A stretch of DNA of 47,513 bases, the filler included, from Jimgerdemannia flammicorona (taxonomy: Eukaryota): the NCBI GenBank assembly GCA_003990765.1. It is 2 parts of 2 records of this genome, joined end to end, with 100 filler letters (N's around TTAATTAATTAA, not from the genome) between each part and the next. Parts side by side here need not be neighbours in the genome. Positions count along the whole stretch, not along the records: positions 1 to 23,708 come from RBNJ01001074.1; 1 more part is not named here. The stretch is one strand, 5' to 3'. The notes under the pieces are model-generated. The model was not told the origin of the DNA, made no database searches, and was given only the letters and a program-made list of their open reading frames with translations. The position numbers and the translations under genes are program-made. Position 1 is the first letter of the stretch. Each line of letters begins with the position of its first letter. Below, one piece after another: positions 1 through 47,513 of the stretch.

Positions 1-224
1 GTCCTTTACTCACCTACTTTGAATCTACTTTGTTTTCTATTGGTTAGTTAGGGGGTTTTTTTTATCTCAGACTTTTTTTTGGAGTTTGGGAACTATTTTT
101 TATTCAGTTCCAGTATTGCTAGATCTTATATATAGGTGTACTCTCATATGTAGTCACAATTATCTAGTCCTGATGAGCAGACAAGTCTGGTCTATATTAT
201 AGAAATCAGCATAGTTAGTATCTA

Positions 225-368
225 ATAAATATAGCTAGAGTAGTGAGACTGCTGAATAATTTAGTAGCCTAGATTAATAGGGGGATAATGTTTAGTGGGT
301 GATAGAAGAGGGTTTCAGCCTATATAGTCTAGGTTCTCTTTTAATAAAAATCTGCAGAACTATAAGTC

Positions 369-406
<38 letters not shown>
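225..406 (+). mobile_element. 3' end of poly(A)-tailed retroposon (copy 1 of a family with 5 copies in the window)
   Basis: About 160 bp similar to 19455-19608 and 21655-21860 (...ctatatagtctaggttctcttttaataaaaatct...), followed by an A-run at 373-406. Confidence 0.8.
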
Positions 407-409
<3 letters not shown>

Positions 410-429
410 CTACAAGTCTAGTCTCTTTT

Positions 430-1690
430 CAGAAAAGCAGTTAAATATAAGTCTCTACTACTAAGAATCTTATAGATAAGATAGATGAACTACTTAAGAT
501 TGCTACCATAAATCTTCAGAAAACCTAATAGTATCAAGTCAAGTATACTAATAAGAAATACCAAGATATTACTTATACTATTAGTAATTAAGTTCTACTA
601 TCTACTGAAAATCTCAAGATATAATCTCAAGTTAACTGTCTGTCAAATAAATTTCAACTCAAATATATTGGATCCTTTGAGATTACTGAATAAGTCTATA
701 TCCTTCTACACTCAGTCTTTTATATATCATATCTTAAGACTTAAAATTAGTCACTACTCTATCCTAATTAAATTCTCAAGCTATCTGTCTCTATAATTAT
801 TAAAAACCATATTGAGTATGAGATTGAGAAAATTCTTGATAAATGAATCTGCTACTACTATTCTGAATATAATACTATCTGAGAACTATTAGTTAATCTC
901 AAGAACTTCCAAGATCTAGTCTAAAACTTTGAGACAAAATATATTACTTAATTTCTATAGTGACTTTCTTGGATTATTAATGATCTATAGTAATAATCAG
1001 TACCTTATATATCAGAAGTTTACTTTGGGACTCTAGAATTAGTAGTATATCTAGTAAATAAGAAGTCACTGAAATGAAGCTACTAGTTGGATTCAAATCT
1101 CTCTTAGTTAGTCTGATAATAGGCCCTCTACTCTATATAAGAATGGCCAGTCTTTGCCAATGTATTGAGAAATTTTAGTTAAGTATATTTAGTCTTATAT
1201 AATCTAAAAACTTAATATAGATATTAGTTCTTAAGAAAAGAGGAATATAATAATTTTATAGTTATATTTTAGTCTTAATACTTTTTTTATCTTTTCTCTA
1301 GTCTTTTCTTATCTTTTCTTGAATATTCCACTATGTTCTAGTATCTTTCAAATACCTATAAATCTTTTCTTAGTACTAAGATATCACTAGAACATTCTTA
1401 TCTTTTTGGTGCCAAGTATCTTATCTTAGCTAATTATAGAACCTTTTGAAATATTATAGAATTCTATTAGTTATCTTTACTAAAAATCTATTTCTTAGCT
1501 TTTCTCTTCTTTCTAAGATCCTTTTAGATCTTTTTTTCAGATCTTATATAAATATCCTTATTTTCTGCTTGAATAAAGCTCAGAATGTTTTCTCCCAGAA
1601 TTTCTTTAAGAATACTTAAACTTATAGGTATCTCTTTGAGCTATCTTGAACTTACTAAAACTATCAGATTTAGCTACTTTCTCTTAAAGA
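430..1690 (+). mobile_element. Degenerate chromovirus (Ty3/Gypsy) 3' end: integrase C-terminus, chromodomain and probable 3' LTR
   Basis: KFQLKYIGSFEI (GPF/Y motif, ~650-685) and HIEYEIEKILDK*ICYYYSEY (chromodomain, ~808-870). Purine tract aagaaaagaggaata at ~1233-1247 resembles a PPT. The LTR extent is uncertain. Confidence 0.7.
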
Positions 1691-1699
1691 AACTAGAAC

Positions 1700-4600
1700 T
1701 ATTATAAGCTGAAATAGATATTGCTACGGTTGAGGAGACAATTCTTGAACTCCAAACAATCTCACTATTTATAACTAATCTAGAAATAACTATTTTTAAG
1801 AACTATATCAGAATACTTAAGACAAAAAGTGACCTAGCCAAAAGTAAAATTTCTATTGAAAGAGAGATCATTAATTCTAATTATATATATTAGAGAAATT
1901 CTACTTATTACTAGAAATTACAACTCTATAATTCTATTTATAATTAAGAAAAAGAACTGACTGATACAAATGCTAATCTTTCTAGTTTATAACTCAAGAT
2001 CCTGGAAGTAAAGAAATTAGAGAAAACAGAAAGAGAAAGAAAAGAATTTGAATCTACAGAAAGAGGAGTTTTTATTAGCATCAAGATTACAGAACTAGAT
2101 CATAGGAAGAAGAAAACTATAGATAAGTATAGCTATACTATTGGAAACAAATTTCTATTTAAAAAGGAACTCAAGAAGCTTTTAAAGATATTCTGATCAC
2201 TGACTTCAAGAATATTAAAAAAAAAAATAACACACTACTATTATAATATAGATATAGAAGATATAAAGCTAATTTACTAAAGAGTAAGACCAATCTTACC
2301 AGCTTATCATAAATGGCTCTGAGAAGAAATAAAACAAATAAAAAGAAGCTGACATCATTAAAAAAACCATTAGTCTATAGTTTTTATCAATTATATTTGC
2401 TCTGAAGAAAAAAAAATAAATTGAGAGAATTTACTTTAAGACTCTGTATAGATTACAGAAAACTCATTTAGTAACCAAGAAGAATTATTAATCACTACCA
2501 CTTATTAGTAATATTTTGATAATACTAGAAGATAAAGTATAATACTATACTATTTTAGATTTATACTTAGGATTCTATCAAATTAATCTTATAAAACTAG
2601 TGAAAAGTTAGTTTTTATTATCTCAGACAGAATCTATATCTATCTATAAATACTATTTAAAATATATAATATACTAGTAAGCTTCTAGAGAATGATAAAT
2701 AAGATTTTCTATAATAATATAGAAAAATAGATAATAGTTTATATAGATAATATAATTATCTTTAGTAAGATGGTTCAGGAATATTTGAATCATATTTACT
2801 AAATTCTATAGAAACTGAGAAAGAGTAGTCTGTTTATCAAGCCCAAGAAGTATAAGTTTATAAAAATCAAGATCTTCTATCTTAGATATATTATTAATCA
2901 AACTGAAATCTATATAGACTTTATTAAGATTTAAGCAGTTATAGCCTACTCAAGATCCACTATAGTTACTGAAGCTCAAGTCTTCATAAGATTTACTATC
3001 TATTATAAGAGATTTATCAAAGATTTTCTAATATTACAGATCTAAACTATAAACTATTTAAGAAGAATACTAAGTTTTAATAGACCAGTAGATAGCAATA
3101 AGCTTTTGAATATCTTAAGATCTAATTGATCCAGATATCTATCTTGAGAAGACCAGACTAGTCTTAAGAGTTTATCCTATAGACAGATATAAACTTAGTT
3201 GAACTAGAAGCTATCCTTATATAAAAGAAGAATAAAGTTGAGTATATAATTATATATCTTAGCTAAGAAACTTATAAAGGAGAAAGAGAATATAAATTCT
3301 ACAAGTTAGAGTATCTTGCAGTCATCTGGACTATAGAAAAGTTCTACTAATTTTATAGGAAAATACTTCAGACTACTTAGCTCTTATCTGATTATTAACT
3401 ATAAGCAAACTTAAAGAAATATTTATCAGATAGATTATAAAGCTGTAAGCCTATAATATAACTATTATATACTACTCAAGAAGAATCAATACTAATATAG
3501 ATACTCTCTTATAGATACTCTGAAGAACTTATAACTAGTAAAACAGAAATAAATAAAAAACTTTACTACTAAATCATCACCTATCTAAAAAGTGAAAGAT
3601 GCCCCAATATTTAGAAAAATAGATATAAATAATTATTAACAGAACCTAGAAATAATTCAAAACTAATAGAGAAATACTAAAGAAAAGAAAACTACTAGTC
3701 ATACTAGAGTATAAGAAGGAATAAGCAATGAAGTCAGTATATAAACTTAGTCATCTAGAAGGAAAAAATATTTATAATAAAGTAAAAAGAACAATATGGT
3801 GGCTAGGAATAGAGGAAGATATCAGATGATTTGTCAAGATCTGTAACAAATATCAGAAACAGAAATAAGATCAATGAAATCAAATACTAGAATCATTATA
3901 TATAGAACTAGTATTATTTATATATATTATAATAAATATATATAATTAATCCTTTACTCATAATATTGATTGATAATTAATATATCATTATTATTATCAA
4001 TCTCTTTATAAAATAAATAGAAGTATAATTTTTAAAGAAAGTTAATACATAGTCAATTACTGATTTCTTCTATAGATAAATTATCTGTTAATTTAAGATC
4101 TCAAAGTAAATAACAACAGATAGAGAAACAGAATTTATAAATCAGCTCTTTGAGGTTCTCTATAAGAAGTATAAGATTTAGTATATTCAAATTATAGCTT
4201 ATTATTCTCAAGAAAATAGATAGATAAAAAGTACTAATAAGACTCTTATAAATATTATTACTAAGATCTGTATAACTATAAAAATTAGAACTACTATCTG
4301 CCAATAGTATTATCTACTCTTAGATATATATAATTACAAAGTACTTATTTTATCTCTCAGGAATTACTGTTCAGAAAAGAAAGTTCTAAAATAATTTTAT
4401 TATCTAATAGAGATATAGTATAGAAATAAGTAAATACTAAGATATAAAGATTATATTAACTAAGAAAGAAGACTGAAGATTATATAATTAAGATATAGAT
4501 ATTATATATAATAGAATAATATAGAGAAGATTTGTAAACTCTTAGAGATTATCAAGATAAGAGATAAAGTTCTAGTATATTAGAATATAGTAGAAACTCT

Positions 4601-5330
4601 ATATTTATAAAAACTAGGGCCTAAGTAGAAAAGACCTTATCTTATACAAAATATAAAAGAAACTATCTTTTGGCTATAGAAACTATTAGTCATAATCATC
4701 CTCACTATTATCTACTGAAACTAACTTAAGAAATACTATAGCTAGTTAAGAAGTACTACTATAGCTCTCAAGATCACTAGTACTATCCAGTAAGCTATAG
4801 AAAGATAATACTGTTCTGCTGAGCTACTAGATATTGAGAAATTATTTGATAGTATTCAAAGTATCATATAGACTCACTTATTATATATTTTATACTTTAA
4901 AATCTATCAAAACTATATTGAGTTTCAAAAGTACTTTAAGTTGAGACAATTACTAAATAAGAAGAAGAATATAACTAAAGAATAATAGATTACTGAGTAC
5001 TAGATATTATATACTCATATTACTATTATTAAATAGATTTACAAACTATTTAAGAATAATTAGCAAGTTCTGGTCTATTGTCTTAGGAGATTTCAGACAA
5101 ATGAAAAGATATCATTGAGAGAATATAATTGAACAGATCATATAGTATAAGAATATATAACTAATAGAAGCTTAAGAGTTTGAATAAGATGATTTAGAGA
5201 TAAAATCACTTATTCAGAAGAAAGTTATAACAGTTGATCTAAATTAGAAAATATGATCAGAAGATAGATATTTGATTATAGTATCTAAATCTAATTTCTA
5301 ATATAGTATAATATTATAGTTAGTAGTTAT
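1700..5330 (+). mobile_element. Heavily mutated Ty3/Gypsy pol remnant, domain order dUTPase-RT-RNaseH-integrase
   Basis: dUTPase remnant ~1710-2065 (AEIDI...KTKSDL...IINSNY...EREGKEFES-like end); RT LRLCIDYRKL (~2440) and IVYIDNIIIFS (~2735); RNaseH FIL*TD...KLEYLAVIW (~3170-3330); integrase Zn-finger HLEGKN...WWLGIEEDIR*FVKICNKYQ (~3750-3860); GPY-like KLGPK*KRPY (~4610-4640). Many stops. Confidence 0.9.
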
Positions 5331-5499
5331 TTGATCTCACAGTTGTATGATTTATATAATCATACAAAAAACACAACTATATAAAACTTATAATTATATA
5401 GATATATAGATGTATAATTTGTATAGATATATAGATCTCATATATAATAGAAAATAGACTTATTATAGTCTGGGACTAGTGAGTGAGGTAGTTTTATAA

Positions 5500-8400
5500 G
5501 AGGTAGGCAGTTTAGATGTATTTTTTTTAATATTAGTTTAGCCTTCTTACTGGGCCCTACTGGTCTCTCAACTCTATTATAGAATACTACTAATACAGTA
5601 CTTCTATGCAGAGCCAGGGTATTTGAGAGATCCAAACCTATACTAGATTCTGATTACTTGAAGCTACTTTTTATAGTTAGTAATAGGGCTGCAAATTCTG
5701 TAAGCTCTTTCTATTAATTCTCCTTTTTTATCTTTTAGCTACTTGAGATTATACATATCTTACAGTAGATAGAGGGCTGCAAATTCTATATACTCTCTCT
5801 ACTAATTCTCATTTTTCATCTAGTATCAACTACTTAGAATTGCTCTTTGTAGCAGATAAAGGGCTACAAATTCTGTATACTCCTTTTGCTGAATCTTCTT
5901 TTACTTTCTAACTACTTAAGGTTACTCTTTGTAGCAGATAGAGGGCTGCAAATTCTATATACTCTCTCTATTGATTTTTCTTTTTTATCTTTCAGCTACT
6001 TGAGATTACTTCTTACAGTAGACAAGAACTGCAAATTCTATATACTCTCTCTGCTGATTTTTCTTTTTTCCTTCTGGCTACTTAGAGTTGCTCTTTGTAT
6101 CAGACAAAGGACTGCAAATTCTACATACTCTCTCTACTGATTCTCATTTTCCATCTGATACTAGCTGCTTGAGATTGCTCCTTATAGCAGACAAAGGGCT
6201 GTAAATTCTGTATACTCTTTCTGCTAAATCTTCTTTTACTTTCTGGCTATTTGGAATTACTCCTTATATAGACAGAGGATTACAAATTCTGTACACTCTC
6301 TCTGCCATTTTTTTTATACTTCTCAATTTGTCAAAATTATATTTTTCTAAAGAAACTCTATTAAAAAAATTTATTCTATATTAATTATATAAATCAGCAG
6401 CCCATATATTACCAAAACTTTAAGCATATATAAACCTAGATTGCCTCAGTATTAAGTATATATCTCTTGAAAAAAATGAGGTTCTTTCTATCAGAGAATA
6501 CTCTTTCAACTAGAGCACTGATAGCAGAAATAGCCAGATAGTCTCACACTATACTACTTAGGTTGAAGAAGTCTATTTATTATACCTATGGCTATATATC
6601 CTCAAGATAATTGATAGTTAAAAACCATCAGCCCAATTCTATCAACTATCTATAAGAAGACAACCCACCTTCTACCAGTTAAGTATCTCTATACTCTCCA
6701 GCAGAATTATCTAGTTACTGACCAGATAAAGGATTAATTCATCTATTAATTAAAGTGCTTCTACTAATTGTTCTCTCTTTCTTTTTCTACTATTATAGTA
6801 AATATATAATAAAAGAGTTTTTTTAGTATATTTAACTAAACTTCAGCCAGAACCTTGTAGTAATATATACATAGTTCTTCTGATATGTTTTGATTATAGC
6901 CTGCTTTACTTCTTCAATATACTACTGCTCTTAGCTCTAATATTTATAGTATTAGAGCTTTAAGTATAGATCCAATACTATATAAAAAGAGTGAGTTTGA
7001 TAGAGAGTTTTTTTAGATGAGAAGGGTGATAATGCTTGCTTACTAATACTGATTGAGAAATTGATAGTATCTGTTTTAGAGTAATATTTTCTAAGCTTGT
7101 TCAAGGCAGTCTCTATAGTATATCTCTAAATCAGACTCAGTTAGAATTTACTGCTATCCTTCAGCTTGTCCTCTAGTTAGTTAATCGAGAGATTATATAT
7201 ATACTGAAATTACAGAGCTTATTATTAGAATAACTTGTTTGATTATTTTCTTTATATATTTATTGAAACACTGATAGATAAAAATAGCAAATAGTTACAA
7301 TGCTATATAGAAGAAGGAGAGAGTGGCTAAAATAAATTCAGAGCTAAAGCAGTCTTCTATATACTTCCAAAACTCTAAAAATACTTCTCAATATATCTCA
7401 CTCACCTTCATCAATAGTCTCATCTTATAATTCTTATTAGTAGTAACTGTGAAATCTATTGACTTTGTTTTAATTTTTTTTTTTTTTTAAATTTAATTAA
7501 TATATCTCAACTAATTGAAAACTAATTTATATTAGTTAACCAAAAAGTACTAACTATAGTAAACTCTAGCATATATTTAATTATTATATATATTAGATTC
7601 TAATAAGTATAGATATCTAATATCAGCTCTTTCAGAACTAAACCAATAGCTCTATACTATGTAGCAAATTTGTCTCATTATCACAAAGATGATCAGATCA
7701 TTATAATCAATTTATATAGTATAAAAATAATACTTAGATTTTTACCACTAATTCCAACTTTACCTCAGAATATTTTGTCTATATATAAGATAATCCTATA
7801 TAGTAAGATTCAGTATATAGATCTAATAATATATATGATAATTTTCTGTATTAAAGAGTATAATTTCCTATTAAAGATTAACTGCTAAAATATGGAAAAA
7901 TGTTATATTATTTGTAGCATTATCAATTATAATGATTGAAATCTGTCTTTGAAATTTTCAAAAAATAATTTTATAGAAAAATAATTTTAAAATAATAAAC
8001 TATTAAAAAAAAAAAAAGTCTTTTATTTAGTTTTCTCTAACTAGAAAATAGTAAATCTCCTCCCCTTTTATCTTAATTATGATCTCAAGCTCATAGATAT
8101 ATTTAATAAAAGTATCTATAATATTTTCTTCTAAATAAGAACTCTCAAGTTTGATAAAGTTGAAAGTAAGAGATTGAAGCCATTAATCAATGTCAATTCA
8201 ATAATCAGTAATGCTCAGAAATAAAATAGCATTAAGAGATATCTATATATTGATTGTGAATGAAATTCTGCCTACTAAATTCTATTTATTTGATGTGAAA
8301 TTAAATTATTGAGCCTTTTTTTAAAGGGGGAGAGAGATTACAATATTATGATATTATTTAAAATATCTAGTAGAGATTGTTATACTCTTTTCTATAGACC

Positions 8401-8520
8401 TCTAGAATATTATTATGAATAGTATCAATACTTAGCAGATATAAATCATACTTGAGGAGACTAAAGATATCATTTAATTAGTTACTCTTAATAGTTATAA
8501 ATAATTGATTTATATATTGT
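5500..8520 (-). mobile_element. Older, truncated and strongly mutated hAT transposon copy (transposase pseudogene ~6400-8500)
   Basis: Collinear with 11500-14620 of the complete hAT (e.g. 6840 cttcagccagaaccttgt = 12964; 8450 cttgaggagactaaagat ~ 14567). Differences are mostly C>T/G>A. Confidence 0.85.
5650..6305. repeat. Tandem array of ~8 units (~90 bp) internal to hAT copy 1
   Basis: Recurring core gctacttgagattgctc...gcagatagagggctgcaaattctatatactctctct; homologous to 11640-12350. Confidence 0.85.
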
Positions 8521-9009
8521 AACAATTAATTCAAATTAGTAATATAAATCAGAAGAATAGAGATTTAATTATAGTATCTAAATCTGATTCCCAAATATAG
8601 TATAGTCTTACAAATAGTAGTTATTTTACAAATATTAAAGTTTTAACAAATATTAAAGTTTTCACAAATATTGAGATTTCACAGATATTAAATCTTAATA
8701 ATTATCAAAGATTTAATAGATGTTAAGGATTAACACTTGTGAAAAGTGACTCATAGAAAATATAGTCATAACTTAGCCACCTTATAGCTAGTAAAACTTA
8801 TATAAATATCTCTAGTATCTAGAATGAATAAACCTTATATTGAAATAGTTCAAAGCAAAGAGAAAGTAAGAGAACTAGTAAGCCTGTGGGCAGATATACT
8901 TCAAACTCACCTACTTTTACATTCTGAAGACTCTGTAAAGTTAAAGAAGATAAAGTTTTCAAGATACAGAGATCTGATATACTTATCCAGTTATAGTGCT
9001 CTGAATGAA

Positions 9010-9245
9010 TGGAGTTGATCCAGATTTGATTCGATTCAGGTTCATCATGTGATGGATTTGAATCAACTCAGTGATCTGATCCAGATTGATCTGGATTGAT
9101 CTGGATTGATTCATCTGGATTGATCCATCCAGATAATCCATCTGGATTGATCCATCTGGATGATCCATCTGGATTGATCCATCTGGATGATCCATCTGGA
9201 TTGATCCATCTGAATGATCTATCCAGATAATCCATCCAGATTGAA
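9010..9245. repeat. hAT left subterminal repeats (gatccatctggatt/gatccagat)
   Basis: Dense 10-24 bp repeats adjacent to the TIR; the CpG-intact version (gatccggatgggatt) is seen at 23155-23265. Confidence 0.8.
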
Positions 9246-9321
9246 ATCTTTGGTGACATCACCCTTTCTTTTGTTCCCTCTCTTTTCTTTATTCTTTTTC
9301 TTTGTTCTTTCCTGCCACATC

Positions 9322-11385
9322 ATGAGCAAACAAAACAGCAGCCCTTAATTCATATGTTAGTCCAGTCTACTCATTTTTTACCCTATAATGATCATCAAAA
9401 GAGGGAGTATTCAAGGTGGAAACACACTCTCTGCTGATAATATTAGATTCTTTCTCATATGGGCAGCATACAAGCTGCTCATCAAGAGCCAAAGGAGTGA
9501 TGGTAGTGGCGATGGTGATGGTAATGACAATGGTGAGAATAAGGGTGAATTCCAGCAACAACTTATGGTAGCCCTTTGGACCTCGGAATTCACAGACCTC
9601 ACAGCTATGTATGTGGCAGCCTTTTTAGAGCAGCCAGTAGTAGATGTAGGTTGCTCTTTTCTGCTACTTCTTTTTACTTATTTAAATTCACCCAACATGA
9701 CCCAATTTACCTTGTGCTCTTCTTAGTGTCTACAGCTCTACACCGAGATCTGCTAACTTTATTCACAATATCTGGTCAAGATGAAGAAAAATTGGAGGAT
9801 ATTGTGGGACATGCCTTTGGTGGCTGAGCTGTTGAGTCAATATATCACGTAGCAGAGGTCTCAAAAGGAACAAAAGTAAGCCTTCATGAGCAATCTTATA
9901 CAACTCGTGCAACTCGTCAGCATGCAACTCATTGGTATATAGCTCACTCACTCACTCACTCACTCATGCTCTTTTTCTGAACTACCCATTTCTGTGTTTT
10001 ATTTAATTTCATTTTTTACATGGTCTCTCCCTAAAAAACACCCACACCCATACACAACCTACTTGTATGCAACCTATCCGCATACAACCCATCCACACAC
10101 TTATCTTGGTCTCTCAGATCAGGGCTCAGTTCCATTGGAAAAGAGAGTTCAAAGTTACCCAAGTTCAACCATGTCTGGCATCTGATCAAATAGAGAAGTT
10201 CAAGAGCAAGATATTTAGCATGAGCAGTACCAGCATCATCATCAAGGCTTAGGGGTCTACATTCGAATCAGAGCCAATCATTCTTGACCAAGAGGTCCAT
10301 TGGCCAGCAGGAGTAACCAATGATGAAGAGAACTATATCTTTATTAACAAATGTGGAGAGGTGGTTGCGATAGTGGTAAGGAATCTCTATGGTGATGAGC
10401 TTTGCCACCACATCAATGAGATTTGTGAGGATTATGTCAAATACCAAGTGGCAGAAAAGAGGGGGCGAAAAAAGCAAGGAGGGGGGGGTTTGGATGGGAA
10501 TTGGATATACTGCAACACTGGTGAAGAGTGGGTTCCAGAGTTCTGAAATCCTCTGTACTCATCTCTCTTTTTTTTTACTCCTCTCTAGATTAATCACACT
10601 CTTTGCTGATATACTCTTTTTGATACAAATCCAGGGATGTACAAGATTCTGTACCCCTACCAGAACTTTAGAAGTACTATTGAAGAGCAAACTATGTACA
10701 AGCATGACATGGTCTGTGTGGCGATGGCAGCTATGATCTGGGGTTCTTTGAGCAGATTGGTAGAGCATATGGCAGGCCAGCTTAGTAGTGATCTTGGCAT
10801 GGCTGTACATACATTCTTGGTGCAATTTAGTATACCATATAAGGTGAGGAGCTCTACTTTTTTGAGGTGCTATAGCCCAGGGGGTTTCTGTAGCCTGGGG
10901 GATTTCAGCAGCCTGGGGGGTTTCTGCCCCCCTACATGCAAAAAGGACTGACTGATTGCTGTCTATTTTGGCAGGTTTCCAAGCTGGGGCTCCTAGGGCT
11001 GAACCAAGGACAGGCATCCACTAGTACAGCCTGACAGTATGAGGTCCTGGGTCAAGGATTCACTCAACCATATGCTCGCATCACATTAGGATATATCAGG
11101 CACAATCTTTCTCTACCCATACACACAGACAACAATGTCATCCTGGTAATGTTTTACATTCTGAAAAAGAAGGGCCCAATCTGAGAGGATAGTAGCAGAG
11201 TCTGGTATGATCTCACCTACAGTTTCAGGGTCTTGTTTGTGGCCAACATGGCTATCCTCTTCTAACTACACAACCACCATGGCACCATCGCCTTTGAGGA
11301 GAGCTCGGACACAACAGTCATCGTACTTACAATAGATGACAGGCTCATCAAGGCCTGGGACCAGTGGGTGGAGCAGTTTTTATGA
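9322..11385 (+). pseudogene. Multi-exon cargo gene in the hAT; putative TET/JBP-like 2OG-Fe(II) dioxygenase, inactivated by transition stops and frameshifts
   Basis: ATG at 9322; GT-AG introns ~9646-9726, ~9876-10117, ~10528-10634, ~10844-10974. Last exon reads ...HNLSLPIHTDNNVILVMFYILKKKGPI*EDSSRVWYDLTYSFRVLFVANMAILF*LHNHHGTIAF...WDQWVEQFL*, with HxD at 11122-11130 and HGT at 11278-11286. Upstream motifs are YIFINKCGEVVAIVVRNL and GVWMGIGY. Confidence 0.6.
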
Positions 11386-11639
11386 GGGTTAAGCAATCTT
11401 TCACAAGGGATAGGTAGTCTGTCATGAGGGTTAGGTAGTCATTTTGTATAAGTTGGGCAGTCTTATATGAGGGGTTGAGCTAGGTGCCTCTTCTGTAGCA
11501 CTAGCTTAGCCATTATGCAGGGCCCTACTAGCCCCTTGGCCCTGCTCTGCAGTGCCACTGGTGTGGTGCTGCAGTACAGGGCCAGGGCACCCATGGGACC
11601 CAAACCAGTGATGGGGCCCAAATCTGTAGTGGACTTCAA

Positions 11640-12350
11640 CTACTGGAAATGCTCTCCGACTACCAGAAGCACCCTCTGACTGCCAGAAGCACCCTCCATC
11701 CCAGACTCCTTGGCAACTTGGAGCTGTCCCATATGCTACTGGTGGAGGGCTGCAAATTTTGTATGCTCCCTCCATCTGCCCTATCTATCTCAGATACTTA
11801 CAGCTCAGGGCTTTCCCTTGTTGCTGGCAGAGGGCTGCAAATTTTGCATGCTCTCTTACCAACCCCATGCCCACCAACCCCACCAACTGACTCCACCTAC
11901 TGACCTAGGTACTGACAGCTTGGGGCTACCCCTCACTGCTGGTGGAGGGCCACAAATTTTGCGCGCTCCCTCTGCCTACCCTGCCTGTCCCATACACTTG
12001 CAGCTCAGGGCTGCCCCTTGCTGTCGGCAGAGTGCCACAAATTTTGTATACTCTCTCCACTGACCCCATACCCACCAACCCCACTGACCAACTCCACCCA
12101 CTGACCCAGGTGCTGATAGCTCAGGCTACCCCTCGCTGCTGGTGGAGGGCTGCAAGTTTTGTATGCTCCCTCTGCCAACTCCCCTGACTGAGACACTTGT
12201 GGCTTGGGGCTGCCCCTCACTGCCAGTAGAGGGTCATAAATTTTGCACACTCTCTCCACTGACCCACTCACCAACCCGGGCACTGACAGCTTAGGGCTAC
12301 CCCTTGCTGCTGGTGGAGAGCTGCAAACACTGCACACTCCCTCTGCTGCC
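11640..12350. repeat. Tandem array of ~8 units (core ~55 bp, periods alternating ~85/~115 bp) between the cargo gene and the transposase 3' end
   Basis: Core cagctcagggctgccccttgctgctggcagagggctgcaaattttgtatgctccctc at ~11715, 11800, 11916, 12001, 12117, 12200, 12287. Confidence 0.9.
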
Positions 12351-12499
12351 ACCACCAACCCTGCTGACTGCTGCCCACTTGGGCCGCAAACTCCAGGCTG
12401 AGTCTTCAGGGTTTTTTACCTTTTTATTATTTTTGAAAGGTATTAAATATTCCACAAGGCCAACCAACTTATCTGCAAACCCCCAGGATCTACCGAATT

Positions 12500-15100
12500 T
12501 TAGCAACCTGAGCCCCACCAAGACTTCAGATACATATATGCCCGGATTGTCTCAGTATTCAGCATACACCTCTTTGGGGCAACGAGGTCCACCCTACCTG
12601 AGAACACCTGCTTGATGGGAGCGCTAGAGGCAGAAATTGCCAGGTAGTTCCGAGCTATGCTACATAGGCTGGGGAAGTCTGTTTGATGTAGCTGCACACC
12701 CCGGTGGATAGAGCAGTGGTTAGATTGGTGGGTTAAATTGGCCCAATGCCCACCTGACAATATCCACCTGATAACCCACTACCTGATAACCCACCTTCCA
12801 CCAGTTGAGTACCTCCACACTCTCCAGCAGGATTACACAGTCACTGGTAAGGTAAATAGTAAGTTCATCTATTGATGGTAGCTCTTCCACTAACAGCTCC
12901 CTCTTCCTCTTTCTGCTGAAGTAAATGTGAGACAGGAGGGATCCCTCAGCATATTCATCCAGACTTCAGCCAGAACCTTGTGGCAGTGCATAGTTTTTCC
13001 AGTATACTTCAATTACAGTCTACTTGGTTCTCTCAATGAAGTGCTGCTCCCAGCCCTAATCTTTATGATATTGTAGCTTTAAGTGTAGGTCCAGCACTTT
13101 TCGAAGAAGAGGAAAGAGTGAGCTTTTGCAGGGATTTCTCTGTTTTGGAAGAGGTAATGGCCACACACCAACATTGACATACCTGTACTGATTGAATATA
13201 TAGTGGTATCTGTTTGAGAGTAGTACTTTCTGAGCTTGCTAAGAGTAACCTCCACAGTGTCTCTCTGATCTGAGCTCAACCGTAAATCACCACAACCCTC
13301 CAGCCTGTCCTCAAGCTTGTTCTCTAGCCAGTCAATCAGAAGGTTGTATACTGGTATTGCTGAGCTTATTGTCAGGGTCATTTGTTTGACTATATTCTTT
13401 GTACAATTGTTGAAACACTGGCAGTTATATGTGGTGAGGTGTTGTATTGTACAGAGGCTGACAAAATGAGTATAGAGGCTGATAAAATGAGTGTGGAGCC
13501 AGAGCAATCACCACTTCTAAAACTCTGATAACATTCCTAAGTACATCTCACTCACTTTCACCTAGAGCCTTGGCCCATATTTCCTTGTCGGTAGCCACTA
13601 TTGAATCTATTGGCTATTTTTGTTTTTTTTTAAAATAAATCATCTAAAACAAGTTATTTCAGCTGACTGAAGAAAAAAAAGATGTATATCACAGCAAACT
13701 CCAGTGTATGCTGGATCATTACAAATGTTGAGTTTCAACAAATACAGACATCCAATATAAGCTCTTTCAGAGCTAAACTGATTGTCCTATACTGTGCAGT
13801 GAATTTGTCTCATCATTGTGGAGATGATCAGACTGATACAACCAGGTTGCACAGCTTGGAAATTATACTCAGAGCCCCTCCTCTCTCAGATGTTTTGTCT
13901 ATGTGTGTAAGATAGTCCTAAACAGCGAGGTTCAGTATGTAGGTCTGGCATCACATATGACAGCTTTCTACACCAAAGGCCATATTTTCCTGTTTGAGGC
14001 TGGCTGCTAAAACTTTGAAAAATATTGAGTTGTTTGTAGTATTGTTCGTTGTAATGGCCAAAATCTGTACTTGAAATATTCAGTTGGCAAATTTATGTGA
14101 AAATAAATAACCAATAAAATCTGATTTGTTTTAGGACCTCTCTCAAAATACTGACCTAATGGCAAGCCCCCCTTTTTTACCTTAGTTGTGATCCCAAGCT
14201 CTTGGATATAACTAATAAAAGCATCTGTAATGTTGTCTCCAGAATGAGGGCTAGCAAGTTTGACAAAATCAAGGGTAAGAGATTTAAGCTGCCAATCGAG
14301 ATCAATCCAATGACCGGTAATGCCCAGAAACGAAATTGCATTGGGGGATGTCCATGTATTGATCATAAATGAAATTTTACCTGCCAAATTCTACTTATTG
14401 AATGTGAGGTTAAATTGGTGAGCTCTTTTATATAATTCAGCTTACAAAGGTCATGGTACTGCTCTTATTTTACCTGAAGTATCTGGCGGAGATTATCATA
14501 CTCCTTCCTATAGGCCTCCAGGACATCTTTGTGAATAGTATTGGCACTTGGCAAATATAAATCATACTTGAGGAGGCCAAAGATGCTATGCAATTGATCA
14601 CTCTTGATGATTATGAATGGTTGGTCTGTGTATACAATCTAGTGAATGAGCTGATTTCGAAATTCTGCCAAAGAGTATAACTAAATATTTTTGATTAAAT
14701 GGCATTGTTGGTACAGAAATGGTCAGGCAATCAGATAAACATACCCACCACAGCTTGTATGTCAATTTTATTTATCTCCATATTCTTTTTGATTTTGTCA
14801 GAGTGCTTGTCTTTTATGTGTTAATTTATATTCCAAGTCATACTCACAAGCATTTTGAACTTCTGACTGATGCAGTTTATGGGGATGGATGAAATAATAT
14901 CATGTGTATATTGAAACAAACAAAAAGTGTCAATAGGTGCATCTTAATTTTTTACCTACAATAATTACAAACAATATCATCTCCTATCTTAGTATAATGT
15001 TGCCAGATTTTGGAGTGAGAATTGTATAGAAGGTGTAGAACTATCAGGGATATTTGACTTGAAGCATCATTGGTACTGTGAACTGTTGAAGACTGATCTG
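12500..15100 (-). pseudogene. hAT transposase (BED finger, DDE core, C-terminal dimerisation domain), intron-containing and mutated
   Basis: SKIWQHYTK...IVCNYC (BED finger, ~14955-15015); KISFMINTWTSPNAISFLGITGHWID...HSGDNI (14180-14380); FPSLCSIARNYLAISASSAPIKQVFS...LKSW (dimerisation domain, 12515-12680). Confidence 0.93.
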
Positions 15101-15214
15101 TCAACATATATGTTTGTATGTTTGCATGTGCATGTGTATACATGTATGTGTATTGTATATACATGTATGTATATTGTATTGTAGACACATCCAATATATG
15201 AGTTATATAGAAGA

Positions 15215-15535
15215 TTTGGATTGGAGGATTCAGTTGAAGGATTCAGATAAGGATTCAGATTGAAGGATTCAAATTAGAGAATTCAATTTGGAGAATTCAA
15301 ATTGGAGGATTCGGATTGAGTGATTTGGATTAGGTGATTTAGATTGAGTGATTCAAATTGAGTGATTCAAATTGAGTGATTTGGATTGAGGTAGTTCAGA
15401 TTGGTGATTCGGATGAGATGATTCAGATGGGGTGATTCATATTAATCCAAGTTGATTTAGATGGCTTCAGATTTGAGATTCAGATCAAACTGTCATATGA
15501 TGAATTGAATCTGGATTTGATTCGAATTGACTTGT
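15215..15535. repeat. hAT right subterminal repeats (ggattcagattg/gtgattcaaattg)
   Basis: About 20 degenerate 14-15 bp units next to the TIR. Confidence 0.8.
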
Positions 15536-15554
15536 TCGGAGCACTACCCAATTA

Positions 15555-18500
15555 TGTGTCTACTATGTTATAACTTAGTATCTATTAACTAGTGATTTAA
15601 AATAAATCTCTCACTTTCAAGCTGAATAATAACCAATTTTTACTATCTAAATAACTATATATCAAACCAAGACATCTAGATAAGATGGATATAAGACTAC
15701 CAGTATTCTATAGATATATTTTAAATAAATCAATTATTATCTTTATTAATAATTTTGAGCAATATACTACTATAAGAACTCTGATAGTAAGGCAGTAAGT
15801 AGCCCTCATATCCTTTAGTCTCTGAGGTCCAGTAAGAGTAGCATTCATAGCTATAACCTATGTGAGAAATAATGATAATGCTGTGCTGATAGCACAGAAG
15901 ACCTGGCTTAGAGTTACTTACTATATAGATAAGATCAAGTAAGCTCTAAAGGATTAGCTCAATATAATATATTAAGGAATGAGTAAGGATTCAAATATAT
16001 TCTATAATAGAATTTGATATCAGATAATTCTTATAAATTATAATATTGTAATCCAAGATTAAATAGCCAAGACAATCTTTATTAAAAGAGTCTACCCAGA
16101 AATAACTATGATTATTTACTCATCACTAATAGTTCTGGATCTGATACAGAAGGTCACCTATGCTTAGTAATACTGGATAGCCAGATATCTATAAGACTAT
16201 ATAATAGAAAGAGTTACTAGAGTTAAAATTGAAGTACTCAAGATAACTAGTGTTATCTCTACCATAGTGATTAATTAAAATATACCTCAACCAAGAGCTA
16301 TTGAATAGTAAAGAAACAGTGTTCCTATGGAGGAACTAGCTAAGAAGTTTACTGAAATAACTGCCCACTTAGGAGATATAATAAAGAAAATCAGAAGAAA
16401 AGATTGCTATTTAGTTCAGAAGTTTTCTGCTATCTCAGACAAGAAGATAGGTATCTGCTATACTTATAGAGAAGAAGATCACTACTTATATAAATGTATA
16501 AGTGAAATCAAGTACAAGATATAGTTAAGCAATACTACTCAGAATAGAGAACAGGCTAACACTATTACCTTTGAAGAAATTGGAGAATCTGATGAAAAAG
16601 AATAGGAGACCTACTCTGTACAGACTACCAAGAAGGATATTTGTAAGAAATTCTACAAGAGATTACTAGAGAGACTCAAGAAGAATTCAGTGGAGAAACA
16701 GATAGAAACTACTATAGAAAGTCAAGCTGAAGAAATAAATCAAGATATAGAGCTTGAGCAAGTAGTATAGAATATTATCTGAGAAACTACTTAAGTTCTA
16801 GCCAATAAAGAAGAAAAAGAAGCTTCATAAAATCAAGATCTTCAAGTATAATATCTTCAAGGACCTTAGCCAATATAACCTTTAACTAGTTAGTAGAAAT
16901 CTCCACATTTAGATAGAAAATGAGATATAGACTCACTAAGACAACAAAGAAGTAAGGTTAGAAGATATCTGAGATCAATAATGTTTAAGAAGACTTAGGA
17001 GAAAAAAGTAAAGACAATTGCAAGACCTCTGTCTATGCAATCTATCAAATTGAAGATAGAATCTTTGAGGTCATCATTGATACTAGAGTAGAAGGATACT
17101 TCTTTAGCAAGAAAGCAACAGATTGTCTAGGTTGAGAGATTGAAGAAGCAACTAAGTTAGTATTTATCACAGTAGATGATACAAGAACCACACCTTTGAA
17201 AAAGATCCAAGATATTTCTATCAAGTTTAGAGAAGTAACCATCTCAGTAGATATCATTATAATCAATGCAACCAACTATAACATTCTTATCAGTAACTAA
17301 TAGCTTTATAAAGCCAGGATAATAATCAACCTAAATGCCTAAAAGATATAGATTATATATCTATTGAGGACAGAAGATGTGAATTTCCATCAATATCAAT
17401 AAAAATTACTCTCTAAAATGGAGGAAAAAGAAAGTGAGCAAGAAGAGGCCTATATGGTAACTACCTAGAAAAAGAAAAAGAAAGTTGGATAGATCAGTAA
17501 AGAGGACTAATACAAGAGAATCATTGAAAGATATATACTATAAAGAGTCTGCCATCATAGAATTAAGATATACTATATAGAGCATATCAATAATTGCTAT
17601 CAATGTACCAGTATAATCAAAATATCTACTATAAAAGAAAATAGAAGACTCTTAAGAAATAAGTAAGAGAAGATAAGGAGGAGGAAAAAGATAATAAACT
17701 ACTAGCCTTTCTGAAAGATAGTGATGATAAAGAGAAGATTAAGATCAAGATTTAGAAAATCCACCCTGATATAGTCCTACTAGAATATAAGTCAGAGAAT
17801 ATAGCTTACTATAGTAAAAGAAACTATACTTGAGCCCCAGACAATTACCCTACTTGCAACTGGTCTAGAGATGACTATTCCAAAAGACTATATCAGAATT
17901 CTCAAGACAAGAAGCAGCCTGGTCAAGAGTAAGATTACTATCAAAGGAGGAGTTATTGATTCAGATTATATTAGAGAAATACTACTCATTACTAGAAATC
18001 ACAACTCTATAATTCTATTTCCAATCAAGAAGAAAGACTGACTGGTATAGATATTAATCTTTCTAGTTCTTTAGCCAAAGATCATAAAAGTTAAGAAGTT
18101 GGAAAAAACAGAAAGAGGAAGAAAGAGATTTGGATCTATAAGAAGAGGAGTATTTGCTAGTAGCAAGATCACTAAATTAGACTACAAAAAGAAGAAAACT
18201 ACAAACAAATATAGTTATACTATTGAAAATAAATTCTCACTCAAAAAGAAACTCAAGAAGATACTTTATAAATTTGAGGATATTCTGATTACTAATTTCA
18301 AGGATATTAAAGAAAAGACCCCATACTACTATTATGATATAGATATAAGAGATACTAAACCAATCTACCAAAAAGTAAGATCAATTCTGCCAGCTTATCA
18401 TAAATGGCTCAGAGAAAAAATCAAGCCAAACCTTTCTCCACTACCTTATCAGTTATAATGGTTTGATAGATAACCTTCTAAGTCTACTTTCTATAACTGA

Positions 18501-20050
18501 TACTCTCTTTACCTTAGGTTAGTTTGCTATATCTATTACAGGACAGTGGAGAGGAGGCAATGGTGATAAGTTGCCTCTTTATTGATATCAGATTAGTGTC
18601 TTTTCTACTTTTTTATAATTTCTGATATCTTCAGCTATATCTAGGATATATCTATTTTAGTATAGTACTTTCTTCCTTTTCTATTACCAATAAGATATCA
18701 TCTTGATATATTATGGATTATATAGAGAGTTAGCTGATCTTAGATATTAAGTGTCTAGTATAGATTATCTATAGGTCCTCAGTATCTGTGGTGGAGCTCT
18801 CTGGCTTTGGCAAGCTTCTTGGTAAGTGTAGTTCTGATATAAGTGACTGTTTTTTGGATGATATTAGAATGGAAGAAGAGATGACCATTACAGATAGGAG
18901 GAAGAGTGATAATGGTGGACCAGTAGGATACTAGACTGAGAGCAGTCATCAGAGCTAAGGTAAGTACTGCTTTGGTAGGGCCTTTTGATTGGTATGAGAT
19001 AGTTAGATAATAGGTATCACTCTTGACTACTTTTGATAATTCATAAGGTTGAGTCCCAGTCATTAGGGGTAGCTGTGGAGCCCAAGGCTACTTATGTTAG
19101 GTATCTTGACTATATTTAACTAGAATCAAGAGCTGATATAGCAATATAATTGAGGTCTGCAGACTTGAGTAGTGGAGTATTGGGGGTTTTCTCCTGTCTC
19201 ATGTATAAGTCCTCTACTTATCTTACTTAGGAGAACTAGGCCCTACCTACTGTTCTGTATCTTGAGAAGAGTTGCCTATTATTTCCACTTGAGATAATAG
19301 AGATTATTCTATTTGGCTTGAGTATGGCCTTATATATATGTTGGGGTTTCAGGCATGTACTTTTAGTCATTAGTATATAACTGAGTTCTCCCTGATAGTA
19401 GGGAGAGTATAATGCACAAAATGAGATGTAGATCACTATAGGCCCTGCTGCACTTAATATAGTTGAGTTGCTGGACAATAGCTAGCCTAGATTTAATGGG
19501 GAGAGTAGTGCTCAGTGAGTGGTAGGAGAGGGTTTTGGCCTATATAGTTTAGGTTCTCTTTTAATAAAAATCTATAAGGCTCTAAGTCTGTAAAATAAAA
19601 TAAAAAAAAGAGAAAAAATTAAGCAAATAGAAGAAATCAGTATTATCAAAGAAGCCAGTAGTTCTTGGACTTCACTAGTTACTGGCTCTGAAGAAAGAAA
19701 GCAAATCAGGAGAATTTATCCCAAGACTCTATACTAATTACAAAAAGCTCAACCTGACTATCAAGAAGGATTATCAACTACTGCTCCTTATCAGTAATAT
19801 CCTTATGACTCTGAGAGATGAAGTACAGTATTACAGTATTTTGGATTTATACTCAGAATTCTATCAAATGGCCTTACAGAAGTAATAAGTGAGAAGTTAG
19901 CCTTTATTACTCCAGATAGAATCTATATCTACCTATAAATATTATTTAAAATATATAATATACTAGCAAGCTTTCAGTGAATGATGAACAAAATCTTCTA
20001 CTATAATATAGAAAGATAGATAATAGTTTATGTAGATAATATTATTATTT
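15555..20050 (+). mobile_element. Second Ty3/Gypsy element (gag-protease-dUTPase-RT), interrupted by a retroposon at 18427-19608; its 5' part probably continues at 8520-8993, left of the hAT insertion
   Basis: Zn-knuckle remnant CYTYREEDHYLYKC (~16455-16497); protease FEVIIDTRVEG (~17065-17097); dUTPase LATGLEMTIPKDYIRILKTRSSL...GGVIDSDY...ERGRKRFGS (~17850-18140); RT resumes at 19625, with IVYVDNIIIY at ~20025. Confidence 0.9.
18427..19608 (+). mobile_element. ~1.18-kb poly(A)-tailed non-LTR retroposon with 16-bp TSD
   Basis: TSD agagaaaaaatcaagc (18411-18426) vs agagaaaaaattaagc (19609-19624); AATAAA plus A-rich tail; the insertion splits the Gypsy RT. Confidence 0.88.
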
Positions 20051-20100
20051 ATAGATATTACTTTTGGATTCTTATACTGATGGAGTACCATACTTATTCT

Positions 20101-20612
20101 ATTTTTTTTTTTTTTTTTTTTTTATAGACCTGAAGTTCTGTAGATTTTATTTGAAGAAAATCTAGACTATAGACTGAAATCCTCCCCCACCACCCACCAA
20201 GCACTATACCCTTATTAAATCTAGACTAGCTATTATTCAGTAGCTCAACTATACTAAATATAGTAGGGCAGAATTGCCTACACCTCATTCTACATACTAT
20301 ACTCTTTCTACTACTAGAAAGTAATAAATATATACTTTTAGGTATATGCCTGAACCCCAATGTATATACAATACTATGCTCAAGCTGAATAGTATAGCTT
20401 CTGCTACCCTAAAAAGAGCAATAGATAAAGAAAAAACTCTTCTCAAAGTATAGAATAGTGAGTAGGACCTGGTTCTTCCTAATGAGATGAGTAGAGAACT
20501 TATATATAAGGTAAGAGGAGACCCCCAATATCCCACTACTCAAGCTTGCAGGCTTTAATCATATTGCTATATCAGCTTTTAGTTCTAGTTAAGTATAGCC
20601 AAGATATCTGAT
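20101..20612 (-). mobile_element. Retroposon copy (3' ~0.5 kb with poly(A)), inverted
   Basis: T-run at 20102-20123, followed by the reverse complement of ~19100-19590. Confidence 0.85.
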
Positions 20613-20619
20613 CTATATA

Positions 20620-21860
20620 CCACTCCTTTCTTTGCTACCTTACTGATTACAATGGTTTGATAGGCAATCTTCCAAGTCTACTTTCTACAATTTATACCCC
20701 CTTTACCTTAGATTGGTTTGCTATACCTATTGCAAAATAGTGGGAGAGAGGCAATAGTGATAAGTTGTCCTTTTATTAGTATCAAATTAGTGTCTTCTTT
20801 ACTTTTTCACAGTTTCTGATGCCTTTGGCTACATCTGAAGTATATCTGTTTTAGTGTAGTATCTTCTTTCTTTTGCCATCACTAACAAGGTACTGTCTCA
20901 GTATTACAGGTTATATAGGAAGTCAGCTGACCTTGGGCATCAAGTGTCTAGTATAAGTTACCTATAGATCCTTGGTATCTGTAATAGGGTTCTCTAGCTT
21001 TGATGAGCTTCTCAGCAAGTATAGTTCTAATATAGATGACTGTTTTTTAGGTATTGTCAGGATGGGAGGGGAGATAGCTATTATAGATAGGTGGAAAAGT
21101 GATAATGGTGAACCAGTAGGGTATTAGGCTAGGGATAGTTGTTGGGACTGGGGTGGGTACTACTTTGGTGGGGCCTTTTTATTAGTATGGAGTGATTAGG
21201 TGATAAGTATCACTCTTGACTTCTTTTGGCAATATATAGAGTTAGGTCTCCATCATTAAGGGAGGTCAGGGGGCCCAAGACTACCTATTTCAGATATCTT
21301 AGCTATACTCAACTGAAACCAAGAGCTGATATAGCAATGTGATCAAGATCTATAGACTTGAGTAGTGAGATATTGGGGGTCTCCTCCTATCTCACATGTA
21401 AGTCCTTTACTTATCTCATCTAGGAGAACTAGATCCTATCTACTATAATGTACTTTGATGAGGGTTTTTTCTTTATCTGTCATTCTTCTTGAGGTAGTAT
21501 AAGCTATTCTATTTAGCTTGGATATAGTCTTATATATATATTGAGATTTCAGATATATACTTTTGGTTATTAGTATATGACTGAGTTCACTCTGATAATA
21601 GAGAGAGCATAGTATAGAATGAGGTATAGGTCACTATAGGCCCTACTGCACTTGGTATAGTTAAGCTATTAGATAATAGCTAGCTTAAGTTAATAGAGAA
21701 GTAGTGCTTGATAGGTAGTGGGAGAGAGTTTTGGTCTATATAGTCTAGGTTCTCTTCTAATAAAAATCTATAAAACTCTGAGTTTGTAAAATAAAAAAAA
21801 AATAAAATAAAAAAAAATAAAAAAAAAAAAATAAAATAAAAAAAAATAAAAAAAAAAAAG
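20620..21860 (+). mobile_element. Retroposon copy (~1.2 kb) with long A-rich tail
   Basis: Collinear with 18427-19608; tail at 21788-21859. Confidence 0.88.
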
Positions 21861-21864
21861 ATAT

Positions 21865-22530
21865 CTGATCTAGATAGTCTTAAGTTCTCCAACCACCTCT
21901 AATTACTGAGATTTAACTTTATAAATTACCAAAAGTAGTTGAAAGTAATATCTACTATCTAACTACTCTGTACCAATCAGAAGGCCCCACCAATGCAGTA
22001 TCTACTCTAGCCCTGATGACTGCCCCTAGTCTGGTACTTTACTGGTCTATCATAATCACTCTTCTTCCTATCTATGATGACCATCTCTCCTCCCATCCTA
22101 ACTCTATCTGAAAAGTAGTTATCTATGCCAGAACTATACTCACCAGGAAGCTCACCAAAGCTCAGAGGATCATACTATAGATACTGAAGACCTGCAGATA
22201 ACCTATACTGATATTTGATATCTAAGATCAGCTGACTCTATATATAGCCTATAATACATATACCAGATGATACCTTATTGATAATAATAAAAGAAAAGGT
22301 ACTGCATTAAAATAAGTATACTTCAGATATAGCTAAAGATATCAAAAACTATGAAAAAGTATAGAAGACACCAATTCAATACTAATAAAGAGATAACTCA
22401 ATACTATTATCTCTCTTCCACTATATATTTACAGATATAGTAAATCAACTTGAGATAGAGGAGGTAATAATAGACTCAGAAGATTGCTTACCAAATCTTA
22501 TAACTGATAAGGTAGTAGAGAAAGAAGCTG
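21865..22530 (-). mobile_element. Retroposon copy (5' ~0.65 kb), inverted
   Basis: Reverse complement of ~18430-19110 (e.g. ttataactgataaggtagtagagaaag at ~22500). Confidence 0.82.
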
Positions 22531-22808
22531 TTCCTAGTTATACTTATATTCCAAGTTAATTAAGCTTGGAATTATCAATAAGTCAGATCTAAGAATTCTT
22601 ATAATAAGAATACTACTTTATTCTTGTATTTGAGAAAAGCAGAGCTGAGATTACAATATACTCAGTACAGAGGGATTTATATATTTGAAGGCTATAACTA
22701 AATATGGTATGCTGGGTATGCCCATATATGGTTATACTACTTTGGATAACTATGACTGTTAGTTAGAAATTCTGTAGAAATTTCCATAGGAATTTCCATA
22801 GAAATTTC

Positions 22809-23276
22809 TAGTACTCTGATAATCTTAGTGTTATTTGAAAGCCCTTAATAAGACCTTTCTAATGATACCAAGAACATTAAAATCAGATTACATGTTGCTG
22901 AGCTATTAAGGAAAACATTCTTTTGAAGAAATTTCCAAAATTGGCAAGTTGAATAATTTCCAAAATTGGTAAGTCAGACATTTTCCTTGATAACCCAGCA
23001 ACATATGATCCAGTTTTAATGTTCTTGGTATCATTAGAAAGGCCTTATTAAGGGCTTTCAAATGACACCAAGACCATCAAAATTGGATGATTATTCATAG
23101 AGTTATTGATGTAAACATTTAATTGTCTAATTTGGAAATCAAAACAATAGTTGATTCGAATCGATCCGGATGGGATTCGAATCCCATCGAAGTTGATCCG
23201 GATGGGATTTGAATCCCATCCGAGTTGATCCGGATGGGATTTGAATCTGATCCGGATCAGTTCATTCGGAGCACTA
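22809..23276. mobile_element. 468-bp non-autonomous hAT element (MITE) sharing TIRs with the 6.5-kb hAT
   Basis: Ends tagtactctga and ttcggagcacta; 8-bp flanks gaaatttc and ggaatttc; subterminal gatccggatgggatt repeats; inserted in a ggaatttccata tandem tract. Confidence 0.7.
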
Positions 23277-23708
23277 GGAATTTCCATAGGAATTTCAGTA
23301 TTGGAATTTCCAGTCAAGGATTCGCCGTCGGGGCTGGTGAATATGAGGCTTCAAACATTTGCGAACCATTCCTTTATTTTTGTCGACAAAATCAATTCCT
23401 TTGCTTTTTTTTTTTTGCCGCAGTCAAGTCAGTGTAGCGCAGCGTTACCACACAAGGCGACGGAATCTGCCGCGCAAGACTAAACGAACCTTCCAGACAA
23501 GCTCTCATTTTGTACTCAAACCATCCCATGAAGGACAACTTCACGGCATGGTCATGGGTGTCTTTCTTTTCCGTCCGTATTCCTCGGGCTGAACTCACGT
23601 AGGTATATTTAGCTAGGTTCCCGAAAGGCACGGCTATCGGTTCAAGGGTTATTGACGTTCAAGGTTAACGCCGTTTTTTCTCTTGAACAATAAGCATATG
23701 TCGAGGCT

Positions 23709-23808
23709 NNNNNNNNNNNNNNNNNNNNNNNNNNNNNNNNNNNNNNNNNNNNTTAATTAATTAANNNNNNNNNNNNNNNNNNNNNNNNNNNNNNNNNNNN
23801 NNNNNNNN
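23709..23808. other. Assembly gap / artificial contig linker
   Basis: N44 + TTAATTAATTAA (stops in all six frames) + N44 = 100 bp. Confidence 0.97.
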
Positions 23809-24914
23809 GGGGGAGGAGGTGTTGGTGTAGGGTTATCGCTCATTTTGGGAATGTGATTGATTGTTTTATTTTATTTTATTTTTGATTGGAATCGTGTGAA
23901 GGAAAGGGAGGGGGGGAGGTGGGGAGGGGGGGGGAGGAGCGGGGAAGTGAAAGTGGGTTGTGGTGTTTACTGGGGTGGTTTGGTAAGATGTCTTGTGACG
24001 CACGTGGCGCAGGGCTGGTCGGTTGCTTGATTCGAGCGAGATGCACGAGCCACTAAATCAATCATCGTGTTCGCTGCATAGAAACCCCCATTCCAAAACA
24101 GCCAAAACGCGACTTGAGACATGATAAAATTTTTGTGGTTTGTTCTGGTTTGGGACAAGTGCGAATATTATTTGGAGATCTCAGAAACATGTCAATAAAC
24201 GCCTCACTTGTTACACAAAGCTTCCCAGACCATGCTGCACTCTGCTTTGACCTGGTCCGTCGAATCGTCCCGGAAAAACGTTCTGGCTGCGACGAGACAG
24301 GAAATACATTGCATGGTGACGATCTTATCTATTGTTCCAAACCTAGACAAATCGACCAAGTATGGATCCCCCCAATAAATTGTTACATTGATATATGTAC
24401 GGGACACACGTGCAGGACTGTTGATTGATTATTAGACACATGAGGCGTGGGGCTCAGCTACTACTGGCCCCTTGGCCTAGGTCGTGGTGTGGCCAATGTA
24501 CGTAATAGAATTTTTAGTCTCTATGGTTTCAGACAAGATTGATAAACCATACCAACTCCGGCACCGACCTTCCGATTTCAACCAAGGAAAGTTCCATTTG
24601 CAGGTCCTCCGAGACCGGTCCGAGAGATATTGCAATCAAAGTTTTCTGGTCACGCATATGACAGGGGGCGCTAGCAATAGCGACCACTCTTCCACGTTTC
24701 GTTTTTTGATCCAGAGTAGCGAGGGTCGGCGAGCGCATTTATAAGGATAATGGCTCTTGTAATGCCAAGACGCTTGTAACCATTCTCTGGCAACGGCGGC
24801 AATTCGAATACGCCGAGAGGTCTGGCTGCCGTGACACAACAAATAACACGCTTGACATCTCTTCCTCGGTCACAAATGTTCCAAACATACTTCTTGACAC
24901 CAAACGGCCGTACC

Positions 24915-26093
24915 ATGAAGCCCTCGAACAACCCCCCTCTCTCACGACCACTGATTCTCTTGACCGCCATGCTAACCCTTCTGGCCGAAGCGAGCCTCGC
25001 ATACCCAACCACAGGAAACAGGTAAAAATCAACCTCACGCTCCCCATTACGCTACGCCACCTCTCTCTCCCAATAGTTTCCTCACCTGTCTCCCCTCCCC
25101 TCCCCTATTCCCCCGCGTCCCCCCAGCTCGCACGCCTCGGCAAAACGCGCTCCAGACATCTACTCGTCTGACGGCACAGTGCTGATCTTTGTGGTCGTGA
25201 CAATCGCAATCATCTTGCTGAGTTGCTGCGCCTGCGCGTGGTACCAGAACAGCCGGTACATCCGCGAACAGAACGAACAGAACCGCGACGCCCCACCAGT
25301 TCGGCTCGAACCCATCGTCCCCCAAGACCCGACTATAGACGATGATTCATCTGTGAATCCATCTTCTTTTGCACCGTCGCCGTCGCCGCCGTATAATGCG
25401 ATACCGGCCGCAGGAGAGAGCGTAGTGGCCGTTGGGCCGAATGGAGCGCCCGTCAGTGGGGCTGGTGGAACACCGGCCGAGGGAGAGAGCGTGGTGGCCG
25501 TTGGGCCGAATGGAGCGCCCGTCAGTGGGGCTGGTGGAACACCGGCCGAGGGAGAGCGCGTGGTGGCCGTTGGGCCGAATGGAGCGCCCGTCAGTGGGGC
25601 TGGTGGAACACCGGCCGAGGGAGAGCGCGTGGTGGCCGTTGGGCCGAATGAAGCGCCCGTCAGTGGGGCTGATGGAACACCGGCCGAGGGAGAGCGCGTG
25701 GTGGCCGTTGGGCCGAATGAAGCGCCCGTCAGTGGGGCTGGTGGAACGCCGGCCGAGGGAGAGCGCGTGGTGGCCGTTGAGCCGAATGAAGCGCCCGTCA
25801 GTGGGGCTGGTGGAACGCCGGCCGAGGGAGAGCGCGTGGTGGCCGTTGGGCCGAATGAAGCGCCCGTTGGTGGGGTTGGTGGAACGCCCGAGGGAGAGCA
25901 CGTGGTGGCCGTTGGGCCGAATGAAGCGCCCGTCAGTGGGGCTGGTGGAACGCCGGCCGTTGGGTCTGATGGAACGCTGGCCGTTGGGTCTGATGGAACG
26001 CCGGCCGTTGGGTTGAGTGGAACGTCGGCCGGTGGGTCTGATGAAACGCCGGCCGTTGGACTGGGTGGAACGTCGGGCGTTGGGACCGGATAG
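24915..26093 (+). CDS. Two-exon gene for a signal-peptide, single-pass membrane protein with a cytoplasmic 23-aa tandem repeat
   Basis: Exon 1 24915-25021 (MKPSNNPPLSRPLILLTAMLTLLAEASLAYP), intron GT 25022..AG 25126, exon 2 25127-26093 in frame. KR dibasic site, TM segment VLIFVVVTIAIILLSCCACAW, then repeats of AVGPNGAPVSGAGGTPAEGERVV. Confidence 0.8.
25413..26080 (+). repeat. Coding minisatellite: ~7.5 x 69 bp followed by ~5 x 24 bp
   Basis: Unit gagagcgcgtggtggccgttgggccgaatgaagcgcccgtcagtggggctggtggaacaccggccgagg; then gccgttgggtctgatggaacgccg. Confidence 0.95.
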
Positions 26094-27470
26094 AGTCGAG
26101 GGGAGGTGGATGGACAGTGTGTGGTTGCGGTGTTTGTCGGTGGACACGGATTATTGTTATTCTTTAGACTGTTGTAATTATTTTGTTGCGGTAAAATTCC
26201 TATGAAATGCTTTGTTGCGGTAAATTCCTATGAAATGTTTTTATGATATGTACAGTCCACATTCGCCTTACATTTCCGTATTTATTTTTTTTCCCTTAAA
26301 CAAAAAGGTATCATTCTGCATGTCCCATATTTTGCTCTCTCCCTTCCTTTATTTTATTTTATTTTATGATGGCATTTGGCTACTCGGATTTGACCAATGC
26401 CGCAAAAAAAAAAAAAAAACAAAAAACAAAAAACAAATCGAAGAATATACTGCCATTATGTCGACGCCGTTCATTAAAATGCACCTGCCGCGATGTTATA
26501 GGGCACACGACGAAATCGACATCCCTGGAACAGGCAATCGCATGAAAACGCAATATATTATGCTACCGTTAGTTGTCATACCGCTACGGGATTGAACCAT
26601 GAAAAAGTATGCGCTAAAGACTTTTGCGATATATAAAATGGTTTGTATAAAATATGCATGTAACCATTTGCATGGCGGTCTGGGTATAATTGGTATAATT
26701 GTGGGGTATGTGATTGGACCGGTGTTTCGGCGATCACTGTCTCGAGCATCACGACAACTTTAAGGACATTGGGCTCGTGCCGTAGTACGTCCAGATCGAC
26801 GGGCACATATACCTCAGGTATGGGACTGGTGAATATGAACATGGATCAATTGTAATTATTTTTTTATCTTCGCTCGTAGTTACCCACGATTTCCGAAATC
26901 CCGTCCAAAAATATGGAGTATATGCTTTGCCAATTATAAAACATTTTGAATTATGGATTGGACGGGTGCTTTGGCGGACAGAACCAATGACCGTGTTTTT
27001 GGCTTCACGACAACTTTCCTTAAGGACATTGGGCTCGTGCTGTAGTATATACGTCCAGATCGACGGGCAGATAACCCTCCAGGAGGAAAAAAAAAGGGGG
27101 GGACTCGCAATTTGATACTGGTGAATATGGACATGGATAAATTGTTAATCTTCCCTTGTAGCAACCCACGATTCCCGAAATCCCCGTTCGTATGTGCACC
27201 AATAGACGCACATCTACATTTACTGTCTGCCAACATTTCGCCATTTTTGTACTGTGATGAACTCATTTATGTGATAAATATACTTTATTTATATTCTTCG
27301 AATTGTCGCTATGGCGACATCGATGATTCCTCCATTGGTAGCCACAAAGTCCCCATCAAACAAAAGTGATTCAAGCATGGCTCTAATTCCCCTGACATCT
27401 GTTTTGATTTCTTCGACGTCCGTCTTGATGTTCTCAAAGTACGTCTTGATCTGTGTTCGCCTTGCTGCTC

Positions 27471-28595
27471 TCATCGCCGTCGCCCGTCTTGGTGACATGC
27501 ATCGGCGATTTGCTTCCTGATATCTTCAATCTGTTTCTCGAGGTCTTCGATGGCATCGATTGCGCGAATAAGCAACGTGCTGGCATTGTCTGATAACAGT
27601 GATTTGGATACCGATATCATTATCATATACTATGCATAATTAAATAAAATATATTAAAATGTAACTACTCACCTTCCTCGACCATTATAAACAAGCGCCC
27701 GGCATCGTATAATTCGCCTAATAATTGAAGTGCCTTACGATTTGTTTGGACAAATCGTCGTACTTTTTCGGAAGCATTTTTAGGAAATCCTAAAAAGATA
27801 TACAAGGTTAACGAAAGTAAAAAATTGTGTTCACGAAGTGTATGAAATACTTTAAAGGACTTGGCATACATACCGACAAAAACGAAAGCAAAAACATCGC
27901 ATGCCTCCAATTCGGAATCGTTTCTTGCTTCCCTCTGCGCAACAAGCAGATAACAGAGATCTCGCTCAAGCTGAAGAAGCTTTTGGTCACACAATTTCGG
28001 GTCTTTTGATACTTCGCCTACGATATATCGTTGAGGTTCCGTATCCGAGAAAGGCGATTGACTCCGTTCCGACCTACAAAAATATTTAGAAAATTAAAAA
28101 GTGTACAAAATAAACTTTGATATTACAGACATAATGAAAGACGTACCCATCATGCATTATCTCCATCTTCGGATTTAGGTTCTTCATTCTCGAGTCTTGT
28201 TTAAAAGCGATTTCATCGGTAGCATTGACAATTGCTACAATATCTACCTCGAAATTATTGAAACCAAGTGCGTCTCGTTCGGCATCTGGGGTATCTTGCC
28301 AGAGTTGTACGAAGGACTTTGCCTCTTTTAAGGATGCTTGTGATCCCTTCTTTTTGAGAGTTAAGTGTGTCGAGTTTAGGGGCGGTGCTTGAGGTTGATC
28401 TATGTCGTTGTCTCGCTTTTTGATATAATTTTTTGTCTCCTCGATGGTGGTTACGTTGTCAAAAGTGCGTCCATCGACTTTCAGACCTTGAACGCAAAAA
28501 CCGATGGATGACAACGAGAGTTCTTCTTTAAGAGTGCGCCGACAAATATCCTCGTATAAATCCGCGGCTTGTTTTATAAGAGCAAGAGCCGTCAT
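27471..28595 (-). CDS. Paralogue A: 4-exon gene (~294 aa) with a putative PD-(D/E)xK-like nuclease domain and a short coiled coil; frameshifted heptad remnant downstream to ~27290
   Basis: Exons 28595-28147, 28073-27874, 27789-27673, 27589-27471 splice in frame with GT-AG; motifs LYEDICR, FEVDIVA, YIVGEVS, KLLQLER. Confidence 0.7.
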
Positions 28596-29379
28596 GATTA
28601 GCACAATGGAATCGTAAGCTCAAGCGCGACCTTATATATGATTTACAAATTTATTTAGCATAGTATATAAACTATTAATAGCACCTCTTGACTCACGATG
28701 ACGATATTTCGTTTATATTAATAGTTGTGAGAATTTGAATTTGAGAATCTCAATCTGAGAACTTATGTCGGAACCTTATATGTCCTTGACGGAACCATAT
28801 TTGTAATTCTTACGCTATGAGTAGGAGCCGCAGCAGAGAGCGGAGGTTAATCCCCCCCCACCCATGACTTGGCAAGGTATGCTAGCAATATACTCTAGTT
28901 TTTTACATGAAAGCTGTAACTGGGTTTGTAGTTCTAGACCCTTTGTCGGTCCAGTAACTATAGGTAATTACAAGCAGTCTTGACATTCCTAATTATGTCC
29001 GTGGGTGCAACTCTATTATTTTTGACCAAGTAACTTTGAGTATATCGCCAAAAGGATTCATCCACTTTTGTTTTCGTGACTCAATGACAACAGATACTAT
29101 GACTACTATGTGAAAATCTCTATAAAAAAAAAAAAAACTCTATTCTTTTATAGAATGTTACCTGGGAGACCAAGATATTATTTTCACGTAATTATATTTT
29201 TCAACGCGTGTATATATATAACTCCACAAAACAGCCATGATAAGAAAATAAAGTTAAAAAAAAAAAGGGGCTCAATCCAATCGTTCCGGCCTTGATGTAG
29301 CAAAGCACTTCACATGACCACCCCCAGATTGCGAACCCTGCATACGAACCGGTCAAATAGGTGTTTGTAAGACATAGGG

Positions 29380-30816
29380 TCCAAAAGCGTATTTGGGCAC
29401 CAAATTCATGGGTCACGCTAAATATTTTGAGTACGTCCACCCTATAGTATTTCGATATCGCTGGCGTCTCGTAGCGCAGGGAAGCGAGTTGTGAACTGAC
29501 GACACATTTGGATACCCCGACAATATCCGTTCACGATGTAGTCCTGGGGCGGGGGCACAAGGGAGGTAAAACTATTGTACCCTGTGCCATATCTTCCGTT
29601 TCGCCAGCACATACGCTCGCCCCAGATCAAATGATTCGCCCTGCGGCTCAGACGGCGATGGTGTTGGTCTGGCCGTTAGTGGTGTCAGACGCCCGACGGA
29701 TGTTGTGCGCTATGCCTTCCTCCACCGTGGCGACTATCGCCGTTCGAATTCGTGACGAGCACCTTTCGTATGCTTATTTGGGTGATGATTGCCGCGGTTG
29801 GCGCGTGCTGGAGGTAATCTCTTGGCGGGTAACTATTTGAAAGATGATTAAAAGATCGATGCAAAATTACGCCCTCATACATCCCCTCAAACAAATTAAA
29901 GAGACAGCGACGACGCAGCATGCAAACATTATCTTTTCATTCTTTTTTGAGGTGGGTGAGTATGATGAGATTTATGCACAACAACCATGCACGACAGCAT
30001 TCAAACCGACTGGATTCAAAACGCTTACCCGCCAAGCACGAGATCCACCTCCCCCACCATCTCCTACGCAAAGATCAGGTCGTTCTGTAGCCGCATGTGG
30101 GTCAGCCCTACCACAATGTCTATAGAGTGTGGGCTCAGACTGGTCGCGTAGCGTTCGTGAGATCGCGCGCCGTATCAAATGTGGAGTGGTACTTGAGGTT
30201 GGGCGAGAAACTGGGGATCGTCACGATTCATTCTGAAGAGGAGATGTGGGTCACTTTATTCGTGATCTAAATTATTCACATGACAAAATCCCCCTTCGCC
30301 TTTACCCTGAACTTACTTCTTGACAAGCCCAATGATGCTGACTTGATGCTACTCTTCTTCCCCTGAAACACGAGGAACTGACCCAGCCGCTTCGGTGGTT
30401 CGCCCGTGACCTCGTCCAGGAAATTGAACAGCAGCCAGGGGAAATTGGTTTCGATGATCAGCTTCTGCAAGTCGGGCACGCCAAAGTCGACGTCAAGGTT
30501 CCCCGCCAGGGAGGTGGCTATATGGAGCTGGCTCATGATCGAGATCCTATGGAGTGAAGCATAGAATGTTGGTGGGCCTGTGCCAGCCGAATCAACGACA
30601 ATTGTGTCAAAAGAAGGGAAGAGATACGTGCATGTGGTGCCCCAACGTAATGGAGCTCTCAATGTTCGAGCTGAACACATCGCCACTGAACAGCACCCAG
30701 TGATTCTCGTCTGGTCCTTCCTCGTCGAGACGGGGTTTATGGTGGTGGCGCAGCGAGCGGCTCCTTTTTCTGTTAAAGTGCCCGAGGTTGAATTTTTGAG
30801 GCACCATGACTGTCAT
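29380..30816 (-). pseudogene. 5'-nucleotidase (calcineurin-like metallophosphoesterase) remnant
   Basis: VLFSGDVFSSNIESSITLGHHM (~30630-30700), GNLDVDFGVPDLQKLIIETNFPWLLFN (canonical GNHD changed to GNLD), IVTIPSFSPNLKY (~30190-30230). Frameshifted, and the 3' extent is uncertain. Confidence 0.8.
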
Positions 30817-31072
30817 AACAATGGTCGTTCGTTCGTGGGAAGAGCATCGTCTGGAGTGCCTTTTGTTTTTTCGCGACGCGTTATATCACGTGACTGAACT
30901 GATGCCAAGTCCAATTGTTGTTTTTGTTCCTCGGAATATATTCTGTTCTATGATTCTACGATGTTGATGAGAAATTTCCTACTCACGAGGTACTGATCAC
31001 TGAGAATTCACTTTTTTTTTTTTGAAAATTGCAAATGTAGCGTTGAAGATTGCCTTTTGCTGTAAATCCTAT

Positions 31073-31106
<34 letters not shown>

Positions 31107-32124
31107 AAATTAAATTAAATTAAATAAAATAAATATACATAAAAACATTACCAAAGTTAAAGTCGGTCAATTGATATAGAATATTTAGTGCAACATTAAA
31201 GTAAAAATCGTGGCCACAGTTGTGTCGAGGACACTTGACGTGGCGATAGTTTTGCCCCTTATGCTTGAACCGGAGGAGAGGAAGAATACAATAGTTGTAT
31301 CACAACGTAATTACATTGGAGAAATTACTCAATTATTGCATAATTCACGACGATTAAGACACGTCCGACGGTAGAGCAACCGTGGCGGTGAGAGATCAAA
31401 ACGCCTGTCGGCAACCTATACGTCCGAGCTTGCGCCCGTGACTGTCGCGATTCGAATTTGATTAATGCAATATATGCGGTATTACGGGACGCACGGCGAA
31501 ATCGACATCCTTGTTCGCGGAACTTGCGACAGAATCGTATGAAAAGCATATATATACGCGACGGCCCATATTATGCTACACCATTATTTGTCATATAAAC
31601 CACGAAACCGACCTCAGCCACTAAGGGACTGAAGCATGAAAAGTATGCGTCAAACAGTTTAACATCTTGTAAACATTTTGTATGAATATGTATGCAACCA
31701 TTTGTGTATAATCATGGTGCTTCGGCACAATCAAATGACTGTCTTCGCTTCACGACGACAACTTTCCTTAAGGACATCGGGTTCATGCTGTATCCGGATC
31801 GACAGACAGATGACCCTCCGGAAGGAAAAAAAGGGGGGAGGAGGAAGCAAGACGGTTTCACAATTTGATATGGGTGAATATGGATATGGATAAATTGTAA
31901 TTTATTTTTGTCTTCGCTCGTAGCTACCAAAATTCCCGTTCGCATGTACGCCAATAGACGCACATCTACGTTTACTATCCTCGCCATTTTTGTACTGAAC
32001 GCGAATGGTGAACTCATTCATGTGATAGATATACTTTATTTATATTCTTCGAATTGTCGCTGTGGTGACTTCTCCATTGATAACCCATTCCATTGGTAGT
32101 TATAAATTCCCTCAACAAAAGGAT

Positions 32125-34492
32125 TCAAGCATGGTTTGATGCTCTCGACGTTGGTCTTGATATTATCAACGTCCGTTTTGGTTTTTTCCACCACGGCAAT
32201 TTTGGTTTCTTCGTCCGTTTTGCTGCTTTCAATTTTTTACCGTCCGACTTGACGTTCTCGACGTCCGTCCTGATCTCATCGTCCGTCTTGACGTTTTCAA
32301 TGTCCGTCTTGATCTCTTCGTCTGTCTTCCGCGTCACTCTTGATTTTGGTTTCTTCGTCCGTTTTGCTACTTTCAACTTTTTACCGTCTGACTTGACGTT
32401 CTCGACGTCCGTCTTGATCTCATCGTCCGTCTTGACGTTTTCAATGTCCGTCTTAATCCCATCGTTTGTCTTCCGCGTCACTCTTGATTTTGATTTCTTT
32501 GGCTGAATTAATGCCCTCAACATCTCAATGTTCGTCTTGACGTTCTCAACATCCGTCTTGATCTCATCGCCTGTCTTGACGTTCTCAATGTCTGTCTTGA
32601 CGTTTTCAATGTCCGTCTTGATCTCACCGTCTGTCTTCCGCGTCACTTTCGATTTTGATTTTTTCGGCTGAATTAATGCTCTCAACATCTGAATGTTCGT
32701 CTTGATGTTCTCAACATCCGTCTTGATCTCATCGCCCGTCTTGACGTTCTCGATGTCCGTCTTGATTTCATCGTCCGTCTTAAGGTTCTCAATATCCGTC
32801 TTGATCTCATCATCTGTCTTCCGCGTCACTTTTGATTTTGATTTTTTCGGCTGAATTAACGCTCTCAACACCTCAGTGTCCGTCTTGACGTTCTCAACAT
32901 CCGTCTTGATCTCATCGCCCGTCTTGACGTTCTCAATGTCCGTCTTGGTCTCATCGTCCGTCTTGACGTTTTCAATATCCGTCTTGATCTTATCGTCCGT
33001 CTTCCGCGTCACTTTTGATTTTGGTTTCTTTGGCTGAACTAATGCTCTCAATACCTCAATGTCCGCCTTAACGTTCTCAACATCCGTCTTGATCTCATTG
33101 CCCGTCTTGACGTTCTCAATGTCCGTCTTAATCTCATCGTCCGTTTTGCTGCTCTCAACGTCTGTATCGTTCGTATCGATGCTAGCGTCTGTATTGATGT
33201 TCTCAGTGTCCGTATTGATGTTCTCAACGTCCGTCTTGATATTCTCAGCGCCCTCCACCATTTTCGAATCGCCGATTTGATTCTTGATAACTGCAATTTC
33301 TTTTCCGAGTTTTTTGACAACATCGAATGCGTGAAGAAGGACCGTACAGGCATTTCCTGATAACAATGATTTGGATACAATTGTTAGTATTATATTATAA
33401 TTCATGTTTGAAAATATTATATTTAAAATATAACTACTCACTTTCTTCAACCATGATATAAAAACGCTTGGCGTTATATAATTCGTTTAACAATTGAGTT
33501 GCCTTACGATGTTGTTGCAAATATGACCGTATTTTGTCAGCCACGTCTTTAGGAAATGCTGAAATATATTCAAGATTAACGAAAGTAAAAAAGTAAAAAA
33601 ATTGCATAAAATACTTTAAGGACGTGGTATACATACCGACAAAAGCCAGGGCAAAAACATCGCATGCCTGCAATTCGGAATTGTTTCGTTTTTTTCTCTG
33701 CTCAACAAGCAGATAACAGAGAATTCGCTCAAGTTGAAGAAGCTTGTGGTCACACAAATTCTCGTTCACTGATACTTCACCCACAATATATTGTGATATA
33801 GAAGGACGAGGTTCCATATCCGAGGAATTCGATTGACTCGGTTCCGAACTATAAAGGATGTTAAGGAAATTAAATAGTGTATACTATAAACTTTACTAAA
33901 TAAATATATAATAATAAAAAACATACCTTTTGGATTTTTTGGCCTTTTTCGAATTTATGGAAATCATTCTCGACTTTTTTCCGAAAGCGATTTGTTCGGC
34001 AACATCGACGTATGCCAAAATATCTGCCTCCAACTTATCGAAAGAAAGCCCACCGGTGTTCTTTGACTCGGTATCTTTCCAGAGCTGTGCGAAGGACTTT
34101 TCTACCTCATTTAAAGGTTGCTGTGCGAGATCGTCAATCGGTTGTCGTTCTTTGATATACTGTATTGTTTCGTCGATGATGGTTTTGTCGTTAAAATTGC
34201 GTGCTTCGAAGTTCTCATCTTGAGCGCAAGAATGGAAAGATGACGATGAGAGTTCTTCTTGAAGAGTGTGCCGGCACACGATTTCGTATAAATCTCCCGC
34301 TTGTTTGGAATAGGAAGCTTGTCGGGCAGCTTGTTGAGCAGCTTGTTGGGCAGCTTGTTCAACTTGTTTGGAAAGAATAGACAATTGTGCAGCTTGTTGT
34401 GAGAGAGCAGATAATTGTGCAGCTTGTAGCGTAGCTTTTTGTGCAGCTTGTTTTGCAGCTTTTTGCGCAGCTTTTGGTGAAAGAGTCGCCAT
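32125..34492 (-). CDS. Paralogue B: intact 4-exon gene (~708 aa): N-terminal QAAQ repeats, putative PD-(D/E)xK-like nuclease, long KTD(V/I)EN(V/I) heptad array, basic tail
   Basis: Exons 34492-33927, 33848-33637, 33558-33442, 33356-32125 total 2127 nt and are open throughout; canonical splice sites at the same positions as in A, C and D. Confidence 0.85.
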
Positions 34493-36145
34493 TATGATTA
34501 GCGTAATAGACAAGGAAATCGTGAGCTCAAGTGCGACCTTATATATCGATTTGTATATTCAATTATTGTTGCATATAAACTAATAATAGGATCTAATGAT
34601 AATAATTAATATAATAGAATTTCCCTAACAGAATAAGGGATTACAAGTCTATCTCGCGACTTGGCGACGTTTATGTAACATCATGTGGTCCGAATCGTGA
34701 TTACGTGAATTACTCAATCTGAGAGTTCATGCCGGAAATTTGAAAAGTCATTGACGGCACCCACATTTAATTCGAAATTGGAATACTTTACATTATGAGC
34801 AGGAGTTGCAAGTAGCACCTAAAGAGAGCGAAAGTTAATCACACCCTCACGCGACTTTGCAAGGTGTGCTAGCAATATACTCTCATGTAAGCTGAAACTG
34901 GGTTTGTATTTACCATGGTTGGTCAGTCCTACCTGGAATCTCAATTTATTGTGACTTAAAGCAAATGTTTCACAGAAATTGATTGATAATAAAGGGGTGG
35001 GGAAATTGTTGGATCTATGTGAACGTGTTTACTAAAATTCACTATGAAAAGCGTCTGGAGACGACCAGGGGAGCCTGAAAAATGACCTGTCGTAAGGGGA
35101 TTCCTGGGATATCTGATCCCTGCTTGAATGCACCCGTTCTGCTACTTCCAGATTTCAAGACTGCTCCTTTATTTGCAAGGCTATACAACCCTTATTTATA
35201 TATACATAATTTCAATACTAAAAATATCATACTAGATGGAGATCCCCCGTAAGCCCGTATATACTCCCTTCGGAGAACCGTTTCAGAGCCTCCCTCGCGC
35301 GGTTCAAGGCACGTGCCCCTCCCTTACAGATCACTGTAGCGGTTCCACAGAAATTGATCGATGATCAAGGGGACGGAAATTGTTTGATCTATGTGGACGT
35401 GTTTGGTAAGGAATTCGCTATGAAATGCGTCTGGGAGAGCCTGAAAAGCAACCTGTCATAAGGGGATTCCTGGGATATCTAATTTTGCACGATGTATTGC
35501 CAAAAGCATTCATCCATTTCCGTTTTTGTGGCTCAATAATGATAGACACTATGACAACAATTTAACTATGTAACAGTCTCCATTATTGAATAACTTTTCG
35601 GGAATTTTTTTTTTTTTGATACCAAGTTAAGATATTATTTTCCAGCCTGATGACAAACTCGTGATCATTAATAAGCATATTCGCACAGTTTTGAATTGCT
35701 AATTAAATCAAAGTACTGGTATCGCGAAGGACGACACGCTTCAAATCACGAGTTGGCGGCACATGCCGCTTGGTTCACGTTACTCCGCCAAGATACCCTC
35801 TAAACAACCATGCCTCGGAGCGCACAGGATTTCAAGTATGAGTTTCTGAAGTGACAGATACGGTTCCGCTTCGGTTTTCAATACTTTTGGCATGCACATG
35901 ATATTGTGACGCACTTGGAGATCTTTCGTCGGCATACATCATTTGCACATACTATCCAGACCTGGAATGAATAGCTCCTATTATGTTATTGTACGTAATC
36001 GCGATTCGGACCTCATGAATAACCCCTATTCTGTTAGTAAAATTATATTATATCAACGATTGTCATCAGATTCTATAGTAATTGAAATATGTAAATCAAT
36101 ATATAAGGTTGCACTTGAGCTCACGATTCTCTTGTAATCATAACG

Positions 36146-37805
36146 ATGACTCCGACGACTCTTTCTGCACAATTATCTGTTCTTTCAGAACAAGCTGCCC
36201 GACAAGCTGCCCGACAAGCTTTTTATTCCAAACAAGCGGCAGATTTATACGAAATTATTTGCCGGCACACTCTTCAAGAAGAAATCTCGTCGTCATCCTT
36301 CCATTCTTGCGCTCAAGATGAGAACTTCGAAGCACGCATATTTAATGACAAAACCATCATCGACGAGACAATACAGTATATCAAAGAGCGACACCCGGTA
36401 GACGACCTCGCACAGCAACCTTTAAAAGAGGCAGAAAAGTCCTTCGCACAGCTCTGGCAAGATACTGAATCAAAGGACACCGATGGTCTTTCTTTCGATA
36501 AGTTGGAGGTAGATATTCTGGCGTACGTCGATGTTGCCGAACAACTCGCTTTCGGAAGAGAGTCGAAAATGATTCCCATAAAGTCGAAAAAGGCGAAAAA
36601 ATACAATAGGTATATTTTTCATTGTTATAATTTATATGTTTAATAAAGTTTATGTTAATTTCCTTGACATCTTTTATAGTTCGGGAGCGAGTCAATCGAT
36701 TTCCTCGGATATGGAACCTCGTCCTTCTACATCACAATATATCGTGGGCGAAGTATCATGGATGCAAATTTGAGTGACCACAAGCTTCTTCAGCTTGAGA
36801 GAATGCTCTGTTATCTGCTTGTTGAGCAAAGAAAACGACGAAGCAATTCCGAATTGCAGGCATGCGATGTTTTTGCCCTGGTTGTTGTCGGTATGTACCG
36901 CATTCTTTAAAGTATTTTATACATTTCCTACACGTTTTTTTATTTATTTTATTTTATTTTATTTTATTACATTCGTTAACCTTGATATACTTTCAGCATT
37001 TCCTAAACATGTCAGCAGAAAAATACAGTCATATTTGCAAAAACATCGTAAGGCAATTAGATTATTAAATGAATTATTTGATGCCAACCGTTTTTATATA
37101 ATGGTTGAAAAAAGTGAGTAGTTATATTTAAATATAATCTATTTAAACATGAATTATTATATAATACTAACAATGATATCCTATTTACTGTTATCAGGAG
37201 ATGCCTGTATGATGCTTCTTAACGCATTCGATGATGTCAAAAAACTCAAAAAAGAAATTGCAGTTGCCAAGAATAAAATCGGCGATTCAAAGATGGTGGA
37301 GGACGCTGAGAACTTTAAGATGGGCGTTGAGAGCATCTATACCGACGGTGAGCTCAAGGCGGACATTAAGAACGTCATGACCGACGATGAAGTCAAGACG
37401 GACGTTGAGATGTTGGAAACATTAAGTCAGCCGAAGAAATCAAAATCAAAAGTGACATGGACGACGGACGATGAGATCGAGACGGACTTTGAGAACGTCA
37501 AGACGGACGATGGGATTAAGACGGATGTTGAGAACGCCAAGACGGACGATGAGATCAAGACGGACGTTGACATGTTGAAAGCATCAAGTCAGCCGAAGAA
37601 ATCAAAATCAAAAGTGACGCGAAAGACGGACGATGAGATCAAGACGTGGGGGATCGGTGGAACGCATAGCTGGTGTCCAAATACGCTTTTGGTCCATCTT
37701 ACAAACGCCTATTTGACCGGTTCGTATGCAGGTGCAGGGTTCACAATCCGAGGGTACGGTCATGTGAAGTGCTTTGCTGCATCAAGGCTGGAACGATTGG
37801 ATTGA
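36146..37805 (+). pseudogene. Paralogue C: frameshift right after GEVS, and 3' end fused to unrelated sequence
   Basis: gaagtatcatggatgcaaatttga (~36750-36773) lacks 1 nt relative to B/D, giving a stop; the heptad exon switches at ~37646 into the block also found at 29270-29400 and 45120-45270. Confidence 0.75.
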
Positions 37806-38751
37806 GCCTACCATTACTAGTTGCGTCGTTTCGAGGTGTACGGCTTTGACTTTTTTTTTTACTTTATTTGGCTTCCCATGGCTGTCGTGGTCCTCGTTAC
37901 TGGCGTAAGTGGGTCAACCCATGTGCATAATACCCTTTATTACATTACCGGAAGGATTCGCTTGAAGAGAGGGATCTCAAGTTGTGATCTCCGGAAGTAT
38001 GTAGCGGGACCGCGTCTCTCACTTCAGAAACTCAAGCTTGAATCCTGTGCGATCCGAGGCATGGTTGCTTAGAGGGAGTAACGTGAAACAAGCGGCATGT
38101 GCCGCCAACTCGTGATTTGAAGCTCACGATACCAACACTTTGATTTAATTAGCACAGATATGCCATTCAAACTGTGAATATGCTTATTAATGATCAGGAG
38201 TTTGTCATCAGGCTGAAAAATAATATGTTGGTCTCGGAGTAAACATGTTATCAATCGTTTTTTTTCCTCAATAATGGAGACTGTTACATTGTTAAATTGT
38301 TGGCCACAAAAGCGGAAATGGATGAATACTTTTGGCGATTCATCGTACAAAATTAATAAGGAGCACAGACATACCACCCCCCTTTCCCAAAGGCCGATTT
38401 TGTGGTAGTACTCGGATATTAATTACAAGGGATCCATCCTCGAACTTTATTTGATAAATCTCAGTACATGTACATAATGCCCCGAATGACTCCAATATGA
38501 ATTAAATCTTCATTCGAATTCGACCTTCGGGCCGGACCGTCGGCGGTAATCCAACATTTGCTTACTATTATGTTATTAAATTTATTTGCACGTAATCACA
38601 TGAATAACCCCTATTCTGTTAGTAGATATTCTAGTATATCAACGATTGTCATTATATCCTATAGTTTATATGTCACAATAATTGAATATGTAAATCAATA
38701 TAAAAGGTCGCACTTGAGCTCACGATTTCCTTGTCTATTGCGCTAATCATA

Positions 38752-40242
38752 ATGGCGTCTCTTTCACCAAAAGCTGCGCAAAAAGCTGCAAAACAAGCTG
38801 CACAAAAAGCTGCAGAACAAGCTGCACAATTATCTGCTCTTTCACAACAAGCCGCACAATTATCTATTATTTCCCAGCAAGTTGAACAAGCTGCCCAACA
38901 TGCTGCCAAACAAGCTGACCGACAAGCTGCTTATTCCAAAGAAGCGGGAAAATTATATGAAGTTATTTGCCGGCACACTCTTCAAGAAGAAATCTCGTCG
39001 TCATCCTTCCATTCTTGCGCTCAAGATAAGAACTTCGAAGCACGCAAATTTAAAGACGAAGCCATAATCGACGAGACACAACAGTATATGAAAGAGCGAC
39101 AACCGATTGACGACGCCGAAAAGTCCTTCGCACAGCTCTGGAAAGCTACGGGAGAGACGGGCGATGGAATTTCTTTCGATAAGTTGGAGGCAGATATTTT
39201 GGCAAACGTCAATGTTGCCGAACAAGTCGCTTTTGGAAAATTAAATTCGAGAATGACGTTTTTCATTATTATATATATATATTAGTAAAGTATATATTAT
39301 ACACTATTTAATTTCCTTGATATCTTTTATAGCTCAGAATCGAGTCAATTGAATTCCTCGGATATGGAACCTCGTCCTTCTACATCACAATATATTGTAG
39401 GCGAAGTATCAGTGAATGCGGATTTATGTGACCACAAGCTTCTTCAGCTTGAACGAATGCTCTGTTATCTGCTTATTGAGCAAAGAAGGAAACGAAACAA
39501 TTCCGAATTGAAGGCATGCGATGTTTTTGCCCTGGCTTTTGTCGGTATGTATACCACGTCCTTTAAAGCATTTTATACATTTTCTACTTGTAGATGCATA
39601 TATATATATGTGCATTTGTTAACTTTGAATATCTTTCAGCGTTTCCTAAAAATATTGTCGACCAAATACGGTCATATTTGCAAAAACATCGTAAGGCAAT
39701 CCAATTACTAAACGAATTATTTGATGCTGAGCGTTTTTATATAATGGTTGAAGAAAGTGAGTAGTTATATTTTAAATATAATCTATTTAAATATGAATTA
39801 TTATATAATACTAACAATGGTATCCAAATTGCTGTTGTTAGGAAAAGCCCATACTGTGCTTCTTCGCGCATTCGATGTTATCAAAAAGCTCGAAAAAGAA
39901 ATTGCAATTATCAAGAATCAAAGCAGCGATTCGAAGATGGTGGAGGGCGCTGAGAACATCAAGAAGGACTTTGAGAACATCAATACAGACGTTGAAGGCA
40001 TCGAGAACATCGATACGGATAATACGGACGTTGAGAGCAACAAGACGGACGATGAGATCAAGGCAGACATTGAGAACATCAAAACGGACGATGAGATCGA
40101 GACGGACAATGAGAACGTCAAGACGGAAGTTGAGAAGTTGAAACCAGCAAAACGGACGAAGAAACAAAACCGGCCGTGGTGGAAAAAATCGAAACGGACG
40201 TTGATAATCAGACCAACGTCGAGAGCATCAAGCCACGCTTGA
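38752..40242 (+). CDS. Paralogue D: 4-exon gene with a shorter heptad array; first donor site altered by a deletion
   Basis: Highly similar to B. A deletion near 39255 removes the GTAT donor, leaving an in-phase weak GTTTTT donor. Exons 2-4 are intact and the gene ends SRASSHA*. Confidence 0.65.
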
Positions 40243-40603
40243 ATCACTTTTGTTGAGGGGAATTTATGACTACCAATGGAGTTATCAGTGGAGAGGTCAC
40301 CACAGCGACAATTCGAAGAATATAAATAAAGTATATCTATCACATAAATGAGTTCAACATTCGCATTCAGTACAAAAATGGCGAAATATTGTTGGCGGAG
40401 GGACAAGGACAGTAAACGTAGATGTACGTCTATTAGCGACGACATAATTAAATTACGATTTATCCATGTTTCCCCTTTATTTTTTCCATGGAGGGTTATC
40501 TGCCTGTTGATCCGGATACAACATGAAACCGATGTCCTTAAGGAACGTTGTCGTCGTGAAGCGAATAGACAGTCATTTTATTGTGCCGAAGCACCATGAT
40601 TAT

Positions 40604-43363
40604 TGTTGTGACGAACAGAAGAAGCGATTTATTCATAAATACAAATCGTGCGCTTTTAGGCGCTGTAATGATGATGTAAAACGAATTGGCGTAAAGTCAC
40701 GTGGATACATATCGACTTGTAATCCCAACACTCCTGCTCAAGGAGATATGTACGCCAAAACAAAAAAAAGAATATCATTGCAATCTGCAATAAAATACAA
40801 ACTAGAGTAAAAAAAGCAATGCAACATATGCAAAAAACTAGAACTGCATATAACCCAAATTACAACTAGAAATCCTACATCTAAGGAATTTTTCGCAGGT
40901 CGAAAAGTGTTCTGAAATACCTGTAATACCCAAAGAAATGCAAAATGCATGTGGATAACGCAAATAAAGGGGTAATGTGAATGTCAAATATATATGCAGT
41001 ACAAGAGACTTTTAAGTGCCTGAAAAGTGTCCCATGATAAACCGCTAGACTTTGCCAAAATGCTGGTGTAGAGGGTGCATTATCCTGTAATGTTCAAAAA
41101 AGTCCCATTTGCTCATCACAATATTCCTCATCGTAGTATTCAGACTCGCCATCAGACTCATTGTAGTCTTCAAACTTGTCATAACATTGGTCGTTGAGGT
41201 CCCAATCAGCATTACAGGAGCTGGATAACTGTATACCACTCCCGCTTAATCTATTATCATTTCCATTGCCACACAGAGTGACTGTATAGTTCGCCATTCC
41301 TTTAATATACCTATTCTCATTCTCAAGAAGTGTTGTTCCTGATGAGAGAGCCATATTTGTCCATAGCCTTTTCCACTCTTTGCTGTTGGAGAGATTCATG
41401 GCTTCATACATGCTGTTTGTGGTACTGTGGTCGATGGTTGTTGTTTTGGTAGTTGCTTTTTTGACTCTTTTGGCAGTTGCCTTTTTGGCAGTTGAATATC
41501 ACCATTATCTAGGTTTGTCACAGATTGTTTAACTGGCATTGACAGTGGTTATTGCACTGCTTGTACTGCTTGTACTGGATGTTATTACTCTTTTGGCAGT
41601 TGCTCTTTTGGAGAGAATTTCTCATCGCTGGAAGTTTTGCCATCCTGAATTTCAATTATTCTAGGCTCGAGATGCACTGGCAGTTGCCAATACATTTCTG
41701 TTAACTGTTACATTTACACTGTTTTCTCAGGTTGTACTGGATGTTGTTGTGCTGATTGTTGTGCTGTTTGCACTGAATGTTGTTGTCCTGAAGATGTTGT
41801 CATTGAAGCCGTTGACAGTTGTTTTTGCCATTTGCGCTAGATGTTGCACTGGTTGTTGCCCCATTTAATCAGCATTGGCTGTATTGTTAGCATAATTGCC
41901 AGTTGTTGCTGGATACATATAAGTCGTTGATATCAGGTATAATGTCGCTTGACGTAGTTGTCGAGTTAGCCCAGATATGGATGTCATTCGGGGTTGACAT
42001 AGTTGTCGAATTCGAGTGCTGGTGGATAGCATACTGTGCTTTTGGAGATGTCAATGTAATTGTCATATTCACATGCTGGCATATAGCGTATTTGCGGACA
42101 GGTATGCCATTAATTGTATATAGGTTGCCTTTTTTGATGCTGTCATTAGTCGCCTTTGGCCGTTGTATATTGTCGCACCTTTTGAATGTAAATGTATTTG
42201 CTTGTTTCCACGTGACATAATCTTTCCTATTGAGAATAAATTCTTCTTTAAATCAGGAGCATAGAGGACATCATATAGTGTGCTGGTCATCAGTTGCCTA
42301 ACGTTGCTATACAATTCCATGTTGACGTTGCCTTGTCCTTTGACATAAATGATGTTGTTATTTCCCATTTCTATAGGGATCGATTCCTTGAACTCCTTGT
42401 ATGTGCTGAACCATTCGCAGTGCAGCATCATATGCTGTATTGTGCCGAAGTCTATTAGCCAGATATCGTCGTTATCATCAGCTGAGTTGGAGCTTTCATT
42501 GTTGCTGATGTCACCACGTTTCGGGTGAAGCAGGTGTGGCTGACCTGTAGATGTCAGGTTGGTGGTAGAATTTGCACTGGTAGATCTCGTAGAACTGACT
42601 GTAGACCTGATGCTGGCAGGACTTTTCGTCAGTTCAAAAGTATATCCCGAATTAGGTCCTAAATCAGCATATGCATAGGTTGCTTGCGTGTAGAATAGAC
42701 CATCCTTGTTGCCAGTTTCGGCGGTATAGTTGGCTTGGCCACTCTGGCTCTTGCCATTCCAATTATTTTCACCGCGTTGTTCATGTAGTCGGTGATAATC
42801 TTCACTGTGGTTCTTTTTACTATAGCATTCCCTTTCACAGTGTCCATGTTTCCTGTAGGACTTGCAGTTACCTTTGAACTTTGCATTTCCGCGTTGAGCT
42901 TGGGTTTGGGTTCGTCCGCGTTGGCCTCGTTTTTGCTGGTCTCGCATGTACTGGCCTCGTTGGTCTTTTCCATGACCTCGTGAGCTGTAAAAGGCTTTTT
43001 CATTGTCATCATAATTGCCTTGACCACTGAGCGGGCATAATCGCCTGCCACCTGGGAGGGCTTCTTTGTTGTTGCCATCTGGATTGTCCTCTTGACCACA
43101 CTTACAGCAGCGGGGACTTGCGACTGTCATTGCCATTATGCGTACATGCTTAGATCATAGTGTATGCTTAGAGGATCGTTGGATCTTGTCTAGCAGAATA
43201 TTTTCTTAATGACTAGTGCTTCTCTTAGCAACTATCGGGGCTCATAACCTATGTTGTGACGAACAGAAGAAGCAATTTAGGCGCTGTAAATGATGACATA
43301 CAAATGATGTAAAACGAATTGGCGTAAAGTCACGTGGATACATATCGACTTGTAATCCCAACA
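40604..43363 (-). mobile_element. Internally deleted Ty1/copia LTR retrotransposon (2.76 kb)
   Basis: LTRs 40604-40730 and 43252-43363 (TG...CA); TSD ATTAT (40599-40603 and 43364-43368), with the empty site visible in the paralogous block at ~31700; PBS GGTTATGAGCCC; PPT TGAGCAGGAG; gag knuckle CKSYRKHGHCEREC, protease WLIDFGTIQHM, LYDVLYAPDLKKNLFSIGK. No integrase core or RT is recognisable. Confidence 0.95.
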
Positions 43364-44687
43364 ATTATACACAAATCGCTTTGACAAATGGTTACATACA
43401 TATTTACAAAACGTTTCCAAGATGTTAAACTGTTTGGCGCATACTTTCGTGCTTCAATCCCGTAGTGGCTGAGGTTGTTTCGTGGTTTAACGTCGGGTGT
43501 ATATATGTTGCTTTTTTATACGGTTGCCTGTCGCAAATTCCGCGAACATGACAGGATGTCAATTTCCCGTAATACCACAATGTATTTGACCGTGTTGGGA
43601 ACGGCGTCAACATAAATTACAGAATATAATATTTTTTGGGGACATTAGTCAAATCCGAATAGCCAATGCACAGCGAGCGCCATTATGTTCCTGCGCGTCG
43701 CAAGCTGCCACAGTCCTACCACCCCTTTGATCGGGGAGCCAGAGAGATTGGACGTATATGTTGCCGATAAGCAATGTTGCTTATTTGCAGTTCTCCGGTC
43801 CTCCGGTTCAGCAACCTCTAAGATATAAGGGGCACTGCGGCCACAACTTTGCTTTATTCGTTGGAAAGCTGATTGCCTTAAAGTGAGTGTAAGAATTACA
43901 CGGCATCAATGGGCGTGTTTTGCCCCTTGTTCCGGTTTCAATTTTCAGTTTTCTTTTTTCTTTTTTCCGACAAAAGCTGAACAATCTCAACCATATAACA
44001 ATATTGTCCGACGAATCTCCTCTACTACGGTGAATACCCATGGATTCAAGTAAAAATTAATAATATGTATTGGTCTTTTCTACGTGTTTGCTTGATGCTT
44101 TTTATTTGATTCATAGAGAGGCGAATGGCAGCTTGGACGCCTTGATGCTTATAATTGAGACCAATGTGAGGCTATTACTCGAACTCATATTGCTTAAATT
44201 TTACCTAGCTTATCCTAAATGCTTTGCGCATAATTCTCATACGTAGGACACGTGCCGCGTTCCATCGAAACAACAATTGGTAATATATGCGGATTTCTAC
44301 CATGAAGCAGCGGTCTGACTCGGGAAGCAGGAAGAAGCGAAAAGGTGAGAATCGGCGCCAAAATGGGTATATACGATATGGAAAGCATATTTATACACAA
44401 AGTTAATGAAAACAAAGAGCGGTAAAGGTTGGATGATCAGCAGGTAATGGAGATAAACAACATGCCTTGACAGGCTTCATTCTGCACGAAACCTAGCGAG
44501 ATTTCCTTATCGAAAACACACCCCATGGTCACTTTGTATACCATGCCCCTCTACTACCGACATTCCTTCTGTTGAGAATGCACCCCATGGCAACTTTATA
44601 TACCCTGCCGCAACAACGAACTGCAGAAATTCCCCCCTCTGCCAAGGTTCCATTTACCGCAGTTCCAGCTGAGAATGCACATCAAGG

Positions 44688-45140
44688 ACCATTGGGCTTG
44701 TCAAGAAGTATATACGTTTAAGGGTAAAGGCTAAAGGGGATTTTGTCATGTGAATAATGAAGAGATCACGAATAACGTGACCTACATCACCTCTTCAGAG
44801 AATGAATCGTGACGATCCCCAGTTTCCTGCCCAACCTCAGGTACCACTCCACGTTTGATACAGCGCGCGATCTCTCACGAACACTACGCGACTCGTAATC
44901 TTATTTCGAGAAAAAAAAAAAAAAAAAAGGCTGCTAATCAGAGAGTGATTGACGTTACAAGTAACATTTACTGTGCAAGGGATATTGTTGGGGTATCCAA
45001 ATGTGTGGTCAATTCACAAATCACTTCACTACACTGCGAGACGCCAGCGATGTCGGAATACTATAGGGTGTATGCACTCAATTGCCTCCGAAATATTTAA
45101 CATGACCTGTGAATTTAGTGCCCAAATACGCTTTTGGTCT
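44688..45140 (+). pseudogene. Second, more deleted fragment of the 5'-nucleotidase-containing block
   Basis: 44688-44895 is the reverse complement of ~30143-30335; 44980-45140 is the reverse complement of ~29380-29530. Confidence 0.7.
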
Positions 45141-45325
45141 CCGGTTCATATGCAGGTATGGCCATGTGAAGTGCTTTGCTGCACCAAGGCTGGAACGATT
45201 GGATCGAGCCTACCATTACTATTTACGTCGTGTCGAGGTGTACCGCTTTGACTCTTTTTTTTTACTTTATATGGATTACCATGGCTTTTTGTGGAGGTTT
45301 ATACCCGCATTGAAAATGTAATTAC

Positions 45326-45495
45326 GTGGTCTTAAATCACGATGTTTTTTTGGATTGTGTTTTTTTGGGTGACATAGTTGAATGATTTTTCAGTCGCGCG
45401 CCTGGCCATGTCCCTGGGCATGTGACTTTAAACATTCAGCTATATACGTCATCCAAAAAACACAATCCAAAAAACACCGTGATGCTATAGACCAC
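45326..45495. mobile_element. 170-bp foldback MITE-like hairpin
   Basis: Arms gtggtc...atcacgatgtttttttggattgtgttttttgggtgac and gtcatccaaaaaacacaatccaaaaaacaccgtgat...gaccac; TA dinucleotides lie close to both ends. Confidence 0.75.
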
Positions 45496-45935
45496 CCATA
45501 TCCGTCATAATACCCTTTATTACATTACTGGAAGGATCCCCTACTTGTAATAGACCGAGATCGTGACTGGCTCCCCGCGACTTGGCAAGGTATGCTAACA
45601 ATATACTCTATGTAAGCTGAAACTGGGTTTGTTTCTGCCATCGTTGGTCAGTCCTACCTGGAATCTCAATTCACTGTGGCTTAGAGTAAGCAAATGTTGG
45701 ATTATGCCGACGGTTCGGGGTATTAAGTATATGTACTAAGATTTATCAAATAAAGCTTGAGGATGGATTCCTTGTAATATCCGAGTACTACCACAAAATT
45801 GGCCTTTGGGAAAAGGGGGGCGTATGTCCGTGCTCCAGGGTCATGTATAACTCTATTATTTTCGACTAATTTTGTACGATGTATAGCCAGAATTATTCAT
45901 CCATTTCCATTTTCGTGGCCAGACAATTTAACTAT

Positions 45936-47513
45936 TGTAACGTGCCGGCTCAATGGAGGCAAATTACAAGGTTGGGGGTTGATGTAGTTTGGCTTGAGCC
46001 CCCAGTTACTTTGTTAAAAGCAACAAAATGTTCTTGGTGTTTAGCGGTATAATAGTCAAAGCTGGATATCTGTGAGCGATTTCCTTATTGGGACTGTTCT
46101 CTGGGTGTAGCGGCGATTTGTGTGGGTGGGTTTCCTTCTGGGAATGGCACAATTTCTGTGTAGCGCGACGATCTCCTTGTGCGTGACGGTCTGGCAATTT
46201 AGCGGTTCTCCTTATGCGATTTCTGCGTGACGATCTCTGTGTAGCACGACGATCTCGGTAGCGCAACGATCTCTGTGTAGCGCGACGATCTTTGTGTAGC
46301 GCGGTGGGTTCCTTATACAGGTCAACTGGGAACGCGGCGATCCGGTGGATAACTCGATTTGGGTTCACTGGGAATTGTATGGCATGGGTTCTTCTACACC
46401 GGGCTTACTGGGAATTATCTCGGGTGGCAGATAACTCGATAACTCAGGCTCACTGGGAATGACGAATAACTTGGATGGCGCGGATTCTTCTAAATCGGCG
46501 GCTTCAACTGGGAATACGGCGGATTAACTCAAAAGGCGGCAGATGACGCGGATTCTCCTGGATCGGCGGGCTTCTGGAAAATAACTTGGGTGGTGCGGAT
46601 TCTTCCTGAATCGGCGGCTTTAACTGGGAATGCGGATAACTCAAGAACGGCGGTTTCAACTGGGAAAGCGGATGGCGGCTTTTTTGGGAAAGGGTCTCTT
46701 GGCAAAGTTACGTCAAAGACTGGCTTCGTTTGCGCGACGAATCACTGCGAAGTTGCATCAGAAACTGGCTTAAGCAAGGCGGCTTTCTTTTTGGCGGCGG
46801 AAAAGGCGGAAATCTTCAGGCTTATCTGGCAAGCGAACCAAGGGCTTCTCTTCAAAGGCGGCGAAGTTCTTCTTGAACTTAGGCGGCAAGTCTTCAGGCT
46901 TATCTGGCAAGCGAACCAATCAATCCAAAGGCGGCGAAGTTCTTCCTTGAACTTGGCAGCGAAATCAGCTTTGTATCGGAAAGTGGACTGGAGTGGGAAT
47001 AAGGGGACCAATTGCTCAATCTTTAGAGGCTTCTTTGGTTTGCACTTCAATTCGGACTGAGGTTTTATTCACTCTCACCACTGGGGTAATTTATACAAGT
47101 TGGTTGCTATCTGGTTACTATGTGGCTAACTATAGATCTGCTACTTATGGCAGGTGTACAGAGTCTGTACAGTGTACAGAGTCTGTACAGGTAAACAGAC
47201 CCTTTCTGGTATGTCTGGCTATTTATATAGGTTCCGCAGCAAGGGTTGCTGGTTGCTAAGCTAAGTGTTCATGTCATTTTGTTCACGTCATCTGGTTAAG
47301 ATATGATTCGGGTGGTACGTCTTGGCTTGTCACATTAGCCCCCACTGAAGAGTAGTCTGTCTCAGGCTATTCTTCAGTCATCATCCTAATAAGCATAGGC
47401 TGCTTCTGCATCTATACCTGTTCCATCATCTTCATTGTCTGTACTGGGGTTACTCCATTCTAGAGGCTCTTCTTCTTCTTCAGGGAATAGAATTTCGACA
47501 GAGTTGATGATGC
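45936..47513 (-). mobile_element. Probable Ty3/Gypsy 3' end: ~1.4-kb LTR (45936-47334) with PPT and upstream internal sequence running off the window
   Basis: The minus strand reads cagtgggggctaa|TGTGAC...GTTACA; TATA-like TATATAAATAG ~105 bp into the LTR; homology to the neighbouring duplicated block stops at 45935. No second LTR is in the window. Confidence 0.6.

Follow-up and report, generated by a model that had tools for sequence, protein, structure and literature searches.

A degraded hAT transposon of Jimgerdemannia flammicorona with a convergent cargo gene of possible TET/JBP kinship

The stretch of J. flammicorona DNA analysed here (47,513 nucleotides, filler included; hereafter the window) contains at 8994-15546 a bounded hAT transposon. 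The analysis confirms it as an inactivated copy that carries a second gene, convergent with its transposase. In the reading that we favour, and hold to be somewhat better than an even bet, it is a canonical hAT with an 8-bp target-site duplication (TSD) whose family carries the gene of a small Fe(II)-binding double-stranded beta-helix (DSBH) oxygenase distantly related to TET/JBP. Demethylase-like enzymes borne by transposons are a counter-defence against cytosine methylation and deamination. The window displays both sides of this contest: on one side a family with many near-intact relatives, on the other two copies destroyed almost wholly by transitions. The window copy has lost it, its cargo being disabled and nearly all its differences from relatives being transitions.

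Boundaries, transposase and decay of the element

The element ends in 12-bp terminal inverted repeats (TIRs) in which 11 of 12 bases are paired, and its 8-bp flanks are identical at 6 of 8 positions. The single mismatch in the TIRs and the two in the flanks are all transitions. The bounded hAT with 12-bp TIRs and an 8-bp TSD put forward in the initial annotation is retained. A 7-bp TSD was rejected, as the corresponding flanks disagree (CCAGTTA vs CCCAATT) whereas the 8-bp flanks agree. hAT TIRs typically start YARNG. Within the window, the TIR word occurs six times with at most two mismatches, for a chance expectation of 3.1. Two exact occurrences and one with a single mismatch correspond to both ends of the element and to one end of a small derivative (23265-23276). 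This derivative, at 22810-23276, is located inside a tandem repeat; its flanks (GAAATTTC and GGAATTTC) agree at 7 of 8 positions, and an 8-bp TSD fits where a 7-bp one does not. Tandem repeats of a 14-bp unit are found near both ends of the main element, the left ones in inverted orientation relative to the right ones. Those on the left are probably transposase-binding sites.

The transposase gene is broken into several ORF pieces. The hATC piece matches Dimer_Tnp_hAT (PF05699) with an E-value of 1.6e-8 (34.6 bits, cut-off 21.4). A weak zf-BED match in the BED-like piece (E 0.037, 14.5 bits) stays under the cut-off of 20.6. Fragments of the putative RNase H-like DDE catalytic core, at 13079-13507 and 14007-14390, matched no Pfam model at E<=1.

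Table 1. Features of the hAT element and of the older copy, in window coordinates.
Feature	Position	Strand	Remarks
Older relative copy	5443-8990		transition-degraded; order: cargo 3' end, repeats, transposase
Older copy, cargo 3' end	5443-5513		
Older copy, repeats	5665-6303		
Older copy, transposase	~6400-8500		
Left TSD, TCCAGTTA	8986-8993		pairs with 15547-15554 at 6/8
Left TIR, TAGTGCTCTGAA	8994-9005	+	
Left subterminal tandem repeats, 14-bp unit ATCTGGATTGATCC	9084-9244		array 9099-9223
Proposed 5' cargo exons	9322-10243	+	putative; ORF fragments only
Cargo exon A, with YIFINKCGEVVAIV and GVWMGIGY	10244-10531	+	tblastn/BLASTP to L001 exon, E 4e-11
Cargo exon B	10635-10843	+	AG/GT splice sites; L001 exon B weakly similar (E 0.016)
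Cargo last exon, with HTD and HGT	10975-11385	+	70% identity to P0001 over 130 residues
GC-rich tandem repeats between the convergent genes	11400-12460		~200-bp unit at 11739-12265
hAT transposase gene, several ORF pieces	12500-15242	-	Pfam domains and ORFs
Transposase, hATC domain	12500-12778	-	
Transposase, core	14007-14390	-	
Transposase, BED-like	14952-15242	-	
Right subterminal tandem repeats, 14-bp unit GATTCAGATTGAGT	15213-15443		array 15227-15443
Right TIR, minus-strand reading TAGTGCTCCGAA	15535-15546	-	
Right TSD, CCCAATTA	15547-15554		

The older copy (Table 1) has repeats that are the counterpart of the intergenic repeats of the window element, and its segment 6659-8502 is 66% identical to 12785-14618 by blastn. 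Its cargo is traceable over 71 bp only. Alignment of this 3' end after collapsing the bases to purines and pyrimidines gave a score of 50, and none of 10 shuffles exceeded 29. For these collapsed Smith-Waterman alignments a stricter scoring was adopted, since permissive scoring let shuffles outscore the real sequence. Under the stricter scoring no cargo match was found upstream of 5443; the old copy is therefore truncated or interrupted there. A search for a TIR in 5443-8990 found none. An extension of the copy to 9264, suggested by collapsed alignment, was discarded as a probable artefact of the quasi-palindromic subterminal repeats. The differences of the old copy amount to 891 transitions vs 258 transversions; in 706 of them the old copy has undergone C>T or G>A change. 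When the window element is compared with the metagenomic contigs of run X1 (see below), 491 of 519 differences are transitions.

The cargo gene and its relatives

The cargo gene is spliced and lies on the plus strand, facing the minus-strand transposase. The initial annotation had described such a gene from 9322 to 11385, with the motif pair HTD and HGT 52 codons apart and, upstream, YIFINKCGEVVAIV and GVWMGIGY. The motifs are all recovered, HTD at 11122-11130, HGT at 11278-11286 and the other two in exon A. The span holds for the exons from 10244 to 11385, but the part from 9322 to ~10240 has no detectable similarity to the upstream exons of the relative L001. This 3.7-kb metagenome contig has a three-exon layout like that of the window cargo. 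Exon B is also collinear with another relative, P0022.

The cargo of the window copy is a pseudogene, interrupted by four in-frame stops and a single frameshift. Its stops are TAG at 10250-10252 in exon A and TGA at 11032, TGA at 11182 and TAA at 11263 in the last exon; the frameshift, in exon A, is one surplus G within the run 10481-10488. Only two last-exon stops had been counted before; three are found with the exon starting at 10975. They had been traced back to CGA or CAA codons. The relatives do have Q at the TAA site, but both TGA sites correspond to W (TGG) and not to R (CGA). At 11184, 15 of 15 X1 contigs read G, which restores TGG, and five contigs are one G shorter at the G run of exon A.

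With the last exon as query, phmmer retrieved three proteins from among 1.84 billion representatives, with 71, 42 and 28% identity. Profile searching added four short relatives and then the intron-free P0022 (259 aa) at E 1e-45. Longer relatives were sought with P0001 as query, which gave none, and with profile A2, which gave one (P0022). A metagenome scan confirmed 2 loci out of 419 pattern matches. HxD...HG is maintained in five diverged metagenome subfamilies. In alignment A2 the proximal His is present in 12 of 12 rows and HxD in all rows except three degraded ones, where N replaces D; HG(T/S) or HS is seen in the 10 rows that extend that far, with HS instead of HG in two. Copies of the more distant P0003/L001 subfamily are numerous as well: one cluster has 28 members, spread across many contigs.

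X1 is a public run labelled soil metagenome (word share 0.05), the only sequencing run listed as containing the sequence; the list included no RNA run. Its contigs measure 150-220 bp, so that none spans cargo and transposase. At a likeness of at least 80%, 1662 contig pieces cover all 30 bins of the element, cargo and transposase equally: examples of depth are 21 contigs at 10293 and 15 at 11184 in the cargo, and 16 at 14158 in the transposase. Beside the relatives outside the window no hAT transposase was seen, and L001 shows none in its 3.7 kb. At the level of sequence, these comparisons show the cargo to be a conserved, multi-copy part of the hAT family and not a one-off capture. The initial annotation had held that an ORF confined to one copy, or a lack of HxD/H conservation, would speak against its proposal. 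What is observed is a family present in relatives, in the old copy and in X1, with the proximal His in every row and HxD/HG across five subfamilies.

Oxygenase identity and alternative readings

The TET/JBP-like dioxygenase identity first proposed for the cargo is moderately supported. Conservation of HxD...HG, hhalign and the ESM Atlas argue for it; against it stand the lack of Pfam and PDB matches and of a canonical Arg. Using hhalign, family profile A4 aligns with the phage Tet_JBP profile over 69 columns with HxD and HG both in register (Prob 44.7; P 2.3e-4, range 2-5e-4). The columns added by extending this alignment as far as the N-terminal GxxxGY motif had zero confidence. In a scripted profile comparison the real score is 34.1, whereas the best of 100 column shuffles reaches 20.9 and the best of 100 block shuffles 24.6, so that 0 of 200 shuffles attain it; reversed-profile controls give 16-17. 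The score of A4 against 2OG-FeII_Oxy_3, the prolyl-hydroxylase-type control profile, is at background (18.2, P 0.077). Profile comparison thus shows the family to lie closer to Tet_JBP than to this control. Tet_JBP itself scores 32.0 against 2OG-FeII_Oxy_3, a different DSBH family. Because the score between A4 and Tet_JBP (34) is about that of Tet_JBP between families (32), it indicates superfamily kinship, not family membership.

In the ESM Atlas, 8 of the 10 structural neighbour rows of P0001 are clusters that carry a 2OG-Fe(II) oxygenase name or label (TM 0.54-0.63), and the top named feature match is the Tet-like PF20515 (0.91, 178 shared features). For P0022, PF20515 and PF12851 are the only named families in the feature matches. 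The comparison with PF12851 that the initial annotation had called for gave no HMM match: neither PF12851 nor PF20515 was matched by the relatives (7+7+1 proteins) at E<=10 or by the window fragments (9 proteins) at E<=1, and the positive control Cooper gp2 was detected at E 4e-6. Sequence search of the PDB at E<=10 returned no TET or other oxygenase, with chance rows at E ~1 only, and the PHROGs search gave no relevant match. Two AlphaFold2 models were unusable (pLDDT 34.1 and 37.4). Search for structural similarities using Foldseek with a low-confidence model gave weak rows (E 0.04-0.2) for FTO, an RNA/DNA demethylase, and for P4H and PHD2.

In TET enzymes 2-oxoglutarate (2OG) is bound by an Arg located 9-15 residues past the distal His, which published accounts call strictly or highly conserved and essential: R385 in CcTET, R289 in NgTET1 and R1896 in HsTET2 (PMC11040006, PMC7854593). 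Its absence from the window copy had already been flagged, and extends to all subfamilies, in which no R or K is found at +9 to +15 of the distal His (A2, A4). A second active-site Arg of TET (NgTET1 R224, HsTET2 R1261) was also sought. Going by sequence only, the position 8 residues ahead of the proximal His in A2 is R in three subfamilies and H in P0001 and the window, and an R/K is conserved 15 residues past the proximal His.

If the cargo is a distant relative of TET/JBP, as we favour, the intact protein would bind iron via H-x-D and the distal H. It would then oxidise a methylated DNA base, of which 5mC is the likeliest, on the element or close to it. Base oxidation would counter methylation-based silencing and the subsequent C-to-T decay, as proposed for the published TET-carrying fungal transposons. 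The cargo may thereby have an anti-methylation function. With no canonical Arg to bind 2OG, the co-substrate would have to be held in another way than in the solved TET enzymes.

The same missing Arg (A2, A4) would fit an alternative that we consider possible, with roughly one chance in a few: a DSBH Fe(II) oxygenase whose reaction is something other than 5mC oxidation. Such a cargo might act on another base (6mA, thymine), form a CMD1-like adduct, hydroxylate a chromatin or silencing protein, or use a co-substrate other than 2OG. The inter-family level of the hhalign score against Tet_JBP, the many prolyl-hydroxylase-type clusters among the Atlas structural neighbours and the weak Foldseek rows point the same way, and other activities are left open for the rust type too in Kojima 2025 (PMC12730594). 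This alternative is weakened by the background score of the prolyl-hydroxylase-type control (18.2) and by the Atlas named feature neighbours, which are exclusively Tet-like families. A DNA substrate would suit a gene that travels on a DNA transposon and whose host genome has repeats decayed by transitions.

More speculatively, and in our view rather improbably, the family might form an unclassified, Arg-less TET/JBP-like branch that escapes Pfam, with an altered, CMD1-like mode of co-substrate or 2OG binding, captured independently by a canonical 8-bp-TSD hAT of a fungal lineage other than the three classes from which TET-carrying transposons are described, and still active in soil fungi. Pointers to such activity are the intron-free P0022 (259 aa) and the many near-intact environmental copies.

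That the transposon uses the cargo as an accessory protein without enzymatic activity, its HxD...HG being structural or coincidental, we regard as unlikely. The lack of a family HMM match, of a confident fold and of a conserved 2OG-binding Arg would be expected of such a protein, but every subfamily, across 28-71% identity, has the HxD Asp and the distal His, and the proximal His does not vary. Moreover, both motifs align in register with those of Tet_JBP at a score that none of 200 shuffles attains, and the Atlas neighbours are oxygenases. It is very improbable that the gene was captured incidentally or inserted as a nested element in the window copy only, with no role in the biology of the element: the mere 71 bp of cargo 3' end traced in the old copy (5443-5513) and the lack of a metagenome relative seen adjoining a hAT transposase would allow it, but the old, independently inserted copy shares the order cargo-repeat-transposase, diverged X1 contigs are as numerous on the cargo as on the transposase, and the P0003/L001 subfamily is itself multi-copy (28-member cluster).

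Comparison with known systems

The initial annotation knew of no linkage between hAT elements and TET/JBP genes. This is superseded by work on rust fungi, which describes 20 hAT families with TET/JBP genes in six Puccinia species and an anti-silencing hypothesis (Kojima 2025, Biology 14:1741, PMC12730594). Since the linkage is already published, the novelty of the present element is modest, and its value lies in extending and testing, not in discovery. What it adds is a hAT carrier with an 8-bp TSD, together with cargo proteins that lack the canonical 2OG-binding Arg; the two traits may mark a variant. If the Arg-less cargo is active, the known chemistry of TET-like enzymes would widen. Literature searches on TET/JBP with Glomeromycota gave nothing relevant among the matches listed, and no paper was found on PF20515.

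Like the TET-carrying hAT7 elements of Puccinia (PU-type TET/JBP), the window element is a fungal hAT whose transposase has a TET/JBP-like gene as its neighbour. The cargo of either is recognisable solely by profile or structure methods, the genomes show methylation or RIP-type repeat decay, and the same anti-silencing hypothesis applies. The hAT7 families are described as having 7-bp TSDs (PMC12730594), in contrast to the 8-bp TSD of the window element.

CcTET and the AG-type TET/JBP of Agaricomycetes are linked to Kyakuja/Zisupton elements. They share with the window family the ~50-residue HxD...H spacing and their association with fungal DNA transposons, the transposons themselves being of another superfamily. 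CcTET is reported to have the triad H326, D328 and H376, the essential R385 nine residues past the distal His, and G331 and D337 (PMC12730594, PMC11040006). R385, G331 and D337 have no counterpart at matching offsets in the window family.

CMD1 of Chlamydomonas, a vitamin C-using TET homologue with a TET-like DSBH, is a precedent for altered co-substrate binding. Its usual basic residue is described as not holding the co-substrate carboxylate, and 2OG is unused (PMC7854593). Unlike the cargo family, CMD1 retains an alignable Arg (R410), and it is not transposon-borne; no sequence similarity between the two was found at E<=10.

The phage Tet_JBP proteins (Mycobacterium phage Cooper gp2 and relatives; PF12851) have PxHxD and HG(V/T)T in register with the cargo over 69 columns, with a His-to-His spacing of 50 vs 52. 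They keep the YRxS Arg past the distal His, unlike the cargo, and no similarity is detectable outside the core.

Finally, the window element resembles canonical hATs of the Ac/Tam3 type in its 8-bp TSD, its short TIRs starting TAG, its subterminal arrays, its C-terminal hAT dimerisation domain and perhaps its BED-like N-terminus. It differs from them in carrying a second, unrelated gene.

Boundaries of the hAT element and its cargo gene

The window is AT-rich eukaryotic DNA, with a GC fraction of 23-30% over positions 1-9000 against 40-52% within the bounded hAT transposon at 8994-15546 (the young element). The terminal inverted repeats (TIRs) of this element agree at 11 of 12 bases and its 8-base flanks, TCCAGTTA and CCCAATTA, are identical at six of eight positions, both mismatches being transitions. 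The subterminal arrays are mutually inverted. The transposase ORF pieces match Dimer_Tnp_hAT with an E-value of 1.6e-8, exceeding the Pfam cut-off, and start with a weak BED-like match (E 0.037). TIRs, flanks, arrays and the domain match therefore bear out the bounded hAT element of the initial annotation. A 7-bp target duplication was rejected because the flanks are incompatible with it; the 8-bp reading fits.

Features of the window
Feature	Position	Strand	Remarks
Left TIR	starts 8994		TAGTGCTCTGAA
Right TIR	ends 15546		complement of TAGTGCTCCGAA
Arrays of 14-bp units	9099-9223 and 15227-15443		just within both ends
hAT transposase	15242 down to 12500	minus	ORF pieces; Dimer_Tnp_hAT
Cargo exon	about 10244-10531	plus	supported by relatives
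Cargo exon	10635-10843	plus	supported by relatives
Cargo last exon	10975-11385	plus	supported by relatives
Disabling change	10250		TAG
Disabling change	10481-10488		surplus G in run
Disabling changes, last exon	11032, 11182, 11263		TGA, TGA, TAA
Non-autonomous derivative, same hAT family	22810-23276		roughly 467 bp
Four paralogous genes	27665-28619, 33434-34558, 36119-37805, 38704-40242	alternating
ORF with CCHC zinc knuckle and gag-like region	42069-43154	minus

The second gene of the element (the cargo) is a dead copy. Its last exon reads ...PIHTDNNVILVMFYI...HHGTIAFEE..., and the HxD followed by a distal His, with a His-to-His gap of 52 codons, is seen as first described. In the candidate 5' part, from 9322 to about 10240, no similarity to relatives was detectable. 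In the closest relative, metagenome protein P0001 (70% identity across 130 residues), the residues opposite the three last-exon stops are W, W and Q. A single transition thus separates each stop from a sense codon (TGG, TGG and CAA), as the initial annotation had proposed, except that the TGA codons derive from TGG, by the W residues of P0001, and not from CGA.

Related copies and transition-type decay

An old copy of the same family (5443-8990) lies directly upstream of the young element (blastn 66% identity, 6659-8502 against 12785-14618). After purine/pyrimidine collapse, the extended alignment matches 5443-5513 to the end of the cargo ORF (its final 58 bp) plus the next 14 bp, and continues via intergenic repeats (5665-6303) into the transposase, with the parts in the same order as in the young element. 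No cargo match was seen in the collapsed alignment 5' of 5443, where the score was at most 29, the shuffle level. In X1, a public sequencing run labelled soil metagenome, 1662 contig pieces of at least 80% likeness span 30 of 30 bins of the young element, cargo and transposase alike, on contigs too short to join the two. At 11184 a G stands in every one of the 15 contigs covering the site, which restores TGG, and the surplus G at 10481 is absent from five contigs. Old-copy gene order and X1 coverage support the linkage of cargo and element. None of the cargo relatives outside the window was seen next to a hAT transposase.

The young element stands directly beside, or in the end of, the old copy, whose right end and TIR were sought and not found. 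This arrangement may have arisen through a local hop or through nested insertion. The derivative at 22810-23276 ends in an exact TAGTGCTCCGAA TIR on the right and TAGTACTCTGAT on the left, and has subterminal repeats of GATCCGGATGGGATT type. Its flanks are GAAATTTC and GGAATTTC, and its insertion site is a GAATTTCCATAG tandem repeat.

Old and young copies differ by 891 transitions and 258 transversions; in 706 of these the old copy carries a C>T or G>A change, and every dinucleotide context is affected. These changes have driven the old copy to 26% GC, against 44% in the young one. Between the young copy and X1 contigs, 491 of 519 differences are transitions, with A or T more often on the window side. 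Repeats in this genome thus decay by cytosine deamination, either RIP-like or methylation-driven.

Elsewhere in the window, the four paralogous genes are a lineage-specific tandem family. Long KTD(V/I)ENVKTDDEI-type repeats follow some of them, as in the minus-strand ORF 32125-33486. The GC-rich (65%) ORF 25077-26093, of 338 aa, contains about ten tandem 23-residue units, GPNGAPVSGAGGTPAEGE(S/R)VVAV; several frames are open there on both strands. ORF 42069-43154 is probably from a copia-type LTR retrotransposon.

The cargo family and its probable kinship with TET/JBP

A phmmer search of 1.84 billion representative proteins with the cargo last exon matched only three proteins, all short ORFs on metagenome contigs (cluster sizes 1, 1 and 28 members). 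Profile searching gave four further short proteins; P0022, found by profile at E 1e-45, is an intron-free protein of 259 aa uniting all three cargo exons in a single frame. From 419 pattern matches, two metagenome contigs with the cargo gene were recovered, with the exon layout of the window; the exon at about 10244-10531 (exon A) and its contig counterpart match at a pairwise E of 4e-11. One of these contigs, L001, has further ORFs 3' of its distant cargo relative (2320-3372), in which neither a Pfam match nor a hAT domain was seen. Its end (3418-3664) bears AATCAAAT-type short repeats recalling transposon subterminal arrays.

At 28-71% identity, the cargo subfamilies share an invariant proximal His. 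They also retain HxD and HG(T/S), save in members that are plainly decayed and carry D>N or G>S. P0019, P0021 and contig L002, of a distant subfamily, carry D>N, G>S and R>C/Y changes plus stops. The same transition-type decay therefore hits the family in other organisms.

The initial annotation read the cargo as a TET/JBP-like dioxygenase. No cargo fragment or relative matched Pfam, including PF12851 and PF20515, at E up to 10; PDB sequence searching returned no oxygenases, and PHROGs gave no relevant match. A Tet_JBP profile was built from seven phage proteins, Cooper gp2 (E 4e-6 against PF12851) and six relatives. hhalign aligned the cargo family profile A4 with it at P 2.3e-4 over 69 columns, placing PxHxD on PYHRD and HGT on HGVT. 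Scored by script, this pair reaches 34.1; reversed profiles give 16-17, and shuffling yields no more than 20.9 by columns and 24.6 by blocks (100 of each). As a control, nine 2OG-FeII_Oxy_3 paralogues of phage P-SSM2 were made into a profile, which scored 32.0 against Tet_JBP and 18.2 against the cargo family. The cargo family is therefore closer to Tet_JBP than to the prolyl-hydroxylase type. The similarity is, however, of the degree seen between two families of one superfamily.

In the ESM Atlas, 2OG-Fe(II) oxygenase clusters make up 8 of 10 neighbour rows (TM 0.54-0.63) of the P0001 model (pTM 0.59), whose top named feature match is Tet-like PF20515 (0.91, 178 shared features). For P0022, PF20515 and PF12851 are the only named families in feature matches, each in a minority of cluster members. 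These predictions serve as leads rather than as tests.

An Arg 9-15 residues past the distal His binds 2-oxoglutarate and is described as essential in TET enzymes, e.g. CcTET R385 and NgTET1 R289/HsTET2 R1896 (PMC11040006, PMC7854593). It is present in the phage Tet_JBP proteins, within YRxS, whereas no cargo subfamily has a basic residue at this position. The family conserves a basic residue 15 residues past the proximal His; 8 residues ahead of that His stands R or H. Either might substitute for the missing Arg. CMD1 is described as a TET homologue able to give up 2OG (PMC7854593). The retained HxD...H and the hhalign match argue for the TET/JBP-like reading, the missing Arg and the lack of a Pfam match against it; the cargo is a conserved HxD...H oxygenase-like gene that is probably TET-related.

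Comparison with transposon-borne TET/JBP genes

The young element belongs, as a decayed copy, to a hAT family carrying this gene. The initial observation is confirmed and its interpretation stands in part, as a hAT cargo family that is probably TET-related; context and precedent suggest that the cargo may act against silencing. According to Kojima 2025 (PMC12730594), fungal TET/JBP genes lie within complete DNA transposons of many superfamilies, and are proposed to let them evade methylation-based silencing. The same source describes 20 TET/JBP-carrying hAT families (hAT7, 7-bp target duplication) in six Puccinia species, so that the hAT linkage, the central novelty claimed, was already in print. 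Its rust-type and morel-type enzymes were identified only via HHpred and structure comparison; like them, the window cargo escapes simple matching. Two points set the window element apart: its target duplication of 8 bp, against the 7 bp described for hAT7 (PMC12730594), and the lack of the Arg in its cargo.

Follow-up and report, generated by a model that had tools for sequence, protein, structure and literature searches.

Many proteins of the PD-(D/E)xK fold are housekeeping enzymes, and with Pa4535 (PDB 1y0k) there is a precedent for a PD-EXX-K variant, in which the lysine is located in the following helix (PMC3424549). The Spok proteins have a nuclease fold with variable repeats, a kinase domain, a Cys cluster and a QxxxY motif, and their paralogues undergo turnover (PMC6660238). 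Moreover, single-gene drivers exist that are detoxified by self-interaction, such as tdk (PMC12930445). Among the CR effectors REase domains are common, some headers are alpha-helical and CR-REases are linked to transposons (PMC5289972), and the mycorrhizal fungus Rhizophagus irregularis has REase CRNs with an NLS (RiCRN1; PMC6131194). Finally, CifB follows the pattern E...D...EXK...Q (PMC11342252).

The window, i.e., the whole stretch of DNA analysed here (47,513 nucleotides, filler included), contains a contig of Jimgerdemannia flammicorona (Endogonales) with four spliced paralogues, and self-BLASTN confirmed the number and the strands given by the sequence-only reading. Jimgerdemannia flammicorona is a tree-root symbiotic fungus. 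The genes and their parts are as follows:

27471..28595, minus strand: copy A, exons 28595-28147, 28073-27874, 27789-27673 and 27589-27471, 294 aa
27289..27470, minus strand: heptad and hydrophobic C-terminal tail remnant of A, out of frame
27963..28027, minus strand: putative active-site block of A (Y..E-V-S..K..QLER), DNA pattern match
32125..34492, minus strand: copy B, exons 34492-33927, 33848-33637, 33558-33442 and 33356-32125, 708 aa
34316..34479, minus strand: N-terminal 12-nt (K/Q)AAQ repeats of B
33726..33790, minus strand: putative active-site block of B, DNA pattern match
32125..33250, minus strand: C-terminal repeat tail of B, 21+18-nt (7+6 aa) acidic units with a basic end
36146..37646, plus strand: copy C, pseudogene
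38752..40242, plus strand: copy D, 4 exons
39391..39455, plus strand: putative active-site block of D, DNA pattern match

Identity is highest between B and D (82% over 1604 columns), followed by B and C (80% over 1475) and A and B (70% over 1188). The motifs LYE..CR, E(A/V)DI, YIVGEVS and KLLQLER are present in all four copies, as had been noted before. The DNA pattern Y..E(V/I)(S/T)x8K..QLER matches A, B and D and gives no match in 100 shuffles; it misses C because of a frameshift just after GEVS. Introns 1-3 occupy equivalent sites in the copies (phases 2, 1 and 1), offset in C by a 1-nt loss. The earlier claim of three shared introns holds for position and phase but not for the donor of intron 1 in D. 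The variation of the N-terminal repeats was likewise confirmed, with AAQ/AAR counts of 0 in A, 8 in B and 7 in D and a short array in C. A profile search of the 1411 six-frame segments of the window yielded no fifth copy, and an ORF at 30279-30812 proved unrelated to the family.

The copies were duplicated as segments of 3-4 kb that include flanking non-coding blocks, and these units occur in both orientations with common flanks:

28588..30334, minus strand: upstream region of A, TATA-like box and blocks common to B, D and 44.7-45.9 kb
34488..36145, no strand assigned: divergent upstream region of B and C, two TATA-like promoter blocks and shared upstream blocks
37647..38756, plus strand: upstream unit of D, whose 5' edge adjoins and truncates C
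40604..43363, minus strand: decayed LTR retroelement, TG..CA LTRs at 40604-40730 and 43252-43363, Pol_BBD match
44690..45941, no strand assigned: shared upstream blocks in a further, partly inverted copy without a gene

The last of these is the trace of a further duplication unit. The retroelement, bounded by an ATTAT target duplication, is inserted in the 3' flank of D, which continues at 43364-43570. The CpG observed/expected ratio of the family genes is 1.35-1.49, compared to 0.57 for the retroelement and 0.13 for the left contig; the genes are therefore not long-silenced transposon DNA. Among 60 intergenic frames of at least 72 aa on the right contig, a size at which short exons can be missed, no antidote or kinase was recognised; one frame matched Pol and one had a sub-threshold Ctr match. 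Rfam gave no match.

The sequence-only reading had assigned the core to the restriction-endonuclease fold, and this assignment gains moderate support from a predicted structure of the database protein P0003 and from acidic residues that are invariant in remote homologues. In the AF2 model of P0003 residues 1-282 (pLDDT 73, pTM 0.69), Glu9 lies in helix 2-21, Asp109 starts strand 107-114, Glu193 lies in strand 188-195 and Lys204 and Gln207 lie in helix 198-223; confidence is low for the first core strand, residues 90-103 having a pLDDT below 50. The three acidic residues thereby map to the elements typical of the superfamily, i.e., Asp at the beginning of core strand 2, Glu on strand 3 and, in many members, a Glu in helix 1. 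A VIA search of 48,161 chains with this model gave PaqCI as best match (Z 7.1, rmsd 3.3, 116 aligned), with no Z of 8 or more, a range in which the tool warns that scores can reflect a common arrangement. Judged by their titles, 42 of the best 50 VIA matches are presumably of this fold, namely 39 PD-(D/E)xK nucleases and three RPB5 subunits. Foldseek returned no match at E<=0.001 from the PDB and viral libraries; re-ranking of its own list for the same P0003 model agrees with the PD-(D/E)xK fold. The model of P0004 is poor (pLDDT 45), its fold search being filled by a long helix. A low-confidence ESM Atlas model of P0003 gave matches of TM<=0.29, several of them to REase-fold families and too weak to count, and no ESM Atlas feature match was obtained.

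The strand Asp and the strand Glu are invariant in 7/7 sequences and the helix Glu in all six that cover its position, each of these six also having a Cys three residues further on. Altogether 12 columns are invariant in 7/7 sequences, with identities to the remote pair of 21-30%; E, D, Y, E, K, Q, L, E and R are among these columns. The canonical Lys two residues after the strand-3 Glu is absent, being Ser in A-D, P0002 and P0003 and Thr in P0004 and P0005. The earlier concern about a missing catalytic Lys is thus correct for the strand, but it is partly answered by a Lys 11 residues after the strand Glu, which is invariant in 8/8 sequences and falls within helix 198-223 of the P0003 model. 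Since K-xx-QLER is kept in the remote homologues, the lysine absent from the strand may instead have been relocated to the following helix, similar to the PD-EXX-K variant.

All searches together found only five database proteins (P0001-P0005). BC938DRAFT_470932 (P0001) represents copy A, with an identical N-terminal part and a different end, its database model reading through intron 2; BC936DRAFT_139377 (P0002) is the D orthologue from a second assembly, and BC936DRAFT_140577 is a further paralogue. These three are annotated only as hypothetical, and their gene models either keep an intron or leave out an exon. The protein database search found no protein equal to copy B. P0004 and P0005 are hypothetical proteins with borderline matches (E 3e-4 and 4e-4), which keep E..D..Ex(S/T)..K-xx-QLER. 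Pfam, NCBIfam, PADLOC and PHROGs showed no convincing family match for the core and only generic coiled-coil noise for the tails; for the scanned exons and P0001-P0005, no Pfam family reached its cut-off. A sequence search of the PDB with the family profile gave two weak, irrelevant matches. A narrow test for a bacterial or archaeal origin confirmed none of 283 pattern matches, two strict-motif matches scoring below 4 bits with the family profile, and P0005 as sole query, also a narrow test, gave no match in phages and only S-layer noise at E of at least 0.1 in plasmids. Word-index searches are insensitive for this family, as one of them missed three known members. The open-access literature searched contains neither a description of the family nor a mention of the locus-tag prefixes; the supplementary alignments of Zhang et al. 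2016, which lie outside it, may contain the family.

The C-terminal tails differ from what had been described. Instead of pure 21-nt heptads, B combines 14 seven-mers, 13 six-mers and five 22-residue basic units, with higher-order repeats of 183 and 144 nt and interspersed QPKKSKSKVTR-type basic segments, and its protein contains 11 K[KR]x[KR] matches. The tails of B, C and D consist of 7+6-residue acidic repeats interrupted by frameshift-derived basic segments, and frameshifts are numerous in the tails. The label of a variable coiled coil does not apply to these three copies, as B, C and D reach only 0.07, 0.03 and 0.22 in hydrophobic power at period 3.5; a continuous period of this kind is present only in P0003 (2.02).

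Decay within the cluster exceeds the single pseudogene beside GEVS that had been reported. This pseudogene, C, does carry a 1-nt loss directly after GEVS (about 36759), which leads to an early stop; D and A are also damaged, so that three of the four copies are affected and only B is cleanly intact. Exon 4 of C ends abruptly at 37646 against the duplicated upstream block of D's unit, and a transposon insertion as cause was rejected because the truncating block is this upstream block. Near 39257, exon 1 of D lacks about 12 codons at its end and intron 1 its normal donor; this intron begins with GTTTTT, unlike GT(A)xGT/GTATAT, and the reading (411 aa) is open only if this weak donor is used. P0002 keeps the exon-1 end and appears to retain the donor, with identities to D of 167/168 in exon 1 and 70/70 in exon 2, so that D differs between strains. 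Copy A has an intact nuclease-like core and a shortened tail, with a stop at 294 aa and the heptads in another frame; the out-of-frame remnant is similar to the in-frame end of P0003. Birth-and-death turnover is thus supported more strongly than first stated, by segmental duplication and repeated inactivation. Such rapid gain and loss of copies is frequent in defence and selfish genes.

We infer both the nuclease activity and the role of the family. Our leading reading, held tentatively and at a little less than an even chance, is that the locally duplicated spliced family encodes an intracellular, non-canonical PD-(D/E)xK-fold nuclease with the role of a conditional effector in conflict or defence, under birth-and-death turnover. 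The enzyme would cut invading nucleic acid or, on a trigger, that of its own cell. Mg2+ would be bound by the helix-1 Glu, the strand Asp and the strand Glu, and the helix-2 Lys, with a Gln three residues on, would stand in for the ExK lysine. The tail would oligomerise and position the enzyme; P0003 has a true coiled coil here, P0004 a coiled coil with membrane anchor, and B, C and D acidic repeats with basic NLS-like segments. With neither kinase nor recognisable antidote, the enzyme would be controlled through its tail or by a narrow substrate; costly copies would be lost and new ones supplied by duplication. An unlikely but serious alternative is a dispensable, possibly inactive nuclease-fold gene that was locally duplicated in a repeat-rich region and decays near-neutrally, its tail being slippage and frameshift noise. 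The damage to three of four copies, the frameshifts filling the tails and the duplication of non-coding flanks along with the genes would fit this, as would the distances of copy A, for which dN (0.31-0.33) is larger than the intron distance (0.25-0.26) and omega with A does not differ from 1. In six omega tests with uncorrected p values, omega was 0.59 in B/C/D (p=0.012), 0.70 in structured segments (p=0.048) and, not significantly, 0.81 in all four copies (p=0.16); positive selection was not detected in the loops (1.36, p=0.30) or the tail start (1.57, p=0.25). The low omega may partly be a bias, because synonymous distances exceed intron distances among the copies. Columns on which P0004 and P0005 agree are invariant in A-D in 21/35 cases compared to 46/100 elsewhere, which is not significant (p=0.11). 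Against neutral decay, the B-D gaps are multiples of three in 5/5 cases in exons and 1/5 in introns, exon 4 of B stays open for 1232 nt through many repeat expansions, and the putative catalytic residues are invariant out to the most remote sequences. Purifying selection on the family is weak.

The remaining explanations are less probable. Quite unlikely is a killer that consists of one gene and acts in meiotic or post-germination drive or in heterokaryon incompatibility, in which the nuclease kills, self-association of a copy-specific tail protects and diverged copies or alleles are incompatible; the parallels to Spok in the nuclease fold, in repeat variation and in the turnover of paralogues (PMC6660238), the precedent of tdk (PMC12930445) and the strain difference in D speak for it, but the kinase, the Cys cluster and QxxxY are missing, the 60 intergenic frames contain no recognisable antidote and the copies form a tight local cluster. 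Very unlikely is a specific form of this, a one-gene nuclease killer or self/non-self system of the Mucoromycotina, in which a PD-EXX-K enzyme would be restrained by its own tail with neither kinase nor separate antidote, and compensating frameshifts that turn acidic heptads basic would give copy- or allele-specific protection. We give little credence to a Crinkler-type effector that would be directed at the host tree or at endobacteria and use the AAQ helix as alternative header: the REase domains and alpha-helical headers of CR effectors (PMC5289972), the NLS of the Rhizophagus CRNs (PMC6131194) and the basic matches in B are compatible with it, but none of six N-termini has a signal-peptide-like hydrophobic stretch or an LxLFLAK/LxLWK/HVLV motif, the N-terminal extension is absent in A and P0003, and a motif scan of the family proteins found no Walker A motif. 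Still less credence is due to a selfish mobile element with the REase as transposase. The transposon link of CR-REases (PMC5289972) and the units in both orientations with shared flanks would suit such an element, but self-alignments and the 25 longest of 184 inverted pairs showed no terminal repeats or target duplications at unit edges, three introns are conserved, CpG loss and an NTPase are absent and only local copies occur. The least probable of all is a structure-specific nuclease with a housekeeping function in repair or RNA processing, although housekeeping enzymes are common in this fold (PMC3424549), as only five database proteins were found in all searches, no Pfam family is reached at its cut-off and copies are lost freely.

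The family represents unannotated eukaryotic proteins of predicted nuclease fold whose putative active site has an uncommon arrangement, and it comes from a group of plant symbionts that has received little study. If active, it would be a candidate defence or killer gene of the Endogonales and would allow lysine relocation to be tested simply in a eukaryotic REase; without activity, it would be a decaying, lineage-specific cluster of an ordinary kind. The tail also shows frameshift recoding of repeats as a route to new protein sequence.

Compared to the known systems, the proposed links to Crinklers and to Spok reduce to analogies. With Crinklers the family shares a putative REase fold in an early-diverging fungus that lives in symbiosis with plants, basic segments resembling an NLS and fast turnover; however, it has no ubiquitin-like LFLAK header (6/6 N-termini), signal peptide, NTPase or kinase partner, and its nuclease is N-terminal. 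The E...D...E...Q order resembles CifB and CR-REase7, but the family is single-domain, lacks ExK and has Cys instead of the His found in CR-REase7 three residues after the active-site Glu, as we read this Glu from PMC11342252. With Spok the family shares paralogue gain and loss and, as predicted, an intracellular nuclease-fold domain; next to the variable N-terminal coiled-coil repeat of Spok, the AAQ repeats of the family vary in B, C and D and are lacking in A and P0003. The family, from a different phylum, is set apart by Spok's published features: a kinase motif (the Spok resistance domain) was not found in A, B, D and P0001-P0005, which also lack a Pfam kinase match, and the C-x3-C-x13-C-x5-H-x7-H cluster, QxxxY and the catalytic strand Lys occur in 0/8 sequences; in addition, the family has a long C-terminal repeat tail. 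For Pa4535, no PDB chain of the PD-EXX-K kind was matched by sequence and 1y0k is absent among the best 50 VIA matches, and the family differs from it in consisting of spliced eukaryotic genes with repeat tails. Its putative active site nevertheless resembles that of Pa4535 in the helix-1 Glu, the Asp at the strand start, the Glu of the next strand and a Lys that would have moved from ExK to the helix.

The four nuclease-like paralogues A and B (minus strand) and C and D (plus strand) very probably have a PD-(D/E)xK, i.e., restriction endonuclease (REase), fold, as judged from a predicted structure. An AlphaFold2 model of residues 1-282 of the database relative P0003, based on a 12-row alignment (pLDDT 73, pTM 0.69), retrieved PaqCI as best row in a structural search (Z 7.1, rmsd 3.3, 116 aligned), followed by Hachiman, Can2, NucS, CdiA-CT, XisH, Cap4, McrBC, MspJI and others. 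Going by their titles, we take 39 of the best 50 rows to be PD-(D/E)xK nucleases and three to be RPB5 subunits with this fold; eight are presumably other folds, five of these acetyl-CoA carboxylase. The REase fold proposed by the sequence-only reading is supported in that such rows lead the search, but none of the best 50 reached Z >= 8 and Foldseek returned zero matches at E<=0.001. The model of P0004, a remote hypothetical homologue, is too poor to inform the fold. In the P0003 model Glu9 lies in the first helix, Asp109 at a strand start and Glu193 on the next long strand; the conserved residues would thus sit where the superfamily puts them.

At the ExK lysine position, where a Ser had been noted, Ser or Thr is indeed found across the family. 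In 8/8 sequences the next helix carries an invariant Lys, 11 residues past the strand Glu and three before an invariant Gln. A superfamily review describes Lys migration, with the motif PD-EXX-K in Pa4535, and states that such active-site shifts tend to preserve catalysis (PMC3424549). Given the invariant, putatively relocated Lys and this precedent, nuclease activity appears plausible and is slightly favored.

Self-alignment recovered all four paralogues as described, and the three common intron positions are found in A-D in phases 2, 1 and 1, the introns being AT-rich and about 70-107 nt long. A profile search of 1411 six-frame window segments found no fifth copy. Copy C is pseudogenised after the GEVS motif, as claimed, by a 1-nt loss, and the gene is cut at 37646; however, it is not the only broken copy, as A and D are damaged too. 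In copy A the core is intact with a stop at 294 aa, and the heptads and the hydrophobic end sit in another frame. At the end of exon 1 in copy D, about 12 codons are missing together with the normal donor. The D orthologue of another assembly, P0002 (BC936DRAFT_139377), with identities of 167/168 in exon 1 and 70/70 in exon 2, keeps this exon-1 end; to the extent that a predicted protein can tell, the damage is thus specific to the strain. Copy B is absent among the database proteins found and the three database models of the family either keep an intron or leave out an exon, so the annotation of the family is unreliable. Features of the right contig are:

25077-26093: ORF of 338 aa between stops, rich in GC, with a single hydrophobic segment and a 69-nt Pro/Gly-rich repeat (8.1 copies); no Pfam family reaches its cut-off
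26746-27184: short tandem duplication in the 3' flank of A (26746-26902 resembling 27002-27184, 68%)
30279-30812, minus strand: 178-aa frame in a stretch of 50% GC that lies upstream of A, without match in Pfam or PDB and unrelated to the A-D family; perhaps an exon belonging to another gene
32125-34492, minus strand: copy B, 708 aa, the only intact copy
40604-43363: LTR retroelement with ATTAT target duplication, splitting the 3' flank of D
44690-45941: further copy of the upstream blocks of the family, lacking a gene; half of it is inverted about an imperfect palindrome (45326-45495)

The spacer N-TTAATTAATTAA-N at 23709-23808 joins two unrelated contigs; sequence to its left therefore provides no context for the cluster. 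The left contig is AT-rich and CpG-depleted (o/e 0.13); two frames at 13079-14390 presumably resemble hAT transposase fragments, and a Pfam match at E<=1 is absent. Jimgerdemannia flammicorona is placed in the Endogonales, Mucoromycotina, and the genus has been described as putatively ectomycorrhizal (PMC12574304).

The coiled-coil tail expected for the copies was not recovered, a continuous heptad pattern being found in P0003 only. In the B tail acidic seven- and six-residue units alternate with basic 22-residue units and the 3.5-residue period is almost nil; K[KR]x[KR] matches 11 times in B and is absent from A and P0003. In P0004 the nuclease-like core is followed by a helical linker, a hydrophobic transmembrane-like C-terminal helix and basic residues, which points to a form anchored in the membrane. 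The basic segment of copy C contains heptad-like words in another frame and B and D terminate in a different frame from that of their last heptads; the basic segments thus look like heptads that underwent a frameshift. At 32125-33250 and 37400-37646, QPKKSKSKVTR-type basic segments give acidic heptad-like words when translated in another frame, an apparent recoding of the repeat by compensating frameshifts.

Several explanations for the cluster have to be weighed. A mobile element is very improbable: besides the gene, the duplicated units comprise promoter, upstream blocks and 3' flank, all arranged alike, C is adjoined and truncated by the upstream block of D, and no common terminal repeats were seen at the unit edges in self-alignments and the 25 longest of 184 inverted pairs. 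CpG o/e is 1.35-1.49 in the genes versus 0.57 in the retroelement, a ratio also influenced by codon content; CpG is depleted over time by methylation (PMC13297926). The internally decayed retroelement, which we label Copia-like, has a gag-protease ORF (Pol_BBD, E 3.8e-22). The layout, the lack of common terminal repeats and the high CpG o/e fit a host-like gene copied by local segmental duplication rather than a transposon. Near-neutral decay, under which the copies would simply erode, is rather unlikely, the constraint on the family being weak but present. Pairwise dN/dS of the core is 0.34-0.60 among B, C and D and 0.70-0.86 in pairs with A. In codon models, omega is 0.59 for copies B, C and D (p=0.012) and 0.81 (p=0.16) once A is included. 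Structured segments have 0.70 (p=0.048) and the part beginning with the YIVGEVS motif 0.62 (p=0.049), while the values of 1.36 in loops and 1.57 at the start of the tail lack significance. The p values of these six tests are uncorrected, and no test would clearly stay significant after correction. Distances at synonymous sites are larger than those in introns, and gaps between B and D are multiples of three in 5/5 exon and 1/5 intron cases, the A-B exon-1 alignment being too diverged to read for gap frames. A test for constraint that used the remote homologues gave no significant result (p=0.11), and the omega tests did not demonstrate diversifying selection.

A housekeeping enzyme is the least probable reading. 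Phmmer with P0001 (BC938DRAFT_470932, N-terminal part identical to copy A), a query containing a retained intron, found four proteins among 1.84 billion representatives: P0001, P0003 and the remote P0004 and P0005 (E 3e-4 and 4e-4). The latter resemble each other and P0003 pairwise (E about 1e-12 per single comparison), and 12 invariant columns, including E-x-D, Y-xxx-E and K-xx-QLER, run across A-D, P0003, P0004 and P0005. Word-index searches yielded three J. flammicorona hypothetical proteins and P0004, nothing further, and neither motif searches with the family profile nor phage and plasmid searches confirmed a prokaryotic relative. A narrow distribution is only suggested since the searches are insensitive, one word-index search having missed three known members. 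A delivered effector is improbable; a simple hydropathy check of the family N-termini found no signal peptide-like N-terminus. A one-gene killer or incompatibility system is somewhat less improbable but still doubtful, and a self-restrained one-gene killer slightly more doubtful; no antidote gene was recognised in 60 intergenic frames of the right contig.

The best reading, held tentatively and at a little below even, is that of an intracellular conflict or defence nuclease. What we infer beyond the fold is that metal-dependent cleavage would proceed through E/D/E and the relocated Lys, that the variable tail would position and probably restrain the nuclease, and that copies would be gained and lost frequently. 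The copies represent a real, previously unannotated family, probably of REase fold, that turns over rapidly and has a variant active site. The likeness to Spok and Crinkler proteins stands only for a mode of action that may be alike; of the Spok features, kinase, Cys cluster, strand Lys and QxxxY are all absent, as are the header and NTPase of Crinklers. The family, which may belong among the CR-REases, could work like Spok or like CR-REase effectors but is here classed with neither.

Follow-up and report, generated by a model that had tools for sequence, protein, structure and literature searches.

Birth-and-death turnover in a tandem gene family with a putative PD-(D/E)xK core from the fungus Jimgerdemannia flammicorona

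A 47,513-nucleotide stretch of DNA (the window) from Jimgerdemannia flammicorona, a fungus symbiotic on pine roots, contains four paralogous genes, A to D. They share one gene anatomy and lie in a two-arm gene-plus-spacer duplication; three of the four copies (A, C and D) carry lesions, and copy B is under constraint. We judge the genes to be a young birth-and-death family. The explanation that we prefer overall, a species-restricted tandem family in birth-and-death turnover with the mechanism proposed below, has in our estimate about an even chance of being right.

Results

An initial annotation of the window had placed four paralogues at 26480..40600, and all were found within that range, A and B on the minus strand and C and D on the plus strand (Table 1). 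As it had claimed, three introns stand at matching sites in 4/4 copies (phases 2, 1 and 1), and the motifs LYE, E(A/V)DI, YIVGEVS and KLLQLER occur in every copy. The introns of all copies are 70-106 nt long and 70-85% AT. The copies are approximately 50-55% identical to each other, and their two 7-residue invariant runs exceed the expectation from shuffling (72 invariant among 203 ungapped columns shuffled, p=0.0016). The N-terminal repeat varies as described, with 0, 8, 2 and 7 xAAQ-like units in the first 70 residues of A, B, C and D. The C-terminal 21-nt heptads were recovered as a remnant in A, but the tail of B mixes 7- and 6-residue units and is not a pure 21-nt array.

Table 1. Positions of the genes, repeats and flanking elements within the window
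Feature	Position	Strand	Description
3' flank of A	26376..27288	-	homologous to 3' flanks of B (31493-32050) and D; part of tandem unit
Copy A	27471..28595	-	exons 28595-28147, 28073-27874, 27789-27673, 27589-27471; predicted 294 aa
Spacer pieces between B and A	28749..30334	.	recur right of D at 44690-45286 (inverted) and between C and D at 37671-37883
Copy B	32125..34492	-	exons 34492-33927, 33848-33637, 33558-33442, 33356-32125; predicted 708 aa
B C-terminal repeat	32125..33247	-	acidic 7+6-residue units, frame-shifted basic blocks, frame-shifted basic terminal tail
B putative PD-(D/E)xK core	33443..34291	-	LYE 34291, EADI 34030, YIVGEVS 33790, KLLQLER 33745; then strand-helix-helix-strand
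B N-terminal (K/Q)AAQ repeat	34310..34483	-	12-nt period
Copy C	36146..37646	+	pseudogene; 1-nt deletion near 36759, stop at 36771-36773
Copy D	38752..40242	+	predicted 411 aa only with weak in-frame GT at 39258 as donor
LTR retroelement relic	40604..43363	.	inserted in D 3' flank; TG...CA LTRs; ATTAT either side

Copy A corresponds to the J. flammicorona gene model P0001 (100% identity across the query). Its core is intact and its N-terminal repeat is missing. Two frame changes in the last exon put the heptad remnant out of frame; the product ends prematurely past a frameshift near 27500, and the out-of-frame remnant and ancestral end lie at about 27450-27289. Copy C is the pseudogene that the initial annotation had noticed beside GEVS, with its deletion just past that motif. 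Its 3' end is lost at a junction with spacer sequence; a mobile repeat inserted there was ruled out, the sequence being the tandem unit's own spacer. Compared with the allele-like P0026, copy D is without the canonical donor of intron 1 and 12 codons, and its structure differs between two assemblies. The gene model P0026 itself skips exon 3.

B alone has canonical splice sites together with an uninterrupted reading frame and significant purifying selection. In its tail the 7- and 6-residue units (39-nt period) are nested in higher-order units of 183 nt and 144 nt. The basic blocks of this tail correspond to the heptad sequence translated in a shifted frame, and the last 36 residues have a net charge of +13. 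A basic frameshifted tail ends both B and D, and because it is common to B, D and the counterpart of D in the second assembly, it is not an assembly error. The 'variable coiled coil' described at first does not hold for B, in which the tail is largely a broken-register repeat and not a continuous coiled coil.

The cluster consists of a tandem gene-plus-spacer unit in two head-to-head arms, both the unit and the arms being defined by recurring spacer pieces. The 3' flank of D is homologous to that of A at 40330-40603 and resumes at 43362-43666. The 3' flanks also share an identical block of 30 nt, which was discarded as evidence, not being significant alone (0.1 such runs expected between A and B). 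An Rfam search gave no match.

No relative of the core was detectable outside J. flammicorona. A phmmer search of the whole library gave 25 matches, 2 on the core and 23 on the coiled coil only. Viral contigs, metagenome contigs, prokaryote genomes and plasmids yielded no core relative, and matches of the core to four phage records (E 2-9) were judged to be chance. The family is multicopy, and its range is not that of a conserved single-copy housekeeping gene, the outcome that the initial annotation had set against its own reading.

Significant purifying selection was found in 1/4 copies, B (omega 0.21, p=1e-4; 0.12-0.25 over three topologies and three column sets). Private synonymous to nonsynonymous changes were 16:14 in B versus 21:75 in C and D together (p=0.002). 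The low omega of B is partly due to a long synonymous branch, since intron distances of 0.15-0.18 are smaller than dS of 0.18-0.25. CpG decay does not explain the synonymous excess, with 2/16 changes attributable to it. The core of A has 0 stops versus 9 expected under neutrality, and without selection a stop-free core would have a probability of 1e-4 in A and 0.011 in B. If segmental duplication alone had spread the four copies as neutral relics within a repeat-rich region, this would fit the single-ratio omega of the family (0.92, not different from 1), the lesions in 3/4 copies, and the fact that B, C and the window's D were not retrieved as gene models in the searches made. We consider this very improbable, however, in view of the omega of B and the stop-free cores; the 410-codon last exon of B is also open, and 14/23 variable repeat positions fall at codon position 3 (p=0.006). 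In the shifted blocks alone the figure is 5/8 (p=0.09), which is weak evidence of selection. Birth-and-death turnover, proposed at the outset, is well supported by the lesions, the constraint on B and the tandem duplication.

The locus could also be an active genetic-conflict system, a spore or nucleus killer or an allorecognition toxin whose specificity is set by tail repeat-length variants. Model M2a fitted better than M1a, with 13% of sites at omega 4.8 (p=0.0013), the nonsynonymous difference between A and B (162/601) exceeded the non-coding difference (106/513, p=0.017), and the structural difference in D between assemblies points the same way. According to PMC12693581, Spok and wtf families likewise show copy-number variation, variable repeats and pseudogenes. 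However, the M2a signal was set aside, since a rate-hotspot null without positive selection fits equally (lnL -2005.9 versus -2006.5), and omega > 1 in A is not significant (p=0.27 in one test, 0.07 in another). The kinase is missing, Ser stands at the position of the killing Lys of SPOK3, and only five paralogues were seen, all in one species. We therefore regard such a system as unlikely. The toxin, drive or non-self-recognition role suggested initially gained no support from the tests made here: positive selection was not demonstrated, and no kinase antidote, Crinkler header or signal peptide was present. Pfam and a motif scan detected no kinase domain in the gene, the spliced products of which end in repeats, and when the motif scan was extended beyond 24 kb a single kinase-like motif turned up, in a 37-codon frame. 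The motifs LxLFLAK/LxLWKV or HVLxxP of the ubiquitin-like Crinkler header occurred in 0/4 copies (exon 1 scanned). A simple hydropathy scan (not SignalP) of the first 45 residues found no signal-peptide-like stretch, with best 10-residue values of 0.83 in B, 1.09 in C and 0.67 in D; the best value in A was 1.88, starting at position 25. Conflict-type nucleases are the probable ancestors of the family, and a present conflict role is possible.

Structural comparisons suggest that the core is likely to have a PD-(D/E)xK fold resembling that of the nuclease domains which accompany fungal-type kinases, with neither header nor kinase. By ESM Atlas features the best match (0.92) was a DUF6826/Pkinase_fungal cluster, and the best 10/10 family-bearing matches belonged to one family or clan; the top match shared 161 features, fewer than the 170 typical for same-family matches. 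Eight structure matches had TM 0.41-0.50, including PDDEXK_12, Uma2, DUF7924 and two Pkinase_fungal clusters, from a weak query model (pLDDT 0.35). With the other Atlas query (pLDDT 0.43, also low), 6/10 rows were Rpn/Transposase_31, AlwI or DUF4143 families at TM 0.24-0.30, and TM never exceeded 0.50. We take Rpn/Transposase_31, AlwI and DUF4143 to be PD-(D/E)xK members, DUF6826 and DUF7924 to belong to the same clan as the fungal PD-(D/E)xK domains, and the matched part of Pkinase_fungal proteins to be their N-terminal nuclease-like domain.

These neighbours lend moderate support to the restriction-endonuclease fold of the initial annotation, but the two AlphaFold2 models are too poor to confirm it (pLDDT 49 and 39). 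After YIVGEV an AlphaFold2 model gives strand-helix-strand-helix-helix-strand; the EVDI segment is helical in both models and not a strand, the superfamily having its Asp on strand 2. Foldseek with the first model gave no match at E<=0.001 in PDB and BFVD. In a VIA wide fold search the best Z was 5.3, with 1/48161 chains at Z>=5; the best rows were unrelated alpha/beta proteins at Z about 5, and the nuclease-related rows 2okf (Z 4.0) and 8dgf (Z 3.6) were within noise. No nuclease sequence match was found in Pfam, NCBIfam, PHROGs, PADLOC or PDB. If the protein were an orphan with some other fold and its E...D...GE pattern a coincidence, the lack of any significant result from our models and fold searches would be explained. 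Two Atlas queries 50% identical to each other both drew PD-(D/E)xK families, however, and we find this reading improbable.

The candidate acidic residues E, D and E are invariant in all sequences, in an order that may correspond to Glu of helix 1, Asp of strand 2 and Glu of strand 3 in the superfamily, and K, Q and E of helix 2 are invariant across copies. The initial annotation was right about Ser at the catalytic Lys position: it is present in 6/6 sequences, and the ExK Lys of strand 3 is missing. An invariant Lys 11 residues on, in the next helix, may replace it in a PD-ExX-K-type variant. Migration of the Lys to the second core helix is documented in PD-(D/E)xK enzymes (PMC3424549). A long Ser-rich insertion lies between the acidic motifs. 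D157 and E213 are 56 residues apart, which speaks against the fold when set beside the SPOK3 motif, spanning positions 219-240 (PMC6660238). The insertion and the Ser would suit a catalytically dead pseudo-nuclease whose fold survives as a platform for binding nucleic acid or protein and whose charged tail is partly disordered, and inactive homologues exist (PMC3424549). This is doubtful, because an inactive enzyme would be under no need to preserve all three acidic candidates and the K, Q and E of helix 2 at this level of identity. We rate the chance that the rewired site of B is catalytically active at somewhat less than even; otherwise it would be a binding-only domain.

Discussion

In the birth-and-death explanation that we prefer, the product of B would stay inside the fungal cell and enter the nucleus via its basic clusters. 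It might oligomerise via a short amphipathic helix after the core, and bind or nick nucleic acid through a rewired site of E70, D157 and E213, joined by K224 from the following helix. Unequal crossing-over and slippage would add copies and alter repeat lengths, and the majority of copies would decay.

More boldly, the genes could form a family of nuclease toxins or drive elements that lack a kinase, in a mycorrhizal fungus of an early-diverging lineage. Their rewired site would have Ser for Lys and take its Lys from helix 2, and a frameshift-born tail would tune specificity or nuclear targeting. In such a tail an acidic heptad read in a shifted frame would yield basic NLS-like blocks, followed by tandem amplification with the new frame kept. 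We hold this to be decidedly improbable. The locus nevertheless illustrates cleanly that frameshifts in a coiled-coil repeat can create a new basic tail. Toxicity or drive-like behaviour of B would make it a candidate killer element of a fungus that forms zygospores; failing that, the genes are an ordinary decaying lineage-specific family. Conflict proteins with a REase fold, such as Crinkler and Spok, are normally paired with a header, NTPase or kinase. A stand-alone REase-fold protein with a heptad tail would extend this class to Endogonales, for which literature outside subscription journals and supplements gave no report of the class.

By its sequence, the family is neither Spok, since the kinase is missing, nor Crinkler, since the header is missing. 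In language-model features and predicted structure it comes closest to PDDEXK_12 (PF20516), DUF6826, DUF7924, Pkinase_fungal proteins outside their kinase, and bacterial Uma2. Unlike these fungal domains and Uma2, it has Ser for Lys, a long insertion between the acidic motifs and a heptad tail in place of a kinase, with no HMM match and TM <=0.50.

Spok of Podospora and Fusarium resembles the family in a probable PD-(D/E)xK domain, a coiled-coil-type repeat of variable length and multiple copies with pseudogenes (PMC6660238, PMC12693581). No search retrieved a Spok sequence. Spok has an N-terminal coiled coil and a cysteine cluster, whereas the heptads here are C-terminal; its C-terminal kinase confers resistance and has no counterpart here. 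Spok in Podospora is intronless, in contrast to the three introns here. Killing by SPOK3 requires the catalytic Lys (PMC6660238), at which position the family has Ser.

Crinkler/CR proteins with REase toxin domains, known from oomycetes, chytrids and the RiCRNs of Rhizophagus, differ in having an NTPase or kinase partner. According to PMC5289972 and PMC6131194, CR proteins can carry unrelated alpha-helical headers; the AAQ helix could therefore serve as a header. They share a probable REase domain and basic NLS-like clusters with our family, and the RiCRNs are, like it, a fast-turnover family in a mycorrhizal Mucoromycota fungus.

Results

Self-comparison of the window revealed four homologous genes at 27.2–40.3 kb, the neighbouring candidate nuclease-like paralogues A to D. 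All four are interrupted at common positions by three short, AT-rich introns (phases 2, 1 and 1), and the LYE, E(A/V)DI, YIVGEVS and KLLQLER motifs are present in 4/4 copies, which together confirm the four copies with shared introns and motifs of the initial annotation. In the core, B, C and D are mutually 77–82% identical and A is 53–54% identical to them; 72 of 203 ungapped columns are invariant, and two invariant 7-residue runs exceed shuffle expectation (p = 0.0016).

Coordinates of the paralogues and the retroelement relic
Feature	Position	Strand	Basis or detail
A	28595-27471	-	self-comparison of window
B	34492-32125	-	self-comparison of window
C	36146-37646	+	self-comparison of window
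D	38752-40242	+	self-comparison of window
LTR retroelement relic in D's 3' flank	40604-43363		ATTAT both sides

Jimgerdemannia flammicorona is described as a zygospore-forming fungus, ectomycorrhizal with Pinaceae (PMC5729711). The exon 2–3 frame of A is 100% identical to P0001, a hypothetical protein of this species in the database, and gene models with a different locus-tag prefix supplied two further family members, P0002 and P0026. With 50–55% identity to each of A–D, P0002 counts as a fifth paralogue, and its heptads stay in frame through to the ancestral C-terminal end. P0026 is the counterpart of D: over 372 aligned residues the two differ at 3, one of which lies at the exon-skip junction of P0026. 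In the P0026 model exon 3 is skipped in frame; possible reasons are the choice of the gene caller, a lesion in the assembly concerned and genuine exon skipping. A phmmer search of 1.84 billion representatives gave 25 matches, 2 to the core and 23 to the coiled coil only, and viral, metagenome, prokaryote, plasmid and phage sequence searches found no relatives of the core.

With canonical splicing, B is predicted to encode 708 aa. In C a single nucleotide is deleted immediately 3' of GEVS, bearing out the proposal that one copy is pseudogenised beside this motif, and the 3' end of C is fused to spacer DNA. Relative to P0026, 12 codons and the normal intron-1 donor are missing from D, a loss that we infer to be about 40 nt; D keeps a weak in-frame GT. 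The core of A is intact; the last exon changes frame twice and the product stops after 294 aa. The ancestral end is out of frame but recognisable in A, B and D. An identical 30-nt block (27278-27307, 32029-32058 and 40307-40336, respectively) covers the ancestral stop codon and AATAAA and is now in frame in none of the three; about 0.1 such runs are expected by chance for A–B, and the block may reflect a 3'-end signal or gene conversion.

Selection was analysed with a codon model written for this work (261 columns, 4 sequences). A single omega for all copies was 0.92, no different from 1, and the free-ratio model was better (2 delta lnL 20.3, 4 df). Omega was 0.21 for B (p = 1e-4 vs 1; range 0.12–0.25 when three topologies and three column sets were tried), although this may be an underestimate because the synonymous branch of B is long compared with intron distances; values for A (1.28), C (1.4) and D (0.63) were all non-significant vs 1. 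Private synonymous to nonsynonymous changes were 16:14 in B against 21:75 in C+D (p = 0.002), and CpG transitions made up just 2 of the 16. B is thus the single copy of the four that is clearly constrained. The core of A has 0 stops where 9 are expected, and therefore the A lineage was mostly kept open. That the genes are neutral relics, as the single omega would allow, is very improbable given the constraint on B. M2a was favoured over M1a (p = 0.0013); a class of uniformly faster sites, free of positive selection, fitted equally well, so this signal does not establish positive selection.

The REase (PD-(D/E)xK) fold proposed for the core received moderate support. Profile libraries gave no nuclease match, and fold searches with the first AlphaFold2 model found nothing significant. 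The two AlphaFold2 models, built from 11 shallow alignment rows, had pLDDT 49 and 39; the first runs strand-helix-strand-helix-helix-strand from YIVGEV on, and the EVDI segment is helical in both. ESM Atlas gave more information. Queried with P0001 105-283, it placed first a feature match of 0.92 with 161 shared features (members DUF6826 31%, Pkinase_fungal 10%). Of the 8 structure rows for this query (TM 0.41–0.50), three are unnamed, and the rest include PDDEXK_12, Uma2, DUF7924 and two Pkinase_fungal clusters. For P0002, 6/10 rows (TM 0.24–0.30) are Rpn, AlwI or DUF4143 families, which we take to be PD-(D/E)xK clan members. Judging from these neighbours, the core probably adopts the PD-(D/E)xK fold; a different fold, which the empty profile and fold searches would permit, is doubtful.

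The candidate catalytic residues of B are E70, D157 and E213. The D-to-E distance of 56 residues requires a long insertion, which in both B and C includes the basic cluster KKAKK. Ser occupies the catalytic Lys position in 6/6 sequences, as had been noticed, and the protein might be a dead scaffold, a rather unlikely reading. An invariant Lys lies 11 residues beyond, where the next helix begins. A PD-(D/E)xK variant whose Lys has migrated to the second core helix has been described (PMC3424549), and by analogy this arrangement may apply to the family.

The tail of P0002 shows 3.5-residue hydrophobic periodicity; the long repeat of B lacks it across its length because alternating 7- and 6-residue units break register. 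In another frame, the basic blocks of B give acidic heptad-like sequence, and they thus originated by compensated frameshifts and then amplification; C has a block of the same kind. The C-termini of B and D are frame-shifted basic tails with net charges of +13 and +12, respectively, over 36 residues; P0026 has such a tail too, which shows that it is real. Of the 23 variable positions in the B repeat, 14 are third codon positions in the frame used (p = 0.006); in the shifted blocks alone the figure is only 5/8 (p = 0.09).

Flank and spacer pieces follow one another in a common order in three stretches: B to A, C to D, and right of D. This recurring order suggests that the cluster arose by tandem duplication of a gene-plus-spacer unit, forming two head-to-head arms. 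Among the 25 of 267 inverted repeats listed, the longest are the paralogues themselves. Spacer segments at 35480-35870, 38003-38486 and 45685-45941 lie in the opposite orientation to the segments next to them, which suggests small local inversions inside the array. The LTR element, which we assume to be of Ty1/copia type, entered later than the tandem duplication; its LTRs are about 110–127 nt (TG...CA), with a Pol_BBD domain within the frame 42072-43154(-). The B–A spacer holds a degenerate 5'-nucleotidase/cyclic-nucleotide phosphodiesterase-like fragment (30291-30548, -; PDB match E=0.11 only), and an adjoining piece (30143-30334) has an inverted copy at 44690-44892. The open frame 25077-26093 (+) has a hydrophobic segment, then eight 23-residue Gly/Pro/Ala-rich repeats (69-nt period, 94% matches) and 8-residue repeats; Pfam gave nothing over cut-off for it. 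The first contig (1-23708) is AT-rich (23–35% GC over most), almost without ORFs, and contains degenerate direct and inverted repeats. One pair, 6659-8502 and 12785-14618, matches at 66% and differs greatly in GC, which suggests that mutation has heavily degraded one of the two.

Discussion

Most probably, the product of B acts inside the cell, in the nucleus, as an oligomer with an REase fold that binds nucleic acid; it may also be a weak nuclease whose active site has been rewired. Duplication and slippage would generate variants, the majority of which decay. The four alternatives (dead scaffold, different fold, neutral relics and an active conflict system) overlap partly with this reading.

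The toxin, drive or recognition function first suggested has no evidence so far: positive selection is not established, and neither a kinase nor a Crinkler header is present. An active conflict system, suggested at first by birth-and-death evolution and varying repeat length, is unlikely. Literature searches for Jimgerdemannia with Crinkler, and for DUF6826, yielded no paper, and no description of the family stood among the listed results of further searches; the main text of PMC12574304 mentions no Crinkler, effector or nuclease. Spok proteins, as described, join a kinase and a variable coiled coil at the N-terminus to a PD-(D/E)xK killing domain that needs its Lys (PMC6660238, PMC12693581). 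The family of A–D has neither the kinase nor the Lys, and therefore it is not Spok. The Crinkler header is characterised by LxLFLAK/LxLWKV and HVLxxP (PMC6131194, PMC5289972), whereas A–D have none of these motifs. Among fungal proteins with an REase fold, the cluster is probably a variant of new architecture.
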